Part shown: piece after piece, positions 1 through 64,000 of the stretch
How the letters are laid out: each line of letters opens with the position of its first letter
Position numbering within the stretch: position 1 is the first letter of the stretch
Source: an uncultured Spirochaetia bacterium
GTDB lineage: Bacteria; Oederibacteriota; PGYV01; Palsa-1178
Length of the DNA stretch: 64,000 nucleotides
Assembly: GCA_964443355.1 (NCBI GenBank)
Contig: CAYUDX010000014.1
Location: 17,992-81,991, forward strand
Direction of reading: 5' to 3'
Position numbers and translations under genes: made by a program
The notes under the pieces: model-generated
The model's input: the letters and a program-made list of their open reading frames with translations, nothing else
What the model was told of the DNA's origin: nothing
Databases searched by the model: none

Positions 1-3000
1 GGCCGCGACAACGATTTTATTATTTGCGTCAAAAGCCAAATTGCATCCGCCGAGACCAGTTATCTGGAATATGCCGCTGCCGTTGAATGTGGTGTCAGGC
101 GTCCCATTGGTGTTATATCTGAACACAAAACTGGCCTGTCCTCCTGGATGGGATGTGTACCCCGTCGTCACAATTTGCCCGTTCGAGTCGATTTTGACAG
201 CCCTTCCGGAGAATGTATATGACCCCTGGGCAACTATCCCGCCGCTGCCAAACGAAGTATTAAGCGTTCCGTCCGGATTGTATTTCCAGATTATCATGTC
301 GGTCCAGCCATTGGATGTATCGCTCTGACCGACAATATATATATTTCCAGATCCATCGGTGCACGTGCCGTATCCGTAGTCATTACCGTTCCCGCCGCCC
401 GCGTTGTTATTTGTGACATATCCTATTGAATTAAAGGTCGTATCCGGCGTTACGCAGATAGCCGGCGTTGGCGTCGGCGTCATTGTCGCGACCATGCAAT
501 TATCCACATAAGACCATACGGCCATGTCAAAATTTGCGCCATTCATGTGCTCGCCGGCGACGTAAATTGTCCCAGCCTGATTTATTGCCAGGCCAAATCC
601 CATATCCGGATTATATGCAGCCCGTGCGCCCGTAATATATCCGGCAGGACTGAATGTATGGTCTATTGTCCCGGCCTGCGTATATCTCCACAGCGCCATA
701 TCGGTATGTGTGCCTCCTCTTAATGCCCCGGCAATGACAAGATTTCCGGACACGTCAAAGCTAACGTCGCTTCCGTAGGAATTCGCCCCTGTTCCGTTAA
801 ATGCAACCGTTCCGTTTATCCCAAAAGATGTATTCAAGCAATAGCCGCGCATATCAAATTCTGAAATGAACATTGTTGTATCATTTCCCAGCGTGGATGT
901 CCCGACAACGTATGAATACATCCCCGCCCCGTTCAGATAAACAAATGCGTTTCCTTTATCCACAGACCCTGTGCCTAAAATATTATATGGCGATGTATAT
1001 TGCCAGTCGTTTGTTCCGTCCGGGAAGAAGCACCATAAGGCAAGATGCCCATTGTTGGTGTCCGTAACATATATCCCTCCGTTACAGTCCGTGCCAATTC
1101 CCATCTTGGAATTATCACTGCTTCCGCCGGCAAAATTAATATATCCGGCTCCGCCCCCAAAATTTCCGTCGAACGTCCCGTTGACATTCAATTTCATTAT
1201 TTGCAGCGTTGAGTTGTTTACCCTGGATGCGACAATTATTCTCTGGTTTGTGTCAAAAGTTATTCCGCATCCACCCACTCCTGAAACTTGAACTATCGCT
1301 CCGTTAGCGAAGGAAGAATCAATGACTCCCGTTTTGGTAAATCTTGCCACGAAAGTAAACTCGCCGTTTGGCTGATACATAACGCCCGTCACAACAAGAT
1401 TGCCGTTTTGATCCAGCTTTAAAGCCCTTGCCGATGTGGCCATGCCGCTTCCGTTCAAATTGACGATGCCGCCGCTGCCGAATGATGCGTCCAAGGTGCC
1501 GTTGGGCTTGTATTTCCATATTATCATGTTATATTCGCCGTCGGCGGCGTCGCTCTGGCCCGCCACAAAAACGCTGCCGTCGGGGGCTATTGTCGTCGCA
1601 TAACCGTAATCGTTGCCGTTGCCTCCTGCGGCGTTATCATTGGAAACAAATCCGGAGCTTCCGAATCCGGTATTCGAAGTAACACATGAAGTTGGCGTGC
1701 TGGTGGTGGTAAAAGTCGATGTGGCGGTATAGCTCGGTGTTGTCGTCAACGTATATGTCAATGTATATGTCGGGCTCGTCGTCGGGGTCCTTGTAAATGT
1801 CACGGAGACTGTCGGCGTGGCGGACCTGGTCCATGTCATGGTAATGGTCGCGGTCTTTGTGAAAGTCCCTGTGTTAGTGAACGTCGGCGACTTTGTTGAT
1901 GTCATTGTAATTGTCGGGGTTTTTGTCTTTGTTCCCGTAGCCGAAGCCGTCCAAGACTTTGTGGCCGTCGGTGTTATGGTCGGCGTCTTTGTGCGCGTGG
2001 AAGTCGGCGTGGCGGTAAATGTCGAAGTCCCTGTCCGGGTTATTGTAAAGGTAGGCGTTTTTGTCGACGTGCTTGTTATCGTAAAAGTCGACGTCGCCGT
2101 TCTTGTGGCTGTAATGGTCGGAGTATTGGTCGGTGTCACGGTATAAGTCGATGTCGGCGTTGCCGTGCTTGTGGCCGTTATTGTCCCCGTCGCCGTAAAT
2201 GTGGGGGTATTGGTTGTGGTTGGAGGCGTGCCTGTTACGGTCGAGGTGAACGTGTAGGATGGCGTCTCCAGCGCGAAAGTAAATCCCGGTGTTGGATTCA
2301 TCATTGTTACATAATAATTTGAATCCGTATGTCTTTCAAGAAACGCCAATTGCCAGTAATTTGAAGCATCAATAACAGCCGGTATTTGTGGATATGTTAT
2401 TGGATTCATAGATGTTAGAGCCATAGCTGAAAATGGATGGGCCCATTGTGAAGACCACAATCCCTGCGTTGAGTCATATTTTATAAGGTAAAATCCCGTG
2501 ACATCAGAACCAGAATCAAAAACCTCATGAACCTGATAAACCAGATACAGGTCATTGCCCGAGGTGCTTATCTGCGGGCATGTTATGTCATCATCCGGCG
2601 TTACTGTCGTTCTGGGATCATCACTCACGAGAGCGTTTGCGTTCCAGCTGCCGCTGTTTTTATTGGCAAACCACACCGCATGCTTTGTGTCCCCGGTTTT
2701 TACCTGCTGCCAGACTATCTGCGGCCCGTTGCCGTTGGCCACAATTGACGGATTGTCAATTACATTGGTCGACGATGCCACAACCTGATATGACGTGTCA
2801 GGATTTGGATTTGTAATATAATTCCAATTTTTGTATCTGATATCATAGGTGATCCCGTCGGATTCAAGATCAATATATGCCAGGGATATATTGCCGCTCG
2901 TATCGATAAATGTCGAAAACGTTTTGTTGATCGGATCAACAACCGTAACAGGCGCGCTGAAAGAAAGCGGAGTGGGCGGGCTGGTAAGCGGCGGAGGAGT

Positions 3001-4041
3001 ACTGCAAACCGCATATTCAATAGAACCATAATATCCCGACTTGGTATTTTCCCACCACAACACTATCGGAAGCAATGATGAAATGCCGACATTTGGGAAC
3101 ATGGAATTATAGCTGTCAGTGGATACCTGGACGGGGGCCGCGCTCAATCCCTGGTCAAGGATCCCGTCGTTGCCCAAATGGTCGCCATAACCCCTGATGA
3201 ATATCTTTCTGTTGCCGCTTCCCGTCCCTTCCTCATATACAATAAAAACATCGCCCAACGAATTAACGGCGATCGAAGGATCATAATCCCCGTTGCCGCC
3301 GGTCGGCGCACCCACGGGCATTCCTGTCGTCTCAACCCATGTTGAATGAACACTGTCCCAGCTTGATATAGTAAGATATACGTTGTTGGCGTAAAAACTG
3401 CTCTTGCTTACCATGTAACATTTATTCCCGAGATATGCCATTTTTCTCTGGCTTGCGAAAGCATCGCTCTCGTTTGACCAAGTTGTTAAAATTGACTCAT
3501 TGCCATAATTCGTTGCAAGTATTGATGTGTTGCCCGTAACCCCCGTATTTATATTCGTATATTTCGCAGACAAGGTATATGAGCCTGTCTGAATCGAGCA
3601 AGTCCTATTGTCAACATAAGCAAGAAATGATTGTTTTAAATTGCTTCCGCCGCCGCCGTTGCAGGCTTCATAATTTATCATGGTATCCGTGCCATAGCAC
3701 GGAAAAGAAGTGATATTGGATGAAGCTATGATAGATTGATTGGACAATTCGTTCGGAAAATAAATCGTCATATTTACAGGATTGTCCCATGCGGTCGTAT
3801 CAATATAAGTATTACCGATGAACGGAAAATACGCGACAGGAAACGCTGAACCCGTGTTGTAATTTATATATTCTCCAAATGGATTGGCCTCGGAATATAT
3901 CTTATTAATAACAACGGTTCCCGACGGCAGCGGTGTTGCGTAACAATTCACCGGTGTTGGCGGCGGCGGAAGAATTGGTGTGGCCTGGATGGAAAAAGAT
4001 AGAACCGGCAAAAGCATGGATAACAATAAGATTTTTTTCAT
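1..4041 (-). CDS. Large secreted protein, 3'-partial (>1347 aa, runs off the window): signal peptide, uncharacterised N-terminal region, Thr/Pro stalk, delta-60-type beta-propeller repeats
   Basis: Not in the ORF track because there is no stop in the window. ATG at 4041 gives [22 protein letters not shown]. The frame was open in every segment I spot-checked, including nt 1-60 ([20 protein letters not shown]). It contains motifs such as [18 protein letters not shown] and [18 protein letters not shown], typical of delta-60 repeats. A consensus promoter lies upstream. Confidence 0.8.
1690..2265 (-). repeat. Thr/Pro/Ser-rich low-complexity stalk (TxTP/TxTx periodicity) inside the partial CDS
   Basis: Translates to [37 protein letters not shown]...; produces the Val-rich antisense ORF 1817..2146. 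Confidence 0.85.
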
Positions 4042-4129
4042 TTGGCACTCCCCTGTTTGTTTTGTCTTTCCCCTGTATATCTCGCTGTATGTCTTTGCCT
4101 CAAATATCACCCAAATTTAAATTATCGGG

Positions 4130-4158
4130 ATTATACACATTTGTCCATACATTGTCAA
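4130..4158 (-). promoter_or_regulatory. Perfect sigma-70 consensus promoter
   Basis: Minus strand reads TTGACA-N17(ATGTATGGACAAATGTG)-TATAAT, about 90 nt upstream of the ATG at 4041. Confidence 0.85.
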
Positions 4159-4237
4159 TAAAAATATCTCTCATTGGACGCACATAGGATATGGTGGCGA
4201 TCCGGGGAGTTTGGGGATATTATCTGAGCGGCGAAAT

Positions 4238-4269
4238 AAAAAGGGCCGCGTTTTCACGCGGCCCTTTTT
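4238..4269. terminator. Intrinsic terminator (bidirectional shape) downstream of the GH8 gene
   Basis: AAAAAGGGCCGCG-ttttca-CGCGGCCCTTTTT. Confidence 0.85.
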
Positions 4270-4283
4270 CCCGAAAGGCTATT

Positions 4284-7200
4284 TTATTGTATAACCACTT
4301 TTTCTATCGATGATTTTCCGACTTCCCCGCCCGTGCTTGTCGCGGTTATCACGAGGTAGTAAACCCCGCGCGCGAGGCCGGCGAAGTAGCTGGCCTGCAT
4401 CGTGGTGGCCACGGGACCTGCGGAATAGGTGTTGGTGTCCTCGAAGTAGCGCACCAGCCTGCCCGCCTTGGTGTATATCTTAACCTCTATCTTGTCTATG
4501 CTCTTGGAGACCCAGATGTATATGGTCCTGTTCGTCGGAACTCCGGGCGTCGGGTTCGGGTTCGGCCCGATGACGTATATCGGCGTCTGTCCCGGCATAG
4601 GCGTCGGCGTCCCAACCTTGAATATTGACATCGTGGGCGTCGGTTCGACGGTTATCGTCTGCGTTATTGTAAATGTCGGCGTTACCGGCACTGTCACTGT
4701 ATCGGTCGGCGTCGCGGTCATTGTCGGAGTCATGGCCCCTATGCTGAAGGGCATCGACGCCGGGCTTATCACGTCGTTCGCCGATACGTTGGTCCCCTGC
4801 GCGGCAGAGCTTATCGTGATCGAACCGCCTTTTGTGACGTTATAGATGTAAACCACGTCTGTTTCGGCGCCTATTGCAAGCGTTGCCGTTACCGCGGGCG
4901 AAGGCCCGGATACCAGCACGAGTGAATTCGACGGGTCTGTGACCGTGTAATTATTCGGCCCGACGTTCGTAAGCGGTGCCGTTCCGTTATTGGTTATCTT
5001 CAGCGTTATCGTCAACTGCTGGCCTTCGACTATTGTCGACGGGGCCGATATCGAGACCGAGAGCGACGGGCTCGTGGAATTCGTCGCAGTTGGCACGGGC
5101 GTGTAGGTATTTGTAGAGGTCAGCGTCGGGGTTATCGTGTATGTCAATGTCGGCGATGCTGTTATTGTCGCGGTATTTGCCTGCTGTGTCGGCGTATTTG
5201 TCGGAGTTCCGGCAGCCGGTGTGTTTGTCGCCACAATTGCGGTTGCCGTCGCCACGACTGGACAGCTCGGGCAGCCGTATATGTATATGTCGTCCACGGA
5301 CAGGTCAACCGCAGCCGGCGCTCCCGTAGCTCCGTTAAAGTTTGTCTGCCACTGTATCTCTTTGGCGTGCTGCAATACTGTCGCCAACGGCACTGCGTCC
5401 GTGGGTGACCACAGGAACTGCGCAAAAGTCGTAAAATCAAATTTATACTGGGTCCAGGCCGCCGTCGGAGTAAAAAGGACATGGTAATCATCGCTGCCCG
5501 TCAGGGTCTTGCCCGTGGTATCGCTTTCATACGGTATCTTTATCAGATACGACTGGTTGTTGCCTTTTGCGTAGAAACTGATTCCCGTGCAGGAACTTAA
5601 ATCGGTTGATGTAAAATTCGGCGAACCGGCCGTTGAATTCAATTGCGAGCCTATTCCAAGGCACGGATAATATCCGGTCGCCGCATCGGTGGCCCCGACC
5701 GTCCCCGTTATCCTCATGGAATATCCCGTTGTTATCGCCCCTCCGGCTGTCGGCGAGCAATAAGCGCCCTGGGCCGGCGCTATCCATGTATCGGTCGGAT
5801 AGGCGGGATCGCCCGATGCATAAGTATACCAGTATCCACCGTAATCATTGCTGTTGTTGCCGTCTTCAACATCGTCAAACAAGCATGTCAATCCCCCGTT
5901 GGGCGTATTAGTCGCCGTAGGTATGCCTGTCGTGGAAGTATATGTAACTGTTGCCGTGGGTATCGTCTGCGTATCCGTATACGTCGATGTCGCGCTCGGT
6001 ATGACTATGGTAAACGTCGAGGTCGGCGAATTCCCCGGAGTGGCCGTATAAGTCGATGTCGGCGAGTTGCCCGGCGTGTTTGTGTCTGTTATGGTCACGG
6101 TATACGTCCTTGTGGAAGTGTAAGAGGACGTCAGCGTAACCGTCGGCGTGTATGTCGGCGTGCGCGTATATGTCTGGGTGTCGGTCGGCGAATCCGTGGG
6201 TGAGCCGGCGTATTCCGTGTTCGTCGGCGTCACGGAGAATGTCGGCGAAACGGTATATGAAGGTGTCGCGGTCGCGGTGTAAGTCGACGTCGATGTGTCC
6301 GTCTTTGTCGCGGTATATGTCGGTGTAAAGGTCGGCGTGGAAGTATCCTTTGCCGTCCCAGTGAAAGTCGCCGTGGCCGTGGGTGTGGCAGTCGAAGTAT
6401 AGGTGTTCGAAGGCAGAGGCGTCCCCGTCGATGTGGCAGTCGGGGTTGCCGTCCTGGTTGAAGTCCCTGTATATGTGGGCGTGTAGGTGCTGCTCGGCAG
6501 AGCAGTGCCTGTGAATGTCGGTGACGGTGTCTTTGTGGGTGTTATTGTGGGGGTAAGCGACGGAGACGGCGTCGATGTCCATACAGTGCACGGGAACATG
6601 GAAACCTGGTCTATCTGTAGCAGAACAGTGCTCCAGGGCTGGCCAATGGTCTGCCAGTGTATGGCGTTAAGGTTGGTAAGAACCGATGCCATTGTCACTG
6701 CGGTGCCTGTCCCGGCCTGTTTAAAACTTGGCGTAGTGCCGGTAAAGAACAGCTGATATTGCGTCCATGTCGTCGGCGCGACAAAACTTGCCGAGTAATG
6801 GTCATTGCCGTCATTTATTGTAGCAGACGGCACAAGCTGGCAACTGTATATATTGCCGTCCCCTTTTGCCCAGAAAGTTATTCCGGTAAAGCCGGAACAA
6901 TTTACCGAACCTGTCGCAACTGACGAAGTGTTTGTCCCCATTCCTATAAAACCATATGTGTAAGCCGTGGTTACCACACCGGTCAACTGCGCGGCATAAG
7001 CCGTTAAATTGGCGCCCGGCGCAGTCACCGACATATATCCTACCGAAGTCCCGGAACTGGCGCTGTCGTTGTAGGAATACCAGCTTCCGCCCCATGAATT
7101 AATTGTCGTATCATTATCAAGATTACCCAGGGCAAGCTGACATGCAAATGTGGGTGTCAGGGTTGGTGTCTGGGTTATCGTTGATGTCAGGGTTGCCGAC

Positions 7201-9080
7201 GGCATAGGCGAAGGTGTCGGCGACCATAGGTATGGATAGAAAGCAACATTATCCAAACTCAAGTTAAATGTTATTTTCGTATTGTCGCCGTTCTGCCACT
7301 GCAATTTTTGCAAATGGGATGTAACCGTTGCTATAGGCACCACGACTGCCCAGCTTGGCTGGGTAAAGTCGGTGGCAAATGATAATTGATAATGTGTCCA
7401 GGTTGCCGGCGGGGTGAATGTGTACTGATAATATCCAGAATCTGATTGTAATGTTGAAGAATTCATTTCATTAAGGGCCACGGAATAAAGCGTTGCGCCG
7501 TCTCCCTTTGCGTCAAATACGATCCCTGTGAAAGGCATCACATTTACGCATCCTGAAACAGCAACGGCATTATATACAAGGTCCGTTCCAATTCCTACCG
7601 AGGGATAATTCGGCGCAACTGCCGCCGCCTTGGTACCAGTAACCTGCAGATACCATGTGGTGGCAGGCGCAGTATATGGAGGCGTGGTGGAAGTGGCGTT
7701 TGATCCGCCTGCTGTCATGGTGACAAAACCGCCCTGGATCGGATATACAGTGGCGCCAAGAGTCGCGGCGTTTGCCCATGTATACCAAAAACCGCCCCAG
7801 TTGTTTTGCGTGTTGTAATAAGGCATAAAATCCTCAAAATCATCCAGAAGCTGCGTTGACGGCGCCGGTGCCGGCGTATATGTCGGGACAGGTGCGCCTA
7901 TTTCCCTGAGGTCCTGAAAGTTTCCCGTCATGAGAAGAAGGGTTAAAAGTTCCAGCGTCCCATTATAATAAGAATCCGTTATCAAAAAACTCCTCGTCCT
8001 GTCATAATATGACTGCAGTTGCGTTGATGTTGTCGTGGAATACATTAAAGAGCATCCGGCAGGTCCGACAAAAGCCGCGTTGTTATATTGGCCCTGCGTC
8101 GAATTATTCGCTATGTAATACCCGTCCACTATGCTTGATGCGGATATTCCGCTGAAAAAAGAGGCGAACAGGCTTGTTTCCGTTGATGAAGGATTTGTAA
8201 CGGCCGCGCCCCACCACAGGTAATCCATTGCGTATCTGAAAGGAACACGGCAGGAATTATATGCATACTCCGTCCCGCTGCAACCGCCACTGCACGGATT
8301 GTCGGTCCTTCTCGACCCGTCGGAATTGCATATCTCGCCCACAAGGCCGCTGGTGGCATTCCTGTTTGTCGCAATGTTGTTGTAGCATTTTGCGATGGCG
8401 GCATTCCATGTGGCGGCATTACCCGCGTCGAACTTAGCGAATTCCCTTAAATACGCCGGGAAATAATATGAAGGATACGACCAGTCATCCCAGTTGTCGC
8501 CGGGTTTGATATGGTAATCGGTGGCGCTTATGTCATAAGAACGTATGCGTCCTATTTCCGTGGTGGCAAGCGTTGCGTAATTATACGTTCCTCCGCTTCC
8601 CCACTGTATGTCCGCCATAAGAAGCGCGAAAGCTATATCAAAATCCGCGTCTGAAGCCGAGTTGCTGTCCACGACCGTTCCGCCGGAACTGATGATCCAT
8701 GGCATGAGGTTTGACGCCTTACCCGCGGCGGTTGTGACGCTGACCTTGTAAGCCCATAAGTTATTAAATAACGTCTGGTCATCAAAATATATTGCGAGCA
8801 ACATTCCATATCCCTGGCCTTCCGATACGGTGCAATTATTCTGGCCATCTATGGTCTGAGGGCTTTGCACACGCTGTCCCACGGACGCCGTGGCCACATA
8901 AGTTGATTTCCATGTGGAATACATTGATTGCAAATCGGATATGCTGAAAGTGGTTATCCGGTTGCCGGCAACATAGTTCATGTTTATCGGGAACGGATAT
9001 TTGGTCGCCGCGAAAATCGCAGAACCTGACAGAATAGTTATCAAAGCGTTTAAACTGATCAGCAATAAAAATTTACGCAT
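4284..9080 (-). CDS. Modular glycoside hydrolase family 8: GH8 + three CBM11/CIA30-like domains + Thr/Pro linkers + Ig-like domain + T9SS/FlgD-like C-terminal sorting domain (1598 aa)
   Basis: Signal peptide; GH8 motifs TVSEGQGYGML and SASDADFDIAFALLMA; three modules starting LLDDFED..WGGFWY, LDNDTTINSWGGSWY and LFDDVEDG..YGGYWY; C-terminus PNPNP..KIYTKAGRLV..LARGVYY..EKVVIQ. Confidence 0.85.
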   Translation of the reverse strand: MRKFLLLISLNALITILSGSAIFAATKYPFPINMNYVAGNRITTFSISDLQSMYSTWKSTYVATASVGQRVQSPQTIDGQNNCTVSEGQGYGMLLAIYFDDQTLFNNLWAYKVSVTTAAGKASNLMPWIISSGGTVVDSNSASDADFDIAFALLMADIQWGSGGTYNYATLATTEIGRIRSYDISATDYHIKPGDNWDDWSYPSYYFPAYLREFAKFDAGNAATWNAAIAKCYNNIATNRNATSGLVGEICNSDGSRRTDNPCSGGCSGTEYAYNSCRVPFRYAMDYLWWGAAVTNPSSTETSLFASFFSGISASSIVDGYYIANNSTQGQYNNAAFVGPAGCSLMYSTTTSTQLQSYYDRTRSFLITDSYYNGTLELLTLLLMTGNFQDLREIGAPVPTYTPAPAPSTQLLDDFEDFMPYYNTQNNWGGFWYTWANAATLGATVYPIQGGFVTMTAGGSNATSTTPPYTAPATTWYLQVTGTKAAAVAPNYPSVGIGTDLVYNAVAVSGCVNVMPFTGIVFDAKGDGATLYSVALNEMNSSTLQSDSGYYQYTFTPPATWTHYQLSFATDFTQPSWAVVVPIATVTSHLQKLQWQNGDNTKITFNLSLDNVAFYPYLWSPTPSPMPSATLTSTITQTPTLTPTFACQLALGNLDNDTTINSWGGSWYSYNDSASSGTSVGYMSVTAPGANLTAYAAQLTGVVTTAYTYGFIGMGTNTSSVATGSVNCSGFTGITFWAKGDGNIYSCQLVPSATINDGNDHYSASFVAPTTWTQYQLFFTGTTPSFKQAGTGTAVTMASVLTNLNAIHWQTIGQPWSTVLLQIDQVSMFPCTVWTSTPSPSLTPTITPTKTPSPTFTGTALPSSTYTPTYTGTSTRTATPTATSTGTPLPSNTYTSTATPTATATFTGTAKDTSTPTFTPTYTATKTDTSTSTYTATATPSYTVSPTFSVTPTNTEYAGSPTDSPTDTQTYTRTPTYTPTVTLTSSYTSTRTYTVTITDTNTPGNSPTSTYTATPGNSPTSTFTIVIPSATSTYTDTQTIPTATVTYTSTTGIPTATNTPNGGLTCLFDDVEDGNNSNDYGGYWYTYASGDPAYPTDTWIAPAQGAYCSPTAGGAITTGYSMRITGTVGATDAATGYYPCLGIGSQLNSTAGSPNFTSTDLSSCTGISFYAKGNNQSYLIKIPYESDTTGKTLTGSDDYHVLFTPTAAWTQYKFDFTTFAQFLWSPTDAVPLATVLQHAKEIQWQTNFNGATGAPAAVDLSVDDIYIYGCPSCPVVATATAIVATNTPAAGTPTNTPTQQANTATITASPTLTYTITPTLTSTNTYTPVPTATNSTSPSLSVSISAPSTIVEGQQLTITLKITNNGTAPLTNVGPNNYTVTDPSNSLVLVSGPSPAVTATLAIGAETDVVYIYNVTKGGSITISSAAQGTNVSANDVISPASMPFSIGAMTPTMTATPTDTVTVPVTPTFTITQTITVEPTPTMSIFKVGTPTPMPGQTPIYVIGPNPNPTPGVPTNRTIYIWVSKSIDKIEVKIYTKAGRLVRYFEDTNTYSAGPVATTMQASYFAGLARGVYYLVITATSTGGEVGKSSIEKVVIQ
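5905..6580 (-). repeat. Thr/Pro-rich linker of the GH8 protein
   Basis: About 225 aa of TPT/TYT/TAT repeats between the second and third CBM-like domains. Confidence 0.85.
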
Positions 9081-9158
9081 TTAATTACCTCTTGAATCAT
9101 TGGCGCGTGAAACCAAACGCCAGATTTGTGGATGTCTTTAATAAGCGTCGCTCTTACT

Positions 9159-9187
9159 ATGATAGCAAATTTTAAAAACCCTGTCCA
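9159..9187 (-). promoter_or_regulatory. Sigma-70 promoter with extended -10 for the GH8 gene
   Basis: TGGACA-N17-TATCAT with TGn before the -10. Confidence 0.6.
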
Positions 9188-9229
9188 CAAAGTAAAACCG
9201 AAAACATCAAAAACTGCTTAACCTGTTTA

Positions 9230-10243
9230 TCACTTTGTGACTATAATGAACTTTTTGGCGACGCTGAGCCCGGCCTGTATGTATACGGGATAAACTCCCT
9301 GCGAAACAACTGCTCCCGCGGCGTTCTGGCCGCACCATGTGGTTTCCCATGTGCCCGTGTCTTTTGACTCATTTAACAGGACCGCCACGACCCTGGCCGC
9401 CTTGTCGTAAATTATTATTTTGACCGTCTCGGGCTGTGCCACCTGCACGCGTATCTTTGCGCACTGGCCTTTGTTTGGATTTATAAGATTGTCGGCGACC
9501 ACGCCTATATCAGTCATTACAACAGTGGGTGTCGCCGTTATTTTATCCGCGTCGGCATCATGTATGGAATTCACGGGCGCCGCCGCTCCTGATATCATAT
9601 TGCCGTTTTCAACCTGGTTTGACGCCGCCGCTGTTTTCGGGGCCTGGCTGTTGGTAATTGCCGGAGCCGCGGAAGCGTAAGAGACTCCGGGAGCTGGCGC
9701 CGGGGCCGCAGCCACAACCGGCGCTGAAACCGCAGGCTGTATCTGTTGCACTGACGCTGCCCGAACTGCGGGCGCGCTTTCTGTCCTTGGCGAGGCGGCC
9801 ACAACCGCAGGTTTTACCGCCTGTTTTGCGTATTTAACCTCAACAGGGGCTTTTGCGGTCATGACGTGTTTTACCGCCGGAACCGGCGCCATTGCAATGT
9901 CTTTTACAGCGCTGGTCGGCCTGTTATATATAATGAAGACGGAAACGAATAATACGAGGGCGAATGACGCGGCATAAGTGAATAAGGGGGCCAGATTCCT
10001 GGATATTTTTACTTTTTGGCCGGAAATCACGGCCATTACCCTTGTTTCAAGGTAATCAGGCGCTTCAACTTTCATCAAAGAGGCCAGTGAGGCCATTTTT
10101 TCAAGGTCAGCGTCATATTGCGCGCATTCGGCGCATGAAGCAATGTGTTCCGCAGCCTTTTTGGCCGTTTCAGCGGAAGCTTCGCCGTCCCTTGTTTCCA
10201 TTATCATCTCTTTGAATTTTTGGCAATCCTTGTGGCCCTTCAT
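9230..10243 (-). CDS. ZAS-type (zf-HC2) membrane anti-sigma factor with Ala/Pro linker and C-terminal FlgD-Ig/T9SS-CTD-like domain
   Basis: HxxxCxxC motif (EHIASCAEC); one TM segment (LFTYAASFALVLFVSVFII); C-terminal IIIYDKAARVV..WCGQNAAGAVVSQGVYPVY..KKFIIVTK. Directly downstream of the ECF sigma gene. ATG 10243 preferred over GTG 10252 from RBS spacing. Confidence 0.8.
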   Translation of the reverse strand: MKGHKDCQKFKEMIMETRDGEASAETAKKAAEHIASCAECAQYDADLEKMASLASLMKVEAPDYLETRVMAVISGQKVKISRNLAPLFTYAASFALVLFVSVFIIYNRPTSAVKDIAMAPVPAVKHVMTAKAPVEVKYAKQAVKPAVVAASPRTESAPAVRAASVQQIQPAVSAPVVAAAPAPAPGVSYASAAPAITNSQAPKTAAASNQVENGNMISGAAAPVNSIHDADADKITATPTVVMTDIGVVADNLINPNKGQCAKIRVQVAQPETVKIIIYDKAARVVAVLLNESKDTGTWETTWCGQNAAGAVVSQGVYPVYIQAGLSVAKKFIIVTK

Positions 10244-10269
10244 TTTTAGCACCTTCCTTTATCGAATAT

Positions 10270-10297
10270 ATAGACAATCCCGGTATTAAAAAGTTTC
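10270..10297 (-). promoter_or_regulatory. ECF (sigmaE/sigmaW-like) promoter between the sigma and anti-sigma genes
   Basis: Minus strand reads GAAACT-N16-GTCTAT, matching the GAACTT/GAAAC-N16-GTCTnn ECF pattern. Confidence 0.6.
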
Positions 10298-10307
10298 GGT
10301 ATATATA

Positions 10308-10889
10308 TCACAGGATGTCGTCCTTTTGCAGTTTTTCACGCAGGTTTTCCCGCGCCCTGAAGAGCTTTGATTTCACGGCCGAGACCGATATCCTGAGCAC
10401 CTGGCCTATTTCCTCGTATGAGAGCCCCTCGACGTCCCGCATCATGATTACCTGCCTCTGTTCGCCGGTCAGCTCGTCTATCCTTTTATACACGGTCTTT
10501 CTCACCTCTTCAGAGGCGTATGATTTATCCGGCTCTTTTTCCTCTTTTTCCTTTAGCCCGTCGACCAGCGAGGGCTTTTCCTCGGCGCCTTCCTCGTAGC
10601 TCTCCTCGGCCATCTGCCCCCTGGCGCGCTGGAGCTGTTTGAGCCTGTTCTTGCACGTGTTAACGGTTATCCTGTATATCCACGTGGAGAGCTTGGAATC
10701 CCCGCGGAAATTTTTCAGGTTGTTGTAAACGGAGACGAATATCTCCTGTGCGGCGTCCTCGGCCTCTTCCTTGTTGCGCAAAAAATTATAGGCGTGGCCG
10801 AACACCACTTTCTTGTATTTCGTGATTATCTCCGCGAAATATTTCGACTCGCCCCTCTTTACCTTTTCTATTATCTCCAGCTCGTCCAT
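10308..10889 (-). CDS. ECF RNA polymerase sigma factor (RpoE/SigW-like)
   Basis: Region 2 EEAEDAAQEIF..FRGDSKLSTWIYRITVN; region 4 EGLSYEEIGQVL..VKSKLFRAR. Confidence 0.93.
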   Translation of the reverse strand: MDELEIIEKVKRGESKYFAEIITKYKKVVFGHAYNFLRNKEEAEDAAQEIFVSVYNNLKNFRGDSKLSTWIYRITVNTCKNRLKQLQRARGQMAEESYEEGAEEKPSLVDGLKEKEEKEPDKSYASEEVRKTVYKRIDELTGEQRQVIMMRDVEGLSYEEIGQVLRISVSAVKSKLFRARENLREKLQKDDIL

Positions 10890-10899
10890 GCTTGCCCGC

Positions 10900-11835
10900 C
10901 TAAAAAACGTATTTGATGGTTATCCTGTGCGCGTTGTCCGAAATAAAATAAGGCACGAATGCGTAGTCGATGTAAAGGTCGCTTATCCTGACCCCGGCGC
11001 CGACGGAAACCTCCCCCGCGTCCTGCCCGAAAATGTAGCCGTACCTGAAAACAAAGAATTTCTTGTAATAAGCCTCCATGCCCACGGAGGTCTGCGAGCT
11101 GTCCAGCTCGTTTATGTAATAACGCTCCTCCACATAGACGGAGATCTTGTATTCATCCTCGTAATGAAAAACTTCCGTCCCGTAGCCGCCGCGCACTATC
11201 ATCGGGTAAAGCGACCTGTCCAAAAAATAATCCGTTGATATACCCATGTTCTCGACGTCGAGCCCGAGGGTGTATTTGTTCACGTAGTTGCGGTAAAGCA
11301 CTCCCAGGTTCCCCGAGACGCCCCACGTGGCGTTGTTGTAAACCTTGCTGGAAACCAGACGCAAGTTCGCGCCCACGTTGTATTCCTCGTTGATGGCCCT
11401 CGAGTAGACAACCCCGAGGTAGGAATCGTAGTTGTCTATCTTTTCCACCGGCACGCCGTTGTCGTCGGTGCGGTAAAGGTCGTCGTTGGCCGAATACATG
11501 AAGAAAATCCCGGCGCACGACGAGACGTCCATCGGGTGGTAATATTCCCCCTGCTCATAATGATACGAGAAAACCGAGGTGTAGTGGGAAAATATCAGGT
11601 AATTCGTGTTTATCCCCTGGAGCGTCGCGGGATTCACCGGCGAGGCGTCCGGCCTGGCGTAAAACGGGGAGTATATGGATCCCAGCGCGACTTCCCTTGC
11701 CGGTATGTCCACCAGGAGAAAATCCCCGGTCACCGTGCCAGCCGCGCGCGATGCCGCCGGGCAAAACAAAAAAAATGCCGCCGTCAGGGCCGCGAACCTG
11801 ATGATATTTTTAATCGAAAATATCCCGGTGCTCAT
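10900..11835 (-). CDS. PorV/PorQ-family outer-membrane beta-barrel
   Basis: Signal peptide; N-terminal FLLVDIPAREVALG..NPATL; amphipathic strands; C-terminal DYAFVPY..HRITIKYVF. Confidence 0.75.
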   Translation of the reverse strand: MSTGIFSIKNIIRFAALTAAFFLFCPAASRAAGTVTGDFLLVDIPAREVALGSIYSPFYARPDASPVNPATLQGINTNYLIFSHYTSVFSYHYEQGEYYHPMDVSSCAGIFFMYSANDDLYRTDDNGVPVEKIDNYDSYLGVVYSRAINEEYNVGANLRLVSSKVYNNATWGVSGNLGVLYRNYVNKYTLGLDVENMGISTDYFLDRSLYPMIVRGGYGTEVFHYEDEYKISVYVEERYYINELDSSQTSVGMEAYYKKFFVFRYGYIFGQDAGEVSVGAGVRISDLYIDYAFVPYFISDNAHRITIKYVF

Positions 11836-11841
11836 CTAAAT

Positions 11842-12837
11842 TTATACGGAATCTCTTATTATGAGTTCCGGTTCAAAGCTTATTATTTTGCTCTCGTAGG
11901 GTATGGACCCGTCGATCATCCCCATCATCACGTCGAAGGCCTGCATTCCCATCTGCGCGATGGGCTGGCGCACGGTGGTCAGCCCGGGCGAGGTGAGGTT
12001 GGATATGTAGATGTCGTCGTAACCTATGACCGCCATGTCCGAGGGTATCTTTATCCCCATGTCCTTTGCCTGGTCGAGCACTCCTATGGCCGTCACGTCG
12101 CCGGCGGCGCAAAAGACCGAATCCACGTGCGGGCTTTTTTTCAGCAGCAACTTGAGGGATTTTTCGCCCTCCTCGAAATTATAATTCGTGACCCTGATTA
12201 TCTTGTTCTCGTCGTATGGTATGCCGAAATCATTGAGCGCGTCCCTGTAGCCTTTCATGCGCTCCTCGGCGTTGAGCCCCGAGTCTCCTATTATTAGGCC
12301 TATGCTCTTCCTCTTGTTCTTGATGAGGTATTCGGTGGCCATGTAGGCCCCCTTGATGTTCTTGAATTTTACCGTCGGGGCCCCTTCCAGGACCTCTTCA
12401 AGGAACACGACGGGCACGCCTTCCTTTTTGAATTCGGCAAGGAGCTCCCTGTCCATGCGCAGTGATATCACTATGATGCCGTCGGCCCTGCGCTCGTAAA
12501 ATATCCTCTCGAGCATTTCGCGCTCGTTCTCCTCGATGCCCCTCGTGGAATACAATATCAGGTTATACTGGGTGTTCCTCAGGTTGGCCTCGATGCCCTT
12601 GACGGATTCCAGGGCGAAAAGCGAAGCGAAAAACGAGGCGACGACCGCGATGTTGTTGGTCTTGCCCTTCACAAGGCTCCTGCCTATGTAATTCGGATGG
12701 TAGTTCATCTCTTTTATGGCGGCCATGACCAGCTCTTTTGTCTTCTGGGATATCTTCGGGCTGTTGTTGATGACCATGGATACGGTCGCCGGGGTCACCC
12801 CGACCTTTTTCGCGATGTCCTTTATTGTTACTCTCAT
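11842..12837 (-). CDS. LacI-family transcriptional regulator
   Basis: VTIKDIAKKVGVTPATVSMVIN HTH, MNYHPNYIGRSL hinge, periplasmic-binding-protein-like effector domain. Confidence 0.95.
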   Translation of the reverse strand: MRVTIKDIAKKVGVTPATVSMVINNSPKISQKTKELVMAAIKEMNYHPNYIGRSLVKGKTNNIAVVASFFASLFALESVKGIEANLRNTQYNLILYSTRGIEENEREMLERIFYERRADGIIVISLRMDRELLAEFKKEGVPVVFLEEVLEGAPTVKFKNIKGAYMATEYLIKNKRKSIGLIIGDSGLNAEERMKGYRDALNDFGIPYDENKIIRVTNYNFEEGEKSLKLLLKKSPHVDSVFCAAGDVTAIGVLDQAKDMGIKIPSDMAVIGYDDIYISNLTSPGLTTVRQPIAQMGMQAFDVMMGMIDGSIPYESKIISFEPELIIRDSV

Positions 12838-12877
12838 TTTTTCTCCTTTACTTCGGCGTCGTTAAGCCGCCCAAAAA

Positions 12878-14197
12878 TCAACGGGCCTCGGGCAAATTCT
12901 GCATGGACTGGTTCTGGTCAAGCCACGCTTTAAGCTTGGCGTTTCCGGGGTCGAGCTCAAGGGCCTTTGAGTAAGCCCTGTAAGCAAGCTCCCTCCTGCC
13001 GGTATTAAGGAAACATGCGCCCAGCCCCATGTAAGCGGGGGCGTATCCCCTGTATTTTTTTACGCATTCGGCAAATTCCGGGATGGCTTTCCCGAAATCC
13101 AGCTTGTACAGGTAATCATAACCGCGTTTATACGCCTCGATGCCCGCTTTTTTGTCCTCAAAAAAGTGCTTCTCCGACGTCCCCGCGAATTTCCCGGTTA
13201 TGGATATCCTGTTCGAGACGCCGAGGTCGGCGTAAGGCACCATCACGTAATCCAGTTCTATGTTAAGGTCCTTCGACGCGGTCAGCCTGTATCCAAGCCC
13301 GGCCGTGAGCCCTGCCAGCGCGCCAAGGTCCTCGCCGAACTTGTAACCAAGCCTAACCGCTATCGAGTGGTATTTGTTCAGCGTCCAGTATTTCTCGGCC
13401 CCGAGGTGGACGCTCGCAGATTGTTCTATGGGATAATAAAGGATGTCAAGGGCCGCGGTGGTGTCGTTCTCGTTGTAAACAAAGGTCCCTTCATCTGAGA
13501 AAGGAAGCATCAGGTTCTCCATGGAGAACCTGTAACCGAACCCGAGCTTCAGGTCGACCGGAAGCGATGGCCTGTTATTGGCAACCCCGAGGTTCTCGGC
13601 AACAAAGCCGACGGAATAATTTTCATACCTTGGATAAAAAAACGAGCCGATATTGAACCCGAACCCGCCGCCGCCGTCGGAGACTATCTTTTCGGATATA
13701 AGGTTTGCCGACAGCCCGAAGGAGAGGTCGGATACCGCGCTGTCATTGCCAATGATGTCGGATAATTTCTTGGCGTATGCAAGCGTTATGTCAAGGTCGC
13801 TCGCGGTCACGGAATTCGTGGTCAGTTCATAGTCCCCTGTGCCGGGGGCTTCTATTGTCTGGGTAAGGCTGCCGCCGTTGACAAAAACGCTGTAGGCCGC
13901 AAGCGTGCCGAAGCCCTGGATGGGCAGGGCGTAGGCCAGGTATTCATAATTGACGTCAAGCAGCCAGGCGGAATGCATGAGGCATATCTGGTTGCGGGTG
14001 AGCTGTGAGAGGCCCGCCGGGTTCCAGTAAACGGCATTGACGTCGTCGGCCACTCCCACGAACGCCTCGCCCATTCCCGCGGGCCTTGCGCCCTCGGAAA
14101 GCTTGAGGAAATTGGCGGAGGTCTCGCCCGCGCCAAGGACCGTGGAATAAACCGCGAATAAAACAAACGCGGCGAATAAAATGGCTTTTTTTCGCAT
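12878..14197 (-). CDS. PorV/PorQ-family beta-barrel with C-terminal TPR extension (439 aa; start corrected from 14410)
   Basis: AGGAG RBS before MRKKAILFAAF; canonical FLKLSEGARPAGMGEAF..DDVNAVYWNPAGL; barrel ends near ISITGKF, followed by TPR (AYMGLGACF..AYSKALELDP). Confidence 0.8.
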   Translation of the reverse strand: MRKKAILFAAFVLFAVYSTVLGAGETSANFLKLSEGARPAGMGEAFVGVADDVNAVYWNPAGLSQLTRNQICLMHSAWLLDVNYEYLAYALPIQGFGTLAAYSVFVNGGSLTQTIEAPGTGDYELTTNSVTASDLDITLAYAKKLSDIIGNDSAVSDLSFGLSANLISEKIVSDGGGGFGFNIGSFFYPRYENYSVGFVAENLGVANNRPSLPVDLKLGFGYRFSMENLMLPFSDEGTFVYNENDTTAALDILYYPIEQSASVHLGAEKYWTLNKYHSIAVRLGYKFGEDLGALAGLTAGLGYRLTASKDLNIELDYVMVPYADLGVSNRISITGKFAGTSEKHFFEDKKAGIEAYKRGYDYLYKLDFGKAIPEFAECVKKYRGYAPAYMGLGACFLNTGRRELAYRAYSKALELDPGNAKLKAWLDQNQSMQNLPEAR

Positions 14198-14231
14198 CAA
14201 CCCGTTTTCTCCTGATTTGATTTTATGCTTT

Positions 14232-14260
14232 ATCTTACCAGTAAAAAAACCTAAAATCAA
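14232..14260 (-). promoter_or_regulatory. Sigma-70 promoter of the PorV-TPR/LacI/PorV/ECF cluster
   Basis: TTGATT-N17-TAAGAT; the -35 overlaps an inverted repeat TAAAATC-aattg-GATTTTA (14252-14270). Confidence 0.5.
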
Positions 14261-14304
14261 TTGGATTTTAACCGCTGGATCAAACACATACCCCGCCGGG
14301 GTTT

Positions 14305-14823
14305 TTAATAATGTATTACCGAAAATATTTTGTTGGGGGAGAGTTTTTCCCTGCCCTTTAAAAAATCCAGCTCTATTACGAACGCCAGCTCGCTTATTGC
14401 GGCGCCGCATTTTTCAACGAGTTTTACAACGGCCTGCGCAGTGCCGCCGGTGGCCAGGACGTCGTCTATTATAAGCACATTGTCCCCTTTTGAAAGGGCG
14501 TCGGCGTGTATCTCAAGCGAGTCCGTGCCGTATTCAAGGGCGTATTCCTGGGAATAAACCTTCCTGGGCAGCTTGCCCGGCTTGCGCACCGGTATGAGTG
14601 AGGCCTTAAGCTTGTAGGCCAGCGGCGCGCCGAGAAGGAACCCGCGCGCTTCCATGCACACCACGGCGTCTATCTTTTTTCCCTTGTATCTTTTGGCGAG
14701 AGTGTCGATGAGCTCGGCAAAAAGCTTTTTATCCTTGAGCACCGGGGTAAAATCCTTGAAAATGACCCCTTTTTTCGGGAAATCAGGAACGTCCAGAACC
14801 GCTTTTTTCAATTCTTTTTCCAT
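14305..14823 (-). CDS. apt: Adenine phosphoribosyltransferase
   Basis: VPDFPKKGVIFKD, EARGF, VRKPGKLP, EYGTD, PRPP-binding IIDDVLATGGT. Confidence 0.97.
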   Translation of the reverse strand: MEKELKKAVLDVPDFPKKGVIFKDFTPVLKDKKLFAELIDTLAKRYKGKKIDAVVCMEARGFLLGAPLAYKLKASLIPVRKPGKLPRKVYSQEYALEYGTDSLEIHADALSKGDNVLIIDDVLATGGTAQAVVKLVEKCGAAISELAFVIELDFLKGREKLSPNKIFSVIHY

Positions 14824-14884
14824 ATCATCCGCCTCGTTATTATTTTATTTATTTCCTTTTGCGTTAGAATACAAAACCCGAAAA

Positions 14885-14972
14885 ATGCGGGCGTGTGAGA
14901 CTTTTTTAGAACCCCGAGCACATCTTTTAAATTCGGGCGCGGCCAGCCTAAAAAAGGCTCACACGCCCACAT
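14885..14972 (-). other. Long intergenic stem-loop (25-bp arms)
   Basis: atgcgggcgtgtgagacttttttag (14885-14909) is the reverse complement of 14948-14972 at 23/25 positions. Confidence 0.75.
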
Positions 14973-14983
14973 GCCTGAAAAAG

Positions 14984-16081
14984 CTACATGTTTTCCTTGT
15001 TCTTCATCAGGTAACGAAGTTTTTTTATGGCAATGGTCTCTATCTGTCTTATCCTTTCCCTGGTAAGCCTGAGCTTCAGCCCTATTTCCTCGAGGGTCAG
15101 GATATTGCGGTTGGAAAGGCCGAACCTGCTCATTATGACTTCCTGCTCCTTGGGTTTTAATTTCGCGATGAGCTCGAGCATTTTTTCCTTCTTGTCCTTT
15201 TCAAAAAATTCGTCGTCGGGTTTTACTATGGATTCGTCCTCGATGGTGTCCTTGAGCGTCCTTGCGGAATCAGAATCCTCGTTCTCGTATTCCAGGTCGA
15301 GCGACTTGGGCGCCTTTATGATGTTGAGTATCTCGTTGAGCTTCATCGGCTCGATCTTGAGCTTCCTGGCCATGTCGTCCCTTTCAGGGAAGCGGCCCTT
15401 GTCCTTCATCTCTTTTTCTATGAGCTTCAGGTACTTGTGGTAAATGTCAAGTATGTGCACCGGTATGCGTATGGTGTTTTTCTGGTTGGCTATGGCGCGG
15501 TTTATCGACTGCTTGATCCACCAGGTGCCGTAAGTGGAAAAACGGAAACCCAGCTCGGGCTTGAACTTCTCGACCGCCTTCATCAGGCCGATGTTGCCCT
15601 CCTCGATGAGGTCTATTATGGGAACGCCGAGATATTCATATTTTTTCGCCATCTTTACGACGAGCTTCAGGTTTGCCTTGATGATGCTGGCGCGCGCCGC
15701 CACATCGCCTTTCTTGGCCTTGCGCACGAGGTCCTTTTCCTCTTTTTCCGTGAGGATCTTTTCGTCCCTTATCTCGTCGAAATAAAGCATGAGGGAGTCT
15801 TTCGACGCGGAACCCCTGCCGTCGGCTCTGGAAGGCCTGGGCTTCTCGGCCTCGTCGGTGTCTCCCTCTTCCGCTCCGGCAAGTTCCTGCATTCCCTCGG
15901 GATCTTCGGCTTCTTCGCTTTCTTTTGCCGGCTTATCCGGCTGCCGGTCCTCGGCTTCCTCGGTCAGCGCCTCGGAAACCGGCCGCTTTACCCCGGCGTC
16001 CGCGGCCGGTGATGTTTTTTTCGCTGTTTTCCTGGCATTTTTTTTCGGTGCAAACTTTTTCCTGGATTTTTTCTTTTTCAT
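14984..16081 (-). CDS. Sigma-70 family factor (RpoD/RpoS-like; regions 1.2-4, no recognisable region 1.1)
   Basis: ANLKLVVKMAKKY, DLIEEGNIGLMKAVEKF, RFSTYGTWWIKQSINRAIA, TIRIPVH, LTLEEIG..TRERIRQIE. Confidence 0.9.
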   Translation of the reverse strand: MKKKKSRKKFAPKKNARKTAKKTSPAADAGVKRPVSEALTEEAEDRQPDKPAKESEEAEDPEGMQELAGAEEGDTDEAEKPRPSRADGRGSASKDSLMLYFDEIRDEKILTEKEEKDLVRKAKKGDVAARASIIKANLKLVVKMAKKYEYLGVPIIDLIEEGNIGLMKAVEKFKPELGFRFSTYGTWWIKQSINRAIANQKNTIRIPVHILDIYHKYLKLIEKEMKDKGRFPERDDMARKLKIEPMKLNEILNIIKAPKSLDLEYENEDSDSARTLKDTIEDESIVKPDDEFFEKDKKEKMLELIAKLKPKEQEVIMSRFGLSNRNILTLEEIGLKLRLTRERIRQIETIAIKKLRYLMKNKENM

Positions 16082-16093
16082 ATTTCCCCTCTG

Positions 16094-16381
16094 TTATCCC
16101 GGGTAATGAAGAATGTAAAAATCCCCGTATTTGTTCTCGTCCGGAATCGCGCTGCTTTTTACCGCCTCGACATTAAAAAAAACCCCGGGGCCGGTTATCT
16201 CTTCCGTAAATTTATCCATCGAAGCCCCGTCGCCGAAAATTTCCAGCTCCACGCCGCCGTCGGGCATGTTCATGACGTAGCCTCTGAGCCCGAGCGCGTG
16301 CGCTGCCCTGCTGCAGTAATACCTGTAGCCCACTCCCTGCACCATGCCCGTTACAATAATGCGGCGGCCGCTGTTTTCCAT
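16094..16381 (-). CDS. acyP: Acylphosphatase (95 aa; start corrected from 16495)
   Basis: VTGMVQGVGYRY and GLRGYVMNMPDGGVE signatures. Confidence 0.92.
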   Translation of the reverse strand: MENSGRRIIVTGMVQGVGYRYYCSRAAHALGLRGYVMNMPDGGVELEIFGDGASMDKFTEEITGPGVFFNVEAVKSSAIPDENKYGDFYILHYPG

Positions 16382-16385
16382 TATG

Positions 16386-17153
16386 TCACTGCAGGTATGA
16401 TATTCCAAAGACAAAATATGACTGCAGGAAATCCCCGATCTCCTCGCGCTGGAAGACATTTGAGATGTTGCGTATGTAAAATTCAACGTCCACATTATAG
16501 TTCAGGCTCATCTTTACGCCAACGTTGAACCTGTCCTCGTCATATTCCCCGACCAGCAGGACCGTGTCGGCCACGACCTTCGAAACATCCGCAACAAAAC
16601 CGGTGTAGTCGTGGCCAAGCGTTTTTTCGACGCCCATGCTGAAGCTCATGTCGGATATTTTTTTTGAGGCCACCGAGTAAAGCGCAAAATTCCCCCATGG
16701 CGACCTTTCGAACATGGATAGCGGGAATTTTTTCACCCCGACGGCCAGGCTCACAAAATATTCCTCTTCCTTTAGCGCCCGGCACTTAAAATCAAAATTT
16801 GTTGACTCGGAAATGGCGTCGCAAAAATTCACGAAAGAATTCCAGAAGCCCTGCACCGTCTCGGTGGTCTTATAGTGGTCCACCATGTCCGAGATCTGCC
16901 CGAAATTCACGACCGTCCCCGCTTCCATAAAATCAAGAAAACCGTAGTTGAACTTGAATATATAAGTGTCCATATGGAGCCCGAGCGTGAACTGTTTGTC
17001 GGCAAGAACGTACGCGGCGGGGTTGTCTATATATCCGCTGGTGCCCGAAGCCGTAGGCATAAGAAGAAAATGATTTACATCGACTGTTTCCGCGGATAAG
17101 ACGGAACAAAAAGCGGCCAAAACAAGGATGGTCAGTATTGCTTTTTTTCTCAC
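16386..17153 (-). CDS. YjbH-like outer-membrane beta-barrel protein (GTG start)
   Basis: AAGGAG RBS before GTG; signal peptide; MPTASGTSGYIDNPAAYVL N-terminal motif; amphipathic strands; C-terminal FGISYLQ. Confidence 0.55.
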   Translation of the reverse strand: MRKKAILTILVLAAFCSVLSAETVDVNHFLLMPTASGTSGYIDNPAAYVLADKQFTLGLHMDTYIFKFNYGFLDFMEAGTVVNFGQISDMVDHYKTTETVQGFWNSFVNFCDAISESTNFDFKCRALKEEEYFVSLAVGVKKFPLSMFERSPWGNFALYSVASKKISDMSFSMGVEKTLGHDYTGFVADVSKVVADTVLLVGEYDEDRFNVGVKMSLNYNVDVEFYIRNISNVFQREEIGDFLQSYFVFGISYLQ

Positions 17154-17264
17154 CGGCGGTTTCTCCTTTGAACTTTTGCGTTGCTTTTGTCCGGCTTCCG
17201 TCGATCTGCTCGTTTGTTGCTTAATCACAGACGTCCAAAAAATCTATAGCTTTTAAAATTTTTA

Positions 17265-17320
17265 TGGTCGGGACGACTGGGTTCGAACCAGCGGCCTCTC
17301 GCACCCCAAGCGAGTGCGCT
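17265..17320 (-). pseudogene. Truncated tRNA-Pro(GGG) copy: 3' 56 nt, D-stem 3' side to CCA
   Basis: Identical to 17445-17500; lacks the 5' acceptor strand and D-arm 5' half. Confidence 0.9.
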
Positions 17321-17444
17321 GACGGCGATGTCAATGCCCGGGCGTTTTACTTGCAATAATTGAATCGCCGGCGTCCGTGAAAACTCTAATTTCTTCCTTA
17401 ATTTCATTTTCACGGACTACCAAAAACATAACTTATACATTTTA

Positions 17445-17520
17445 TGGTCGGGACGACTGGGTTCGAACCAGCGGCCTCTCGCACCCCAAGCGAGTGCGCT
17501 ACCAACTGCGCTACGCCCCG
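17445..17520 (-). tRNA. tRNA-Pro(GGG)
   Basis: CGGGGCGTAGCGCAGTTGGTAGCGCACTCGCTTGGGGTGCGAGAGGCCGCTGGTTCGAACCCAGTCGTCCCGACCA; 76 nt cloverleaf, anticodon GGG, encoded CCA. Confidence 0.97.
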
Positions 17521-17671
17521 ACCTATCAATTTAACCTGTCGTCTTACTTCGCATCATGATGTCGGTAGTGTCCGTGGAAATCCTTATATTTTCCTTAATT
17601 TCATTTCCACGGGCTACGCCCCGACCTCATTAATGTATGTTTATTATTCTATGTCGGGGCGTGTCCGGAAA
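17496..17671. repeat. 176-bp direct repeat of 18122-18297 (tRNA 5' end plus upstream region)
   Basis: Offset 626 nt; only 2 mismatches (17635 and 17639). Confidence 0.9.
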
Positions 17672-17866
17672 AGACTTATAAATCTTCCTTAATTTCTTTT
17701 CCGGGCTACGCCCCGATAACGATTTTCCGTCCTTTGTCCTGTTCTAAGTCCTGTTCTAAAGAAAAAAAATGGTCGGGCTGACGGCGATGTCAAAATCCCG
17801 GCCGATTTACTTGCAATAATTAAAAAATCGCCGGCGTCCCGAAAATCTATAGCCCTTAAAATATTA

Positions 17867-17921
17867 TGGTCGGGGCGACTGGATTCGAACCAGCGGCCTC
17901 TTGGTCCCGAACCAAGCGCGC
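17867..17921 (-). pseudogene. Truncated tRNA-Pro(CGG) copy: 3' 55 nt
   Basis: Identical to 18071-18125; the 5' part is replaced by a hairpin unit. Confidence 0.9.
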
Positions 17922-18070
17922 CGCAAACAATGTCAATCCAACCAGTCGTTTTACTTCACATATCAAAATTGCTTGCGTCCGTGAAAATCCTGATATTTTC
18001 ATCTATCTATTTTTCACGGACTACCAACAACCTGGAGCGCGTACGTTTGTCTTTGCTTATCATAAAAAAA

Positions 18071-18146
18071 TGGTCGGGGCGACTGGATTCGAACCAGCGG
18101 CCTCTTGGTCCCGAACCAAGCGCGCTACCAACTGCGCTACGCCCCG
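18071..18146 (-). tRNA. tRNA-Pro(CGG)
   Basis: CGGGGCGTAGCGCAGTTGGTAGCGCGCTTGGTTCGGGACCAAGAGGCCGCTGGTTCGAATCCAGTCGCCCCGACCA; 76 nt, anticodon CGG. Confidence 0.97.
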
Positions 18147-18431
18147 ACCTATCAATTTAACCTGTCGTCTTACTTCGCATCATGATGTCGGTAGTGTCCG
18201 TGGAAATCCTTATATTTTCCTTAATTTCATTTCCACGGGCTACGCCCCGACCTCATTAATTTATATTTATTATTCTATGTCGGGGCGTGTCCGGAAAGAG
18301 TCTAATAGAATTTCCTCTATTTCTCTTTCCGGACTACGCCCACGGCCTTTATACTTTATTTTCTTAAAAACCCGCATTATTTTTAACGGAACAAAATTTT
18401 ACAGGAATACCCGCATATTTTCAAGTCTTTT

Positions 18432-18800
18432 TTACAACACAGCCTGGTTTTCAAGCAAATGCATTGCCTCGACTATCTCGTTCCTCACGTCTTTCAGCTT
18501 GTCCATGGTGAGCTTTTCCTCTATGCCGAAAAGTTCCATCTGTTCGCCGTCGATCTCCGCAAGGAGCTCCTTTAATTTTTTCTGGGCCCCGCTTATCTTA
18601 TATTCCTCGACATAAAGCAGTTTTTTTATGAGGAATATGACGTCGATATCCTTCTTGGTGTATTTGCGCTGGCCGACCCTGTTCTTTATGGGCTGTAACT
18701 CCTCGAAATTCTGCTCCCAGAACCTGATGACCGACTCCCTGACGCCCGTCAGCTGGGCCACTTCCCTTATCGGATAATACTTTTTCTCCCTGACATCCAT
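18432..18800 (-). CDS. MerR-family transcriptional regulator
   Basis: YYPIREVAQLTGVRESVIRFWEQNF..GQRKYTKKDI; position upstream of tRNA-Pro matches the common merR-tRNA-Pro synteny. Confidence 0.92.
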   Translation of the reverse strand: MDVREKKYYPIREVAQLTGVRESVIRFWEQNFEELQPIKNRVGQRKYTKKDIDVIFLIKKLLYVEEYKISGAQKKLKELLAEIDGEQMELFGIEEKLTMDKLKDVRNEIVEAMHLLENQAVL

Positions 18801-18812
18801 TTTTAGCCCCCT

Positions 18813-19817
18813 TTAATCCACAAATTCCTGCTCTGATTTCGCGGGCCTGTTCATAAGGTCCCTGACCGAATCACGCGGAGATTTGCCTTTATAGAGCGCC
18901 TCATACACTTCCCTGCATATGGGCATGTCCACCTTATATTTTTTCGCGAGGCTGTGGACAGAAAGGGTCGTTTTCACGCCTTCCGCCACCATTACCATGC
19001 CCCCGAGTATCTCTTCGATCTTCCTGCCGCGGCCGAGCTGTTCGCCGACGAACCTGTTGCGGCTGTGTTTTGATTCGCATGTCACCACAAGGTCCCCGAT
19101 GCCGGAGAGCCCGTAAAACGTGTCGCCGGATGCCCCCATGGCCACTCCGAGTCGCCTCATTTCGGCCATCCCCCTTGTGATAAGCGCGGCTTTTGTATTG
19201 TCCCCCATATCAAGCCCGTCAAGGATCCCGGCTGCTATGGCAATGACGTTCTTCACGCTTCCGCCGAGCTCGACCCCGATTATGTCCTGCCTGCTGTACG
19301 TCCTGAAATAATTTTTATTGAAGAACATGGACCGCACCGCCTCGGATAGGGCCGTGTCCTTTGAGGCCGCCACGACCGTCGTGGGCACTTTTCTCCCGAC
19401 TTCCTCGGCGTGGGACGGCCCGGAAAGAACAGCCACCTTCACCCTGCCAAGAACGTCCTTTATCACCTGCGACATCGTCATGAGGGTCTTCTGCTCGATG
19501 CCCTTTGTGACGCTTATGAATACCCTGGACCTGTAGTCCATTTTTTTTATCCTTAAAAGCAGGCTCCTCATAAAATGGGAAGGCTGCGCCAGCACTATGT
19601 ATGACGAGGCGTCCATGGCGGTTTTCAGGTCGGATGTTATAATTATTTCCTCGGGTATCTTCACGCCCTTCAGGAACTTTATATTTTCCCTTTTACTTTC
19701 CAGGACCCCGGCGTAATCCGCGAAAAATTCCCAGAGCGTCACCTCATGGCCCCGTTCGCTCAAAAGAATGGCAAGGGCCGTGCCCCAGCCTCCGGCCCCG
19801 AGTACCGTTACTTTCAT
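18813..19817 (-). CDS. gpsA: NAD(P)H-dependent glycerol-3-phosphate dehydrogenase
   Basis: VLGAGGWGTALA, LSGPSHAEEV, GGSVKNVIAIAAG, GIGDLVVTC, SRNR, AEGVKT. Confidence 0.97.
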   Translation of the reverse strand: MKVTVLGAGGWGTALAILLSERGHEVTLWEFFADYAGVLESKRENIKFLKGVKIPEEIIITSDLKTAMDASSYIVLAQPSHFMRSLLLRIKKMDYRSRVFISVTKGIEQKTLMTMSQVIKDVLGRVKVAVLSGPSHAEEVGRKVPTTVVAASKDTALSEAVRSMFFNKNYFRTYSRQDIIGVELGGSVKNVIAIAAGILDGLDMGDNTKAALITRGMAEMRRLGVAMGASGDTFYGLSGIGDLVVTCESKHSRNRFVGEQLGRGRKIEEILGGMVMVAEGVKTTLSVHSLAKKYKVDMPICREVYEALYKGKSPRDSVRDLMNRPAKSEQEFVD

Positions 19818-20473
19818 TTTTTTACCTCTTTCCGCGGCGCCGTCTCTTTCCCGTTATTTGACGCCCCGAATTCAAACTTATTCTCGGTGCCGTCAAGCAG
19901 CCTTTTTATATTGTCCTTGTGCTTGTATATGACGAAAGCCGCCACAATTATGGATGTTATCTGCACCAGGCCGAGAAAACCGCCCTCTCCGTAATTAAGG
20001 ACGAACACCGGCAGTAATATTGCGGCCAGCACAGAGCCGGCGGATATATACCTGAAAAACAGCACTGTGACGACAAAAACTATGAATGCGGTCGTGGTCG
20101 CGGCCGGTGACAGCGCGAGGAAAACCCCGAGAGCGGTGGCCACTCCCTTGCCTCCCTTGAACTTCAGGAATATGGTGAACGTGTGGCCAAGCACCGCGGC
20201 TATTCCCGCTATTACCCCCACCCACGGGAACTTTGCCCATAAAACCGAACCCAGCAGGAAAACAGGCACAAACCCCTTGAGCGCGTCAAGGACAAGCACG
20301 ATAACGAACCATTTCATCCCGAGGACCCTTTTTACGTTAGTCGCGCCGATATTGCCGCTTCCCACGGTGCGTATGTCGATATTCTTCCTTGATTTTACTA
20401 TGAGGTACCCGGTGGGTATGGCGCCGATAAAATAGGGAATTACAAGCGCCGATATCAGTGCCAGAATCCACAT
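19814..20473 (-). CDS. plsY: Glycerol-3-phosphate 1-O-acyltransferase
   Basis: DIRTVGSGNIGATN, LDALKG, GHTF..FKGGKGVAT, KHKDNIKRLLDGTE. Confidence 0.96.
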   Translation of the reverse strand: MWILALISALVIPYFIGAIPTGYLIVKSRKNIDIRTVGSGNIGATNVKRVLGMKWFVIVLVLDALKGFVPVFLLGSVLWAKFPWVGVIAGIAAVLGHTFTIFLKFKGGKGVATALGVFLALSPAATTTAFIVFVVTVLFFRYISAGSVLAAILLPVFVLNYGEGGFLGLVQITSIIVAAFVIYKHKDNIKRLLDGTENKFEFGASNNGKETAPRKEVKK

Positions 20474-20486
20474 GCAAATGGCCTCC

Positions 20487-21824
20487 TTATTTTTCTTCCT
20501 TCTGCTGCCTGGGCTTGATCTTTAACTTGAGCGGGGACCCCTCGAAACCGAAAGATTCCCTGAGCTTATTCTCAAGATAACGCATATATGAAACGTCCAA
20601 TTTTTCCTTTTTGTTCACAAATAAGGCGAAAGTCGGCGGGGCCGTTTCCACCTGCGAGATATAATATATCTTAACGTCCCCTCTTTTCGAAAAAACAGCC
20701 TTTTCATGGATCGCCTGCTGGAATACTTTATTGAGCAAAGAGGTCTTGATTCTGGAATTATACTGTTTTTCAACATAAAAAACAACATTTAATAATTCCT
20801 CGAGCCCCTTCGATTTAAGGGCCGAAACATAGACTATAGGCGCAAAGGCCACGAATTTTGCGATGTCCCTGATATATTCCGTGAACTGCAACTTGACCTC
20901 GTCCCGCCGGGATTGCTCAACCAGGTCCCATTTGTTCGCGACGATGACGACGGCCTTGAGGTTCTCAACTGCGTAGCCCAGGAGTTTCTTGTCCATCTCC
21001 ATGAGACCGTCGATGCAGTCCACCACAAGCAGGGCCATGTCTCCCCTCTTTATGTTCATAAAGGCGCGGCCGACGGAATACTCCTCGGCTTTCATTTTTA
21101 TGTTCTTCCTCTTCTTGACTCCGGCGGTGTCTATCAGAAGCAGTTTTTTACCCTCATACTCCACAAGGGTGTCGATTGAATCGCGCGTCGTGCCCGGTAT
21201 CTCGGTCACGATCGAGCGCTCTTCCCTGACCAGCGCGTTAAAAAGCGAGGACTTGCCGACGTTCTCCCTGCCGACGATGGCCACTTTTGTGACCGTGTCG
21301 TCTTCGGCCCCGGATTTTAACTCCTCTATGCCGCCGGTTATATAATCAAGCAGGTCGTCAAACCCGTATGAATGGGCCGCCGACACCGGGAACACCGTGT
21401 CGACTCCCAGGTTATGGAACTCGTAGGCGTTTATTTCCTTGGACGGCGTGTCGACCTTGTTGGCCACCACCACAAAAGGCGTCCCGCTTTTTTTTATGAA
21501 ATCAAAGACTTCCCTGTCCTCGGGCACAATGCCCGCCACGACATCAACGACAAAGAGCACGAGGTCCACTTCCTTGATGACGGCTTTCACTATCTTGACG
21601 ACCTCGTTCTTTATGCGGTCCTGCTCGTTGAAAAGAAGGCCGCCCGTGTCGATGAGCGTGAATTTCTTTCCCAGCCATTCCGCCTCGCCGTAGATCTTGT
21701 CCCGCGTCACCCCGGGGAAATCGTCGACAATTGATTTCTGCCTGTTGATGAGCTTGTTGAATATGGAGGATTTTCCGACATTTTCCCTGCCGGCGATAAG
21801 GACGGTGTATTCTGTGCTTTTCAT
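20487..21824 (-). CDS. der: Ribosome biogenesis GTPase Der/EngA (start corrected to ATG 21824)
   Basis: Two GTPase domains (GRENVGKSS twice, DTGG/DTAG, NKVD/NKWD) and a KH-like C-terminus (PPTF..GFEGSP). Confidence 0.96.
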   Translation of the reverse strand: MKSTEYTVLIAGRENVGKSSIFNKLINRQKSIVDDFPGVTRDKIYGEAEWLGKKFTLIDTGGLLFNEQDRIKNEVVKIVKAVIKEVDLVLFVVDVVAGIVPEDREVFDFIKKSGTPFVVVANKVDTPSKEINAYEFHNLGVDTVFPVSAAHSYGFDDLLDYITGGIEELKSGAEDDTVTKVAIVGRENVGKSSLFNALVREERSIVTEIPGTTRDSIDTLVEYEGKKLLLIDTAGVKKRKNIKMKAEEYSVGRAFMNIKRGDMALLVVDCIDGLMEMDKKLLGYAVENLKAVVIVANKWDLVEQSRRDEVKLQFTEYIRDIAKFVAFAPIVYVSALKSKGLEELLNVVFYVEKQYNSRIKTSLLNKVFQQAIHEKAVFSKRGDVKIYYISQVETAPPTFALFVNKKEKLDVSYMRYLENKLRESFGFEGSPLKLKIKPRQQKEEK

Positions 21825-21930
21825 TTTTTTCTCCAGCTGTTTAAAAAGTAAAAATTTAAAATTAATAACCAATAAGTAAAACAGGAACGCCCACTGGTCC
21901 CGACTTTTAACTTTTAAATTTTTTTAAAAC

Positions 21931-21972
21931 AAAGACGTGTCGGGCGTTTTGTTTCGCGCCCGACACGTCTTT
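21931..21972. terminator. Perfect 16-bp stem-loop upstream of der (terminator/attenuator-like)
   Basis: aaagacgtgtcgggcg / cgcccgacacgtcttt; on the minus strand the stem ends in TTT and is followed by GTTTT. Confidence 0.6.
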
Positions 21973-21981
21973 TATATTGAT

Positions 21982-22010
21982 ATTATATGGATTACCGCCC
22001 GATTTTGCAA
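21982..22010 (-). promoter_or_regulatory. Sigma-70 promoter upstream of der
   Basis: TTGCAA-N17-TATAAT. Confidence 0.7.
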
Positions 22011-22036
22011 TGCTTATTTGGCGGCTTTGCGTTGTT

Positions 22037-22387
22037 TTAATTAAGCAGGTTCAGGTACTCGCTCAATGTCTCGTTATCATGCGGTGAAAGTGAAATAAAA
22101 CTTATCCCCGCTATGTATCCGCCCGCGTCTTTCCTGCACCACTCCACCTCGCCGAAGGTGTTTATCTTCTTGCGGTCCTCTATTTCCAGGTCAAGCCTCA
22201 TGACATCGCCTTCCCTGATAAAACCCTCCACCTGAAGGCAGACTCCCCTTTTTGAAATATCCTTTGTCCTGGCTTTTTTGTACCTGAAAGAAAGCAGGTC
22301 AAAATCTTCGCCAAAGAGTTTGTATTCGGCGGTGAGATCATTTTTGAATCTTGTGTCAATTCGTCTTTCGGAGTAATCATCTTCCAT
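22037..22387 (-). CDS. Single-domain PilZ protein
   Basis: ERRIDTR (RxxxR) and DISKRG (DxSxxG) c-di-GMP-binding motifs; GGAGG RBS favours ATG 22387. Confidence 0.88.
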   Translation of the reverse strand: MEDDYSERRIDTRFKNDLTAEYKLFGEDFDLLSFRYKKARTKDISKRGVCLQVEGFIREGDVMRLDLEIEDRKKINTFGEVEWCRKDAGGYIAGISFISLSPHDNETLSEYLNLLN

Positions 22388-22423
22388 GCGCGCGACCTCC
22401 ACAAAAGAGTTTTTACATACTTA

Positions 22424-22452
22424 AGTTTAAACGATTAAGTTGATTTTGTCAA
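22424..22452 (-). promoter_or_regulatory. Sigma-70 promoter of the PilZ gene
   Basis: TTGACA-N17-TAAACT. Confidence 0.65.
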
Positions 22453-22521
22453 ATAATAATGAAATATTAATCAATAAATGAACCCTGTTTCAGCATAATT
22501 TTTCCTGAAAATCCCTTCTTT

Positions 22522-24468
22522 TTATGCATTATCCACCCTTTCCAGCGACCCTGATATCCCGCCGCCCCGGCCTGCCTCAAACCCGGTTAACCTGAAAATA
22601 TCGTGCATCAGGATGCTGTCGTTATCCATGCCGGTCAGCCGGGTTATATGCGTGATACGCCTGCTGCCGTCCCTGAACCTTGCCTGCTGGACAATTATGT
22701 TCACCGCCCCCTTTATCTGCTCCCGGAGAGCCTTCACCGGCAGTTCTATTCCCGCCATCAGCGCCATGACCTCGACCCTTGATACGGCGTCGCGCGGCGA
22801 ATTTGAATGGACCGTGGTCATGGAACCGTCGTGTCCCGTGTTCATTGCCTGGAGCATGTCAAGGGTCTCGCCCGCCCTGCATTCCCCCACGATTATCCTG
22901 TCCGGCCTCATCCTGAGGGAATTCTTCACAAGATCCCTTATGGTCACCGCGCCCGCCCCCTCCATATTGGCCGGCCTCGCCTCGAGCCTCACGACGTGTT
23001 CCTGGTCAAGCTTGAGTTCAGCGGAATCCTCTATGGTAATTATCCTCTCGTCCTCCGGGATAAAAGATGACAGGACATTGAGCAGGGTTGTTTTTCCGGA
23101 GCCTGTTCCGCCGGATATAAGGATGTTGTTCCTTCCAAGGACCGCGTCCCTGAGATAATCCGCCGCCGCCTGCGTCAGGCTGCCGCGGCCGACCAGGTCG
23201 GAAACGGACAGCTTGTTCTTTGAAAATTTCCTCACGGTCAGGACCGGCCCGTTCAGGGACAGCGGCGGTATTATGGCGTTCACCCTTGAGCCGTCCGGCA
23301 GGCGCGCGTCGACGTAAGGGGATGACTCGTCGATCCTCCTTCCCAGAGGGAAAACGATGCGCTCTATGGAGCGCATGACGCTCTGGTCGTCGGTGTAAGA
23401 GGCCCCGGTCCTGTAAAGCCGTCCGGAACTTTCCACGTATATTTCGTCACAGCCGTTTACCATGACCTCGCTGACATCCGGGTCGCCAAGGAACCGCTCG
23501 ATCGCGCCGAGCCCCGCAACCTCGTTGAATATTTCCCCTGTTACCAGCTCGCGCTCGCCTCCGGAATCCGGGGTGTCCGGCTCCTGGTCGAGGAGCCCGC
23601 GTATTTTTTTTCGGATGCCGTCGAATATCAGGGCTTTTTTCGCGGGATGCGTCAGCGCGTCCTTTTCCATATTATTGATATCAAGCTCGCCGAGCACCCT
23701 GAGGCGGACCCTCTTTTTTAACTCCTTAAAATCCCCTCCTGCGGCAAAACCCGGCATAACCGGCCCATGGCTGCCCGCCCGGGCCGTCTGCGGCAACTTT
23801 TTGTCGGCCGTTTTACCGGGGGTATCCATGAGTTTTTGCGCAAGTTCCCTTACAGCTGAAAGATATTTGTCCTTTTTTCCCCTCATGGCGCACATAGCCC
23901 CCCTGCCTGTCGCCTCTTTTATTTCTTCGCTGAAAGGTATGACCGACATTACGCGGGTATCATTGAATATGGCTGAAAGCTCCTCGCCGGAAAATCCCGG
24001 GGAATCGTTCATATTGACGGCCACGCCCATGCATGCGGAGGGATAATTCATTTCCCTGAGCATCGAGGCGAGATAATTCGCCCTCGTTATGTATTCCCTG
24101 CTGAAAAGCACGGGGATAAGGAATATGGAGGTCATGCCGAGAACTTCCCTTTGCGGCTCTCCGGAAGAATCGATGATAAAAATATCGGCATGCCCCTCAA
24201 AATCGCATATTGCCGCGCACGGGTCCTGCCCGCATGCCATGGCGAATCCCAGCCGTTCGTCAAAAAAACTTTCCGGTGTTTTCCCGGGAAGGAAAATGCC
24301 GCCTTCCCCCGCCCCGGTATATGCCCTGCCGTCGTAAACGCCGCTCCCCTGCTCGAATACCGCGGTTTTTATCCCCGATTCCCGGCTGAGGGCCGCGGCA
24401 AGCGACAGGCTAAGGGTCGTCCTGCCCGCGCCGTCCCTTAAGTTCATCAGTGTGATTATCTTTTTCAT
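22522..24468 (-). CDS. Fusion of a ParA/MinD-like (CpaE/TadZ-type) domain and a CpaF/TadA pilus ATPase
   Basis: N-terminal deviant P-loop MNLRDGAGRTTLSLSLA; C-terminal PYVDARLPDGSRVNAIIPP, Walker A GGTGSGKT, LRMRPDRIIVGE, MNTGHDGSMTTVH. Confidence 0.88.
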   Translation of the reverse strand: MKKIITLMNLRDGAGRTTLSLSLAAALSRESGIKTAVFEQGSGVYDGRAYTGAGEGGIFLPGKTPESFFDERLGFAMACGQDPCAAICDFEGHADIFIIDSSGEPQREVLGMTSIFLIPVLFSREYITRANYLASMLREMNYPSACMGVAVNMNDSPGFSGEELSAIFNDTRVMSVIPFSEEIKEATGRGAMCAMRGKKDKYLSAVRELAQKLMDTPGKTADKKLPQTARAGSHGPVMPGFAAGGDFKELKKRVRLRVLGELDINNMEKDALTHPAKKALIFDGIRKKIRGLLDQEPDTPDSGGERELVTGEIFNEVAGLGAIERFLGDPDVSEVMVNGCDEIYVESSGRLYRTGASYTDDQSVMRSIERIVFPLGRRIDESSPYVDARLPDGSRVNAIIPPLSLNGPVLTVRKFSKNKLSVSDLVGRGSLTQAAADYLRDAVLGRNNILISGGTGSGKTTLLNVLSSFIPEDERIITIEDSAELKLDQEHVVRLEARPANMEGAGAVTIRDLVKNSLRMRPDRIIVGECRAGETLDMLQAMNTGHDGSMTTVHSNSPRDAVSRVEVMALMAGIELPVKALREQIKGAVNIIVQQARFRDGSRRITHITRLTGMDNDSILMHDIFRLTGFEAGRGGGISGSLERVDNA

Positions 24469-25469
24469 TCGATATCGCTTCCCTGAAGCCCCGCCATCCT
24501 GGGCGTGACGAATATGACCAGCTCGCTCTTTTTGCCGCTGGAATTTGTCGTTTTGAACAATTCCCCGAGGAACGGGATCCCGGAGAGGACCGGCACGCCG
24601 GAAGCCGTCTTGTCCTGCTGGTCCTCTATGAGCCCGGCTATCACCACGGTATTGTCCGGGGCCACATTGATGTTGGTCTCTGCCCTGCGCGTCTTTATTG
24701 CCGGTATCTGCCCCTGGCCGTAATTGACTGCGTTGGTATAGTCAAGGTTCGAGACCTCGGCTTTTATGCGGGCCTCTATCGCCCCGTCTTTTGCCGTCTT
24801 CGGGTCGATCTCAAGGGTTACCCCGTAGGATTTCCATTGTACGCTCGCCTGCCCCTGTGTGTTGACGGTCACCACGGGCACCTCCCCGCCTGATAAAAAA
24901 CTTGCGGCTTTCCCGTTGGAGGCCATAAGCTTGGGTTTCGCGAGCACCCTTGCGTAATTATTTGTCACAAGAAAATCAAGGAGGATGTTTATCTTGCCCC
25001 GGGTAAAAGTCGTGCCCAGGGCGGAGAATGCCGGCGGAGACTGCTCGACGGCGTTAAGGCTCAAAAGCGGCAGACCGTTACTGGGCAGCGGGCCGTTTAT
25101 GAGTGCCGGCCAGTCTATGCCGCAACTGAACTGGTCTATCATGGATATCTCAAGTATCTGCACGTCTATCTCTATCATGGAATCGGCTTTTTCCGCCTTT
25201 ATAACATTGACCATAAGGCTTTCTTTCGAGCCGTTGCCGGCGATGTTTATGACCGTGGTCCCCGGCCTTTTGCCCTCAATTATTATTTCCTCGTCCGAAA
25301 GAATTGTGGCGGAGGCTATGGATTTGTCTATTGGTTCGGCTTCGGCGGCTTTTTCAAAACGGAGGACCTTTGACCCGCCTTCCCTGATGCTTATATTCTC
25401 CGAAGCGGCAAGAAGAAAAAACGGAAGAAATAAAAACAGTAAAATTACGCAAAAAAATCCCTTGTTCAT
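24465..25469 (-). CDS. CpaC/RcpA-like pilus secretin
   Basis: Signal peptide; N-terminal pilus-formation domain (GKRPGTTVI); secretin core LAKPKLMASNGKAASFLSGGEVP, GVPVLSGIPFLGELFK, ELVIFVTP. Confidence 0.88.
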   Translation of the reverse strand: MNKGFFCVILLFLFLPFFLLAASENISIREGGSKVLRFEKAAEAEPIDKSIASATILSDEEIIIEGKRPGTTVINIAGNGSKESLMVNVIKAEKADSMIEIDVQILEISMIDQFSCGIDWPALINGPLPSNGLPLLSLNAVEQSPPAFSALGTTFTRGKINILLDFLVTNNYARVLAKPKLMASNGKAASFLSGGEVPVVTVNTQGQASVQWKSYGVTLEIDPKTAKDGAIEARIKAEVSNLDYTNAVNYGQGQIPAIKTRRAETNINVAPDNTVVIAGLIEDQQDKTASGVPVLSGIPFLGELFKTTNSSGKKSELVIFVTPRMAGLQGSDIE

Positions 25470-25563
25470 ATTACCCCCCCTATATCTTACAGGTCATATT
25501 ATAAAGAAAAACACTACGGGAGGTATTGACAAATTGGAACGTTTTATACGGAAAAGGTATGCT

Positions 25564-26580
25564 CTAAGGCCGGCTTATGAACCTGGGTTTTTGATCTTTT
25601 TTTGCGGCAAATATGGAATCAAGGACTTCTTTGAATTTTTTATCCTTCATATGCCCGGCAAAATCCGACTTTGCGGCGTCAACCATGGCTGCCAGGGCCG
25701 CCGGGGCCGTGTTGTCCATCGTGAATGTTTTGGCCTGGCCGCTGCTCACAGCAGGCTCGAACCTTATATAATCATGGCGGCTGTCCTTTAGGAAACATTT
25801 TAACTCGTAATCGGCGGACCTTACCTGGCCGGAAAAAAACAGTGTCAAAAGGTCGGTTGACCAGCTGGCAAGCGAGGAATATTTTTTTTTGGACTTTAAA
25901 TTCTCGGAAAAACTTGCGATGGATACCACTTTTATCCTGGTCTTGCCGTCTTTCAGGAAATTCTTATACGCCTCGGCGAGCCCTACCATTGTGGGATTGT
26001 TCGCCCACGAGCCTCCGTCGACGTAGCCGCACTTTTCCCCGAAAGAGTCCATAAAATATTCCGGCATGTATGTCATGGCCGCGGACGAACATGCCACGGC
26101 CTTCCACAGCGGCACATCCCTGTGCTTCAAGGCGCCGGCGCTGTGCGGGGTCCTGAAAACAGTGGTCGCCCCGCGGGTCACGTTAAACGACGTCAGGCAA
26201 AGATAACATTTTTTTATGGATCCCATGTCGGCCTCTTCTCCGTAGAGGGTGCGGTAGGATTTCAGCAGCCTGTCGTTGGAAAATTTTGTCCCGCCTGCCA
26301 CCTGCCATACGGTCCTTATAAAATCCAGGAAAGTTCCCGCCCGGTTGTTGTAAAATATATGGGCGGCGTCGCGGGTGAAAAATGACAATATTTCCGACGG
26401 GGTCTTCCCCGAGGCAAGCGCCGCGGCTATTATGGACCCCGATGACGTCCCGGATATCAGGTCAAAATGGCCCGGTACGGGTTTTTTATAATGTTCCTCG
26501 ATGGCGGAAATAATGGCGGCGGAATATGTCCCGAGCATTCCCCCGCCGTCGATAGAAAGTATCCTGAATTCTTTTCCCAT
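25564..26580 (-). CDS. Patatin-like phospholipase
   Basis: ILSIDGGG, nucleophile GTSSG, catalytic DGG (YVDGGSWANNP). Confidence 0.92.
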   Translation of the reverse strand: MGKEFRILSIDGGGMLGTYSAAIISAIEEHYKKPVPGHFDLISGTSSGSIIAAALASGKTPSEILSFFTRDAAHIFYNNRAGTFLDFIRTVWQVAGGTKFSNDRLLKSYRTLYGEEADMGSIKKCYLCLTSFNVTRGATTVFRTPHSAGALKHRDVPLWKAVACSSAAMTYMPEYFMDSFGEKCGYVDGGSWANNPTMVGLAEAYKNFLKDGKTRIKVVSIASFSENLKSKKKYSSLASWSTDLLTLFFSGQVRSADYELKCFLKDSRHDYIRFEPAVSSGQAKTFTMDNTAPAALAAMVDAAKSDFAGHMKDKKFKEVLDSIFAAKKDQKPRFISRP

Positions 26581-26665
26581 TTCACCCTCGCTTTGTTTTA
26601 AATGCCACCGGCATTATAAAATATTATTGCCGCCTAATCAAGCCGAATAAAAATCCCCTCCGCAC

Positions 26666-26694
26666 TTGATTTTTGACGCGAATGCATATATCAT
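26666..26694 (+). promoter_or_regulatory. Sigma-70 promoter, probably giving a leaderless transcript
   Basis: TTGATT-N17-TATCAT ending 7 nt before the ATG at 26701; no SD sequence. Confidence 0.45.
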
Positions 26695-26700
26695 AATGGC

Positions 26701-27264
26701 ATGGAAAAACATATCATAAGAAAAATAATACGCGGAAAAAGGGATTCGATCCCTTCCGCCGAATTGAAGGAACTCTCTCGCAGGATATTGTCCAACTTCA
26801 GGAGGTCGTTTTATCCCGCGGTCTCCGGGGTCAAATGCGCAATGGCCTACACATCCACGCAAAGCGAGGCAAAGACCGCCGGCATAATAAACTTCCTTCT
26901 TTCGCGGGGAGTCAGGGTGTTTTTACCGTGTGTGCGCGGCGAAAATATAACCCCAAAAAGGTACAAAAAAGGATGCAGGATGGTAAAAGGGGCCTTCAAC
27001 ATAAAGGAACCCGCCGGAGACAACGGCTCCTGCAGGGCGGAAAGCATAGGGCTGGCCATAGTGCCCGGCGTGGCCTTTGACAGGAGCGGTAACAGGATAG
27101 GCTTCGGTAAAGGATTTTACGACAGGTTCTTAAAACAGCTGCCGAAAGGCGCAATAAAAGCCGGGATCTGCTTTGAAAAACAGCTTGTAAAAACCATACC
27201 AGAAGACAAGCACGACGTCAGGATGGATTACATAATAACCGAAAAAGAGGTCATAAGAACATGA
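26701..27264 (+). CDS. 5-formyltetrahydrofolate cyclo-ligase
   Basis: IVPGVAFDRSGNRIGFGKGFYDRFL and HDVRMDYIITE signatures. Confidence 0.95.
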   Translation: MEKHIIRKIIRGKRDSIPSAELKELSRRILSNFRRSFYPAVSGVKCAMAYTSTQSEAKTAGIINFLLSRGVRVFLPCVRGENITPKRYKKGCRMVKGAFNIKEPAGDNGSCRAESIGLAIVPGVAFDRSGNRIGFGKGFYDRFLKQLPKGAIKAGICFEKQLVKTIPEDKHDVRMDYIITEKEVIRT

Positions 27265-27821
27265 AGGCGAGGACGCTCTCGTCGGAGAGGGTTTATAAAG
27301 GCAAAATTTTCGAATTAAAAAGAGAGCGGATAATCCTTGACGGGGCGGAATTTACCAGGGATATAATGGTCCATCCGGGCTCGGCCGTCATGGTCCCGGT
27401 TCTGGACGCAAAAAAAGGGATCATCATCATGATACGGCAATACCGCCACGCAACGGGCGGGATGCTCGTGGAATTCCCAGCGGGTACAAAGGACGTGGGC
27501 GAATCATACAGGCAATGCGCAAAACGCGAGCTCACAGAGGAGACCGGATATTCGGCAGGCAGGGTTGCGCAGGCGCTGAAGTTTTTCCTTGCACCCGGCA
27601 CGACGACCGAATCCATGGCCCTTTTTATCTGCTCAAAACTTTCCATGGGCCGGCAAAAACCGGAAGAGGACGAAAAGATCGGTGTTTTTAAAACAACGTT
27701 AAAAAAAGCGGTTGCAATGGTTTGTTCCGGTGCGATAAAGGACGCCAAAACCATCGCCGGTGTTATGTTCCTGGAGCACGTGTATTCCGATAAAAAATTA
27801 TATAAAAAATATCTCGCCTGA
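27261..27821 (+). CDS. NUDIX hydrolase (ADP-ribose pyrophosphatase-like)
   Basis: RQYRHA..EFPAG..CAKRELTEETGY Nudix box; DAKT. Confidence 0.93.
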   Translation: MKARTLSSERVYKGKIFELKRERIILDGAEFTRDIMVHPGSAVMVPVLDAKKGIIIMIRQYRHATGGMLVEFPAGTKDVGESYRQCAKRELTEETGYSAGRVAQALKFFLAPGTTTESMALFICSKLSMGRQKPEEDEKIGVFKTTLKKAVAMVCSGAIKDAKTIAGVMFLEHVYSDKKLYKKYLA

Positions 27822-28535
27822 GAGCAGACGCTGTTTTCCCGAAGAGTCTTTAACCTTTAAGCTCCCGTTGTTCATGGTCTTTACGACCCGGAAGGCATTC
27901 TTTTTGCCGCCCTTATTTACCATAATCTGCTTTCCTTCTATGGCTCCCTGGAATTTTATCCACGAGGCTATCAACTTCTTTTTTTTCCCGGGCAGAGCAT
28001 TTATATACGAATCGATCCTTTTTATTACGGATATAAAAAGCCCTTCGATATCGTGTTTTTTTCCCAGCAGTTCCTTTAAGCTCACCGCATTTACCCCGGC
28101 GCCAGCGGGAACCCTGTTGTTGACATTAATGCCTATCCCCGTGACAAGCTTTGAGTTGTACGGGTCGTTCTCTATCAGCATTCCGCATATTTTTTTCCCG
28201 CCCGCAAGGATGTCGTTTGGCCACTTTATCACTGGGTTTATGCCCAGCTCCAGGAGCGCTTCACAGACCGCAACAGAAGAAAGTATGACGAATATATACG
28301 GGTCTTTTATCTTACCGTTGATCACGTAGGAAAACCATAACCCGCCGGGGGCCGAATCCCACGCGGCGCCGTGTTTTCCCCTTCCGTGCGTCTGCGTGCC
28401 GGATACGGCTATGGTGCCCGAGGAAAAATCATTTTCCTTGAGATACTGGTTGGTGGAGTTTATCGAACCGAAGGATACGGCCGAGCGCAATATCCTGTTT
28501 TTTTTGAGGACGGCCTTTACACGGGAAAGGTTCAT
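27798..28535 (-). CDS. birA: Biotin--[acetyl-CoA carboxylase] ligase without an N-terminal HTH
   Basis: INSTN, QTHGRGK..W, IKWPNDILAGGKKICGML, GIGINV. Confidence 0.93.
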   Translation of the reverse strand: MNLSRVKAVLKKNRILRSAVSFGSINSTNQYLKENDFSSGTIAVSGTQTHGRGKHGAAWDSAPGGLWFSYVINGKIKDPYIFVILSSVAVCEALLELGINPVIKWPNDILAGGKKICGMLIENDPYNSKLVTGIGINVNNRVPAGAGVNAVSLKELLGKKHDIEGLFISVIKRIDSYINALPGKKKKLIASWIKFQGAIEGKQIMVNKGGKKNAFRVVKTMNNGSLKVKDSSGKQRLLSGEIFFI

Positions 28536-29386
28536 TTTGAAAGCTGTAAACTTATGTCCAGGGCCTGCGGCGAGTGCGTTATCGAGCCTATGGAAATATA
28601 ATCGACGCGGCGCCTGGCTATCTCACCGACATTGTGCATGTTCACTCCGCCGGAAACCTCGACTTTGGCCCTGCATCCGTGCTTTTTCATCATCGCCAGC
28701 GCCTTGTCCATCATCTCAAAATCCATGTTGTCCAGCATTATTATGTCCGGTTCGGCTTTCATCGCCGGCTCCAGCATCTCAAGGTTGTCCACCTCGACCT
28801 CGATCTTCATGCCGCGCGGGATATAACGCCTGCAGTCCATCACGGCTTTCTGCAGGTCGATAAAATCAAGGTGATTGTCCTTTATGAGCACCATGTCGTA
28901 AAGCCCCATCCTGTGGTTGGACGCGCCGCCGGTCTTGACGGCGTATTTTTCAAGGAGGCGCAGAGTGGGAGTGGTCTTGCGTGTGTCAAGTATGGTCACC
29001 CCGTAAGGCCTGGCGATCGACTGGAATTTATCCGCGGAAGTGGCTATCCCCGACAGAAGCTGAAGAAGGTTCAACGCAAGCCTTTCGCCCATCAATATCG
29101 CCTTTGCCTTGCCTTTTATTGTGGCGATTATCTCCTCTTTTTTTACCTTATCCCCGTCTTTTTTCCTGACGGATATTTTAACTGACGGGTCCAGCTTTAA
29201 GAATACCTTTTTCATGAGCGGGACGCCGCAGACAACGCCGTCATCCTTGGCCCTGAAAACGCCCTTAAGCACCGCGGTCCCGGGTATGATTATATCAGTT
29301 GTCACATCACCCGGCCCTATGTCTTCCTTGAGCCCCTGGTCTATTATCCTGTCTATGTATTTTTCGTTCTTTTTAAGCCAGTCCAT
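28532..29386 (-). CDS. nadC: Nicotinate-nucleotide diphosphorylase (carboxylating)
   Basis: EDIGPGDVTT, GERLALN, LDTRKTTP, HRMGLYD, LIKDNH, IMLDNM, SGG. Confidence 0.97.
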   Translation of the reverse strand: MDWLKKNEKYIDRIIDQGLKEDIGPGDVTTDIIIPGTAVLKGVFRAKDDGVVCGVPLMKKVFLKLDPSVKISVRKKDGDKVKKEEIIATIKGKAKAILMGERLALNLLQLLSGIATSADKFQSIARPYGVTILDTRKTTPTLRLLEKYAVKTGGASNHRMGLYDMVLIKDNHLDFIDLQKAVMDCRRYIPRGMKIEVEVDNLEMLEPAMKAEPDIIMLDNMDFEMMDKALAMMKKHGCRAKVEVSGGVNMHNVGEIARRRVDYISIGSITHSPQALDISLQLSK

Positions 29387-29398
29387 CGTTTACCTTCC

Positions 29399-32053
29399 TT
29401 ATTTTTTCAGGTCGCTGATGAATTCCTGAAGCGCCTTTTTTTCCGATTCATAAACCGCCAGCTTCGCCTTTTCCTCTTCAACCGCTTTTTTCATGGCGTT
29501 ATTGACGAAATTCGGGTTGTTTAGCTTGTTCGACGCCGAAACAACGGCTTTTTCCACATCAAGCAGGCGTTTTTCCCTGCTTGCTATGACCTTTGCCCTG
29601 TCTGTTATGGCGTTCCTGTCTATCCCGGCGCTTCCTATGACCGCGGCCCCTGCCGAAACCACTGGCCTAATTATGAATGAAGCGCCCGCCTCTTCCAGGA
29701 TGTTATTTACCTTGCCCAGGGTCTTTATTATATCTGCGTATTCTTTTATAACCCGGCCGTTGCTTTCGAGCTTCAGGAAAACGTCCACTTTTACCGCCGG
29801 CGAAAAATCAAGCTCGCCCCTTAAGTTCCGGACCGTATAAATTACTTTCATAAGGTCGTCCATGTCGGCCAGCCCTTTTTTGTCGAAATTAAATTCCGCC
29901 CGGGCCGCGGGCCATGTCTCAAGCATTATGGACCCCTTTTTCGCGGCGTCCGGTATGTTGGAATATATCTCCTCAGTGATAAAAGGTATGAACGGGTGCA
30001 TGACGACAAGGCTGTCCTTTAAAACCTTAAAAAGTACGTTTTTTACGGTATTTGCGTATTCTGCGTTGTCCGGTTTCGCCAGTTCTATCTTGGATATCTC
30101 GATATACCAGTCGCAGAAGGTGTGCCAGAAAAATTCATAGATATAAAGCGCGGTCTCCGAGAACCTGTATTTTTCGAGTCCGTCTTCTATGGACCTGATA
30201 AAGTCGTTGAGCGCGGAAAGCATCCATTTCTCCGGGAGTTTCAGGGATGCCGCCTTTGCCCCAAGGTCGACGGGCGAAAACCCCTCGATGTTCGACATGG
30301 TGAATTTGGATGCGTTGAATATCTTGTTCATAAAAGCGGCGTACCCTTTCGCGCGCTCCTCGGAGAAGGCTATGTGCCTGGACTGCGTCTCAAGCGAGGC
30401 CATGGTAAAACGCAGCGCGTCGGCGGAATACAATTTCATGAGCTCGAGCGGGTCGACCACGTTGCCGCGGGACTTGCTCATCTTTTTGCCCTCGGAATCG
30501 GTGACGAGCGAATTTATAACCACATGCGAAAACGGCACGCGGCCCATGAATTTGAGCCCCATCATTATCATCCTTGCAACCCAGAAAAAGAGTATGTCCC
30601 AGCTGGTGACAAGCACCGTGGTCGGATAAAACACCTCCAGGTCCTTTGTCTTTTCCGGCCAGCCAAGGGTCGAGAATGGCCAGAGCCCGGAGGAAAACCA
30701 GGTGTCAAGCACGTCGTTGTCCTGGTGTATCTTTGTTCCGCCGCATTTCTCGCATTTTACCGGCGTTTCTTTTGAAACTGTTATGTGTTTGCAGTCGTCG
30801 CAGTACCACGCCGGGATCCTGTGGCCCCACCACAACTGCCTTGATATGCACCAGTCCCTTATATTGTGCATCCACTCGAAGTAAACCTTCTTCCACATGT
30901 CGGGGACGAATTTTATCTCGTCCTTTTCCACGGCCTCGATGGCTTTTTCCGCCAGGGGCTTTATTTTGACGTACCACTGGGTCGAAACAAAAGGTTCGAC
31001 CACGGTGTCGCACCTGTAGCAGTGGCCGACGGCGTGCTTGTGGTCCTCTATTTTTACCAGGTAGCCCTGCTCTTTCAGTGTCTCTACTATTTTCTTCCTG
31101 GCCTCGAACCTGTCCATGCCGCTGTATTTGCCGTTCTCCCCGGCCCTGTCGTTCATTTTCCCGTTTTCCGTCATGACGTTGATGATGGGCAGTTTGTGCC
31201 TTATCCCCACCTCAAAGTCGTTGGGGTCGTGCGCCGGTGTTATTTTTACGGCGCCCGTGCCGAATTCCCTGTCGACGTATGAATCCTTAATGACAGGGAT
31301 GCGCCTTCCGGTCTCGGGAAGGATGAGCATCGTGCCTTCCTTGATGTCCTTATACCTCGGGTCGTCCGGGTTTACAGCCACAGCCGTGTCGCCCAGCATG
31401 GTCTCGGGCCTTGTCGTGGCGACTTCAATGAAACCGGAGCCGTCCGCGTAAGGGTATTTTATGTGGTAAAAATGTCCCGCTATTTCCTTGTGCTGGACCT
31501 CGATGTCGGATATGGCCGTCAGGCACCTGGGGCACCAGTTGACTATGTAATCGCCCCTGTAAATCAGGCCGTCCTTATAAAGCCTGACGAATACTTCCTT
31601 TACGGCCTCGGATAGCCCCTCGTCCATGGTAAAACGCTCGCGGCTCCAGTCGCATGACGAGCCCAGTTTGCGCAGCTGCATCATTATTGTTTTGCCGTAT
31701 TTGTCCTTCCAGGACCATACGCGCTTTAAAAATTCCTCGCGCCCTATGTCGTTCTTTTTCAGCCCCTCTTTTTTCAGCTCGCGCTCCACAACGTTCTGCG
31801 TGGCTATCCCGGCGTGGTCGCAGCCCGGCACCCAGAGCACGTTGAAACCTTTCGCCCTTTTGTAGCGCGCAAGTATGTCCTGAAGGGTGTTATTAAGGGC
31901 GTGTCCCATGTGCAGTGAACCCGTGACGTTGGGCGGCGGGATGACTATGGAAAAAGGGGGCTTTGTGGAATTGTTGTCGGCCTTAAAATAGCCGTTGCTC
32001 ATCCAGAATTCGTACCACTTATCCTCAATTTCAGAGGGTATGTATTTATCCAA
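29399..32053 (-). CDS. valS: Valyl-tRNA synthetase (probable TTG start at 32053; ORF track start 32086)
   Basis: PPPNVTGSLHMGH (HIGH), WCISRQLWWGHRIP, KMSKS; GGAGG 7 nt before the TTG. Confidence 0.97.
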   Translation of the reverse strand: MDKYIPSEIEDKWYEFWMSNGYFKADNNSTKPPFSIVIPPPNVTGSLHMGHALNNTLQDILARYKRAKGFNVLWVPGCDHAGIATQNVVERELKKEGLKKNDIGREEFLKRVWSWKDKYGKTIMMQLRKLGSSCDWSRERFTMDEGLSEAVKEVFVRLYKDGLIYRGDYIVNWCPRCLTAISDIEVQHKEIAGHFYHIKYPYADGSGFIEVATTRPETMLGDTAVAVNPDDPRYKDIKEGTMLILPETGRRIPVIKDSYVDREFGTGAVKITPAHDPNDFEVGIRHKLPIINVMTENGKMNDRAGENGKYSGMDRFEARKKIVETLKEQGYLVKIEDHKHAVGHCYRCDTVVEPFVSTQWYVKIKPLAEKAIEAVEKDEIKFVPDMWKKVYFEWMHNIRDWCISRQLWWGHRIPAWYCDDCKHITVSKETPVKCEKCGGTKIHQDNDVLDTWFSSGLWPFSTLGWPEKTKDLEVFYPTTVLVTSWDILFFWVARMIMMGLKFMGRVPFSHVVINSLVTDSEGKKMSKSRGNVVDPLELMKLYSADALRFTMASLETQSRHIAFSEERAKGYAAFMNKIFNASKFTMSNIEGFSPVDLGAKAASLKLPEKWMLSALNDFIRSIEDGLEKYRFSETALYIYEFFWHTFCDWYIEISKIELAKPDNAEYANTVKNVLFKVLKDSLVVMHPFIPFITEEIYSNIPDAAKKGSIMLETWPAARAEFNFDKKGLADMDDLMKVIYTVRNLRGELDFSPAVKVDVFLKLESNGRVIKEYADIIKTLGKVNNILEEAGASFIIRPVVSAGAAVIGSAGIDRNAITDRAKVIASREKRLLDVEKAVVSASNKLNNPNFVNNAMKKAVEEEKAKLAVYESEKKALQEFISDLKK

Positions 32054-32123
32054 TTTATTGCCTCCGGTTATGGTTGAAATATCCATTCAAAAAGCGGAAG
32101 GAACCGTCTGTATATTGTCATAC

Positions 32124-32152
32124 AATTTATCATTTTTACCGGGGTTTGTCAA
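32124..32152 (-). promoter_or_regulatory. Sigma-70 promoter of valS with extended -10
   Basis: TTGACA-N17-TAAATT with TGn. Confidence 0.7.
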
Positions 32153-32194
32153 AAATTATCGTATCCTTGCTTGTTGGTCATAAATTTTAACTTT

Positions 32195-34297
32195 TTACTT
32201 TATTACCAGCTTTCCGTTTTCCGCGGTTATCCGGCCGAATACAACCTTTATGGGGGAATTTGACTTGTTGAGCAGCGGGTTGTAATCTTTGAGCGCGAAG
32301 TTAACGAGCCCGGCTGGCAGGCCAAGCCATCCGGCCTTAAGCCTTACGACCTTAAAGACAATGTCGGATCCGGCCGTTCCCGGGTTCGGGTTGCTCAATG
32401 TGAATGCCGCGTCCACGCCCATCTTTGAATAACTCCCCTTTATCTCTATAATTCCCCTGTCGATCGAGACCGAAGTTATGCTGAATTTTCCGGCGTAAAT
32501 TTTGAGCAGGTCGGCCAGATCGCCCTCACTGACGGTAAGCGAATCAATATGTATGGTCCCTATGGAAAGTATCTTCAACCCCTGCTGGCCTTCCGGATAC
32601 GGGGCGGTCCTTAACCCGTCTATGGATATTGCGGCGTCGCGCACAATAAGCCCGGCATTCTTATGCTTGAAATCCCCCACGACCCCTTTTTTGAAAGATA
32701 TCCTGAGCTCCTCGCCGGAGCCTTTCATATCCGCCTTGAAAGAAAATTTTTCCATGCCGCGCACGTAAAGAGGCAGCTCCGACATAATGCCGGAATTTGC
32801 CCCTTCGGTATCGTTTTTCCCGCCGGTTGCCGCGGGGTCTTTTCTTTTAAAAAGCATGCCCTTTGAGCCGTCCGGAAGCGGCGCCTCGTATACCATGGAA
32901 TAAAGCCTGCTTACCTCGCTTTTCGGGTCAAGTGCATCTTTTAATATTTCCCTTCGTTTTTCTCCGCCGGAAAACTCGGGCCCCAGGTCGCCGGTCTTGG
33001 CCAGAAAATAATCCGTGAACATGGGAAAATTGAAAATACCGGTCACCCTTACCCCGGGATAAAAATTCCTGGCCGTCTCGGCATAGGCGGAATTATTCAT
33101 GTACATAAAATCCGGGACAATGGCAAGGGTGGAGCCCGGGGATACCCTGGACATAAAATCCTCGACGTGCCATGAAGCTTTTGACGGCCTGGAACTTCCC
33201 GGCCACGGGAACGGCAGGTCGTTGACGGAGAATGTAAATGAAAGCAGGGCGAATACGGCGGCAAGCGCCGCCAGCGCAACGGCCGGCTTTTTGCCCCTCA
33301 AAAATCCAGCGGCGTAAACCGATATGACCGAAAAAACCGGCAAAAGCGGCATAAGGTACCTGTCTTTTTTATTGGGTATAAGTATCAGCAATATTAATCC
33401 CGCAAAGGCGGTCGCGGCCAGCTTTCTTCCCTCTTTTGAGAACAATGCGGATGCCGCGCCGGCCAGAAGCAGCGCCAGAAGCGGCCAGGAAATTATGCCG
33501 GGCATCAGGCCAAAATACATGGCGAATGAATCGGCGGAAAAAACAGCCGGCAGCCCTTCCACGGACCTCCTGTGCACCACATTTTTTATGAGATTCATGA
33601 TTATCGGCACGCTGTTGCAGGCATACCACGGCGCGGCGGTAATCAGGAAAACCACGGCGGCCGGCATGAGCCCCGCCCTTCTCCGGCTTTTTTTGTCAGG
33701 GCCGAAAAACTCGAGGGCCGCGGGCATCAGCATGTAGACAAAAAACGTCCATTTGACAAGCATTCCAAGGCCGCAGGCGAATCCGAAAAGCGCGGAAAAT
33801 TTTATGTCGGTGAATGAAGCTGTTTTTTCCAGCAGATAAAGCGAAGCTATGAAGAAAAAAGTCAGGGGCAAATCGAACATAAAAAAATGGCTTTCCCTTA
33901 TGACAAGCGGATACGCGGCAAATACGGCGCATGCGGCCATTGCCTGAAGGACCCCTGTCCTGCCGCGGGCGTACAGAAAAATGAAGATCACGCAGCCGCA
34001 CAGAAAAAGGGCCATGATGGCCGTGAAGTTGTCCTGTGAAGGGTTTGCCAATCCGAAAAAAGATGCCAGAAAAGGGACGAGCGGCGGATAGTATGATTCC
34101 TGCGACAAAAAAGAGCCAAATATTGAAAGCGGATTTTTCTGGATGGTTTCCTTAAACCCGCTGGACGCCCCGAGATGTATGGATTCGTCCCATCTCTGCG
34201 GGGTATTGTCCGTTGCAAGCCAGTTTAATTGGGAGAAACCGAGGTAAAGGCACAACAGGATGATGAAAGCGGCGCTTATTCTTCCGGTGCGCATCAT
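32195..34297 (-). CDS. ArnT/PMT-like (GT-C) polytopic glycosyltransferase with a C-terminal soluble extension
   Basis: WDESIH and YYPPL motifs, FDLPLTFF, GLGMLVKWT, KKDRYLMPLLP; many TM helices; C-terminal beta-rich DUF2993/LmeA-like region (tentative). Confidence 0.75.
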   Translation of the reverse strand: MMRTGRISAAFIILLCLYLGFSQLNWLATDNTPQRWDESIHLGASSGFKETIQKNPLSIFGSFLSQESYYPPLVPFLASFFGLANPSQDNFTAIMALFLCGCVIFIFLYARGRTGVLQAMAACAVFAAYPLVIRESHFFMFDLPLTFFFIASLYLLEKTASFTDIKFSALFGFACGLGMLVKWTFFVYMLMPAALEFFGPDKKSRRRAGLMPAAVVFLITAAPWYACNSVPIIMNLIKNVVHRRSVEGLPAVFSADSFAMYFGLMPGIISWPLLALLLAGAASALFSKEGRKLAATAFAGLILLILIPNKKDRYLMPLLPVFSVISVYAAGFLRGKKPAVALAALAAVFALLSFTFSVNDLPFPWPGSSRPSKASWHVEDFMSRVSPGSTLAIVPDFMYMNNSAYAETARNFYPGVRVTGIFNFPMFTDYFLAKTGDLGPEFSGGEKRREILKDALDPKSEVSRLYSMVYEAPLPDGSKGMLFKRKDPAATGGKNDTEGANSGIMSELPLYVRGMEKFSFKADMKGSGEELRISFKKGVVGDFKHKNAGLIVRDAAISIDGLRTAPYPEGQQGLKILSIGTIHIDSLTVSEGDLADLLKIYAGKFSITSVSIDRGIIEIKGSYSKMGVDAAFTLSNPNPGTAGSDIVFKVVRLKAGWLGLPAGLVNFALKDYNPLLNKSNSPIKVVFGRITAENGKLVIK

Positions 34298-34914
34298 AAC
34301 TTTACTGACGAAAGGTCCATATCCGGCCTGAATACTTCCCCGAGGCTGATGTTCCCGGCCATATCCTGCTTTTCCGCCCCGTCAATAAGGAACCTGACTC
34401 CCTTTACCCACTGAAAATTGTAAAATATCGTGTCCACGATGGAATATACGGCCAGGTTTTCGGAAGTGATGCCTGGCTTGCAGTTCTTTGAAAATTCCCG
34501 GGAAAGGTCCAGGTAAAGTATGCCGTCCTTGTCCTGGTAAACTTCCCTGAGCCTGGTCTGGTCCGGCAATACCTTTATATAAGCTCCGGCCGCCGGAATT
34601 TCCGCGAACATCTTCAGCAGCACCTGTTTGACCCGGTTTATCGGCTCGGCAGACTCGTATATGACATCCTGGGCGGCCTTGAGGCCGTCGGATTCCGCGT
34701 CGCCGAAAAATATGACGACTTTTATCTTTCTTTCGGTTTTTGTGAACAGCTTATACTCGGAAGGATTAACAACAGGGGTCTTCGGCCCGGATGAAAAAAT
34801 GCCGAACCGCGCGGCGGCGTAATACAGCCCGGCAACGGCCACGGCCGCCAGCAGAGCGTATAAATATTGTTTTCTTACTATGGGTTTATTTCCTGTATGT
34901 TCCTTTTTTTCCAT
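34294..34914 (-). CDS. GerMN-domain membrane-anchored protein
   Basis: N-terminal TM; LPDQTRLREVY..GILYLDLSREF..ENLAVYSIVDTI..VKGVRFLIDG. Confidence 0.85.
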   Translation of the reverse strand: MEKKEHTGNKPIVRKQYLYALLAAVAVAGLYYAAARFGIFSSGPKTPVVNPSEYKLFTKTERKIKVVIFFGDAESDGLKAAQDVIYESAEPINRVKQVLLKMFAEIPAAGAYIKVLPDQTRLREVYQDKDGILYLDLSREFSKNCKPGITSENLAVYSIVDTIFYNFQWVKGVRFLIDGAEKQDMAGNISLGEVFRPDMDLSSVKL

Positions 34915-34939
34915 TTATCCTCGAGCCTTTCCGCTTTTT

Positions 34940-35701
34940 TTACTGCTGTTGAGCCGATTTGCTTTTTAAAAAATTAACTATCGCTTCCTCAATATGGTAG
35001 GCTATTTTCCCCAGCATTTTGTCGTCCCTTAAATACCCCGCGTCCACGGCGTTGTTCAGGTTCCCCAGCTCGACGACCACGGCGGCCATATTCACCCCGT
35101 AGAGGCTCAGCAAAGCGGCCTGCGATACCCCGCGGGAAGCCAGGGGAAGGGTGTCGTTGGCTTCCTGGCCCGATGCAGGCTGTGCGATAAGCGGTGAAAG
35201 CATGTACTGGTTTATCAGTGCGGCCAGCCTGGCCGAATCATTAAGATGGTAAAGCTGGACTTTTTCCCATTCCGCCGACGAAACCTGCCCTGACAGGGGC
35301 TCGCCGGTGAAATAATATACCTTGAATCCCTCGGTCTTTTCCGAAGGGACCCAGTCGCAGTGCAGGGAAATGAATACCATCCCGTTCCTTGAATTTGCGG
35401 ATCCCGCCCTGTCTTCCGGTTTCATGTTATTGTCAGTTTCGCGCGTCAAAAATACGGCGATATCACCGGATGCGCTTTCAAGTTTTTGCTTGAGTATCCT
35501 GGCAGCCTTGAGGGTTATGTCCTTTTCAAGGATGCCGTGTCCGGACGCGCCCCAGTCGCCGCCGCCGTGCGCCGGGTCTATTATTACGGTCATTTTTGCG
35601 GAGGAAGCAAGGTCCACTTCCGGAGGCACGGTGTTTATTGCCGAAAACGCAAATGAGGCCGCAAAAAACAGCGCCAGCGCCAAGGCGATGCGCTTACACA
35701 T
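34940..35701 (-). CDS. N-acetylmuramoyl-L-alanine amidase (Amidase_3; start corrected to 35701)
   Basis: IIDPAHGGGDWGA, EKDITL, FISLHCD and AVVVELGNL zinc-ligand motifs; signal peptide. Confidence 0.9.
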   Translation of the reverse strand: MCKRIALALALFFAASFAFSAINTVPPEVDLASSAKMTVIIDPAHGGGDWGASGHGILEKDITLKAARILKQKLESASGDIAVFLTRETDNNMKPEDRAGSANSRNGMVFISLHCDWVPSEKTEGFKVYYFTGEPLSGQVSSAEWEKVQLYHLNDSARLAALINQYMLSPLIAQPASGQEANDTLPLASRGVSQAALLSLYGVNMAAVVVELGNLNNAVDAGYLRDDKMLGKIAYHIEEAIVNFLKSKSAQQQ

Positions 35702-36680
35702 TTGAGGGCTCCGTAACAACGGTGAATACGCCCATCGACCTGAATTTTTCATACCGTTTTTCCAGGAGTTCCCCGAGCGGAAGCTTCATGAGCGAATCCA
35801 GGCGCGTCGATATCGCGGCCTTAAGGTTCGCCGCGGCTGTTTCAGGGTCCATGTGCGCGCCCTCGAGGGGTTCCTCTATTATCTCATCGATCACTTTCAG
35901 CTCAAAAAGGTCCTTTGCCGTGGGTTTCAGCACTTTTGCGGCCTCGGACGCCTTGGTCGGGTCAGACCATAATATCGACGCACAGCCCTCGAAGGAGATC
36001 ACGCTGTAGGTGGCGTACTTGAACATCAGGACCGCGTCGCCGACGCCTATGCCCAGAGCGCCGCCGCTGCCCCCCTCGCCTATCACATTGACAATTATCG
36101 GGACCTTCAAGTGGGACATTTCCAGCAGGTTCCTGGCGATGGCCTCGGCCACTCCGCGTTCCTCACCCTCAAGCCCGGGAAAAGCTCCGTTGGTGTCGAT
36201 GAACGTGATGACCGGCATATGGAATTTTTCCGCGTATTTCATGAGCCTCAGCGCCTTCCTGTAGCCTTCCGGCAGTCCGCAGCCGAAATTCCTCAGAATA
36301 TTCTCTTTCGTATCCTTGCCCTTCTGAATGCCCACGAGCATCACCGGGACTCCGTCAAGCTTTGCCGTGCCGCCCACAACGGCCTTATCGTCGCCGAACG
36401 AGCGGTCCCCGTGCATTTCCATGAAATCGGTAAATATCATCCTGATATAATCCAGCGTCTTCGGCCTTTTCTGGTGCCTCATGATCTGGACTATCTGCCA
36501 GGGGTTCAGGTTCCTGTATATTTCCGCGCGCAGGGACGCAACCTTATCCTCCAGCGCCTTTACCTCGGCGTCGACGTTGAAATTTTTTTCCCTGGCGGAG
36601 TGCTTCAACTCCTCGATCTTTTTCTTGAGTTCATAGATGGGTTTTTCAAACTCAAGTATCTGATAATGTTCGTCGGCCAT
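35694..36680 (-). CDS. accA: Acetyl-CoA carboxylase carboxyltransferase alpha subunit
   Basis: LEFEKPI, RHQKRP, HGDRSFGDD, PEGYRKALR, IGEGGSGGALGIG. Confidence 0.97.
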   Translation of the reverse strand: MADEHYQILEFEKPIYELKKKIEELKHSAREKNFNVDAEVKALEDKVASLRAEIYRNLNPWQIVQIMRHQKRPKTLDYIRMIFTDFMEMHGDRSFGDDKAVVGGTAKLDGVPVMLVGIQKGKDTKENILRNFGCGLPEGYRKALRLMKYAEKFHMPVITFIDTNGAFPGLEGEERGVAEAIARNLLEMSHLKVPIIVNVIGEGGSGGALGIGVGDAVLMFKYATYSVISFEGCASILWSDPTKASEAAKVLKPTAKDLFELKVIDEIIEEPLEGAHMDPETAAANLKAAISTRLDSLMKLPLGELLEKRYEKFRSMGVFTVVTEPSNV

Positions 36681-36706
36681 TTTCGCTCCTTATCATCCTT
36701 TAATTT

Positions 36707-37411
36707 TTAAAAATAGGTCACGTAAGTGATCCGCAGAACCCTTGAGAGCGTGTAATCGGAAAAACCCACGTCCCGGCCCTTGTTGCCGTAGCCGTACCTT
36801 ATCCCGACGTCTATCTGTATGGGATCGAAAAAATATCCTATCAGGCCGTTTATATGCTTCGAGTCGGCCGAACCGAATATGCCGTCGAACTCCGCGCCCA
36901 TAGTGAATTCCTTTGTTATGGCGAATTCAACGCCGGCGCCGGCGTCAATGTTGTTTCCCAGGTACGTAAAATCGGTCTTATATACCGTCCCGGTCACCTG
37001 GGCGAAAGCCGTTCCCATGCTTATCTCTTTCGTTACCGCCAGATAAGCGCCTTTCTGCGGCACGTCGGAATATCCCGCGCCTTCATATCCTATCGCGATG
37101 GCCGGCATCGATCCGTCGTCGTCGGTCAGCCTGATCTTTGCCAGAAACCCCGGCAGGTTCATGGTGACGTTTCCGGTGCCTATAATATTGTCAACCGCAG
37201 CGGCCCCGCCTATAAACAGCCTGTCGAATAGCCCCACAAATATCCTGTTGTAAATACCGCCGCCCGGATAGAACTTGAAATCACCGCGGATCTCCCCCTT
37301 GATGAGGGTATTGGCCGTCGGCAAATCCATTATCTCTATGTTCTCGGCCTGTATCCCGAACAAAAACGCCGGAATAACCGCCAGAAAAACCAGTAATGCC
37401 GTTTTTTTCAA
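36707..37411 (-). CDS. YjbH-like outer-membrane beta-barrel protein
   Basis: Signal peptide; DLPTANTL motif; alternating beta-strands; C-terminal RITYVTYF. Confidence 0.55.
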   Translation of the reverse strand: MKKTALLVFLAVIPAFLFGIQAENIEIMDLPTANTLIKGEIRGDFKFYPGGGIYNRIFVGLFDRLFIGGAAAVDNIIGTGNVTMNLPGFLAKIRLTDDDGSMPAIAIGYEGAGYSDVPQKGAYLAVTKEISMGTAFAQVTGTVYKTDFTYLGNNIDAGAGVEFAITKEFTMGAEFDGIFGSADSKHINGLIGYFFDPIQIDVGIRYGYGNKGRDVGFSDYTLSRVLRITYVTYF

Positions 37412-37485
37412 CCATTCCTCCGCTTATACGGTAATCCACCGGAACATGATATTATATTTCCGGCTGATTGTAAAACACTTTTACC

Positions 37486-37950
37486 CTACGGTTCCTTCTT
37501 GTCCGTCAGGAATTTCTGCAGTTCCTTGGTGAACGCGTTTATGTCCTTGAACTGCCTGTAAACCGAGGCGAACCTTACATAAGCCACTTCGTCGAGTTTG
37601 GCGAGTTTTTCCATGAGCATTTCGCCTATTATATTGGAAGCCACTTCCTTTTCCATCCTTGAATAAAGCTGTTTTTCTATGTCGTCTATGACCTCGTAAA
37701 GTTTTTCAACCGATATCGGCCTTTTCTCGCAGGCCTTTGTAAGCCCGGAAAGTATCTTGTTCCTGTCGAACGACTCGCGCCTGCCGTCCTTTTTTATGAC
37801 CATGGGCAGGGCGTGTTCCACCTGCTCGTATGTCGTGAACCTTTTGGCGCATTTAAGGCATTCGCGCCTTCTCCTAATGGCTTCGCCGTCGCGGCTCTCG
37901 CGGGAATCGACGACCTTGTCTTTTTTATGGCCGCAGTAAGGGCACTTCAT
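37486..37950 (-). CDS. nrdR: Transcriptional repressor NrdR
   Basis: [29 protein letters not shown] zinc ribbon; ATP cone; [12 protein letters not shown]. Confidence 0.98.
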
Positions 37951-40220
37951 ATCTTTCCCCTCTTCCTCAGGGCGTCAAGCTGAAGGGTCGCCCTTGTGTC
38001 CGAAGGGTTTATCTTGAGCACTTCGTTATAGGAATCCGCGGCTTTGCCGTAGGCTCCGGTCATTTCATACAGGCGCGCCAGGTTGAGCCATCCCTCGGCG
38101 TAATCCGGTTTTATGTCCACGACCCTGGTAAACATGTCTATAGCCTTGTCGAATTTATTGATATTGACGTAAATTATGCCCATATTGGAATAGGTTGAAA
38201 GCTGGGTGGTGGTGTCCCTGTACCACTGCTTTTTCGGGTCCACGGCCTGTTCGTAAAAATAAAGGGTGTCGTTGATGCGTTCCTTGCCCTGGAGCATTAG
38301 CATGTAACCCATATAGCTGTAGGGAACCGCAAAATCAGGATACATTTTTATGTATCCCTGGCAGATGTCGGCCGCTTTCTGCCATTCCTTCCTGTTCATA
38401 TAGACGGTTGCCAGGTCCAGCCCGAAATAGGCGTTGTTTGGGTCGCGTTTTATGGCTTCATCGTAATATCTTATGGCCGTGTCGTTCTTGGACGGGTCTA
38501 TGGTTTCCCCGAAATGTTTGTAAACCCTGGCAAGGTTGTTGTAATTGTAGCCGTTCATTGGGTTCATCTCGATGGTATGCTCGTGAATGGACGCGGCTTT
38601 GTTGATAAAGTAAAGCTTCTTGTCCCGGTCCGTTTCCTGGTGCATGAGCTTCTCGTAGGATATCCCGTATTTAACCCAGTATATCTCGCTATTCGGGTTA
38701 AGGCCGACCGCCTCCTGGAAATATGAGACCGCGACCGCGTCCTTGTCCGAGACGCTGGCGATATTGCCTATCTTATAATACATGTCCCCCATCCATTCCC
38801 TTATAAGCCCGACGGACATTAACATCAGTATTATAACAACTACGGAATAAACGAGCCCCTTGTTGCGGGATATGAACGATGAAAATCCGCCGGAGAACTG
38901 GGCCGAATAGAACTTTTTGGAGGAGGTGTCCAGTGAAATTATGAGCCCGAGCGCCATCCAGAAGAACAGGCCGTAGGCAACGACGGTGTAATTGAAGAGC
39001 CCCTGTATAAGGTAACCGATGGTCCCCATCAGTATTGCGAACGACATGTAACGCCTGTGGGAATTCTTCTCCCCCAGGACAAGGTTAAGGGCCTTTTTGA
39101 AGAACGCGGTCAAAAGCAGCAGGTAAAACGACATGCCGACTATCCCCTGCGTGGCCAGCACCTGCAGGAAAATATTGTGCGTTTTTTCGGGAGTGCCGTT
39201 CCATTCGAGCTGCCAATATATCGGGAACCTGTAGTACGGGAACATGACCTGGAATGTGTCCAGCCCGGTCCCGAGGACCGGATAATCACGGAACATCATG
39301 AAAGCGCTTTTCCAGATGTAAACCCTGGGGGTCAGCGTGATGCCGTGGAAAGAAAAAAGGTTTTTTGAACGGCTCCATATCATTGCGAGGGCTTCCTGCA
39401 CCTTTGGCACAAAGAACATCACCAGGGCCATTATCCCGAACATTATGAACCACGTCTTGTTCATGTCAAAAAGTTCCTTCTCGCCTTTTCTCGCGTCGTA
39501 AACGGTGTAAACCGCTATAAGGACGACAGTGGTGATAAAACTGAGCATCCCTGCCCTTGATTTTGTCAAAAAGAGCACTATGGCCGCGATTAGCAGGACC
39601 GCCAGGATCATTATTTTTTTGTTCATCTTATGCGTGATGAAGAACATGATAAAAAGAACCGGGATGGTCTCCACAAGGTAGGCGGCAAGGAAATTCGGGT
39701 TGCCCAGGGTGGAAAAAAACCTGTCAGGGCTGTAGGTGTCCGGGTTCCACATAACGAAATCAAAACCGAAATTCTGGGCCAGGCCGTAGCCGCTTATCAC
39801 AAGCGTGGATATGAGCATCGCCGTCAGGAGCTTGTATATGGTCTCCGTTTTCCTGGCGAAATTCACCGTCACAAAATAGAGAAGGAAATAAAAAAGCATG
39901 GTAAGTATCCCCTCAAAATCCTCGTAAACGCCGAACACCGAAAGGAAAAAATTGCGCGTGACAAAAGTCGTGATAACGCAGGCCGCAATATAGCCCAGAA
40001 CGGGAAAGTCGAAATCAGTGCGCGCCAGGACCACCTTTTTATCCATGAGCACCATGATGAGCCATGAAGCCGCTATCACAAGCAGGAATATCTTAAAGAC
40101 CAGGAGCTTGTTTATCTCGAACACGTCGTTGGTCCTGGTATAAAATATCACCGGCACCAGTATGGTGACGGCGAGCAGGCTCAGCTCGATCATTTTCTCA
40201 AGATATTTCTTTGCCGCCAT
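37947..40220 (-). CDS. O-antigen-ligase/O-OTase-like membrane protein with C-terminal TPR repeats
   Basis: [49 protein letters not shown] (Wzy_C-like); C-terminal TPRs. Confidence 0.85.
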
Positions 40221-40251
40221 TGCATTACCCCTCGGTTATTTTTATGGCCCC

Positions 40252-41499
40252 TTATTTATTGTAAACGGGAAACCTGGAACAAAGTTTTTTAACCTTTTCC
40301 CTGACGCCTTTTATGACGGCCTCGCTGCCAATGTTCTTCAGCACTTCATCGATCCAGCCCGCGATTGCCTCCGTCTCTTTTTCCTTCATGCCGCGCGAAG
40401 ATATCGCCGGCGTCCCGATCCTGATGCCGCTGGTTATGAACGGGTTCTGGGTGTCAAAAGGCACGCCGTTCTTATTCAGGGTTATGCCCGCTTTTTCAAG
40501 GGCAAGCGCCGCGTCTTTACCGGTCAGGTTGTTGACCCTTAAGTCAACAAGTATGAGATGGCAGTCCGTGCCGCCGGTGAGCACCTTGTAGCCTTTTTTT
40601 ATTAGCTCCTGCGCCAGCACCTGCGCGTTCTTTATGACCTGCTCCTGGTACGCAGTAAACGACGGTTTCATCGCCTCGCCGAAACAGATGGCCTTTGCCG
40701 CGATCACGTGCATGAGCGGCCCGCCCTGCAGGCCTGGAAATACAGCCAAATTTATCGCCTTGGCGTACTTTTCCCTGCATAATATAAGACCTCCGCGGGG
40801 TCCCCTTAGCGTTTTGTGCGTGGTCGTGGTGACAAAGTCGCAATACGGCACCGGGTCCGGATAAAGCTTTGTCGCGACAAGCCCTGCGTAATGCGCCATG
40901 TCGGCCAGCAGAAGGGCTCCCACCGAATCAGCTATCTCCCTGAACTTCTTAAAATCTATCTTTCTCGGGTATGCGCTTGCGCCCGCTACGATTATTTTCG
41001 GCCTTACTTCCTGCGCCGTCCTTGCTATCTCGTCGTAATCCAGCAGAAAAGTGTCCTTATTGACCCCGTATGAATGCGCCTTGTAAAGTTTGCCGGAAGA
41101 CGACGCCGGCGCGCCGTGCGTCAAATGCCCTCCGGCCGCAAGGTTCATGCCGAGTATCGGGTCGCCGGGCTGCAGCATAGCAAGATAAACCGCCTGGTTC
41201 GTCTGGGAACCGGAATGGGGCTGCACGTTGGCGTGTTCGGCGCCGAATAATTTTTTCGCCCTGTCGATGGCAAGCTGCTCGATGGAATCGGAATTTTCCA
41301 CCCCCTGATAAAAACGTTTTGCCGGGTATCCCTCGGCGTATTTGTTGGTAAAAACGGAACCCTGCGCCTGCAGAATGGCCTCATCCGCGTAATTCTCCGA
41401 GGCTATCATCAACAGGGTCTCCCTGTTCCTTTTTACCTCAAGCTTTATTATCTCGGCGACTTCTTTGTCCACTTTTTCGATATACTTCGTAAAATCCAT
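40252..41499 (-). CDS. glyA: Serine hydroxymethyltransferase
   Basis: [43 protein letters not shown]. Confidence 0.98.
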
Positions 41500-41521
41500 G
41501 GCATCACCTCTGCAAAATATT

Positions 41522-41968
41522 TTATAGGTTCCTGGCTTCGATAGCTTTTATCTTGTCGATCCTTTTATCGTGCCTGGCGCCCTCGTATTCGGTGGCCAGC
41601 CATATCTTCACTATTTCGTCGGCCAGGTTTTTCGCTATCATCCTGCCCGGTAGCACCAGTACGTTGGAATTATTGTGTTTCCTGGCAAAAACCGCGGTGT
41701 ATGTGTTGTCGACCAGCGCGGCGTAAATGCCCTTTATCTTGTTGGCCGCAATCGACATGCCTATGCCCGTGCCGCATATCAGGATGCCGCGGTCATATTT
41801 TCCGGAAAGCACGGCCTCGCCGACTTTTTCGGTATAGTCCGGATAGTCGACCGACTCCTCGTTATAAGGGCCGAAATCCTTGTACTCGGTCTTCTGCGTG
41901 CTCAGGTATTTTTTTATCTCTTCCTTGAGTTCCCATCCGGCGTGGTCGCTCCCCAGCGCAATTTTCAT
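41522..41968 (-). CDS. rpiB: Ribose-5-phosphate isomerase B
   Basis: [45 protein letters not shown]. Confidence 0.96.
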
Positions 41969-42690
41969 TTCGATTCTCCTTTGGTTTTTTCAGCCGGTGC
42001 CGAAGTTGCGGTCACCGCCGTTGGTACTGCATCGGTTGCGGTCCCGGTAACAGGCCCGCCCGCCGCAGCCGTGGCGGTTACCGACGCCGCCTCGCTTTTT
42101 GCCTCGTCTATCAAAAATTTGTGCGATGAATTGTAATCGGAAACCGCGCATTTCGCCGTAAATACGTCCCACAGCCAGGAAGCCGCGAACATCGTCAGGC
42201 CGCTGAAAAAAACTATCCTTGAAACGTTAAGGCTGTCGCCCTGGTCGTTGGGCCCGAGCACCTCGTTCAGGCTTATGCCCATGATTATCACCGAAACAAT
42301 CTCGGCGCTCAACAGGGACATTCCCATGTTCTGGTTCTTCGCGTAAAACTGCCCGGCGCCGTGCATTATAAACCCCGGAAAAAATGCCTTCTGGAGCCCG
42401 GTGTTCTCGTCCAGCGGGACCACAAGGCTGTTCACTTCAGCGTCCTCTTTGGTTATGTAAGTCTCTTCGAGCCAGGACGAACCCGTCGTCGTATGCTTGA
42501 TGAGCCTGACTTCGTTCCACGGTATGGCCAGCGGCGTTCCCGAAGAAAGCAGCACGTTCAAATAATAGGCGTCAAAATTTTTCACATCGGCGGAAAACTG
42601 CTGGTCATCCTTCAGGACTATCAAATCCGCAAAAACCGGCGCGCATAAAAGAAACGCGGCCACCGTTAAAGCCGTTATTTTTTTCAGCAT
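41965..42690 (-). CDS. Hypothetical exported membrane protein with an Ala/Thr-rich tail
   Basis: Signal peptide; PGFIMHGAGQFY followed by two TM segments; low-complexity C-terminus; translationally coupled to rpiB. Confidence 0.65.
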   Translation of the reverse strand: MLKKITALTVAAFLLCAPVFADLIVLKDDQQFSADVKNFDAYYLNVLLSSGTPLAIPWNEVRLIKHTTTGSSWLEETYITKEDAEVNSLVVPLDENTGLQKAFFPGFIMHGAGQFYAKNQNMGMSLLSAEIVSVIIMGISLNEVLGPNDQGDSLNVSRIVFFSGLTMFAASWLWDVFTAKCAVSDYNSSHKFLIDEAKSEAASVTATAAAGGPVTGTATDAVPTAVTATSAPAEKTKGESK

Positions 42691-42838
42691 TGTATTCCCG
42701 CCTTTTTAAGGATGCCGGCACTTTCACGAAGCCGGCCTTTATCCTGTTTTTATCCTTATCTTTTAAGGTTTTTCTTTAAGCATGCGAATATGGAAAAACC
42801 CGCCGGCAAACGGCCGGAGCCATTTTTCTTCAAGGATG

Positions 42839-42867
42839 ATTATATATTAATGAGGTAAAAAGGTCAA
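42839..42867 (-). promoter_or_regulatory. Sigma-70 promoter of the hypothetical-rpiB-glyA operon
   Basis: TTGACC-N17-TATAAT. Confidence 0.75.
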
Positions 42868-42885
42868 CAATGGGTTTTTAACGTT

Positions 42886-43158
42886 TTATTTGAGCTGGGG
42901 TATTATTACGAATTTCATGGCGCTTTTCTGCTCGCCGTCCAGCTCCAGATGGGTGAATTCCGGCCTTATAAGTATTTCGACACCCTCGGGGCCTATGTAA
43001 TCCCTGGCTATGGTTATGGCTTTCATGGCCTGATTTACCGCAGCCGGCCCCATTACGACTATTTCAACGTCTTTTTTTTCCCTTATATTGTTCACGATCG
43101 ATCCCGCCACCGACTTGGGATTGCTGCCTGCCGCCACTTTCAGCCTTATGAGTTCCAT
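42886..43158 (-). CDS. spoVS: SpoVS-family (Alba-like) protein
   Basis: LKVAAGSNPKSVAGSI..GPAAVNQAMKAITIAR..P.F signature. Confidence 0.9.
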   Translation of the reverse strand: MELIRLKVAAGSNPKSVAGSIVNNIREKKDVEIVVMGPAAVNQAMKAITIARDYIGPEGVEILIRPEFTHLELDGEQKSAMKFVIIPQLK

Positions 43159-43169
43159 TTTATCTCCTT

Positions 43170-43997
43170 TTACAGGTCCAGGGAGACCCTGTATGCTTCA
43201 TTTTTGCTGATATGCAAGGACCCTGCCGCTTCCCTGACGGCGTCCCTTTTTGTCGCTCCCGCCGCGATCAACCTGCGCAGCTCCTGTTCTATGGTTTTTT
43301 CGTCCACCACGGCTTCAGCCCGCATGCCGGGCCCGATCACTATGACAAATTCCCCCCTGAGGTTTTCCTCGTTCAATTCCAGCGCAACCTCAGCCGGGCC
43401 GCCCCTGAAGACGGTTTCATGTATCTTCGTGAGCTCCTTTACCACCGCTGTTTCCCTGCCCGGGAGCAGTTCGGATATCATTGCGAGGGTGTCTTTCACC
43501 CTGTGGGGCGACTCAAGGATGACGCACGGCATCATATATCCCGCCATCTCCCTCAGCTCTTCGGATTTTGCCCTTCCCTTTTTCTCGAGAAAACCGTAAA
43601 AGACAAAGCGCGACGGGTCGAATCCCGAAAGTATCACAGCGCTGAGCACCGATGACGCGCCGGGTATTGCCCGCACCTGTATCCCTTCCTTTATGCACGC
43701 GTCAACGACAATAAAGCCGGGATCGGAAATAAGGGGGGTGCCTGCGTCCGAAACCATGGATATGTCAATCCCCGATTTCAGGAGTTTTATTATTTCTCCG
43801 GTGCGTGACTTCTCGTTGTGCTCGTGGTATGAAATCAGCTTTGACGGGATATCAAAATGGTTCAGGAGTTTGCCGGTGACCCTTGTGTCCTCCGCGATTA
43901 TATACGGGGTCATTTTCATGGTTTCCACGGCCCTGTAAGTCATGTCATTTAAGTTCCCTATAGGGGTTGAGACTACGTAAAGTGTTCCTGTTGTCAT
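43170..43997 (-). CDS. rsmI: 16S rRNA (cytidine1402-2'-O)-methyltransferase
   Basis: LYVVSTPIGNLNDMTYRA, AEDTR, SYHEHNE, VSDAGTPLISDPG, ESPHRV, KELTKIHE, RGEFV. Confidence 0.97.
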   Translation of the reverse strand: MTTGTLYVVSTPIGNLNDMTYRAVETMKMTPYIIAEDTRVTGKLLNHFDIPSKLISYHEHNEKSRTGEIIKLLKSGIDISMVSDAGTPLISDPGFIVVDACIKEGIQVRAIPGASSVLSAVILSGFDPSRFVFYGFLEKKGRAKSEELREMAGYMMPCVILESPHRVKDTLAMISELLPGRETAVVKELTKIHETVFRGGPAEVALELNEENLRGEFVIVIGPGMRAEAVVDEKTIEQELRRLIAAGATKRDAVREAAGSLHISKNEAYRVSLDL

Positions 43998-44029
43998 ATG
44001 CGTCGGTCCCCTTTTAAAAAGGTCCTGCG

Positions 44030-44473
44030 TTAAAAATATTTCTTGTATTCCTTTATTTTCTCCATTATGGAATGATTCTCCGCATTCAATGCGGTAATCT
44101 CGTTCCTCAGGGTTTCCGTTTCCTTTTTCTTGTAATTTGCGACCACGACAAGTTTGTGTTTTTCCTCCCTGTAGCCGGTCTCATAAAGGCCCAGCACGAG
44201 CGACACGGCGAATATTATCGCGTTCTCCGCGATGAGCTGGTGCGTCTGGCCTATGACCTCATAAAATGCCAGGCCCCATATAACCGCGGACACGAGCATC
44301 ACTATTATGATTATGTCCTTCATCTGCATGTGTATGGAAAGCAATATTACCGAAATGACTATCATCTGGAAAGGCGCGTGCATAAACTCGTTCTCCGGAA
44401 GAAAAGCCGTCAGGGCTATGGCTATCGCGATCAACAGCAGTGAAAATACAAGTATCAGTTTTTTATCAGACAT
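44030..44473 (-). CDS. Hypothetical membrane protein (about 4 TM plus C-terminal coiled coil)
   Basis: Hydrophobic N-terminal two-thirds and charged heptad-like tail; start overlaps the upstream stop. Confidence 0.7.
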   Translation of the reverse strand: MSDKKLILVFSLLLIAIAIALTAFLPENEFMHAPFQMIVISVILLSIHMQMKDIIIIVMLVSAVIWGLAFYEVIGQTHQLIAENAIIFAVSLVLGLYETGYREEKHKLVVVANYKKKETETLRNEITALNAENHSIMEKIKEYKKYF

Positions 44474-45377
44474 ATTTTTCCTCCGCCAGGACCCTGGCCA
44501 GCATCGAGCCTATAATATCAAGGAAACGCAGGTCCTCCTGGTTGAAACACCCTGGCTGGTCCGAATTTACCCTTAATATACCGACGACCGCGTCCTTAAC
44601 GAATACCGGGACCGAGATAAGCGACCTGATGTTGTCCTCGCCGTCGGATTTAAAGCGGATCTCCTTGTCCATGTCGGTTATTATTATCGACTTCTTGTTG
44701 TGAAGTATGAATTCGTCAAAATTTTTCAGGTAAAGGCTTTCCACGTCCGGCTCTCCGGTCAGCAGGTCGTCCTTTTTATCCGCCATTATTTTCATGACCT
44801 TGTCCGATCTTGTCAGAAAAAGCGATATTGACTTTTCCTGATGGAAAATATCTATGACGTTGCGCAGGACATGGCGCATTTTCGATGAAAAATCGGTCTG
44901 GGAAGAAAGGCTGTCGTATATTTCCTTGAGCTTTACATATTTTTCAAGCTTGGCGCTGTTGGCTTCCATGCCGGTCACGAGATTTTTCTTCTCGATTATC
45001 ATGGCCGCATAGTCACCCTCGAGCCCTTTTAGCTGGTCCTGCGTGGATGAAAGCATAAAGGCGCTCGTATCCCCGAGTTTTTTGACGATAAAAAAGGATA
45101 CGTAAAGTATCAACAGGCCGGCTATCACCGGGACCATCTGTGCCTCGCCCGAAATGGACTTGAAAATGGCGAGCACATAAAGCACCGTGCTGAATATAAG
45201 GAATATGGTGCCCGCCATCGAGCCAAGGAGAAGGTAACCCCCGACCACTATAAAGGTCGAGGCAAAAAGCGCGGGCTGCCACCATGAATGGCTGGGAAGC
45301 ACAAAGATCGATGCCGCCATAGCGATTGCGGTCAGGAAGATCAATACTCTCGTCAGGTTTTCAAGCGCTTTCTTCAT
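44466..45377 (-). CDS. Membrane protein with coiled coil and C-terminal GAF domain (start corrected to 45377)
   Basis: About 4 TM segments, then IRSLISVPV..VVGILRVNSDQPGCFNQEDLRFLDIIG (GAF). Confidence 0.8.
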   Translation of the reverse strand: MKKALENLTRVLIFLTAIAMAASIFVLPSHSWWQPALFASTFIVVGGYLLLGSMAGTIFLIFSTVLYVLAIFKSISGEAQMVPVIAGLLILYVSFFIVKKLGDTSAFMLSSTQDQLKGLEGDYAAMIIEKKNLVTGMEANSAKLEKYVKLKEIYDSLSSQTDFSSKMRHVLRNVIDIFHQEKSISLFLTRSDKVMKIMADKKDDLLTGEPDVESLYLKNFDEFILHNKKSIIITDMDKEIRFKSDGEDNIRSLISVPVFVKDAVVGILRVNSDQPGCFNQEDLRFLDIIGSMLARVLAEEKYV

Positions 45378-45429
45378 TTTGTCAGCTCCATAGTCGGTAT
45401 GTGTTGTAATGTAAAAAGTTGCGCTTATT

Positions 45430-46278
45430 TCATTCGCCCATCGAATCAAGGGTCTTTAAGTTCGTCTTTGCGGTGTCGTCCGTCGGGTTTATCTGCAGGG
45501 ACCTTGCCCACTGCACCCTGGCGTTCTTATAATCCTTTTTCTGGTAATAGGCGTTGCCCATGTTGTTGTATATGGGTGACTTCGTCGAGTCCAGTTTAAG
45601 GGCCTGTTCCAGGATATTTATCGCGTCCTGTACCCTGTTGACCTTGAGATATATCGATCCCAGGTTGTTGTATGCCATGGCGTCCGTGGGTTTGAGCCGC
45701 ACAAGGGATTCGAACGCCTTTACAGCCGCGTCAAAATTTCCTTTTTCAAAATAAGCCATGCCGAGTTTTTTATAAACAAGGTCGTCGTTGGGATTTTTTG
45801 ATATTACGAATTCAAGCTCGGGGATGGCGTTTCCGTTGTCTTTTTTAAGGAGGTAATCGAGCCCGAGCCTTTTATGCGCCTCGAGGTTGTCCGGGTTGAG
45901 CTGGATTATCTTTCTCCATATCTCCATCGCCTCGTCTATCCTGCCCTTGTCGTGTTCCTCGTTGCCGAGCGACAGGTATGAAGTCTCCAGTTTTCCCTTT
46001 AACTCTTCAAGGGCGGGCCTGAGCTTTAGCGCGACCTCCCATTCGGTTATCGCCTCTAGCAACATGCCTTTGTCGGCAAAAACATCGCCAAGGGACTTGT
46101 GCACGATCGGGTCGGATGGATTTATAGCTATGGACGACTGGAGTTCCTCTATGGCGTCGTCAAGCTTGCCGCTTTCGTAATACTGCATTCCGAGCTCATA
46201 GTGGGTAAGTGTGGATGCGCAGCCGACCAGAAAGATCATCAGGAACGCGGCCAAAAAGTATTTAATTTTCATCAACAT
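45430..46278 (-). CDS. TPR-repeat lipoprotein
   Basis: Lipobox LVGC; about 7 TPRs (AYNNLGSIY, IYNNMGNAY). Confidence 0.88.
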   Translation of the reverse strand: MLMKIKYFLAAFLMIFLVGCASTLTHYELGMQYYESGKLDDAIEELQSSIAINPSDPIVHKSLGDVFADKGMLLEAITEWEVALKLRPALEELKGKLETSYLSLGNEEHDKGRIDEAMEIWRKIIQLNPDNLEAHKRLGLDYLLKKDNGNAIPELEFVISKNPNDDLVYKKLGMAYFEKGNFDAAVKAFESLVRLKPTDAMAYNNLGSIYLKVNRVQDAINILEQALKLDSTKSPIYNNMGNAYYQKKDYKNARVQWARSLQINPTDDTAKTNLKTLDSMGE

Positions 46279-46360
46279 ACCTCCCGATTTGCATATATAA
46301 ATATGGATGAAATTATATTAACACATATTTTGGATTTGTCAATAATATTGGTTTTACCTT

Positions 46361-46389
46361 TTGACTTTTTACTTTAATTATGTTATATT
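46361..46389 (+). promoter_or_regulatory. Sigma-70 promoter of rpmB with extended -10
   Basis: TTGACT-N17-TATATT with TGn; a divergent TTGACA is present on the minus strand at 46337-46342. Confidence 0.65.
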
Positions 46390-46427
46390 TTTACCCTGAT
46401 TAAGAAAATTCAAGGAGGCTTAAAAAA

Positions 46428-46619
46428 ATGGCAAGATCATGTGTAATTTGCGATAAAAAGCCGGTTACGGCAAACAACGTATCGCACGCAAGGAACAGGA
46501 CCAAAACACGGAACAAACCCAATTTACAGCCCGTTAAGATACTTTTGAACGGCAAGGTACAGAGGGCGCTGGTATGTACGCGTTGTTTGAGGTCCGGGAA
46601 AGTCAAAAAAGTCGCCTAA
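46428..46619 (+). CDS. rpmB: 50S ribosomal protein L28 (Cys-containing form)
   Basis: MARSCVICDK..NNVSHA..KPNLQ..VCTRCLRSGKV; GGAGG RBS. Confidence 0.96.
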   Translation: MARSCVICDKKPVTANNVSHARNRTKTRNKPNLQPVKILLNGKVQRALVCTRCLRSGKVKKVA

Positions 46620-46638
46620 ACAGGCAATTAACATTGAT

Positions 46639-46667
46639 AAAAAAACCGCGGTCAACGCGGTTTTTTT
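46639..46667. terminator. Bidirectional terminator between convergent rpmB and rel
   Basis: AAAAAAACCGCG-gtcaa-CGCGGTTTTTTT. Confidence 0.85.
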
Positions 46668-46673
46668 GTTTTT

Positions 46674-48830
46674 TTAGTCCACCCTTTCGACGGTCAGGAC
46701 GTTCTTAACCTTCCTTAACGCGGCCATCAATTCGTTCAGGTGCTGCTGGCTTTTTATGCTGACGGCCAGGTCGGCCTGCAAATGGTTCTCGTAGGCGAGG
46801 TTGGAATTAAAGGAATTTATAAGGGCGTTGTTTTTGGACAGCGTCGTCAGGATGTCGCTCAAAAGCGAGTCCGTATTGCGCCCGGTCACCCTGAGCCTGC
46901 ACATATAAAAATTATCCGCTTTCTCGTTCCAGTTGACCTCCATTACAGGCGCGTTGATCTTTGAGAGCGCCAGGGTCGAGCAGCTCTTCCTGTGGACCGA
47001 TATCCCTTTTTTTGTGAAAATGCCTGTTATCTCGTCGCCGGGCACCGGGTTGCAGCAGCGTGCGAATTTATAGGCCACGTCCCCGAATTCCCCCTGGACT
47101 ATTATCTCGCCTTTGGCCGCGCCGTGCGTGATGTGCGGATGAACGGCCTTAAAATCCTCGCTCTCACGGACAAATTTCACTATATGATTGGCTATCTTGG
47201 AATCGGAAAATTCGCCGTAACCTATCCCGGCGAGGATGTCCTCTTTGTCCCTTATGTTATATTGTTCAAGCAGCGCGCCCCACGCCTCTTCCGGCACGCT
47301 CTCAAGCTTGATGTCGAACTTCCCGAACCTCTCGGAGAGCAGTGAACGGCCTTTCTCGATATTTTCCTTTATGTTCTGGTTCGTCCTGAGCCAGTGGCGT
47401 ATCCTGTTCTTGGCCTTGGCCGTTTTTACGACCTTGAGCCAGTCGACCACGGGATGCTGGTTCGGCCCCTTTAAAATATCAACCATGTCGCCGTTCTGCA
47501 TCTCGTATTTAAGCGTCACCCATTTGCCGTTGACCTTTGCGCCGATGCACTTGTCCCCCAGGTCCGAATGCACGCTGTATGCAAAATCAAGGACCGTGGC
47601 GCCCTTGATGAGTTCCTTGACCTCGCCCTTGGGAGTGAATACGAACACTTCCTCGTCAAAAAGATCCACCTTGAGTTCCTTGATGAATTCCTCGCTCTCG
47701 CGCACCGTGCCGTGCCATTCAAGCAGCTGGCGCACCCAGGCGAAAGCCGTGTCCGTCTTTTTGTCAAAAGCCTTCTCTTCCTTGTAATTCCAGTGGGCCG
47801 CGATGCCTTCCTCGGCCAGCTCGTCCATCTCATGCGTCCTTATCTGTATCTCCACGGGCCGGCCCGACTCGTCGAGTATCGTGGTGTGCAGGGACTGGTA
47901 CATGTTGGACTTCGGCATGGCTATGTAATCCTTGAACCTCCCGGGAAGCGGTTTTAAATAATTATGGATGATGCCGAGTATCGTGTAACAACTTGCCTTT
48001 GTGTCGGTTATGACCCTTAAGGCCAGCAGGTCGTAAATGTTCTCAAAACGCTTGTTGTCGCGCGTCATCTTCTGGTATATGGAATAAAAATGCTTGGGCC
48101 TGCCGACTATCTCGGCGGTCACACCCTGCTTTTTCAGCTCCTCGTCCAGCCTGGACTTGAGCGCCTCGACCCTTTTCTCACGCTCTTCCTTCCTTTCCGC
48201 TATTTTTTCAGCTATATCGCGGTAGGCCTCCTGGTTTATGACCGAGAAGGCGATGTCCTCAAGTTCGGATTTTACCTTTTCCATGCCGAGCCTGTGCGCC
48301 AACGGAGCGTAAATATTAAGGGTTTCCTGCGATATTATTTTTTGTTTTTCTGGGTCAAGAAATCTTATGGTCCTCATGTTATGAAGCCTGTCGGCAAGCT
48401 TTATGATTATGACCCTTATGTCCTTTGCCATTGCAAAGAACATTTTTTTCAGCGACTCGCTGAATATCTGGCCCCTGGTCTTGAATACCTTCGCGGTTAC
48501 ATGGCTTACGCCCTCCACAAGGAAGGCCACGTTCTCGCCCGATATTTTTTTTATATCCTCCACCGTAAATGACGTGTCCTCTATGACATCGTGAAGCAGC
48601 CCCGCCGCGATGGTAGAGGCGTCCATCTTCATTTCCTTCAATATGCGCGCCACTTCCACGGAATGGGAAATATACGGCTCTCCCGACATCCTTTTCTGGC
48701 CCTCATGGGCCTTGACGGCCATGTCAAAGGCGGTCATTATTACGTTGGAACCCTTCTCGTCAAAACCCTTTGCCACCTCCAGCATTTGAGCCCGGAATGC
48801 TTCCGTATTATCTCCCAAAATGAGCCTCAC
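46674..48830 (-). CDS. relA: Bifunctional (p)ppGpp synthetase/hydrolase (long RSH: HD, SYNTH, TGS, ZFD, ACT)
   Basis: HEGQKRMSGEPYISH, LLHDVIED, KLADRLHNMRT, GRPKH, YQSLHT, EIQIRT, VFTPKG (TGS), ARCCNPVPGD. Confidence 0.95.
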   Translation of the reverse strand: MRLILGDNTEAFRAQMLEVAKGFDEKGSNVIMTAFDMAVKAHEGQKRMSGEPYISHSVEVARILKEMKMDASTIAAGLLHDVIEDTSFTVEDIKKISGENVAFLVEGVSHVTAKVFKTRGQIFSESLKKMFFAMAKDIRVIIIKLADRLHNMRTIRFLDPEKQKIISQETLNIYAPLAHRLGMEKVKSELEDIAFSVINQEAYRDIAEKIAERKEEREKRVEALKSRLDEELKKQGVTAEIVGRPKHFYSIYQKMTRDNKRFENIYDLLALRVITDTKASCYTILGIIHNYLKPLPGRFKDYIAMPKSNMYQSLHTTILDESGRPVEIQIRTHEMDELAEEGIAAHWNYKEEKAFDKKTDTAFAWVRQLLEWHGTVRESEEFIKELKVDLFDEEVFVFTPKGEVKELIKGATVLDFAYSVHSDLGDKCIGAKVNGKWVTLKYEMQNGDMVDILKGPNQHPVVDWLKVVKTAKAKNRIRHWLRTNQNIKENIEKGRSLLSERFGKFDIKLESVPEEAWGALLEQYNIRDKEDILAGIGYGEFSDSKIANHIVKFVRESEDFKAVHPHITHGAAKGEIIVQGEFGDVAYKFARCCNPVPGDEITGIFTKKGISVHRKSCSTLALSKINAPVMEVNWNEKADNFYMCRLRVTGRNTDSLLSDILTTLSKNNALINSFNSNLAYENHLQADLAVSIKSQQHLNELMAALRKVKNVLTVERVD

Positions 48831-49467
48831 AGTCGGAGTTGAGCGTCTTCAGCTCCTGCTCGAGCTTTTTCCTGATATTTTCCGAATCCTCTTCGGGAAT
48901 TTCCGGGCCGACTTCGACCGGGGTGCCGAACTTGAAAACCCCTTTTGAGAAAGGCAGCGGCACCTGGAACCTGTCCCATGACGTAAGCCTTATCCTGTTT
49001 CCCCATGCGAACCCGAATGGCACAACGGCCAGACCCGTGAGCTTTGCAAGGTATATGGCCCCTTTGCCGACGCTTTCCGCCGGCCCGCGCGGCCCGTCCG
49101 TATTTATGGTTATGTCCCTTCCCTCTTCGGCCAGCTTTTTAAGCTCCATGAGCCCCTTTGCGGCGCCCCTGAATGAAGAACCCCTGGCTATCACAAATCC
49201 GAAACTCTGCGCGACGCGTGTGGCTATCTCCCCGTCCTTGCTCATGGAAACAAGCGAGACGATACCCATGTTCCTGTAATAGCAAACCGGCGCCAGCAGT
49301 ATTGAGTGCCAGAAAATATATATGTACCGCCTTTTCTTGTCCTGGTAAGGCGATATCCCGGCGCCGTTTAGCTCGCTGAAAGAAAATGTCAGCGAGAGTA
49401 GCTTTAGCAGGAATATTCCGGCCGGCAAAACCAGGTTAAACAGCATCCATTCCTTTATTTTTTTCAT
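48808..49467 (-). CDS. DUF374 / lysophospholipid acyltransferase family protein (start corrected to 49467)
   Basis: IFWHSILL, SMSKDGEIA, ARGSSFRG, TDGPRGP, WDRFQVPLPFSK. Confidence 0.85.
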   Translation of the reverse strand: MKKIKEWMLFNLVLPAGIFLLKLLSLTFSFSELNGAGISPYQDKKRRYIYIFWHSILLAPVCYYRNMGIVSLVSMSKDGEIATRVAQSFGFVIARGSSFRGAAKGLMELKKLAEEGRDITINTDGPRGPAESVGKGAIYLAKLTGLAVVPFGFAWGNRIRLTSWDRFQVPLPFSKGVFKFGTPVEVGPEIPEEDSENIRKKLEQELKTLNSDCEAHFGR

Positions 49468-49479
49468 TTTCACCTTTTT

Positions 49480-49515
49480 AAAAAAAAAGGCGCAGGATAA
49501 CCTGCGCCTTTTTTT
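49480..49515. terminator. Intrinsic terminator downstream of the LysM gene
   Basis: AAAAAAAAAGGCGCAGG-ataa-CCTGCGCCTTTTTTT. Confidence 0.85.
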
Positions 49516-49543
49516 CATTAACGCGCCGACAAAGGGCGCGCTT

Positions 49544-50290
49544 TTATCCCAGTATATTGTCCGACTTTTCCTCTTTTTCTTCCTCATCCTCTTCTTTTTT
49601 CTTGTTCCTTTGCGCTATAATGAAATAGATCACCACTGCGATCACGCCGAGCAATATGAGCAGAAGCGCTATCATATTCGGCCCGCTCTTTTTTGCCTTT
49701 TTTGACGGTTCCGGTATCGGAGTGGGCTGTTCTTCCGTCTGGGAAGATGCCGCTTCCGAAACCGCGGCTTCCTTTGCCGGGGCCGCGCTTGCGCGCGCCT
49801 TCACGTGTTTTACCGGGTTTATCCCGGCAACCGCGCCTTCCTGAACGTTCTCATCCGATTCCTTGCCGGCCGGTGCCTGCGCAGTCGCGCCGTTTTCAGC
49901 CGGAGGCCAGTTAAGTTCGGTCGCCTTTTGCTTTGCCTTTTCAATGTCCACGGCTGTAATGTTCCGCGGGATTATGAGCCTCTGCCCTTCGTTCACGGTC
50001 TTATAATCATCAATTATGTCCTTATTGGCGTCAAATATCACAGGCCACTGGTACTTGTTCCCGTAAATTTCCGGCTTCTCGGCTATCGAATAGAGAGTGT
50101 CGCCTTTTTCAACAAGGTATGTGTTCGGCAGTTCTTCTTTTGCCTTTTGTTTTGCCTCGTCCATTACCTGCCCTTCCTCATCGGCCGCGCTCTTGACCTT
50201 CTGGCCCTCGCTGCCGCCGCCGCAGCCCGTAATCAGCATTGTTCCGAAAGCAAAAACCACCATTAAGAACATAACAAGAAATTTCTTCAT
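49544..50290 (-). CDS. LysM-domain lipoprotein with Ala/Pro linker and C-terminal TM helix
   Basis: Lipobox ITGC; LysM YLVEKGDTLYSIA..YGNKYQWPVIFDANK..GQRLIIP; TM MIALLLILLGVIAVVIYFII followed by a charged tail. Confidence 0.85.
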   Translation of the reverse strand: MKKFLVMFLMVVFAFGTMLITGCGGGSEGQKVKSAADEEGQVMDEAKQKAKEELPNTYLVEKGDTLYSIAEKPEIYGNKYQWPVIFDANKDIIDDYKTVNEGQRLIIPRNITAVDIEKAKQKATELNWPPAENGATAQAPAGKESDENVQEGAVAGINPVKHVKARASAAPAKEAAVSEAASSQTEEQPTPIPEPSKKAKKSGPNMIALLLILLGVIAVVIYFIIAQRNKKKEEDEEEKEEKSDNILG

Positions 50291-50325
50291 CAGTTCCTCC
50301 TGTAATTAAATTAAATATATGGTAA

Positions 50326-50353
50326 ATTATATCATTTTCAGGTTTTCTGTCAA
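50326..50353 (-). promoter_or_regulatory. Sigma-70 promoter of the LysM gene
   Basis: TTGACA-N16-TATAAT. Confidence 0.75.
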
Positions 50354-50387
50354 GTTTTAAGGCCATGAAAAAGGAGCGGCTTTTTCC

Positions 50388-51392
50388 TTATATCCTGAAG
50401 TATAAACCTATCTTCTGGCTGCTTCCAAGCTCGCCATAGGGCGAATAAACGTAATCCAGGGAATACATTGTGGCCTGGCCGTTCCTTAACCCTATCCCGG
50501 CGCCCGCGGCCAATCCGCTGTAAAGCCTTGAAGACGGGTTAAAATCATATCCCGCCCTGAGAGCGATGTTAAAATCCCCGAAATTGTGCATGTATTCAAA
50601 TCCGGTCCTCAAATTGAACGAGTCGGCCACGGAAACGTCCGCATCCAGGCTGTAACGGAACCTGTTGGAAAGGCCGAAAATATTAAGCACCTGCGTAGAG
50701 GCGCCCGCGGCCACTATCATCGGTGTCAGACCCGACCCGAATCCGATCCCAAGGTTCCTTATGTCGAACCCCAGGGAAATCTTGTTCCATATGGTCTCGC
50801 CGCGGTTCTGCATAAAATCGGCCTCTTCCAGGACTATGTTGTATATGGCGCCTATATCCGCGGAGAGCGCCATGTCGCTGTAATCAGGCCCGAGGTTCTC
50901 GCCCGAAAATTTTACGGTAGCCCCCGCTTCGACATTTTTTGTAAAATCATTATAAAGCAGTTTTGATAATTTGACGCCGTAGCCGACACCGACAAGAAAA
51001 TCCGACGCGGATACCGTCGGCCCGGTGCCGTCGTATTGCCCCAGCGCGGTTTCATTGGTCCTCACCAGCGAGCCGCCGTTCAAATATTTCACAACCGCGC
51101 CCAGAGTCCCTATATCCGGGTTGCCGTGGGCGTAATAAAAAGAATCATAGAATATCCCCATCAAATAAAGGTCCTGGATGAAGAGCATATCGGTGTTCTC
51201 TATGGTGGACAGACCGGCGGGGTTCATGTCAAAGGCCTCAAGGTCGTCGCTTATTGAATTATACGCCCCGGCCATTGCCTGTGATTTTATGCCCGAGGGC
51301 ACTTTAAGCAGGTCGATGGCCCCCTGCCCAGCGTCCGCAAAAACCTGTGACACGGCGAAAAGCGCCGCGATAATCAATATGGCTTTTTTCAT
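50388..51392 (-). CDS. PorV/PorQ-family outer-membrane beta-barrel
   Basis: Signal peptide; LLKVPSGIKSQAMAGAY..DDLEAFDMNPAGL; C-terminal LDYVYSPYGELGSSQKIGLYFRI; starts 10 nt after the stop of the giant CTD protein. Confidence 0.8.
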   Translation of the reverse strand: MKKAILIIAALFAVSQVFADAGQGAIDLLKVPSGIKSQAMAGAYNSISDDLEAFDMNPAGLSTIENTDMLFIQDLYLMGIFYDSFYYAHGNPDIGTLGAVVKYLNGGSLVRTNETALGQYDGTGPTVSASDFLVGVGYGVKLSKLLYNDFTKNVEAGATVKFSGENLGPDYSDMALSADIGAIYNIVLEEADFMQNRGETIWNKISLGFDIRNLGIGFGSGLTPMIVAAGASTQVLNIFGLSNRFRYSLDADVSVADSFNLRTGFEYMHNFGDFNIALRAGYDFNPSSRLYSGLAAGAGIGLRNGQATMYSLDYVYSPYGELGSSQKIGLYFRI

Positions 51393-51402
51393 GTTTTGTC
51401 CT

Positions 51403-54400
51403 TTACTTGATTATGTATATCTTGCCCGTGTATTTTCCCGCTCCGGTGGTGACAATATACATGTAAATGCCCGCAGCGCATTTTTCTCCGTTCATGTTCG
51501 TGCCGTTCCATTCTATCCTGCCGGAGACACCGTCGAATTCCTTGACCTTATAACCCTGTATGTCGTATATTTCCACTGTGGAATTTGGCGGCATGAAGTC
51601 GAATTTCAGGGTGCCGTTGTAAGCCTTTGTGGGAGAATACGGGTTAGGGTAAACCGCTATCATATCCGGCGTCGGGGATGCGGTCGGCGTTATTGTGGAA
51701 GTCGTCGTTATCGTGGGCGTATTGGTGAAGGTCGGCGATGTCGTGTAAGTCGGCGATATTGTATGCGTCCTGGTGATGGTCGGCGTCTGGGTTATTGTGG
51801 CTGTTTCGGTTTCTGTGACCGTCTCGGTAACCGTGGGCGTGCCCGTCTTTGTGACGGATGGCGTGGCCGTGAATGTCGATGTGGCCGTATATGTGGGCGA
51901 TATGGTGTAGGTATTTGTGAAAGTGAACGTCGGCGTTATTGTGGGCGTCACCGTTGCCGTCCACGGCGGTGTTATCGTGGAAGTCGGAGTTACGGTCGGG
52001 GTATCCGTAAATGTCGGGCTGACCGAGAAGGTCGGGCTTATCGTGAAAGTCGGCGTCACGCTTGGCGTCGCCGTGAATGTCGGCGTCGCCGTGAATGTCG
52101 GCGTCGCAGTATAAGTGGGCGTGACCGTCTGCGTGACCGTCTTTGTGACCGTGAACGTATTGGTTGATGTTTCCGTAATTGTCGGGGTTACGGTCGGGGT
52201 CACGGTTTGCGTGTCTGTCGCCGTAATGGTCGGCGTGACCGTCTGCGTCACCGTCTCGGTGTCCGTCTGTGTAACTGTCTTGGTCACCGTCTGCGTGACC
52301 GTTATGGTTATAGTAGGCGTAACCGTTTGTGTCACCGTCTCGGTGTCCGTCTGCGTTACGGTCTTGGTTACCGTCTGCGTAACCGTTATGGTAATTGTCG
52401 GGGTAACAGTCTGCGTTACAGTCTGCGTCACGGTGGCGGTCACTGTCTTTGTTACCGTCGGAGTCACCGTCTGTGTCACTGTCGGCGTCACAGTCTGGGT
52501 AACCGTCTGCGTAACCGTCTGGGTAACCGTCTTTGTGACCGTGGGTGTTACCGTCTGCGTAACCGTCGGGGTTATCGTTTTTGTGACCGTGGGCGTGAAG
52601 GTAAATGTAAGCGGATCTCCCACGAGAGTATTATTGCTGACCCCGGTCTTTGTCGCATCGAGGGTGTCTTTAGCTGTTATATTCTGCAAACCGTCCGTTC
52701 CGTATTTGATCACTGTGAACTGGTGCACGCCGTTGTCTCCCGCCACAAAAGTATAATCGGACGGCAGTGTCGCAAGCGGGTCCGTAGATGTGAAATGGAC
52801 CGTCCCGGTGTAATTTGTCACCGTCTGGTTATAAGCGTCCTTTGCCCTCACTATTATTGTATAGAAGGTTATGTAAGTGCCCCATGACCTGAACGCCGTG
52901 GACGGTGCCGAAATGGCAAACGTTATTACAGGCTGTGACATTATTATGGCCGACGACGTCACTCCCGAGGGATTGGACATTGTCGCGGTGACTATATGGC
53001 CGATACCGGAGGATATCGAAAGCGTCAGTATTGTGCTCAACTGACCTGCCGCGTTGGAATATCCGCTGATAGGATTGACCGAGCCGTAATTTGAATCAAA
53101 AGATATTGGCACATTGGCTATGGCCTGCGCCGTGCCGTTCTGGTCCGTTATATATGCCATTACCGAATATGTTGATCCGGCAGGCGCGAAAATAGTGCCC
53201 GAAGATGCAGGCGGTGTTATGTGCAGGAAATATCCGGTAGTAACGTTAAGCGTCTCTGTAGCCGATGTGTACCCGGTTCCGGATATTACAAATGTATACG
53301 TGCCGGGTGTGTGTGATTTAATATAAATAAGGCAATAGCCGCTTGAATTTACAGTAAACGGCAATGCCGTATTCAGCCCGCTCCATGTCACCCCGTCAAG
53401 GGAGTACTGCACGTTTGCGTTTGCCGCAATTGTCAGCGAAGTATCACCTGATTTTGGCTGGGCATTGAAACCGCCCGCGTCCTGCAGATTAACGCCGAGG
53501 CTTCCTATAATATCCGCTCCCAGGGCCATCGGGTTAGGGTTCGGCACTATCTGCGTCGCTGTCCCTGATATATAAATAATTACCGTTGTGCCGAGAACCC
53601 CCGCCGAGTTGACCACGCAATAATTCATCTGGTCGGTAGAGGCTCCGGTCGTAAAAGTTGTCGTCACATGGCCGTTTGCGTCCGTATTGCCCGATGCCGG
53701 CGCCACAGTCGGAGCCCCGCCGCTTGCTTTCGGGACGAACGTTATCGCCGTGTTTGTTATAGGATTGCCGTAGGCATCGGTCAGGAGCGCGGTTATTGTA
53801 AGCGGCGTGCTTATAGGCGCCGAATATGCGCTTGCCGTGGCCGACAAAAGGGCCGCGACATTTGATATGGTGGTGGCGTATGCCTTGCCGTCCGTAAGGG
53901 CCGCCGCCGTATCATGCGCCGTAATTGTCACGCTGTTGCCGTTCTTGGTATCCATATAATAAAGCGTGGCCTTGCCGCTGGCAAGGGTTACGTTTACCGT
54001 AGTGAACCAGTTGTTCTGGTCGGTTGAGAACTGCATGGTTGCGGAAGCGGAAGAGAGCTTCACGACAGCGTTGGAATTGGCGCTGTTGCCCAGGCTGTCC
54101 TTGGCCTGCACTATTATGGTCGCGGTGTTTCCGGCCATATTTGTCTGCGTTGCCGGTATTATGGAAAGCGAGGAAGCGGGCGTATCGTTTACCGTGATGG
54201 CAGCCGTCCCCGTGGTAAGCCCGGTTACCGCGGCCGATACCGTCGAATTTCCATCCACTGAATCCCTTACAAGGATATTGTTGACCTGCGTTCCAGGCAG
54301 GTATACCGTTGTCAGCCATGTATTTCCATTATCCTGGCTGAACTGCATCGTTCCCGACGTGGATGTCATTGTTATATTCTGCGCATACGATATATTATTT

Positions 54401-57400
54401 CCGTTAACATCCTGTATGCTCACCTGTATCGACCCGGGCGAGTTGGATTGAAGGCTGAGATAGTTCGGTATTATGGTCACTTTGCTCGCGGCTGTTGCCG
54501 TAAAATTAACCGTCGTTATCCTGCTCATATGGCTCAAAGTAGCGGTTATCTGCGCCGAGCCTTCAAGGGTTGATTTTATTGTAGCCGAAGCATTTCCGTT
54601 AACATCAGTTACAGCCCTTGTGTTTCCCACCAGCAGATTTTGCGGGGTTATGATGTCGCCCGGACGGTTCGATGTAAAATCAATCAGGGCCCCGAAAACA
54701 GGGTTTCCGCCTGGGCTTGTCACATGCGCCGTTATTGTCGCCGTAGCCACACCGTTTGCCAGCACCGGAGAGCCCACGACGCTTAATGTCATATCCTTTA
54801 ATATAAAGACCCAGTTGTTCGTGGGGATTACGGTTCCGCCGATCCATGAAGCGCCCGCCCCTACAGTGGATGATACCGGGTTCGGAACCCAGCCGGTCAC
54901 TCCAAGAATATTATTGTTCATGAATATTGATTTTATGGTTGTGCCGCTTGAATTTGTAAACTGAATATTGTCATAAATGGCGTTGAATGTTCCCTGGTTG
55001 TTGGAAGGCGCGCCGTTCTGTCCGAGGTTTCCGGTATCCTGTGACAGGAAGAACTCCAGGGAATTATGGTTCGCAAGCCCTGCCGGCGAGAAATCAAATT
55101 TCCTGTGATACCACTGCCCTCTCGCGTAAGCGGATATGTCGGTCGACGGATGTATCCTTATATTATTCTGGTCCCTTATATAAGGAGTAAAATCCCTTAA
55201 TTGACCTCCCGGATTCCATGTCCCGTTATTTTCCACGGAGCAATAGAAATCAGCGCTGTAATCCGGTATAAATACGTCGAATTGAAGGAAAGAACTTGCC
55301 GGGACGGTAAATGCTATACCTGCGTTATTTGTAATGCTTATATAAGCGTAGCCGTACGCGTCCTGGGTCGGCAGATATGAAGTCAACAGGAGCGGCTGGC
55401 TGTATTGCGAAGCGCTGGAAGAGGCCACTATAGGTCCGCTTGTCCCGCTCTTTCCCGCGCCCGCGTCTGTGGCTGTAATGGTCCAGGTCCCGGCGGTGTT
55501 AAGGATAGCTGAAAGTATCCTGGTGCCGCCGTCCGTCAGCTGGAATGTATATGAAGCCGGAGCCATTGTCCCGGAATTGTCGGTGGTCGTTAAAGCGACG
55601 AGGTCGGTAAAATTACTTATGATATTGCCGTACTGGTCGACTGCCGTGACCGCGTAGTTGAAGCTTATGCCCGTGTTCGCGGTTGCAGGCGCCACAACCT
55701 GGAACGTGGATAACGCCCCCGCATTGACATTAATGCCGTTGCTGGTGCCTTTTATTGAAGGAGTCACGTCGTCATGGGCCGATATCGTTTGGATCCCTTC
55801 CGTCGTCAATGTTACATAAAAACTCCTTGTGCCGTTATTTGCAAGCGTAAAGGCCGTATCCGGCGGAAGGACCGTAAACGCACCGGTATCGGTGGATGTG
55901 AATCCGACGGTGCCTGCGTAAGTTGTTACCACATTATTATAAGAATCCTTTGCCGTTACGGTTATATATATATATTGTCCCGCCGAGCATGAAGCGGGCG
56001 CCTGTATGGTAAAGCTCACCGCGCTGCCCGTGGTAAGGTTTACCACCGCGGTCCCGGTCGCAAGAATGCCGGCGTCGTCCGTGGCTATGATGGCCTTTGA
56101 ACCCGTGTTATTGATCTGAACCGATACGGTCGTCACGCCGTTCTCCGCCCCGGTAAAGACATAAACGAGCGGTGTTATGGAATATGATGACGCGTTGGAA
56201 CTCATGTCAACCTGCCCGGTGTATCCGGTAAATACCAGATTGCCATATGAGAGCGGCTCCATTGCCTGAACCTGCGCGGTAAAAGGAACGCCCGCGACCT
56301 GGGCCGGGGCCGCTATTACCTGGAAGTGGTCCGCGTACGCCGTGGCCGTGACCGTCGGGGTCGCCGTCGGAGTGTCCGTTGGCGTTACCGTCTGCGTCAC
56401 CGTCTGCGTTGTGGATGCGGTCACCGTAGGCGTTGCCGTCTGTGTCACCGTAGGAGTCACCGTAGGCGTCACCGTCTGTGTATCAGTCTGGGTAACACTT
56501 GGCGTAACTGTAAATGTCGGCGTGTTCGTCGGGGTAAAAGTAGGCGTGTCGGTTGGAGTTACCGTCTGTGTCACCGTGGGCGTTACCGTCTGCGTTACTG
56601 TCTGCGTCACTGTTGGCGTCACTGTTGGCGTCACCGTCTGCGTCACCGTCTGCGTTACCGTCCGGGTAACAGTGGGCGTCACAGTGGGTGTCACCGTCTC
56701 GGTCACCGTGGGCGTAACTGTCTGTGTCACCGTCTGCGTCACTGTCTGCGTAACGCTCGGCGTTATCGTTGGAGTGACCGTCTCGGTCACCGTGGGCGTC
56801 ACCGTCTGTGTCACCGTCTGTGTTACTGTCTGTGTCACGCTCGGCGTTATTGTTGGAGTGACCGTCTGCGTTACCGTCTGTGTCACTGTAGGCGTCACTG
56901 TTTCCGTATCAGTCTGCGTCACAGTGGGCGTCACTGTCGGCGTCACCGTCTGAGTTACAGTCTTCGTAACCGTCGGCGTCCATGTCGGCGTGTCTGTCTG
57001 CGTCACAGTGAATGTCGGGGTGTTGGTCGGAGTGACCGTGGGCGTCGATGTCGGGGTCACAGTCTGCGTTACGGTCGGAGTCACCGTCTCCGTATCGGTC
57101 GGAGTCACCGACGGCGTGACGGTATAAGTCGGCGTCGCCGTGGAAGTCATTGTTATTGTCGGGGTGGCCGTGAATGTTTTTGTTATGGTGAACGTCGGGG
57201 TGACCGTAAAGGTCCACGCCGGGTTCCTTGTAAAATCTATCTGGAGGTTGGATACGTAAGGGGAAACAAAATTGTTGTAAGTGGTGAGTATTGCGCGCCA
57301 TAATATCTCGGTGCCGGTGTTTGCTATCCCGATGCCCGACGTCACAGGCGTCCATGTGGAGCCGTTCGTGGACAGGTAATAGGCAATCGATGTATTGGCC

Positions 57401-59574
57401 GGAAGGGTCGACGAATTGACCGTAAGCGTCACGTTGCCTGTATACCCGTATGTGTAGGTGTCTATTGCCGTCGACTGCCCGGTCTGGGGCGAATTAAACG
57501 AGGCGCCGTACCTGTTTATCTTCGCCAGGTCCCCGCACATGAGCCAGTAGCTGCCGTTATAAGCAACTGAATTTATCGCCCTGGCCCCCCAGTTCACCAG
57601 GTTGGTCGTCTGGTCCGTAAATGTCTCGGAGCCGCTCACGACGGAAGAATAAATGTAGCCAAGCCCCCCGCCCATGAACCACTGTGTCTGCGCCGAATTA
57701 TAATCGATGGAATAAATGCCGTTGGTGCCGAAATCCGTGACGTTGCCGGACTTGTTGGTCAGCGTGCCAAGCGAGTAATCGTAATCGGCCATTTTACCGC
57801 TGTCGCATCCGAGCCTTACCTTGTTGACCCCGTCCCATTTTATGGTATTGACCGAATATGTCCCGCCCAATTTTGATGTTAATGTTGCGTTCAATACGGT
57901 GGTCAGCGTGGAGTTTCCGTCATAAATGGCGAAAGAACCCGTGGTCCCGCCGAGGAACCATTCGTTCCAGGAAGCCATGTATTCGATGGCTTTCACTGTG
58001 TCCGTGGCCCCGAAAGAAGCCAGCACGCTTACATTCGTGAAAGTATTTCCGTCGGCCGATTTCGCGAGGTGCGCGTCGGTCCCGCCAAAAACCCACTGAT
58101 TGTTCGCCCATTTGATGGATGTTATGCTTTCCGTTCCCCAGTTGATATAGCTCGCGCCCGACCTCTGGGTAAATGTCGTCCCGTCGTATTTTGCCAGGTT
58201 TCCGGAGGCGCCTCCTATCATAAAGTAGCCGCCGGTGGGATTGTATGCCACGCAAAGGACGTTGGCCGCGCCCCAGTTAAGGCCGGTCCTTAAGTCCGTA
58301 AAAGTTGTCCCGTCGTATTTATTAATTGAGCCCTGTTCTCCCACAATTATCCAGTATGCTCCCGCGGGGTTGTAAACCGCCCCTTTGATATTATAAAAAC
58401 CGAAGTCCTTGATGCTCGTGCCCAGGTCGGTGTTCGTCGGGGAATTCACCCCGCCGGTCCTCTTCATAAGCCGGCCGTTCCTGCCTCCCAGAAGATTTGT
58501 CCCGCCCGCGGTCGCGGCTATCGCCCATATAGGGTCAACGTCGAATGTTCCGGTCATATTCGCCTGCGGATAAAAAGTCGTCCCGTCAAATGTATAAAGG
58601 CTGGTGCTTGAGCCGTTGTTGCCACCGATGAGCCAGTAAGAGCCGTTGTATTTTATTGACCATACCGTTGTGAATGAAACCGAAGCGGTCCTGTCGGTAA
58701 AAGTGGATCCGTTATACGTGGCCACTTTCCCGCCGCCTCCTCCTATCATCCAGTATGTCCCGTTCCAGTCGAGAGAATATATGTCGTATGTCCCGTTCCA
58801 TACCCCGGCCCCCGCAAGCGTCGCGGAAAGGTCCGTCCATGTGGATGCCCCGTCGTATTTGCAGATCTTGCCGTTGGTCCCAACGATGAGCCAGTAGGCC
58901 CCGTTCCATCCTATCGCCCTGACCTCGTCCGTGGTGGCAAAATTTCCGCCGCCGCTTCCGCCCGCCGTGGTCAATCCGGTCTTAAGGTCGGTGAAGGTCG
59001 TCCCGTCGTATTTATTGAGGGACGCGCTCGTGCCGCCGATGAGCCAGTAGGAAGGCGCGCCGCTCTTCCAGGCCATCGCCCTGACATTTCCGGTAAAATT
59101 TACCATGCTTGGTTTTTTATCGGTCCAGGTGCTTACTCCGTCCCACTGGTTAAGGCTCGGGCCGTCTCCGCCCACAAGCCAGTATGTGCCGTTGGCCTTT
59201 ACGGCCGAGACGCTGTTGGTTCCGAAATTAATAAGGGAAAGTGTAAGGTTGGTGAAAAAAGTCCCGTCGTATTTATTTATCTTGCCGCCGTCGCCGCCGA
59301 TTAGCCAGATGGCGTTTGCGTTGTCATAATCAATGCACCTGACCCCCCCGCCCCAGTCTATTACCCCGGTGGTTTCCGCAAATTGGTTGGCGGTCGTAAG
59401 GCCGAGCCTGTTGTTTATGGTATAATCCCAGTTCGCCGTGGTGGCTACCGTGTTTTCAAAGGTGTTCGTGGTAAAATTTTCGGTAAAGGTTACGGCTCCG
59501 GCCTGGACGGCCGCCAGGAATGTGAATAACGCCGATAGCATTAACACTGACAGGGTCTTTTTTGATATCACCAC
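51403..59574 (-). CDS. Giant surface protein/adhesin (about 2723 aa): signal peptide, 14 propeller-like repeats, Thr-rich stalk, multiple Ig-like domains and a jelly-roll-like domain, second stalk, T9SS/FlgD-like CTD
   Basis: AAGGAG RBS 6 nt before GTG 59574; repeats YW(L/M)IGG..(I/L)NKYDGTTFTD; Big-like repeats ITVTAKDSYNNVVTTYAGTVGFTSTD; CTD AVYPNPY..VEIYDIQGYKV..WNGTN..AAGIYMY..GKIYIIK. Confidence 0.88.
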   Translation of the reverse strand: MVISKKTLSVLMLSALFTFLAAVQAGAVTFTENFTTNTFENTVATTANWDYTINNRLGLTTANQFAETTGVIDWGGGVRCIDYDNANAIWLIGGDGGKINKYDGTFFTNLTLSLINFGTNSVSAVKANGTYWLVGGDGPSLNQWDGVSTWTDKKPSMVNFTGNVRAMAWKSGAPSYWLIGGTSASLNKYDGTTFTDLKTGLTTAGGSGGGNFATTDEVRAIGWNGAYWLIVGTNGKICKYDGASTWTDLSATLAGAGVWNGTYDIYSLDWNGTYWMIGGGGGKVATYNGSTFTDRTASVSFTTVWSIKYNGSYWLIGGNNGSSTSLYTFDGTTFYPQANMTGTFDVDPIWAIAATAGGTNLLGGRNGRLMKRTGGVNSPTNTDLGTSIKDFGFYNIKGAVYNPAGAYWIIVGEQGSINKYDGTTFTDLRTGLNWGAANVLCVAYNPTGGYFMIGGASGNLAKYDGTTFTQRSGASYINWGTESITSIKWANNQWVFGGTDAHLAKSADGNTFTNVSVLASFGATDTVKAIEYMASWNEWFLGGTTGSFAIYDGNSTLTTVLNATLTSKLGGTYSVNTIKWDGVNKVRLGCDSGKMADYDYSLGTLTNKSGNVTDFGTNGIYSIDYNSAQTQWFMGGGLGYIYSSVVSGSETFTDQTTNLVNWGARAINSVAYNGSYWLMCGDLAKINRYGASFNSPQTGQSTAIDTYTYGYTGNVTLTVNSSTLPANTSIAYYLSTNGSTWTPVTSGIGIANTGTEILWRAILTTYNNFVSPYVSNLQIDFTRNPAWTFTVTPTFTITKTFTATPTITMTSTATPTYTVTPSVTPTDTETVTPTVTQTVTPTSTPTVTPTNTPTFTVTQTDTPTWTPTVTKTVTQTVTPTVTPTVTQTDTETVTPTVTQTVTQTVTPTITPSVTQTVTQTVTQTVTPTVTETVTPTITPSVTQTVTQTVTQTVTPTVTETVTPTVTPTVTRTVTQTVTQTVTPTVTPTVTQTVTQTVTPTVTQTVTPTDTPTFTPTNTPTFTVTPSVTQTDTQTVTPTVTPTVTQTATPTVTASTTQTVTQTVTPTDTPTATPTVTATAYADHFQVIAAPAQVAGVPFTAQVQAMEPLSYGNLVFTGYTGQVDMSSNASSYSITPLVYVFTGAENGVTTVSVQINNTGSKAIIATDDAGILATGTAVVNLTTGSAVSFTIQAPASCSAGQYIYITVTAKDSYNNVVTTYAGTVGFTSTDTGAFTVLPPDTAFTLANNGTRSFYVTLTTEGIQTISAHDDVTPSIKGTSNGINVNAGALSTFQVVAPATANTGISFNYAVTAVDQYGNIISNFTDLVALTTTDNSGTMAPASYTFQLTDGGTRILSAILNTAGTWTITATDAGAGKSGTSGPIVASSSASQYSQPLLLTSYLPTQDAYGYAYISITNNAGIAFTVPASSFLQFDVFIPDYSADFYCSVENNGTWNPGGQLRDFTPYIRDQNNIRIHPSTDISAYARGQWYHRKFDFSPAGLANHNSLEFFLSQDTGNLGQNGAPSNNQGTFNAIYDNIQFTNSSGTTIKSIFMNNNILGVTGWVPNPVSSTVGAGASWIGGTVIPTNNWVFILKDMTLSVVGSPVLANGVATATITAHVTSPGGNPVFGALIDFTSNRPGDIITPQNLLVGNTRAVTDVNGNASATIKSTLEGSAQITATLSHMSRITTVNFTATAASKVTIIPNYLSLQSNSPGSIQVSIQDVNGNNISYAQNITMTSTSGTMQFSQDNGNTWLTTVYLPGTQVNNILVRDSVDGNSTVSAAVTGLTTGTAAITVNDTPASSLSIIPATQTNMAGNTATIIVQAKDSLGNSANSNAVVKLSSASATMQFSTDQNNWFTTVNVTLASGKATLYYMDTKNGNSVTITAHDTAAALTDGKAYATTISNVAALLSATASAYSAPISTPLTITALLTDAYGNPITNTAITFVPKASGGAPTVAPASGNTDANGHVTTTFTTGASTDQMNYCVVNSAGVLGTTVIIYISGTATQIVPNPNPMALGADIIGSLGVNLQDAGGFNAQPKSGDTSLTIAANANVQYSLDGVTWSGLNTALPFTVNSSGYCLIYIKSHTPGTYTFVISGTGYTSATETLNVTTGYFLHITPPASSGTIFAPAGSTYSVMAYITDQNGTAQAIANVPISFDSNYGSVNPISGYSNAAGQLSTILTLSISSGIGHIVTATMSNPSGVTSSAIIMSQPVITFAISAPSTAFRSWGTYITFYTIIVRAKDAYNQTVTNYTGTVHFTSTDPLATLPSDYTFVAGDNGVHQFTVIKYGTDGLQNITAKDTLDATKTGVSNNTLVGDPLTFTFTPTVTKTITPTVTQTVTPTVTKTVTQTVTQTVTQTVTPTVTQTVTPTVTKTVTATVTQTVTQTVTPTITITVTQTVTKTVTQTDTETVTQTVTPTITITVTQTVTKTVTQTDTETVTQTVTPTITATDTQTVTPTVTPTITETSTNTFTVTKTVTQTVTPTYTATPTFTATPTFTATPSVTPTFTISPTFSVSPTFTDTPTVTPTSTITPPWTATVTPTITPTFTFTNTYTISPTYTATSTFTATPSVTKTGTPTVTETVTETETATITQTPTITRTHTISPTYTTSPTFTNTPTITTTSTITPTASPTPDMIAVYPNPYSPTKAYNGTLKFDFMPPNSTVEIYDIQGYKVKEFDGVSGRIEWNGTNMNGEKCAAGIYMYIVTTGAGKYTGKIYIIK
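51665..52610 (-). repeat. Second Thr/Val/Pro/Gln stalk of the giant protein (12-nt TVTP/TVTQ units; includes a 28-aa higher-order duplication)
   Basis: TVTQTVTPTITITVTQTVTKTVTQTDTE occurs twice in tandem. Confidence 0.88.
56335..57220 (-). repeat. First Thr/Val/Pro/Gln stalk of the giant protein (includes a 28-aa higher-order duplication)
   Basis: TVTPTITPSVTQTVTQTVTQTVTPTVTE occurs twice in tandem; source of antisense ORFs 56326..57303 and 56342..56953. Confidence 0.88.
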
Positions 59575-59788
59575 AAGCGTCTCCTTGTAATTATTCCTCA
59601 CCTTTACAGTATTAATAGTATCACAAAATAAATCAAATTCAACCGATAAATGGGAGTATTTTCCAATATCACCTTATTATGTAGGTTTTAACGTATATAT
59701 GGGAATGCGCAAATTCCATTTTCACGCTATAATTTTAGGCTGTTTTTTATCATATGCCAATTGACATGGATGTCCGGGGACGTCTATA

Positions 59789-60979
59789 ATGTCTTTCATG
59801 GACAAAAAAAAGATGCTCGGACATTTTATACTTACAATATCGCTTTTTATGGCGGCTTCCGTGCTTTCAGACGCTTTTGTGAACATTTACCTGTGGCGGC
59901 TGAGGGCCGATTACCTGCCAATTACGATGTATATGCTGGCCTGCTACGCCACGGTCCCGGTGGTGTTTTACCTGTGCGGATATATAGGGATGAAAATAGA
60001 CCGCACCGCCATATATATAATAGGAATATTCTGCTACGTGGCGTTTTATTTTATGGTGCTGATATTCCGCGAGCACATTACGGATCACGTTTTGCTATGG
60101 GGATTTATCAAGGGGCTTGCAATGGGGTTTTACTGGTTCGGTTACCATATCCTGACCTTTGATTTCACCACGACACACGACAGGGACTCTTTTTACGCGA
60201 ATACTTCCATAATATCCGGCGCCTGCTCGCTGGCAGGCCCCATGCTTGCCGGCTTTATCATAACCGCCTTCCCGTCGTTCTCGGGATATTACATAATCTT
60301 CGCATGTTCCGCCGTGCTTTTCATATCCTCGGCGGTTCTTTCATATTCAATGAAATCCACCCCGATAAAAAAGGCCTACAAGATAGAGGATCTCATCTTT
60401 TCGTCGGACGTAAAATGGCGCGATACAATGATCGCCTATTTTTTTCTCTCGGGCAGGGACGCCATATCGATATTCCTCATCTCCATCCTGGTCTTTAAAT
60501 CCACAGGCAACGAGTTCACCCTGGGAAAATATTCGATGATAGTGGCACTGGCCACAGTCTCCACCGCCTACATACTGGGAAAATTTTCAAGGCCCTCCAC
60601 CAGGGACGGTTTTGTCCTGACCGGCGCCGTGATATCGTTCCTCATGTCCTTCCTGCTCATTTACAGGATAAACATTTACACGCTTCTGGCCTACGGCATA
60701 ATCGGCGCAGTCGCGGATTACCTGGTCAGGATACCGATATCCGCGCACGCTCTCGACGTCATCAGCCTTGACGCCAACGCCAGCGAGAGGAAGATGGAAT
60801 ACATAGTGGCCCGCGACGTGCCCGTGGCCATGGGAAGGATATCCATGCTCGCGGTATTCGTGATGTTCTTAAGGTACATGCCCGCGTCGGGCATAAAGGC
60901 CATAATACTCCTCATCTCGGCCTTTCCATTCGGCGTTTATTTTTTCATGAGGAACAAAAAAAACGCGGATAAAAAATAA
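59789..60979 (+). CDS. MFS transporter
   Basis: About 12 hydrophobic segments in two halves; GLAMGFYWFG..RDSFYA..LAGPMLAGFII motif. Confidence 0.85.
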   Translation: MSFMDKKKMLGHFILTISLFMAASVLSDAFVNIYLWRLRADYLPITMYMLACYATVPVVFYLCGYIGMKIDRTAIYIIGIFCYVAFYFMVLIFREHITDHVLLWGFIKGLAMGFYWFGYHILTFDFTTTHDRDSFYANTSIISGACSLAGPMLAGFIITAFPSFSGYYIIFACSAVLFISSAVLSYSMKSTPIKKAYKIEDLIFSSDVKWRDTMIAYFFLSGRDAISIFLISILVFKSTGNEFTLGKYSMIVALATVSTAYILGKFSRPSTRDGFVLTGAVISFLMSFLLIYRINIYTLLAYGIIGAVADYLVRIPISAHALDVISLDANASERKMEYIVARDVPVAMGRISMLAVFVMFLRYMPASGIKAIILLISAFPFGVYFFMRNKKNADKK

Positions 60980-60992
60980 CCGCCGGCCGTAT

Positions 60993-61029
60993 AAATAAAA
61001 AAGGGCGCCTAAGGCGCCCTTTTTTATTT
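60993..61029. terminator. Bidirectional terminator between convergent genes
   Basis: AAATAAAAAAGGGCGCC-taa-GGCGCCCTTTTTTATTT. Confidence 0.9.
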
Positions 61030-61056
61030 TAGATCCTGACAGTCGTTGTTTTCTAT

Positions 61057-62307
61057 TTAGTTATTTCCCCTGTTATGGCCCTGTTGAGGCTCCTGTGTCG
61101 AATTGCCGCTGTTGCCCGAAGAGTCCCCCGGAGAATGCGTCCCCGCCGAAGCAGCCGCGCTGTTACCCTCGCTGTCGCTCTTCGCGTTTTTGCTGTTGCC
61201 GGAAGGCGCAACCCTGGCGTTGCCCGTGTTGCCGGACGCCCCTGCCGCAGGCTGTTTTCCTTTGCCCTTAACCATACCTTTTGCCGTCTGCGTGGTTTTT
61301 GAGTAGGAGGCGTTGAGGCTGTTGCCCGCCTTATCCGTTTTCGCATTCGGGGTGACCGGAGCGAAAGATGCGTTCTTGCCCGGGTTATTGCCGCTTACCG
61401 GCTGTGCCGCGGCTGACGCAGCAGGATTGTTCGCCCTGTAACCAACCGCCATGGATGATTTATTCTGTTCCTGCGGGACCGCATTATTTGAAGTTTCGTT
61501 CGCTTTATTCATATCCTGCCCGCTCATGCCCCGGCTGTTTCCGCCATCGGCTGCGTTGCTCTGGTTTTTGCCGTTGTTCTGTCCGTTGCCGTTGTTGTTC
61601 CAGTTGCGGTTGTCGCCGTTGATCCTGTCGCCCTCATTGCCATGGTCCTTGTTATATTCCGGTATGTTACCGTACTGCCTCTTGAATTTTTTAGGGAAAG
61701 CCTCTTCCTTCTTGAACGTTCCCGTCTTTATCCTGGTATAATTCTCTTCCCTGTTTAGGTCGTCGAAATTCCATTCATTGTTGAAAACGAATTTTTTCTC
61801 CCGCTGGAATACGACGCGCTTCGCCCCTTTGGTGAAAACATTGTTCTCCATCAGCACGCCTTCGGCGTTAAACCTCTGCCAGGCGCCGTCTTTTATCCCG
61901 GCCCTGTAAAATCCCGACTCGAATATCCTGCCGCTGGGGTAATATGTCCTGTACATGCCTTCGCGCCTGTTGTTCCTGTACATTATTTCCGCGCCGATCT
62001 TTCCGGGCGCATAATACATCCTGACAAGGCCGTCTATGACCGCGCCTTTTTTGATGATGAGCCCGTCCCCGTTCATTATCCACACGGCCACCGGTTCGTT
62101 CATCCTGAAAAACACGAACCTGTTGTCGTAAACCTTCAGCGTGGTTTCCTCTTCCGGCGCAACATTGTTGACGGCGTAAGTCGTGTTGACAGCCAGCGCC
62201 GTAACCGGCGGGCCGCCCGCGGGATTGCCGTTTTCGACATAAACCGTGCACGAAGCAAAAAACAGCGGAGCAAGAAATAACGAGATCACAAACCCTTTGT
62301 TTCCCAT
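61057..62307 (-). CDS. Lipoprotein with MORN-variant (YwqK-like) repeats and a long Asn/Gly/Ser/Ala-rich tail (start corrected to 62307)
   Basis: GGAGG RBS; lipobox FASC; EGMYRTYYPSGRIFESGFY..KDGAWQRFNAEG. Confidence 0.75.
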   Translation of the reverse strand: MGNKGFVISLFLAPLFFASCTVYVENGNPAGGPPVTALAVNTTYAVNNVAPEEETTLKVYDNRFVFFRMNEPVAVWIMNGDGLIIKKGAVIDGLVRMYYAPGKIGAEIMYRNNRREGMYRTYYPSGRIFESGFYRAGIKDGAWQRFNAEGVLMENNVFTKGAKRVVFQREKKFVFNNEWNFDDLNREENYTRIKTGTFKKEEAFPKKFKRQYGNIPEYNKDHGNEGDRINGDNRNWNNNGNGQNNGKNQSNAADGGNSRGMSGQDMNKANETSNNAVPQEQNKSSMAVGYRANNPAASAAAQPVSGNNPGKNASFAPVTPNAKTDKAGNSLNASYSKTTQTAKGMVKGKGKQPAAGASGNTGNARVAPSGNSKNAKSDSEGNSAAASAGTHSPGDSSGNSGNSTQEPQQGHNRGNN

Positions 62308-62416
62308 ACCCACCTCCGGGATTAAAATAACTTTTATTTGTGTATCTTGGACGCGCAAACCACCCAAATGGTTTACATGCCGGATATTATAACATAAAAC
62401 GGCCGCAAACAGCGGC

Positions 62417-62445
62417 AAAAAAAAAGGCCCGGGTTTCCCCGGGCC
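62417..62445 (-). terminator. Intrinsic terminator after rplS
   Basis: Minus strand reads GGCCCGGG-GAAA-CCCGGGCC-T9. Confidence 0.9.
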
Positions 62446-62469
62446 TCGGATATTTTACCGTTGAACCTG

Positions 62470-62970
62470 TTATTTTTTCTTTCCGGCTTTCGCGTCGGCC
62501 TTTTTCTGTTCCGCGTGCTCGGCCTTCCTCTGCTCTTTCGACTTGGCCTTTTCCGCTTCGATCTCGGCGGCTTCCTTGTTGACCTCGACGGACTCCACGG
62601 ACAGGTTCTCCGCGCCGAATTTCTTCGCCTCTTTTTTGGCCTTTGCCCCGAAGGCGTTCCTCAGGTGGTAAAGTTTCGCCTTTTTCGAATCTCCCTGCGT
62701 GAGCACTGTGATGGATTCGATCATGGGAGAATGCAGCGGGAAGGTCCTCTCGACGCCTATGCCGCCGGCGGATATCTTCCTGACCGTGATCATTGCGTCC
62801 AGCTCGGTCCCCCTCTTTGCGATCAGGATCCCCTCGAAAGCCTGTATCCTTTCCTTTCCGCCCTCGAGTATCCTTGTGTTGACCTTGAGCGTAGAGCCCA
62901 CGGCCAGGCGGCTGTTGTCCCTTCCCTTTTTCTTGTATAATTTGTTGACAATTTCCTGGATATTAGCCAT
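62470..62970 (-). CDS. rplS: 50S ribosomal protein L19 with an Ala/Lys/Glu-rich C-terminal extension
   Basis: KERIQAFEGILIA, TVRKISAGGIGVERTFPLHSPMI, KAKLYHLR. Confidence 0.96.
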   Translation of the reverse strand: MANIQEIVNKLYKKKGRDNSRLAVGSTLKVNTRILEGGKERIQAFEGILIAKRGTELDAMITVRKISAGGIGVERTFPLHSPMIESITVLTQGDSKKAKLYHLRNAFGAKAKKEAKKFGAENLSVESVEVNKEAAEIEAEKAKSKEQRKAEHAEQKKADAKAGKKK

Positions 62971-62974
62971 TTTT

Positions 62975-63712
62975 TTAGCTCCTTTCGTTCTTCAATTCTT
63001 CCAGAAATATTTTCTCTTCCTTTGTAAGTTCCATGTTTTCGAGCAGGTCCGGCCTGTTCTCGAAAGTTTTTTTAAGGGCCTGTTTCCTGCGCCATTTTTT
63101 TATTTCGGCGTGGTTGCCCGATGTCAGGATCTCCGGCACGGAGAGCCCCAAAAATTCCCTGGGCCTTGTGTAGTGCGGGTAATCCAGTATGCCGTTGACG
63201 AAAGATTCGTTCTTTGCGGAATCCGCGTTCCCGAGCACTCCCGGCAGCAGCCTTATAACGCCTTCTATTATGGCCAGCGCGCCGAATTCACCGCCCGAGA
63301 GGACGTAGTCCCCTATGCATATTTCCTCGTCGACAAAATTCAGCACGCGCTCGTCGACCCCCTCGTATCTTCCGCAAACCAGCACGAGTTCGTCGAGCAG
63401 CGAATACTCCTCAAGCTTCTTCTGCGTCAGTTTCTTCCCCGACGCGCTTAAAAGAACCACCCTGCGTTTCCGCGGCCCGCTTTTTGCCTTCACGCTTTCA
63501 AGGGCCCTGTAAAGCGGCTCTATCTTCATCACCATGCCCTCGAGTCCGCCGAAAGGCACGTCGTCCGTCGTCTTATGCTTGTCCTCCGCGAAATCCCTGA
63601 TGTTCACCACGCTGAAAGCCGCGGCCCCGGATTCCCTGGCTATCTTGATCATCGAAAAATCCAGGGTCTTCTCAAAAACCTCGGGGAATATCGTGAGGAC
63701 CGTTACATCCAT
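62975..63712 (-). CDS. trmD: tRNA (guanine37-N1)-methyltransferase
   Basis: VLTIFPE, DDVPFGG..GMVMK, VCGRYEGVDER, ICIGDYVLSGGE, LDYPHYTRP, SGNHAEI. Confidence 0.98.
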   Translation of the reverse strand: MDVTVLTIFPEVFEKTLDFSMIKIARESGAAAFSVVNIRDFAEDKHKTTDDVPFGGLEGMVMKIEPLYRALESVKAKSGPRKRRVVLLSASGKKLTQKKLEEYSLLDELVLVCGRYEGVDERVLNFVDEEICIGDYVLSGGEFGALAIIEGVIRLLPGVLGNADSAKNESFVNGILDYPHYTRPREFLGLSVPEILTSGNHAEIKKWRRKQALKKTFENRPDLLENMELTKEEKIFLEELKNERS

Positions 63713-63954
63713 CCGTCTTCGTCAACTATCTCAACCGGGAGCTTCTTTTTTATCCCCCTGTTGATGGAAGCCATAGAGATAAGGCTCCGTATCGCCTTTA
63801 TCGTCTTGCCTTCGCGGCCTATTATGTTCTTGGTGTCGTTCTTCGAGACCTTAACGAGGTATTTCTTCATCATGCCGTCGTCAATCTCGCGCACGGCCAC
63901 CTTGTCCCTTTCGTTTACTATAAGCCCCGCCACATAACCAAGAAGTTCCTTCAT
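63703..63954 (-). CDS. khpA: KH-domain RNA-binding protein (KhpA/YlqC-like)
   Basis: MKELLGYVAGLIV..IIGREGKTIKAIRSL (GxxG loop); the 3' end overlaps the trmD start. Confidence 0.85.
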   Translation of the reverse strand: MKELLGYVAGLIVNERDKVAVREIDDGMMKKYLVKVSKNDTKNIIGREGKTIKAIRSLISMASINRGIKKKLPVEIVDEDGWM

Positions 63955-63958
63955 TCTT

Positions 63959-64000
63959 TTATTTCGCCTTTTTCTCTTTCTTGACTTTCGGTTTTTTTAC
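63959..64000 (-). CDS. C-terminal fragment (VKKPKVKKEKKAK*) of the upstream gene, probably rpsP with a Lys-rich tail
   Basis: Open frame to TAA at 63959-63961; the identity rests only on the conserved rpsP-khpA synteny. Confidence 0.4.
   Translation of the reverse strand, partial: VKKPKVKKEKKAK

Follow-up and report, generated by a model that had tools for sequence, protein, structure and literature searches.

The periplasmic end of a membrane-anchored anti-sigma factor, encoded in the window (the whole 64-kb stretch of DNA that was analysed), was found to be a terminal domain of the type carried as a tag by exported proteins. By profile comparison the domain is homologous over its full length to the cargo tags of exported proteins; T9SS type-A tags are recognised by PorV/SprA and removed by PorU. 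The explanation considered on balance to be probable is that this periplasmic end is a copy of the C-terminal domain (CTD) tag that directs exported proteins to PorV-family proteins, and not a ligand sensor, and that its docking on a barrel lets the export or anchoring status control the sigma factor.

The features concerned are listed in Table 1. Profile scores for the sigma factor (10308-10889) were 65 bits with Sigma70_r2, 62 bits with r4_2 and 106 bits with TIGR02937; the top equivalogs were RpoE- and SigW-like, yet under their cut-offs. The anti-sigma gene is co-oriented with the sigma gene and directly downstream of it, with a gap of 55 bp in the window, and the same order was observed at every locus for which the upstream flank was included. 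According to homologues, translation of the anti-sigma factor starts at the ATG at 10243, resulting in a protein of 337 aa. The barrel gene 10900-11835, likewise co-oriented, ends 10 bp upstream of the sigma gene. The initial annotation had placed the ECF/anti-sigma pair directly downstream of a PorV-like gene, and this was confirmed by the NF033709 score of that barrel. Orthologues of this barrel are found at the corresponding place in L001-L004, L007 and L008, and the LacI-family repressor is kept in the cluster of the window's clade (L001, L002, L004, L007, L008). The conserved six-gene cluster opens with the barrel-TPR gene (12878-14410) and closes with the GH8 gene, which comes after the anti-sigma gene in L001-L009. 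The true start of the barrel-TPR gene is probably an internal ATG at 14197, giving 439 aa with a signal peptide, because the orthologues are 438-446 aa long and the long reading frame overlaps the APRT gene. The GH8 protein (4284-9080) was found to contain CBM11/CIA30-like modules, Pro/Thr linkers and a divergent C-terminal tag.

The neighbouring barrels are members of the PorV/PorQ family and not equivalogs. NF033709 scores of 110-157 bits (cut-off 90) were obtained in related loci, whereas the scores with the PorV and PorQ equivalog profiles, 28.7-88.8 bits, were far from the cut-offs of 250 (NF033710) and 220 (NF033711); barrel 10900-11835 scored 28.7 bits with the PorV and 70.3 bits with the PorQ profile. 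An AF2 model of the PorV-like protein, made with the three paralogues in the window, had a pLDDT of 46.6 and was unusable.

Table 1. Features of the window that bear on the anti-sigma factor and its surroundings
Feature	Position	Strand	Size, scores and remarks
Secreted GH8 glycoside hydrolase	4284-9080	-	1598 aa; GH8 139 bits, CIA30 64 bits, CBM_11 42 bits
Sigma-70-like promoter upstream of GH8	9159-9187	-	TGGACA-17-TATCAT, extended TG
Anti-sigma factor gene	9230-10252	-	340 aa from GTG
C-terminal cargo-type domain	9230-9511	-	aa 248-340 and stop codon (last 93 aa); ends KKFIIVTK
Periplasmic low-complexity Ala/Pro/Val/Lys linker	9512-9922	-	about aa 111-247, about 137 aa
Single transmembrane helix	9923-9991	-	about aa 88-110 (AF2 helix 88-109 and hydropathy)
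Cytoplasmic anti-sigma domain	10013-10243	-	about aa 4-80; four helices and zinc ligands
HxxxCxxC motif of the anti-sigma factor	10124-10147	-	
ECF (group 4) sigma factor gene	10308-10889	-	193 aa
PorV/PorQ-family outer-membrane barrel	10900-11835	-	311 aa; NF033709 99.6 bits (cut-off 90)
LacI-family repressor	11842-12837	-	Pfam LacI 73 bits, Peripla_BP_1/3
PorV/PorQ-family barrel with C-terminal TPR repeats	12878-14410	-	NF033709 137.4 bits (cut-off 90), TPR_1/TPR_2
Paralogous cargo and barrel pair, without regulator	50388-59601	-	
Third PorV/PorQ-like barrel, directly downstream of the adhesin	50388-51392	-	NF033709 79.9 bits, under the cut-off of 90
Adhesin with bona fide T9SS type-A tag	51403-59601	-	2732 aa

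The anti-sigma factor is of the ZAS type (zinc-binding, class I), judged by its motif, four-helix domain and gene position, and it is predicted to bind zinc and to bind and inhibit the sigma factor. The zinc ligands, C10, H36, C40 and C43 (HIASCAEC; C-x25-HxxxCxxC), are invariant among 57 relatives. With zf-HC2 (PF13490) the protein scored 21.8 bits against a gathering cut-off of 22.2, which homologues do exceed, and with the RsrA model 28.4 bits; zf-HC2 was matched by 30 and NF052375, 'anti-sigma factor', by 35 of the 57 relatives (E <= 0.01). AF2 placed the helices of the N-terminal domain at residues 7-21, 27-39, 41-59 and 68-76, with a pLDDT of about 85. The membrane helix follows, and the Kyte-Doolittle maximum of 2.4 lies at the same place in all 69 members of the family. 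The linker was predicted to be disordered (pLDDT <50), and a small-residue hinge, 'AA-x-(K/E)-x-TP', is conserved about 20 aa ahead of the C-terminal domain. No Pfam or NCBIfam match to the FecR domain (PF04773) or RsgI_N was found in the protein at E <= 0.1. All four parts described in the initial annotation, the ZAS motif, one transmembrane helix, an Ala/Pro linker of about 140 aa and a C-terminal domain, were thus recovered on the minus strand.

The C-terminal domain was modelled as a seven-strand Ig-like beta-sandwich (aa 250-340, pLDDT about 90, AF2). FlgD_ig (PF13860, cut-off 27) was passed narrowly, with 27.7 bits for the whole anti-sigma factor and 30.6 bits for the domain alone, and it was the only curated profile passed. 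The domain falls short of the curated thresholds for T9SS type-A and type-B tags: 14.6 bits were obtained with Por_Secre_tail (PF18962, cut-off 27) and 14.6 bits with CHU_C, and TIGR04183 gave no match to the window's domain at E <= 10. A comparison with PF13860 and TIGR04183 had been proposed at the outset; in the window it turned out in favour of the former, but the latter was unmatched.

A much stronger signal came from a cargo-only HMM, for which nothing but the tags at the C-termini of 13 secreted proteins from related loci was used. It scored the anti-sigma domain at 70.4 bits, the top match in the window, and over about 91 columns hhalign aligned the domain with cargo tags at probabilities of 99.9% (E 3.8e-36) and 99.6% (E 9e-25). 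The cargo of the window itself is more distant. The GH8 tail ranked last of 15 cargo tails in likeness to the window's anti-sigma domain, with an hhalign probability of 59% and 16.5 bits on the cargo-tag HMM, and the adhesin tail reached 23.7 bits on that HMM. The suggested resemblance of the domain to the CTDs of the neighbouring GH8 protein and adhesin is therefore weak for both tails, but strong for the cargo-tag family as a whole. On the curated profiles the adhesin tail scored 36.7 bits with TIGR04183 (cut-off 23), 27.9 bits with PF18962 and 32.1 bits with CHU_C, and the GH8 tail 18.5, 19.5 and, with FlgD_ig, 19 bits for TIGR04183, PF18962 and FlgD_ig, respectively. A narrow HMM of 10 close homologues gave E = 0.48 for the GH8 tail and did not detect the adhesin; the unrelatedness of the domain to the cargo tails, suggested by this HMM alone, was overturned by the wider profiles. 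Structural kinship to the cargo CTDs, on which the initial annotation had made its reading depend, held: the homology is full-length, the domain stands at the extreme C-terminus and the Lys-rich last strand is conserved.

The architecture of a zf-HC2-type anti-sigma domain, a linker and a terminal domain was observed in 69 of 161 retrieved proteins. Linkers in the 69 members are 106-173 aa long (median 128), and the domain is terminal in every member, the proteins ending 0-2 aa beyond it. The final residue, usually Lys, is K or R in 62 of the 69. In the window's protein, K333 and K340 are invariant among close relatives. Type-A CTDs have a nearly invariant and functionally important Lys near the C-terminus, which contacts PorV (PMC10994853). 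Internal tandem FlgD_ig repeats of giant proteins are without the last strand, and the anti-sigma domain is, as classified from its sequence, the terminal, tag-type version of a FlgD_ig-like fold. Among 57 members, FlgD_ig matched 55, CHU_C 34, TIGR04183 19 (E <= 0.01, best 1e-8), the PorU tail 14 and the PorZ tail 12. A word-indexed search with the 57-sequence profile found almost no further members, a search with the CHU_C variant two more members only, and a profile scan of genome contigs with nine sequences three loci. What makes this tag-type domain unusual is its membrane-anchored, cytoplasmic N-terminus: the window's protein lacks a Sec-exported passenger with a cleavable signal peptide and begins with the cytoplasmic anti-sigma domain, followed by the anchor.

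The fold itself would also suit an ordinary Ig-like periplasmic sensor of a soluble signal such as beta-glucan oligosaccharides set free by GH8, comparable to the sensing of polysaccharides by RsgI anti-sigma factors, with the PorV-like genes merely forming part of the regulated operon. FlgD structures were the top matches of the domain in both fold and sequence, and in Foldseek searches of the PDB FlgD came first, PorZ 7th and PorU 34th; Foldseek was unable to tell FlgD_ig from a T9SS CTD because its matches were generic Ig/Fn3 folds. Glycans or proteins are common ligands of such Ig and FlgD_ig folds; the window's clade has GH8, CBM11-like modules and a LacI sugar repressor in its cluster, and the tail of the window's anti-sigma factor is unlike that of its own GH8 protein. 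A sensor of this kind is nevertheless considered unlikely. The homology to cargo tags is full-length and includes the terminal Lys-rich strand, which is absent from internal Ig repeats, and a profile search of the anti-sigma factor revealed no CBM, PA14 or RsgI_N signature. The same domain also occurs in clusters with non-glycan cargo, namely PQQ propellers, Kelch, SBBP and unknown proteins. Across clusters the cargo varies (GH8, PQQ propeller, SBBP, CLIPPER, Kelch, unknown) and the anti-sigma domain is constant, which argues against a substrate-specific ligand sensor.

Gene neighbourhoods are in agreement with a tag that is related to the barrels. In all 12 distinct lineages whose flanks could be read (distinct meaning <50% identity to one another), the sigma factor, the anti-sigma factor and a PorV/PorQ-family barrel lie on one strand, so that the link of the homologues to PorV-like genes, for which a neighbourhood survey had been suggested, was borne out down to about 20% identity. 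In related loci the barrel stands alone or carries fused TPR, OmpA or beta-helix modules. One to three proteins with a C-terminal tag are present as well in 11 of the 12 lineages, the exception being L015, where the contig ends after the barrel. PorV matches were not found in the upstream flanks of eight loci with a downstream barrel (L010-L012, L014, L016-L019). Outside the window's clade the cargo tags of the cluster are of the same type as the anti-sigma factor's own tag; within the window's own clade the part of cargo falls to the GH8 protein with its divergent tag. An anti-sigma variant with a CHU_C (type-B-like) tail adjoins a barrel with PorP/SprF-like matches, and its neighbouring cargo has the same tail with identical last eight residues, KGTVVLAK. 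Cognate pairing of type-B tags with PorP/SprF shuttles has been described (PMC12618676, PMC9143113). Outside the CHU_C case, the anti-sigma tail co-varied weakly with the tails of its own neighbours: 3 of 10 were best matches (p = 0.055).

In relatives from Goldbacteria/FCPU426, an ECF-type promoter precedes the sigma gene and each cargo gene. In L012 and L014-L016 the motif GGAAC-N16-[CT]TG[TA]C precedes the sigma gene as well as every cargo gene; in L010 it was found ahead of the sigma gene, and in L011 a variant motif occurs as a matched pair. In the whole 64-kb window the ECF-type promoter motif of the relatives gave intragenic chance matches only, and no ECF-type promoter was found in the intergenic region upstream of GH8, where a sigma-70-like promoter is present (Table 1). 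A sigma-70-like TTGATT-17-TAAGAT lies upstream of the barrel-TPR gene 12878-14410 and is kept in L001, L004, L007 and L008. A LacI operator near the GH8 promoter is not claimed, the candidate being an imperfect palindrome only (AGCGACGCT).

That neither an ECF promoter nor an identifiable target was found in the window, and that the sigma factor is closest to stress sigma factors of the RpoE/SigW type, would fit a domain without a signalling role, serving as a structural tether at envelope sites of the barrel or left over from a gene fusion, with a sigma factor that answers general envelope stress. This explanation is regarded as very unlikely in view of the dedicated promoters ahead of neighbouring cargo genes in relatives. 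Moreover, at least 69 proteins, with identities down to about 20%, have kept the domain at its terminal position and behind a linker of conserved length, which is unexpected of a relic.

For the explanation preferred here, docking of an export tag on a barrel, the following course can be proposed. The N-terminal domain of the anti-sigma factor would keep the sigma factor at the inner membrane, and the unstructured linker of 106-173 aa would give the CTD reach to the outer membrane. There the CTD would dock on the PorV/PorQ-like barrel of the same cluster, in the window the putative partner 10900-11835, either free or within a T9SS-like translocon. Whether the barrel is free or occupied by cargo, or whether the machinery pulls on the tethered tag, would decide if the anti-sigma factor stays intact or is cleaved. 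The freed sigma factor would then transcribe its own operon, including the barrel in FCPU426-type clusters, and the genes of tagged cargo. From the sequence data we infer the physical binding of CTD and barrel, the sign of the regulation and the proteolytic release. No site-1 protease gene is encoded near the sigma/anti-sigma pair. This speaks against the explanation, as do the missed type-A and type-B thresholds, the generic fold matches, the weak co-variation of the tails, the failure to find an ECF-type promoter or core T9SS genes in the window, and the sigma-70-like promoter of GH8 together with the LacI gene of the cluster.

The initial annotation had held that an inner-membrane-tethered CTD cannot be exported intact and that it could act as a decoy, bound or pulled by the translocon or PorV, with proteolysis of the anti-sigma factor and release of the sigma factor to follow. 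Tethering is, however, no strict obstacle to engagement; the periplasm could be bridged by linkers of 106 aa or more. As the solved translocon shows, extracellular loops of PorV bind the tag; a tethered anti-sigma tag would therefore need to enter the pore, which counts against engagement of this kind. A mechanism of secretion-signal mimicry is possible, if somewhat doubtful: an export tag on a periplasm-spanning leash would be tugged or clipped by a PorV-type carrier together with a T9SS-like translocon or motor, leading to intramembrane proteolysis and release of the sigma factor. Alternatively, the tag could be the substrate of a PorU-like C-terminal signal peptidase/sortase or of a motor, its removal being the site-1 event, so that active export alone switches the sigma factor on. 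The evidence that points to docking applies equally to tag removal, and the small-residue hinge ahead of the domain would suit it. It is improbable all the same, as the cleavage site is a guess and profile searches of the 64-kb window and related loci detected no SprA/Sov, PorK/L/M/N (GldK-N), PorU or motor genes; it is also a special case of the docking explanation and not an independent alternative.

The closest known logic is that of the FlgM/sigma-28 checkpoint, in which the anti-sigma factor is exported by the apparatus under its own regulation. As here, the anti-sigma factor bears a signal recognised by a secretion machine, and the state of the machine sets the sigma activity. However, FlgM is soluble, cytoplasmic and exported whole via a type III system, whereas the present anti-sigma factor is an inner-membrane-anchored protein of the ZAS/ECF class with a folded T9SS-like C-terminal domain in the periplasm; tag removal would be a membrane-tethered analogue of FlgM export. 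Similarity to the proposal is also seen in FecA-FecR-FecI and the SusC-like systems of Bacteroides PULs, where a single-pass anti-sigma factor contacts a co-encoded outer-membrane barrel and controls an ECF sigma factor of neighbouring genes. In contrast to FecA-FecR-FecI, the system described here is without a FecR domain, a TonB-dependent transducer and an STN domain; its barrel belongs to the PorV/PorQ (FadL-like) family, and contact would be made through a cargo-type tag. Like the RsgI/SigI system of Clostridium thermocellum, it comprises several paralogous sigma/anti-sigma modules per genome beside polysaccharide-degrading enzymes, and the C-terminus of the anti-sigma factor borrows a module that is also found on enzymes. 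The families differ (SigI/RsgI_N versus ECF/ZAS), and the module is a substrate-binding CBM there and an export/anchoring tag here.

Among T9SS components, the shuttle and anchor pairs (type-B CTD with PorP/SprF, PorU with PorV, PorZ with PorQ) resemble the present clusters in that the cargo gene adjoins the gene of the recognising barrel (PMC12618676, PMC9143113), and the combinations of barrel with OmpA or TPR recall PorP-PorE. Unlike here, no sigma/anti-sigma pair is reported for those clusters. The present ones come from Goldbacteria/FCPU426 and unclassified MAGs, not Bacteroidota, and their barrels are not orthologues of PorV, PorQ or PorP. In Porphyromonas gingivalis, PorA, a PorV-binding protein with a T9SS CTD, feeds through PorXY into SigP, an ECF sigma factor that controls secretion genes (PMC7712824). 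PorA, however, is a secreted protein of the cell surface whose effect passes through PorXY as a two-component system, and no anti-sigma factor is known for SigP; here the CTD is inside the anti-sigma factor. The step from PorA to PorXY-SigP was the only reported link from T9SS export to expression found in the literature, and no description of a zf-HC2 anti-sigma factor with a T9SS-like or FlgD_ig tail was found there.

The findings suggest a new variant of ECF/anti-sigma signalling and hint at an undescribed coupling of gene expression to protein export. Little is known of how bacteria adjust the production of very large surface enzymes and adhesins to the capacity of T9SS-type export and anchoring, and an anti-sigma factor with an export tag of its own would offer simple, direct feedback. 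Among the sensor domains of anti-sigma factors the tag would make up a new class, one defined by what is mimicked and not by what is bound. With their small size (about 330 aa), modular build and readily recognised promoter motif, the members of the family lend themselves to tests in a heterologous reporter and could be put to new use in sensing secretion load. If secretion-signal mimicry holds, each cassette of cargo and carrier would be transcribed only in proportion to the free export or anchoring capacity, and a working T9SS-like pathway with many dedicated PorV paralogues would exist in Goldbacteria/FCPU426, outside the FCB group, to which (as Bacteroidota/FCB) the T9SS is usually considered to be restricted (PMC7463736, PMC12398890). 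The Goldbacteria/FCPU426 phylum includes one cellulose degrader with experimental support (PMC7031533), and its members appear to group glycoside hydrolases and adhesins in self-regulated cassettes of sigma factor, anti-sigma factor, carrier and cargo.

The anti-sigma factor was found to carry four zinc ligands (C10, H36, C40 and C43), a single transmembrane helix (aa 88-109), a linker of 137 aa left disordered by AlphaFold and, at aa 250-340, a seven-stranded sandwich predicted with confidence. The N-terminal part was predicted by AlphaFold as four helices. In Pfam the sandwich was assigned to FlgD_ig (PF13860), marginally over the cut-off (27.7 and 30.6 bits versus 27), and two T9SS signal families matched it over their full length at a sub-threshold 14.6 bits each. 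Since ligands, membrane segment, linker and sandwich were all found, the anatomy described in the initial annotation is confirmed and well supported. Its pairing with an ECF sigma gene next to a PorV-like gene on the same strand was likewise present, in a close-packed minus-strand cluster (4284-14410) with the GH8 gene last.

Genes of the cluster around the anti-sigma factor
Feature	Position	Strand	Evidence and remarks
PorV-family barrel fused to TPR repeats	12878-14410	-	family scans; NCBIfam PorV/PorQ subfamily 137 bits (cut-off 90)
LacI-family repressor	11842-12837	-	family scans
Second PorV/PorQ-family barrel	10900-11835	-	NCBIfam PorV/PorQ subfamily 99.6 bits (cut-off 90)
ECF sigma factor	10308-10889	-	family scans
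Anti-sigma factor	9230-10252	-	family scans
GH8 enzyme, 1598 aa	4284-9080	-	family scans; 149 bp beyond anti-sigma gene

Both barrels were far under the PorV and PorQ equivalog cut-offs of NCBIfam. The mechanical reading frame of the PorV-TPR gene overlaps an adenine phosphoribosyltransferase gene (14305-14823, minus strand). Translation probably begins at an internal ATG (14197), because the orthologues are 438-446 aa long and the signal peptide begins at residue 72 of the frame.

An exhaustive profile search with 10 close anti-sigma homologues as query (E <= 0.001) yielded 21,515 proteins. The whole architecture was seen in 69 of the 161 proteins retrieved. HxxxCxxC was present in 64 of the 69; one transmembrane helix and a low-complexity linker of 106-173 aa (median 128) were common to the family. 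Only 0-2 residues separated the domain from the stop codon, and the final residue was K or R in 62 members. The linker is variable except for one conserved hinge some 20 residues ahead of the C-terminal domain, (V/F)(S/A)AA(K/E)x(T/E)TPxP, which reads ...ADADKITATPT in the window (aa ~232-246) and may be a site of cleavage or recognition. The other retrieved proteins were either secreted proteins with a single such domain at the extreme C-terminus, ending ...KKIVVVK, or giants with 5-15 internal copies. Nearly all internal copies lacked the last strand, ending mostly at profile positions 80-88 of 93; position 91 was reached by 6 of about 370. P0020, P0025, P0029 and some 40 further giants (0.5-5.3 kaa) had 4-15 tandem internal FlgD_ig copies, and many giants ended ...NPFxP, as though cut off where another copy begins.

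A profile built from nothing but the C-terminal 100 residues of 13 secreted proteins from related loci found its best match in the window in the anti-sigma factor, at 70.4 bits. Profile-profile comparison with these cargo tags covered the full domain for the anti-sigma family (99.9%, E 3.8e-36) and for the window's clade (99.6%, E 9e-25). Among 57 family members FlgD_ig was matched by 55, CHU_C by 34, TIGR04183 by 19, and the PorU and PorZ tails by 14 and 12. Foldseek ranked FlgD first, PorZ 7th and PorU 34th, and did not separate FlgD from T9SS tails. From these profile and family matches the domain is assigned to the family of cargo tags, as a copy of the terminal type. The proposed likeness to a sorting signal thus holds at the level of the cargo-tag profile, but the window's own domain missed the curated T9SS thresholds. 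Its suggested resemblance to the adhesin and GH8 tails stands in part: the same profile matched both, but at only 23.7 and 16.5 bits. With TIGR04183, which models the T9SS type-A signal, the adhesin tail passed (36.7 bits versus 23), and the GH8 tail stayed under the signal-family thresholds. The adhesin (51403-59601, minus strand) is a Big_1/invasin-like protein of 2732 aa with a bona fide type-A tail, directly followed by a third PorV/PorQ-like barrel (NF033709, 79.9 bits). This region (50388-59601, minus strand) contained no regulator; cargo genes therefore seem, from gene order, to bring their own barrel. Elsewhere in the window (22522-25469, minus strand) Tad/Flp-type pilus genes were observed: one for a secretin that matches PF00263 at 157 bits, the other for a 648-aa T2SSE ATPase to which a ParA/CpaE-like domain is fused N-terminally.

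The association with PorV-like genes was borne out by a neighbourhood survey, a PorV-family gene being in the cluster in 12 of 12 lineages of less than 50% mutual identity. Close and intermediate relatives (L001-L009, 37-89% identity), from Goldbacteria MAGs, kept the six-gene cluster although the outer context varied. Distant relatives shared 18-25% overall identity with the window's anti-sigma factor. The order sigma, anti-sigma, PorV-family barrel was found in L010, L012 and L014-L016, with one to three large tagged proteins next in L010, L012, L014 and L016; the contig of L015 stops past the barrel. In L011 two tagged proteins precede the barrel. In L017-L019 the barrel follows a tagged protein and carries a fused OmpA or beta-helix module. 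Where the barrel is downstream (eight loci: L010-L012, L014, L016-L019), the upstream flank gave no PorV match. L014 and L002 lie in one assembly (CAZMGF01, GCA_964565765.1), which gives that genome no fewer than two modules of this kind. This MAG is labelled 'uncultured Spirochaetia bacterium' and an identical protein elsewhere in NCBI Candidatus Goldiibacteriota; the label looks wrong. FCPU426 and Goldbacteria are one phylum (PMC7031533).

Several further features were noted at these loci. The fused barrels, with OmpA peptidoglycan-binding or beta-helix modules (L017 11935-13980, L018 17817-20213, L019 10723-12693), and a separate L013 protein joining FlgD_ig/CHU_C-like and OmpA domains (197-1360) recall the PorP-PorE complex. 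Several giant unannotated cargo proteins (L012 12109-18880, L014 12160-16101, L016 15739-20274, L011 11571-13697, L018 10991-17620) share a conserved module right before the tag, ...GYGDIxxIVVTGTDxCGxxGxSxGTYTK..., without Pfam or NCBIfam match. The 255-bp barrel-sigma spacer of L008 (8877-9130) is full of repeated GC-rich palindromes such as GGGAACGGTCTTAGACCGTTCCC, REP-like in appearance.

The variant locus L013 encodes an anti-sigma factor, P0093 (NCBI name 'gliding motility-associated C-terminal domain' protein), with a type-B-like CHU_C tail. Its gene is preceded by those for a sigma factor and for a barrel that gave PorP/SprF-like matches (PF11751, precomputed; TIGR03519 at 61 bits and NF033709 at 70 bits, both under cut-off). 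A Kelch/Big_1 neighbour has the same tail type and the identical last eight residues, KGTVVLAK. In Bacteroidota, type-B tags act with a cognate PorP/SprF encoded alongside (PMC12618676, PMC9143113). By this analogy, the agreement of tail and barrel type points more strongly than any other observation to an anti-sigma tail that serves to meet the barrel. Co-variation with neighbouring tails was weak in FlgD_ig-type clusters, where 3 of 10 tails matched best (p = 0.055 by permutation); a p of 0.007 for the z-sum was driven by L013, and in the window the GH8 tail ranked last.

The motif AAATAnnTGGAACTTTTTT-N-TCTGTCATAG (GGAAC-N16-[CT]TG[TA]C) was found just 5' of the sigma gene in five loci (L010, L012, L014-L016). 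In four of them, L012 and L014-L016, it also stood just 5' of every cargo gene further downstream. Of 10 strict matches in the five loci, 9 were at such positions. L011 had a variant pair (TGTAACCTTTT...GCGTTTAAT) before the sigma gene and directly past the anti-sigma stop, and L013 the GGAAC motif before its cargo gene. Sigma control of cargo genes in the relatives is therefore well supported by motif. In the window's clade (L001, L007, L009) the GGAAC motif precedes a second GH8 gene, missing at that position in the window, where no such site was found. In L001 and L007 this gene stands where the window encodes a protein (over 1347 aa; 1-4041, minus strand, extending past the window edge) that has a signal peptide and beta-propeller repeats of the DUF5122 family; the region has thus been rearranged. 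The window's GH8 promoter is sigma-70-like (9187 to 9159, TGGACA-17-TATCAT). Its flanks (9081-9229, minus strand; also L001 and L007) hold an 8-bp inverted repeat, TTTGTGGA / TCCACAAA, with an imperfect palindrome, AGCGACGCT, just past the -10 element and a conserved GC hairpin, TGGCG...CGCCA, ahead of the ribosome-binding site. These repeats and the LacI gene hint at GH8 repression that responds to sugar and does not involve the ECF sigma. Between the GH8 gene and the beta-propeller gene, a terminator-like GC-rich hairpin and T run are followed by a perfect 12/12 sigma-70 promoter (4130-4158, minus strand).

A full-text literature search found no anti-sigma factor bearing such a tag, in agreement with the initial annotation. 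Database entries bear the name 'hypothetical protein', 'anti-sigma factor RsiW' or, in other cases, 'gliding motility-associated C-terminal domain-containing protein'. FlgM export, FecA-FecR-FecI and Bacteroides PUL signalling follow similar logic; unlike the window protein, none has a tag on the anti-sigma itself. The only reported case found of a tagged protein affecting T9SS gene expression is PorA-PorXY-SigP (PMC7712824), and there too the tag is not on the anti-sigma. Less probable readings are that the domain is a ligand or glycan sensor, a tag serving solely as a sortase cleavage signal or a non-signalling tether. In trapped T9SS translocons the tag is bound to PorV loops within the SprA pore, its near-invariant C-terminal Lys touches PorV, and the energy-requiring step is release of carrier plus substrate (PMC10994853). 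Periplasmic PorM and PorN are also bound by CTDs (bioRxiv 10.1101/483123). Given these contacts, a flexible leash 106 aa or more in length would allow the tag to engage such a site without export of the anti-sigma. Anti-sigma stability, and through it sigma release, is proposed to depend on whether the cognate barrel is occupied, or on a pull exerted on the tag.

Follow-up and report, generated by a model that had tools for sequence, protein, structure and literature searches.

A tRNA-Pro(GGG) copy interrupted in its D-loop, found in a 64-kb window (the whole stretch of DNA that was analysed), is with somewhat better than even confidence a home-grown rearrangement product in a cluster of tRNA-Pro pieces and conserved hairpins, and not a small foreign mobile element. 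The insert that interrupts it shares 67-73% identity, as repeat family D1, with hairpin units that lie upstream of the intact tRNA genes, and is a paralogue of the locus's own units rather than foreign DNA. The array is 1.1 kb in length, is confined to one locus, and comprises two colinear modules, A and B, of ~500 nt each, with the order Y, X, tRNA, spacer, X', truncated tRNA and trailer (Table 1). The organism groups with candidate division FCPU426 (its GpsA is 84% and 77% identical to those of two MAGs), and loci of related lineages provided the comparisons described below.

Table 1. Features of the tRNA-Pro locus, in + strand coordinates of the 64-kb window; both tRNA-Pro genes are on the minus strand.
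Feature	Position	Strand	Basis and remarks
Truncated tRNA-Pro(GGG)	17265..17320	-	tRNA positions 21-76 including CCA; 56/56 to intact gene
Insert X'A, 96 nt	17321..17416	-	H1 and H2; repeat family D1; fold; colinear with upstream units
D-loop piece TTGGTAG (tRNA positions 16-22)	17417..17423	-	Directly 5' of H1
Spacer from intact tRNA-GGG to interrupted copy, 21 nt	17424..17444	-	Alignment with module B
Intact tRNA-Pro(GGG), CCA encoded	17445..17520	-	ARAGORN, Rfam
Unit X_A	17521..17624	-	100% identical to X_B; repeats, covariance model
Unit Y_A	17625..17716	-	74.3 bits; -34.5 kcal/mol
Unit Z ("half unit")	17770..17842	-	Alignment; stems 100% conserved in L081
Truncated tRNA-Pro(CGG)	17867..17921	-	tRNA positions 22-76; 55/55 to intact CGG gene (blastn); Rfam 25.2 bits
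Insert X'B, 99 nt	17922..18020	-	H1 and H2; covariance model; colinear alignment
Spacer with decayed tRNA 5' part and T7 run after intact gene	18021..18070	-	Alignment to tRNA
Intact tRNA-Pro(CGG)	18071..18146	-	ARAGORN, Rfam
Unit X_B	18147..18250	-	Repeat finding, covariance model
Unit Y_B	18251..18344	-	78.6 bits; -41.1 kcal/mol
Sigma-70-like promoter TTGAAA-17-TAAAAT	18396..18424	-	Downstream of MerR-family gene; promoter scan

Anatomy of the interrupted copies

In module A, a blastn match of 100% over 56 nt (17320-17265) between the truncated copy and the intact tRNA-Pro(GGG) gene bears out the 3' duplication described in an earlier, sequence-only reading of this DNA, and a second such copy, of tRNA-Pro(CGG), is present in module B. 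The same reading placed a double-hairpin unit exactly at the D-loop GTAG with CT on both sides, and the sequence indeed reads so: on the + strand the intact gene has gtgcg-ct-accaa at 17494-17505, and the second copy has gtgcg, ct (17319-20), the insert, ct (17417-18) and accaa (17419-23). Positions 1-15 are missing from this interrupted copy, which is without the 5' acceptor strand. The direct repeats are separated by 124 nt, with the fragment 180 nt, start to start, from the intact gene. A covariance-model match of 64.8 bits covers 17361-17427 of X'A and its surroundings. Hairpin H1 occupies 17374-17416, and stem H2 is formed by a 5' strand at 17364-17372 (GCCGGCGAT) and a 3' strand at 17321-17329 (ATCGCCGTC), with AAGTAAAACG and TTGACA motifs in its loop; both H1 and H2 are present in the MFE fold. 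Within the intact tRNA-Pro(GGG), GTAGCGCA occurs twice, at positions 7-14 and 19-26.

Module B runs from the intact CGG gene through a 43-nt spacer and GTTGGTAG to the insert (18020-17922) and the 55-nt 3' part, so that the colinear interrupted tRNA-Pro(CGG) copy spans 17867-18028; the direct repeats are here 150 nt apart and the fragment is 204 nt, start to start, from the intact gene. H1 of X'B is at 17978-18020, and its H2 pairs 17968-17976 (GCAAGCAAT) with 17923-17931 (ATTGTTTGC), the stem showing three compensatory double changes between X'A and X'B. The spacer of module A (ATGTATAAG) is homologous to ATGATAAG of the module B spacer. Of the tRNA 5' part, positions 1-5 are absent from module B, and CGTACGCGC..CAGGTTGTTGGTAG of its spacer resembles positions 6-22 with small indels (shuffle p ~0.02 for the part outside the D-loop piece). 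It follows from this remnant that the copy was at first an almost complete tRNA with an interruption between G22 and C23. The proposed loss of the 5' acceptor strand holds for module A, but in module B the 5' part (CGTACGCGC...CAGGTTGTTGGTAG) is not wholly lost. The flanking duplication is 1 nt in module B versus 2 nt in module A, and CT...CT is thus no target-site duplication; with a junction that arose once, the idea of an insertion scar with a 2-nt duplication is not supported. Placement of the insert in the D-loop is credible through the paralogous copy, the 7-nt flank match being by itself weak evidence.

Assembly error does not account for the structure. Over 17291/2-17469 or 17291-17500, the Logan contigs of three independent DNA runs show 0 mismatches to the window, both insert junctions are crossed by unitigs of three DNA and three RNA runs without mismatch, and the same structure is found in JGI and ENA contigs of other samples. 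An artefact or chimeric contig at the repeated tRNA, of which the earlier reading had warned, could be argued from the repeat-rich locus, the collapse of the modules in contig L002 and the divergence of contig L006 after tRNA-CGG, but is scarcely conceivable given junctions crossed by so many runs. ENA contig L002 merges the two modules, and contig L006 has a different tRNA-GGG 24 nt after tRNA-CGG; strain variants and assembly chimeras at 76-228-nt repeats are both possible for these two contigs, which were left out of the evidence.

ARAGORN and Rfam call tRNAs at the tRNA-Pro locus only at 17445-17520 and 18071-18146. The Rfam tRNA model scores the GGG fragment at 20.6 bits and the CGG fragment at 25.2 bits against a cut-off of 29, and its match to both is limited to model positions 9/10-63. 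With no acceptor stem and a score under tRNA thresholds, the chimera is no functional tRNA. Its folds have z = -2.4 and -2.5, and the sole closing helix, UGGU:ACCA, is 4 bp in length with no extension in module B; taken as a pseudo-acceptor helix it was rejected, as it probably reflects trivial complementarity between D-loop and CCA. Also rejected was a split tRNA assembled in trans from the 5' units and the truncated copy, as positions 11-15 are in no piece.

Hairpin units at the locus and in relatives

Repeat finding and the covariance model revealed six copies of the 44-nt H1 within 17361-18344, all six on the tRNA strand and each directly after GTAG. Two units, Y and X, lie upstream of each intact tRNA, and are built of tRNA positions 1-10 (...GCGTAG), H1, a piece of the acceptor 3' strand and a spacer. 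In Y_A, TCGGGGCGTAG, H1 and ACGCCCCGAC make an acceptor-stem-capped hairpin, followed by a spacer ending in ATTAATGAGG. X has the same build with a decayed 3' strand and a longer spacer: X_A consists of tRNA positions 0-10 (TCGGGGCGTAG), H1, a degenerate acceptor 3' strand and the spacer (AAGTAAGACGAC...ATTGATAGG). Both X'A and X'B are colinear with X as far as ATTGAC, and the next 10-12 bases pair with the segment that follows H1, forming H2. Unit Z (TCGGGAC, H2 with stems as in X'A, AGCCCGACCA and a T8 run) has the look of an earlier X'-truncated-tRNA that underwent an internal deletion. Modules A and B are 100% identical over the X region. From the colinearity of the two modules, the D-loop junction was made once and then copied.

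The promoter TTGAAA-17-TAAAAT is conserved in the relatives L008, L081 and L091 and is likely the operon promoter. Each unit and tRNA is preceded, at 7-25 nt, by a -10-like box, (G/A)ATAAT or ATTAAT; neither a -35 box nor a spacing that would suit per-unit promoters recurs consistently with it, and the scanner reports the MerR-proximal promoter only. Peptides encoded by the units were considered, since the AAGTAA(G/A)ACGAC(N)GGT motif varies at third positions and some reading frames of locus L086 end at GCG-TAG, and were dismissed because start codons and lengths are not conserved.

In the window and metagenome contigs searched, copies of H1 are restricted to this locus. Covariance model R1, made for the H1 units, found no copy elsewhere in the 64-kb window, and GTAG followed by a perfect stem of at least 8 bp occurs six times in 64 kb, always at the tRNA-Pro locus (0.65 in shuffled sequence). 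Three metagenomes contain the organism, at 4-7x depth, and in their contigs nothing but paralogues from the locus itself reached >=80% likeness to the insert. A Pfam scan of 28 window ORFs gave no integrase, transposase or reverse transcriptase, and no relevant similarity to the insert was found in phage and plasmid collections. Given an insert paralogous to the host's own units, the miniature integrative element that had been suggested is not sustained. The upstream neighbours of the locus are der, plsY, gpsA and a MerR-family gene, and the downstream neighbours a secreted protein, an acylphosphatase and a sigma-70 factor; this flanking housekeeping block is syntenic in all relatives.

GpsA and the neighbouring MerR served to fetch orthologous loci. 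In ~10 lineages, capped H1 units (with tRNA-Pro caps) were found upstream of tRNA-Pro(CGG) and/or tRNA-Pro(GGG), and they are kept down to ~69% MerR identity (L099, L102). The loci carry 0-5 units: none in L085, one in L008 / L089, 1+1 in L091, two in L086, 2+1 in L087, and a tandem array of 4-5 in L099. L107 has two and the near-identical L088 one, a difference typical of tandem-array dynamics. The 5' and 3' fragments of a unit track the acceptor of its own neighbouring tRNA (CGGGGTG in L083 and L087c, CGGGCTG in L088), and the tRNA's upstream spacer is repeated in each unit; some units of L099 are without the TAG of the tag (GGGGCGT/CCC). Among the loci compared by blastn, truncated tRNA copies of at least 25 nt occur in the window's species only. 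Z is found three times in L081, with stems 100% identical to those in the window, and there the intact tRNA-CGG is joined directly to the trailer and Z, which in the window come after the truncated copy. L081 is thus an "empty-site-like" ortholog in a sister species. The search for empty sites proposed earlier was in this respect answered by an uninterrupted ortholog, but no excision or empty-site joints were found in contigs, and as contigs are blind to rare variants, mobility is unproven rather than disproven.

The secondary structure of H1 is well conserved. Over 22 distinct units, pairing at the 14 modelled pairs reaches 97.1%, and 11 of the 14 have changed on both sides, with none of 500 shuffles as good and slid controls at <=56%, figures somewhat inflated by an alignment fitted to the model; in an independent RNAalifold run the count of such pairs was 10 of 14. 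The apical stem covaries by eye (ATAGA/TCTAT, AATA/TATT, CTAA/TTAG, ATTAA/TTAAT), and the apical loop is conserved, purine-rich and contains GGAA; by resemblance, such GGAA loops might be read as SRP-RNA-like or CsrA-sponge-like. The pairing gives an ambiguous strand signal (9 G.U versus 15 C.A cells) and Watson-Crick pairs make up the inner stems almost entirely, a pattern that would also fit a DNA-level hairpin. In Rfam 15 only tRNA was matched at the locus, all other matches having E > 1; the H1 units are in no family, and no intron family was matched there.

Metatranscriptome contigs (runs X3 and X5) span the insert and the intact tRNA, 17291-17500, and their depth relative to the neighbouring ORF is only 1.5-2.5. 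The repeats that interrupt DNA contigs also interrupt RNA contigs, and DNA carry-over could account for such depth ratios. The locus is likely transcribed, and the remnant is probably transcribed as the tail of the tRNA-Pro operon.

Origin of the chimera

The interpretation held with a little more confidence than doubt is that of a non-functional chimeric tRNA-Pro remnant, arising by a single illegitimate recombination at GTAG(CGC) in a birth-and-death array in which gene conversion keeps identity. The array is built of three blocks, namely tRNA-Pro pieces (positions 1-10, 16-22, 21/22-76 and the 3' end), H1 after GTAG, and a spacer with pairable ends (H2), and its evolution would involve tandem duplication, gene conversion, and recombination that is unequal or illegitimate. 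The tRNA-Pro gene and its upstream region would have been duplicated repeatedly, with copies having their middle replaced by H1 (Y and X) or losing their 5' end. GTAGCGC occurs at two places in tRNA-Pro (positions 7-13 and 19-25). If a unit recombined out of register with a tRNA copy downstream of it, one array period, consisting of H1, the spacer and a remnant of the next 5' strand, would come to lie directly after the D-loop GTAG. The left junction would be accounted for because units begin after GTAG and tRNA-Pro offers GTAGCGC in two registers, and the register-shifted exchange would also leave AG, G or TAG behind at the right junction, where the earlier reading saw a 2-nt duplication. The junction would have formed once, and the whole ~500-nt module would then have been copied beside both tRNA-Pro genes, gene conversion since that time keeping each truncated copy identical to its intact neighbour. 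Between the insert regions and their closest paralogues the difference is 11-35%, while the adjoining tRNA parts agree with the neighbouring genes at 56/56 and 55/55 positions; perfect identity beside such divergence argues for homogenisation, and the 100% identity of X_A and X_B also points to gene conversion. Selection instead of conversion could, however, produce the identity of the tRNA parts. The 10-12 nt before the tRNA part agree with the expected TCGGGGCGTAG at 8/12 positions with gaps in module A and ~6/12 in module B, a weak likeness by which the register-shift model of the right junction is not proven; the right end of the insert may be a decayed TCGGGGCGTAG. Against a remnant are the kept structural constraint on H1 and the compensatory changes in H2, unexpected for a decaying pseudogene, and the insert, or the whole chimera, may on that account be functional.

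A functional product is what the first rival explanation proposes: the H1-H2-truncated-tRNA chimera, or the H1/Y/Z units generally, would be an expressed, tRNA-derived structured RNA. Acceptor-capped hairpins might be cut out by RNase P and 3' processing enzymes, might serve as a processing or insulating signal in a polycistronic tRNA-Pro precursor, or might act as a protein-binding decoy with the GGAA/AAGGAAG motif in the apical loop. The double-sided covariation of H1, the apical stem changes around a conserved GGAA loop and the three double changes in H2 all agree with such a role, as do the Z stems (conserved in two species despite a different loop), the retention of units to ~69% MerR identity, the metatranscriptome depth over insert and intact tRNA, and stable folds (Y units, -34 to -41 kcal/mol; the chimeras' z-scores given above). 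It is nevertheless judged unlikely, as the D-loop chimera occurs in one species only and has no acceptor stem, its 4-bp helix being unextended in module B, and no Rfam family is matched; the coincident RNA and DNA contig breaks, the depths compatible with carry-over and the ambiguous strand signal, which also suits a DNA hairpin, detract from it further. A broader possibility, entertained tentatively and somewhat more readily, is that the H1 units are an undescribed family of tRNA-Pro-derived structured RNAs of FCPU426 and related lineages, excised by the tRNA-processing machinery, of which the D-loop chimera and Z would be expressed members. Z would then be a hairpin ending in ...CCCGACCA, and members would display the purine-rich GGAA loop at 1-5 copies per tRNA-Pro operon.

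Mobility was considered in two forms, both well below the remnant interpretation in likelihood. Transposition as single strands by an HUH/Y1 enzyme, with H1+H2 a REP/RAYT-like or IS200/IS605-derived mini element that enters 3' of GTAG and leaves no target duplication (tRNA-Pro offering GTAG at positions 7-10 and 19-22), is quite improbable. GTAG does precede every H1, with all copies on one strand; the flanking duplication is inconsistent (2 nt versus 1 nt), X' can be read as a simple insertion between G22 and C23, and near-pure Watson-Crick covariation suits a DNA hairpin. A GTAG tag beside a stem-loop is moreover the hallmark of GTAG-type REPs, which have stems of 5-13 bp and loops of 2-20 bp and are often clustered (PMC3733652), and the present copies resemble REP/BIME sequences in an imperfect palindrome directly 3' of GTAG with a stem of 10-11 bp, in clustering on one strand of a transcription unit, and in compensatory stem changes. 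However, the copies are bound to the locus, six in 64 kb and none beyond it in metagenome contigs, where REPs are dispersed; the H1 loop is 20-24 nt with an apical stem of its own; no Y1 transposase or RAYT is among the window ORFs scanned; and GTAG is here part of the 11-nt tRNA-derived TCGGGGCGTAG, which co-varies with the neighbouring tRNA and is missing in some units of L099. After the element in X and Y units the tRNA continuation (CGCAG...) is never present, and although X' fits a simple insertion after GTAG, H1 is unrelated to H2, the junction arose once and no further insertion sites are known. A relic of a tRNA-targeting integrative element, with the 56-nt repeat as attL/attR and an island shrunk to ~124 nt (CIME-like) after crossover in the D-arm, is very doubtful as well. 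An intact tRNA with a displaced perfect 3' repeat, CCA included, nearby downstream is the classical signature of an integrative element (PMC9897764, PMC4383910), as in attR-type displaced fragments and the Islander principle; the sister species L081 has the uninterrupted arrangement, and 11-nt direct repeats (TCGGGGCGTAG) flank the upstream units like tandem att sites. Known crossover subsites are in the anticodon loop, T loop and T/acceptor junction (PMC4383910), but identity here starts at tRNA position 21/22 (D-loop/D-stem), in line with the earlier remark that a D-arm position is unlike the usual att sites. Only 124 nt (A) or 150 nt (B) of non-coding DNA separate the repeats, with no island, no integrase there or in 28 window ORFs scanned, and no phage or plasmid similarity. 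The DNA between the repeats has its paralogues in the tRNA leader units of the host itself, an attR core would require the D-loop piece at the other side of the insert, fragments of the 5' end (10-11 nt) occur as often as those of the 3' end, and flanking synteny is conserved in all relatives.

Comparison with other systems and significance

Among other known systems, the Y units resemble tRNA minihelices, in which an acceptor stem is stacked on a hairpin and which are substrates of RNase P and the CCA-adding enzyme, and also tRNA-like processing signals of polycistronic transcripts. Y is a hairpin capped by the cognate tRNA acceptor stem, with discriminator A and a C following, in a tRNA operon downstream of a sigma-70 promoter; it differs in being much longer than a T-arm and without a T-loop, and the X' chimera has no acceptor cap at all. 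The disrupted tRNA genes of archaea and algae (intron-containing, split or permuted) are likewise interrupted at a non-canonical position by a structured insert, but here the host is a bacterium, the acceptor strand of the 5' side is decayed or has gone, 125 nt upstream there is an intact copy, and there is no complementary 5' half, positions 11-15 being absent from all pieces. An integron attC array was ruled out: the units start ...GCGTAG and end GGAC-ACGCCCCGAC without GTT/AAC cores (RYYYAAC / GTTRRRY), and no integrase is among the window ORFs scanned.

A truncated tRNA copy beside its parent is a familiar kind of object, and the main practical value of the chimera is for annotation: tRNA fragments can form without an integrative element, by recombination at the short intra-tRNA repeat GTAGCGC. 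More notable than the chimera is the conserved family of acceptor-capped hairpins around tRNA-Pro in an uncultured phylum. H1 shows strong compensatory evolution, is always joined to tRNA-Pro pieces, has a single conserved location throughout a candidate phylum of which little is known, and is not in Rfam. Should the units work as DNA structures, GTAG-tagged REPs would have in them a locus-bound relative, and the REP tag would be linked to tRNA sequence. If they are processed RNAs, they would be tRNA-derived "minihelix" genes in a bacterium and would offer a way into tRNA operon maturation in uncultured lineages.

Gene ends, leaders and nearby repeats

In the lineage of the window, the tRNA-Pro genes encode the CCA end and are followed directly by a run of 7-8 T, in place of which the more distant relatives L087 and L092 carry a separate hairpin terminator (AAAATTTTCGC...GCGAAAATTTT). 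Some relatives have another conserved leader upstream of their tRNA-Pro genes, GACGGTTGAGGAGCATA..CCCTGTGCTTG.TTACATCA.CC.TTTGC, and in L086 and L087 the tRNAs are flanked by long inverted repeats (GGTCACCTTTCTCCTCTCT... / ...AGAGAGTAGATAGGAGA).

Between the two modules of the window's array, gtcctgttctaa occurs twice as a 12-nt tandem duplication, one copy of which is missing from a soil-metagenome contig (run X8). In L090 and L091, the first hairpin unit is separated from the MerR-proximal promoter by a long (GAACA)n microsatellite, of about 20-25 repeats and of unequal length in the two contigs; CAAGA-type repeats are also present in L091, between its two tRNAs.

Variant arrangements and unit Z

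Contigs L002 and L006 share the window's MerR protein but not its tRNA-Pro arrangement. In L002, the upstream units of module B (the tRNA-Pro(CGG) side) are joined to tRNA-GGG, so that one module is absent; in L006, tRNA-CGG is followed 24 nt on by a different tRNA-Pro(GGG). Either recombination between the 228-nt repeats has generated strain variants here, or the two contigs are assembly chimeras. The tRNA-Pro(GGG) of L009, a published MAG contig, is missed by ARAGORN because NN and a short duplication lie inside the gene, which is probably a scaffolding glitch.

Unit Z, the half unit of the array, has stems (GCCGGCGAT/ATCGCCGTC) that are 100% identical in two species, while its loop diverges. 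Its hairpin is followed 3' by AGC(C/T)CCGACCA, a tRNA 3' end including CCA, and in the window then by T8. Unit Z may be read either as a small gene of minihelix type or as a pseudogene that has undergone deletion.

Positions of tRNA-Pro array features in the window and in relatives (L numbers)
Feature	Window	Relatives
Capped hairpin family	17361-18344	L008, L009, L080, L081, L083, L086-L089, L091, L093, L094, L099, L102, L107
Unit Z hairpin	17770-17842	L081 3186-3250 and two more copies
T runs after tRNA-Pro	18064-18070, 17761-17768	L008 7532-7539, 7763-7770
Tandem duplication	17737-17760	
Other leader		L009 7060-7135; L080 3240-3315; L092 2725-2795, 3060-3135; L086 ~3510-3560
(GAACA)n microsatellite		L090 and L091 ~2625-2725
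Variant arrangements		L002 3480-4100; L006 700-908
NN and duplication		L009 7176-7177

The acceptor-capped hairpin family

Upstream of tRNA-Pro(CGG/GGG), in the window and in relatives, stand zero to five tandem copies of a conserved hairpin of about 65 nt, capped by acceptor-stem sequences of the adjoining tRNA-Pro and having a purine-rich apical loop that contains GGAA. No match to these capped hairpins was found in Rfam, and the family is the chief by-product of the study.

Follow-up and report, generated by a model that had tools for sequence, protein, structure and literature searches.

The window, by which we mean the whole 64-kb stretch of DNA that was analysed, contains a tRNA-Pro(CGG)-tRNA-Pro(GGG) operon of an uncultured organism, and the host is bacterial because sigma-70, Der and PlsY are present. 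Only two tRNA genes of the array are intact, one GGG and one CGG. They stand among truncated tRNA copies, relics and modules, each module consisting of a hairpin (H1) and a second hairpin (H2). Modules at the tRNA 5′ end are called type B and those in the D-loop type A. Read along the tRNA strand from 18424 down to 17190, the locus is made up as follows:

18396-18424, minus strand: sigma-70-like promoter TTGAAA-17-TAAAAT, with 10/12 consensus matches, lying after merR and ahead of the entire array
18289-18345, minus strand: module B1 of the CGG cluster, a degenerate 5′-end copy CCGTGGGCGTA and H1 copy w6 with stem GTCCGGAAAGAG/CTCTTTCCGGAC (73 bits); the w6 stem is identical in the L011 orthologue
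18241-18288, minus strand: H2 of type a, made of an inverted tRNA 5′-end copy ACGCCCCGAC, an AT-rich leader copy and a second direct 5′-end copy GGTCGGGGCGTA (inverted repeats I2, I8 and I9)
18196-18240, minus strand: H1 copy w5, GCCCGTGGAAAT/ATTTCCACGGAC, identical to w2 (H1 pattern, covariance model)
18147-18195, minus strand: H2 of type b, ACTACCGAC, loop AAGTAAGACG..TTGATA, then leader; its 3′ arm is the true 5′ end of the tRNA
18071-18146, minus strand: intact tRNA-Pro(CGG) (71.1 bits)
18022-18045, minus strand: degenerate copy of tRNA nt 6-21, CGTAcGCGCtccAGgttgTTGGTA, before a D-loop-type insertion (by eye against the tRNA)
17977-18021, minus strand: H1 copy w4, type A, after TTGGTA (60.8 bits)
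17922-17976, minus strand: H2 of type d, stem GCAAGCAAT/ATTGTTTGC, loop GAAGTAAAACG..TTGACA (repeat family D2); it differs from type c by three compensatory changes
17867-17921, minus strand: truncated tRNA-Pro(CGG), nt 22-76, identical to the intact gene (25.2 bits, partial; repeat D3)
17770-17866, minus strand: relic consisting of trailer, the 3′ half of an H1 (..ATAGATTTTCGGGAC), H2 of type c2 and the last 9 tRNA nt, GCCCGACCA (repeats D7, D8 and D10); L011 has an orthologous relic
17663-17717, minus strand: module B of the GGG cluster, 5′-end copy ATCGGGGCGTA and H1 copy w3, GCCCGGAAAAGA/TCTTTTCCGGAC (70.3 bits)
17618-17662, minus strand: H2 of type a, inverted 5′-end copy ACGCCCCGAC, leader copy and direct 5′-end copy (I4 and I7)
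17570-17617, minus strand: GTA and H1 copy w2 (72.3 bits)
17521-17569, minus strand: H2 of type b, identical to the CGG-cluster copy (repeat D1), within a 228-nt repeat of 95% identity that also spans the tRNA 5′ half
17445-17520, minus strand: intact tRNA-Pro(GGG); nt 1-25 match tRNA-Pro(CGG) exactly, which is not so in the GGG genes of relatives
17373-17423, minus strand: TTGGTA and H1 copy w1, type A (61.8 bits)
17321-17372, minus strand: H2 of type c1, stem GCCGGCGAT/ATCGCCGTC, loop CAAGTAAAACG..TTGACA
17265-17320, minus strand: truncated tRNA-Pro(GGG), nt 22-76, identical to the intact gene (20.6 bits; D3)
17190-17264, minus strand: trailer, relic of an H1 3′ half GCTATAGATTTTTTGGAC and a degenerate type-c H2 (D8, 80% identity to 17826-17865; by eye)

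The H1 copies were located with the pattern GTAGYCCG-N30-42-CGGRC, run over the 64-kb window with matches on both strands counted. There are exactly six matches, all on the minus (tRNA) strand (17373-17420, 17570-17617, 17663-17709, 17977-18024, 18196-18243 and 18289-18337, GTAG included), against a chance expectation of 0.07, and six were reached in none of 100 shuffles. A preliminary description of this DNA had reported six hairpins made of GTAG, a stem and an AT-rich interior, and the scan returns the same coordinates and strand. GTAG included, the copies measure 47-49 nt; each has a lower stem of 10-13 bp, then an internal loop and a short upper stem, and the interior contains the purine-rich motif A(A/G)GGAA. 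The G at the junction is preceded by GGTCGGGGCGTA in two copies, by TATCGGGGCGTA and CCGTGGGCGTA in one each, and by TTGGTA in two. We thus read the same contexts as the earlier account (CGGGGC-type 5′ ends, one variant, two TTG copies in the D-loop), which was also right that tRNA-Pro has two GTAG sites, since both intact genes have GTAG only at nt 7-10 and 19-22. An H2 follows every H1 in the window, as that account stated; the H2 loop motif AAGTAARWCG..TTGAYA, which it placed in four units, is found in five copies representing four distinct sequences (b twice, c1, c2 and d). Beyond the window species, only L011 has this motif. Tandem Repeats Finder gave no array, the units being too divergent for a simple tandem repeat or a CRISPR array. 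Small ORFs beginning in the H1 interior were considered and discarded, their start codons and frames being unconserved by eye.

The modules, ~92-103 nt in length, have flanks copied from the tRNA. A B-type module reads native leader and tRNA nt 1-9, H1, an inverted copy of the tRNA 5′ end, and leader and nt 1-9 again, so that the cognate tRNA 5′ end is repeated directly on the left of H1 and in inverted form on its right, with the native-leader copy next. The flanks are GGGGCGTA/ACGCCCCGAC at CGG genes, GGGGTGTA/ACACC.. at the GGG genes of L016 and L013, and GGGCTG(TG)/CAGCCGAC or ACGCCCGAC at the GGG genes of L030 and L028. In the last two loci the 5′ end of tRNA-Pro(GGG) is CGGGCTGTGG, without GTAG, and the left flank of the module is GGGCTG or GGGCTGTG, giving the GTAG-less junctions GGGCTG joined to CACGG.. 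and GGGCTGTG joined to CCCG... Over all modules the junction lies after tRNA nt 9, 21, 7 or 8/9. The leader is duplicated along with the 5′ end (~31-37 nt in L028, and likewise in L016 and L024), and the copied leader is similar to the one native to L023, an empty locus; duplicated flanks of B modules range from ~10 to ~40 nt. In the A-type variant, a truncated tRNA copy is interrupted between nt 21 and 22 by H1 and the second hairpin. Both D-loop H1 copies are inside truncated pseudo-tRNAs whose 5′ part is missing or degenerate, and they look like clean insertions of ~97-101 nt. Within the tRNA itself, the 7-nt sequence GTAGCGC occurs twice, at nt 7-13 and 19-25. We also considered the B module as a functional, CCA-ending tRNA-like minihelix; its right flank matches the inverted 5′ end (ACG.., CTAC..) and is not a tRNA 3′ end, nor does it have a CCA, and this candidate was rejected.

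Homologues of H1 are found upstream of tRNA-Pro(CGG) or tRNA-Pro(GGG) in 9 of 12 related merR-tRNA-Pro locus types, from relatives labelled Candidatus Goldbacteria or 'Spirochaetia bacterium'. Modules are present in the window species, L010, L011, L013, L016, L019, L024, L028 and L030, and absent from L018, L021/22 and L023; the comparison across relatives that the preliminary description had called for reveals a patchy presence. The CGG module of L028 has decayed to 25 nt, and L021 has a duplication of the tRNA 3′ end that is absent from L022.

Although the H1 stems differ between copies, they remain paired. In an alignment of 17 distinct sequences from seven species, 96.8% of cells are paired, with double changes in 10 of 13 pairs (41 cells), which bears out the covariation claimed earlier; none of 500 shuffles paired as well, and slid controls reached 37-50%. 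A strand test on the H1 pairs gave nine G-T cells versus no A-C cells, although C repeatedly stands opposite A at the second stem position, which speaks for the other strand. Between the window and the orthologous module of L011, the stems, the 5′-end copy and the inverted copy are 100% identical, compared with 76% identity for the H1 interior, 75% for the leader copy and 53% for the non-module leader. The interior motif (ATTAAGGAA, ATAGAGGAA, GATGAGGAA, then ..TATTA.TAG) is conserved across species with fully changed stems. In the explanation that we favour, selection would maintain the pairability of H1 and its immediate flanks.

The same promoter stands at the same place in L019, and it can be seen by eye in L011, L016, L018, L023 and L024, hairpin-less loci included. 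With a conserved promoter upstream, the modules would fall in the pre-tRNA leader and spacers. No internal promoter per module was found by a consensus scan of the window above shuffle expectation. The leader and tRNA fold much better than shuffles do (z = -7.5), and the predicted fold contains the H1 hairpins together with 5′-end copies paired with their complements. Lying on the sense strand behind the operon promoter and covarying, the modules have the attributes of a leader or spacer element that is probably co-transcribed with the tRNAs.

A covariance model of H1 (R1) was searched over 128.8 kb, comprising the window and 11 loci, on both strands. It found H1 only in the tRNA-Pro operon, always on the tRNA strand and in a single orientation, so that the tRNA-Pro specificity proposed earlier holds within these 128.8 kb, while the further GTAG-hairpins that the earlier account had suggested looking for were not encountered there. 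Scanning the 51 ORFs of the window against Pfam revealed no transposase, integrase, recombinase, reverse transcriptase or Y1_Tnp/HUH protein, in agreement with the earlier remark that the window lacks a transposase. Three pattern searches were carried further afield. In GTDB genomes, an H1-foot and H2-loop pattern that misses even L011 gave two chance matches in coding sequence; in JGI metagenomes, a context-free H2 c/d pattern (the variant of two species) returned two chance matches and L026, which is the same locus of the same species; and a B-module pattern requiring a GTAG-type flank had no match in 2.9 million viral contigs. In blastn against phage genomes, the tRNA-Pro part alone was matched. 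Rfam 15 returned only tRNA, both at E<=1 over positions 16500-19000, where no known ribozyme, riboswitch, sRNA or tmRNA appeared, and at the gathering threshold over the window and four relatives; nor were the modules called as tRNA or tmRNA by ARAGORN. Literature searches found no description of such modules.

The explanation we favour, to which we would give slightly less than an even chance, is that these are lineage-specific structured leader and spacer modules, spread by duplication and recombination anchored on tRNA sequence, with the hairpin kept by selection. A possible course of events has three steps: (i) segmental duplication, gene conversion or misaligned recombination would create modules and carry them from one tRNA-Pro gene of the operon to another, with tRNA-Pro sequence as the anchor, for which the GTAGCGC repeat could serve, so that a GTAG-specific transposase would not be needed; (ii) the conserved promoter would transcribe the modules within the pre-tRNA; and (iii) in the transcript, the upstream and inverted 5′-end copies would pair with each other, so that H1 grows into a long hairpin and the inverted copy is not free to invade the real acceptor stem, after which RNase P at the true 5′ end and endonucleases would remove the module. 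The two clusters have recombined with each other: they share the 228-nt repeat with the tRNA 5′ half, and the GGG tRNA has a CGG-type 5′ half. There are also points against this explanation. Patchy distribution and multiple, decayed copies are typical of selfish mobile DNA too, the D-loop copies resemble clean insertions without target duplication, and the origin of H1 itself is left unaccounted for. In addition, the GGG-gene module of L016 carries a CGG-type leader, yet GGG-type T6 is kept in both flanking 5′-end copies; only 3-7 nt of homology would be left for a recombination crossover, so that precise insertion fits this module better.

A more novel possibility, which we consider rather unlikely, is that H1/H2 is a tRNA-gene-specific mobile double-hairpin element that rebuilds the tRNA end it interrupts, and/or a new class of regulatory RNA borne by tRNA operons. 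If mobile, the element may enter at the 5′ acceptor and D-arm region of tRNA-Pro by a single-strand DNA or RNA-mediated route, and it would survive since each insertion rebuilds either the leader and nt 1-9, or nt 22-76; it would be a self-repairing insertion into an essential gene. If a functional RNA, it would add a structured-RNA family carried in the pre-tRNA leader. Small palindromic repeats are common; however, we know of no described family that combines four traits seen here: confinement to a single tRNA operon, direct and inverted 5′-end copies around a hairpin, a hairpin that outlasts the turnover of its stem, and one intact tRNA always left.

A function for the hairpins as products in their own right, namely stable hairpin RNAs freed during pre-tRNA processing and acting in trans, seems to us unlikely. 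The A(A/G)GGAA interior might, for example, titrate an RNA-binding protein or an sRNA, as do tRNA-operon sponges and CsrB/RsmZ-type RNAs, and fragments of tRNA-operon spacers in Escherichia coli persist and act (3′ETS-leuZ). Such a role is consistent with an interior motif that was conserved while the stems changed completely, with stems and flanks more constrained than the neighbouring leader, and with multiple tandem copies behind a strong, conserved promoter. Against it, the modules are lost or decayed in close relatives (L018, L023 and the CGG module of L028), and hence are dispensable; 3 of 17 interiors have no GGA; and the copying of the tRNA 5′ end by the flanks is left unexplained.

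We regard it as distinctly unlikely that the modules are relics or miniature derivatives of some other tRNA-Pro-specific element mobilised in trans, either by a recombinase or integrase or by an unknown mechanism with a 10-12-nt target duplication, where the incoming DNA would re-supply the displaced part of the tRNA (the 3′ 55 nt for type A, the leader and nt 1-9 for type B). The type A order of full tRNA, short body and displaced nt 22-76 occurs twice, with an older relic downstream, and is the pattern of successive integrations at a tRNA gene. An att-like duplication is in fact seen in the type A units and relics only, nt 22-76 being repeated after each intact tRNA along with a 9-10-nt relic of the 3′ end. 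Type B arrays read target-insert-target-insert-target in L019, GGG-type T6 stands on either side of the insert with CGG-type leader in L016, and the locus is recombinogenic in relatives, as the L021 3′-end duplication shows relative to L022. However, there is no integrase, recombinase or cargo in the 64 kb, as an island would have, and the 'elements' are only ~100-180 nt; the duplicated flanks vary from ~10 to ~40 nt, integrase chemistry does not explain an inverted target copy, the GTAG-flanked B-module pattern had no match in the viral contigs, and phage genomes matched the tRNA-Pro part alone.

The preliminary description had proposed a REP-like element of ~97 nt, mobilised by a RAYT with GTAG as its target. 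In its general form, this is a non-autonomous single-stranded DNA element, REP/BIME-like or a palindrome-associated IS200/IS605 derivative, moved by a HUH Y1 enzyme (RAYT/TnpA) encoded elsewhere, whose recognition site is the hairpin with its 5′ GTAG and whose insertion point in tRNA-Pro lies 3′ of GTA(G). GTAG does abut the covarying hairpin in 6/6 window copies and 17/17 aligned copies, two tRNA positions are used, both between GTA and G, type A copies have a hairpin at either end and no target duplication, and the CGG-type leader in the L016 GGG-gene module would fit as well. The hairpin orientation agrees with the probable leading strand (GC skew), but is confounded by the orientation of the tRNA. 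Yet the GTAG coincides with tRNA nt 7-10 or 19-22, and homologous modules sit at the GTAG-less tRNA-Pro(GGG) genes of L028 and L030, joined after G7 or G9. A GTAG 'foot' beside a hairpin can be ordinary tRNA sequence, and alone is no evidence of RAYT activity. Many tRNAs have GTAG at nt 7-10 (Rfam consensus), and any GTAG is expected by chance about once per 256 nt, yet only tRNA-Pro is occupied. The absence of H1 elsewhere in the 128.8 kb and of a Y1/HUH gene from the window, the single orientation without inverted pairs, and the long direct repeats (leader and 5′ end) that bound the B modules also speak against this mechanism, which the data do not support and which we consider very unlikely.

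An assembly artefact, i.e., a repeat-induced chimera of a single tRNA-Pro locus, might be suspected from the 228-nt repeat inside the locus, from contigs L002, L004, L005 and L007 that end within it, and from L003 as a collapsed version, but has a negligible chance of being correct, as contig L026 from a different JGI sample matches 1338 nt at 100% identity across both clusters, a stretch that holds both tRNAs and five of the six hairpins, and eight other locus types, which come from independent projects, have homologous modules that differ in sequence. The misassembly raised as a concern in the preliminary description is thus very improbable; the upstream part of the locus is confirmed by four further contigs, and L003 and L006 are structural variants of it. 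Group I introns in tRNA genes lie in the anticodon loop and have a catalytic core of >200 nt, and archaeal tRNA introns have a bulge-helix-bulge where exon and intron meet, with all exons present. Here Rfam gave no group I match, and inserts of ~97-103 nt lie at positions 9/10 and 21/22. A tRNA intron or split tRNA does not fit these positions and sizes, both type A copies have a missing or degenerate 5′ exon, and the organism is bacterial.

Among known systems, the GTAG super-family of REPs and BIMEs is similar in having GTAG right before an imperfect palindrome with compensating stem changes, and in being small, extragenic and non-coding. REPs, however, are 20-40 nt long with stems of 6-13 bp and loops mostly of 2-5 nt, and occur as tens to hundreds of dispersed copies, often inverted dimers, in association with a RAYT gene (PMC3733652). 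H1 is 45-50 nt long with an interior of 20-27 nt that forms a second small stem, its modules are found only in the tRNA-Pro operon (128.8 kb) and in one orientation, and its GTAG is tRNA sequence and missing in some homologues. Palindrome-associated elements of the IS200/IS605 type move by single-strand 'peel and paste' and leave their target unduplicated when they insert 3′ of a tetra- or pentanucleotide. Type A copies are similar in that a hairpin lies near each end, 3′ of GTA(G), with no target duplication (GTA to the left, GCGC to the right). Unlike those elements, the two hairpins are unrelated in sequence, the right ends are not constant (..GTCA, ..TGCG, ..CGTA), direct repeats of 10 to ~40 nt with varying junctions, rather than a fixed target, bound the B copies, and neither dispersed copies (128.8 kb) nor TnpA (window) were found.

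Integration scars at tRNA genes include attL/attR duplications and cis-mobilisable remnants, and pseudo-tRNA fragments arise by illegitimate recombination between tRNA genes. As in such scars, partial copies (3′ 55 nt, 3′ 9 nt) adjoin an intact gene that is always preserved, with older relics further away. The locus differs from them in that integrase and cargo are missing, most modules duplicate the 5′ end and leader rather than the 3′ end, and an inverted 5′-end copy and a conserved hairpin are included. Spacer RNAs of tRNA and rRNA operons are co-transcribed and cut out during maturation. Like functional examples of these (3′ETS-leuZ, RNase III stems, 23S rRNA intervening sequences), the modules are structured non-tRNA sequence in a stable-RNA operon; unlike them, they match no Rfam family, and to our knowledge none of the known spacer RNAs is built from direct and inverted tRNA 5′-end copies or arrayed with covarying stems. 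Finally, the double-hairpin elements and GC clusters of fungal and algal mitochondria are small and non-coding, insert intergenically and in structural-RNA genes, and have no transposase of their own. The modules share with them the two hairpins, the small size and the lack of coding capacity; the mitochondrial elements, however, are dispersed and belong to a different kingdom with different sequences, whereas the modules described here lie in one operon and carry copies of their target.

The array occupies a tRNA-Pro operon of the bacterial chromosome (window 17190-18424, minus strand), within the gene order der-plsY-gpsA-merR-array-hypothetical-acylphosphatase-sigma70, all of it on the minus strand. 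Its parts are the GTAG-footed hairpin H1 (copies w1-w6), an adjoining hairpin H2 (types a-d), the B module (leader and tRNA 5′ end, H1, an inverted 5′-end copy, then leader and 5′ end again) and the type A unit (H1 and H2 between nt 21 and 22 of a truncated tRNA-Pro copy).

Layout of the array on the tRNA strand
1, promoter
2, B module (w6)
3, B module (w5)
4, tRNA-Pro(CGG), intact, 18071-18146, minus strand (ARAGORN and Rfam)
5, degenerate tRNA nt 6-21
6, type A unit (w4 and H2d)
7, tRNA(CGG) nt 22-76
8, relic: 3′ half of H1, H2c2 and GCCCGACCA
9, B module (w3)
10, B module (w2)
11, tRNA-Pro(GGG), intact, 17445-17520, minus strand (ARAGORN and Rfam)
12, TTGGTA
13, type A unit (w1 and H2c1)
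14, tRNA(GGG) nt 22-76
15, further relic

Two partial tRNAs fall below the Rfam threshold. The pattern GTAGYCCG-N30-42-CGGRC has six matches in the window, all within the array and on the tRNA strand only (chance expectation 0.07). These matches and the tRNA-strand reading bear out the six GTAG hairpins and tRNA-Pro contexts of the preliminary description, which is accurate; it missed that no more than two of the tRNAs are intact and that the D-loop copies both lie in truncated pseudo-tRNAs.

The window derives from a contig of a JGI peat/bog metagenome. A contig from a different sample (L026) matches it at 100% identity along a stretch of 1338 nt that runs from w5 across both clusters into the downstream gene, and four more contigs back the upstream part. 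Variants also occur: L003 has one cluster, the outcome perhaps of a collapse, perhaps of a genuine deletion; in L006, whose B modules and tRNA(CGG) are the same, a different tRNA-Pro(GGG) comes immediately next, with no type A unit. The array structure is therefore reproducible, in a population that appears to vary structurally.

MerR homologues of 65-88% identity led to twelve locus types that share synteny. H1 modules lie upstream of tRNA-Pro(CGG) and/or tRNA-Pro(GGG) in nine of them, including the window species, and are absent from L018 (MerR 80% identity), L023 (83%) and L021/22 (65%).

Modules in related loci
L010, one module
L011/12, one module and a relic, the whole ~300-nt block in tandem repeat
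L013-15, H1 modules present
L016/17, two modules before CGG, one before GGG
L019/20, three modules in tandem (MerR named Candidatus Goldbacteria)
L024, two modules
L028/29, one before CGG decayed to 25 nt, one before GGG
L030, one module before GGG

In L011 a run of N (scaffold gap, 5057-5156) falls within the tandem block of B module, tRNA-Pro(CGG) and relic, so any copy number there is provisional; no tRNA-Pro(GGG) was seen in this locus. In L021 (3700-3930) the tRNA-Pro(GGG) 3′ end and trailer are duplicated in tandem over ~120 nt (AATCCCTGTCGCCCCGACCATTTAAATTTATGT.ACGGCAGTGAAAGGGATTGAAGG.AATTTGCCGCACGC.GTGCGTGAA), with ~65 nt of GC-rich, unrelated sequence between the copies; the sister contig L022 (2630-2720) does not have the duplication. 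This resembles an att-like scar or a small insertion, either one unrelated to H1. A second repeat family, found beside tRNA-Pro genes in relatives and not in the window, consists of purine-rich GGAGAGAGTAGATAGGAGA and its complement (CACCTTTCTCCTCTCTACTCTC), long-range inverted repeats adjoining terminator-like hairpins (L016:4795-4905 and 5180-5270; L024:3420-3530; L030:2600-2640 and 2795-2870; L010:4630-4665).

The stems of H1 are wholly different among lineages and still pair (CCGGAAAGAG, CCGTGGAAAT, CCAGTAAAGG, CCGGAACGA, ACCTGACGAT, TCATGAAGAT, CCCTATAAAC, CCGTAACTGAT). In a model-based alignment of 17 distinct sequences, standard pairs fill 96.8% of the cells, in 10 of the 13 pairs both partners have changed (41 cells), none of 500 shuffles pairs as well, and slid controls reach 37-50%; the covariation claimed from the six copies is thus upheld. 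A purine-rich motif persists in the interior (ATTAAGGAA, ATAGAGGAA or GATGAGGAA, then ..TATTA.TAG), and the interior mostly folds into a small upper stem. Between the window and the orthologous module of L011, identity is 100% in the H1 stems, 5′-end copy and inverted copy, 76% in the interior, 75% in the leader copy and 53% in the leader outside the module. The hairpin, together with the flanks that adjoin it, is therefore under constraint.

These flanks are copies of the 5′ end of the cognate tRNA. H1 is preceded by this end in direct orientation (nt -3 to 9) and followed by an inverted copy, ACGCCCCGAC, or in type b ACTACCGAC, which complements GTAG too; 3′ of this follow an AT-rich stretch like the native leader of empty loci and the 5′ end again. 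In L028, ~31-37 nt of leader, together with the 5′ end, recur on either side of H1 and the inverted copy.

Flanking copies by gene
CGG genes, 5′-end copy GGGGCGTA, inverted copy ACGCCCCGAC
L016 and L013 GGG genes, 5′-end copy GGGGTGTA, inverted copy ACACC..
L030 GGG gene, 5′-end copy GGGCTGTG, inverted copy CAGCCGAC
L028 GGG gene, 5′-end copy GGGCTG, inverted copy ACGCCCGAC

Because the flanks track the cognate tRNA, and the tRNA 5′ end of L030 and L028 (CGGGCTGTGG) has no GTAG, the comparison indicates that GTAG belongs to the tRNA sequence and is no signature of an element. Nor is the junction fixed, falling after nt 9, 21, 8/9 or 7. Within tRNA-Pro itself GTAGCGC occurs twice as a 7-nt direct repeat (nt 7-13 and 19-25), and misaligned recombination there could convert the after-nt-9 junction into the after-nt-21 junction.

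Directly behind merR and ahead of the entire array lies a sigma-70-like promoter (TTGAAA-17-TAAAAT), which is conserved whether or not a relative has modules; the pre-tRNA leader and spacers therefore probably include the modules. The small MerR-family regulator (18432-18800, minus strand) lies directly upstream of this promoter in all relatives, with or without modules; the promoter's 17-bp spacer is unlike that of MerR-controlled promoters, typically 19-20 bp. Leader and tRNA(CGG) together fold with z = -7.5 against shuffles, and the H1 hairpins form in the predicted structure. The first module is predicted to be a single long hairpin of 5′-end copy, bulged A, H1 and inverted copy. In the minimum-energy fold, the 5′-end copy of the second module pairs with the 3′ acceptor strand of the tRNA, and this model reads as a tRNA with a ~100-nt insert between A9 and G10, whose 3′ end re-supplies the leader and nt 1-9.

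The central choice is between a mobile element and a functional leader RNA. A lineage-specific structured module fits best. It would have arisen once, because H1 is homologous in all species, and would have spread from one tRNA-Pro gene to another within the operon, with tRNA sequence as the anchor of duplication, gene conversion or misaligned recombination. A 228-nt block (part of H2a, w2/w5, H2b and tRNA), present twice at 95% identity, is a sign of recombination, having brought a CGG-type 5′ half into the window GGG tRNA. Nt 1-25 of that tRNA (17445-17520) are tRNA-Pro(CGG) sequence, and its acceptor 3′ strand, CGTCCCG, gives a G5-U68 wobble; tRNA-Pro(GGG) of L006 (803-879) and other relatives reads CGGGGTG..GGCTAG..CACCCCG. 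The sequences suggest that the CGG cluster was the donor in a gene conversion and that partial compensation came later. Selection would then have kept the module as a hairpin: we infer that the upstream 5′-end copy pairs with the inverted copy, neutralising a potential acceptor-stem invader, and that the module is removed during tRNA maturation.

An element mobilised in trans is an alternative that we keep alive. Type A copies resemble clean insertions, and the distribution is patchy, multi-copy and decaying, as is typical of selfish DNA. The L016 GGG module carries a CGG-type leader between two GGG-type 5′-end copies, an arrangement in which recombination would have very little homology to use. 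Model R1, a covariance model of H1 and its flanks, recovers from 128.8 kb (the window and 11 loci) the known modules alone, every one of them on the tRNA strand, apart from reverse-strand echoes and one match at E = 3.8. H2 types b, c and d occur in the window species and L011 only. The collection-wide scans had a limited reach: a context-free H2 pattern returned L026 alone from JGI, the viral scan gave zero matches, in phage genomes the tRNA part was the sole match, and the pattern of the GTDB scan was too strict. The 51 window ORFs scanned yielded no transposase, integrase, reverse transcriptase or HUH protein, in agreement with the earlier remark on transposases. The conserved H1 interior motif may also have a trans-acting RNA role. 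The REP-like element mobilised by RAYT of the preliminary description is not supported, as the modules differ from REP elements in size, dispersal (within the 128.8 kb searched) and orientation, GTAG is not universal, and no RAYT was seen among the window ORFs.

As to the host, two giant minus-strand ORFs, 51403-59601 (2732 aa; Big_1 repeats and a CHU_C type IX secretion signal) and 4284-9080 (1598 aa; GH8 and CIA30/CBM11 domains), suggest an organism that degrades polysaccharides and bears a T9SS. SpoVS and Germane (GerM-like) domain proteins (42886-43158 and 34294-34914, minus strand) are encoded in a genome that appears to belong to a non-Firmicute candidate phylum.

Rfam has no family that matches the modules, and full-text searching brought up no account of them. 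Their general kind is already known, from small palindromic repeats and from the structured spacers of stable-RNA operons. Their architecture is unusual. A conserved, covarying hairpin lies between copies, direct and inverted, of the 5′ end of its target tRNA, the modules are confined to a single operon, and an intact tRNA is always preserved.
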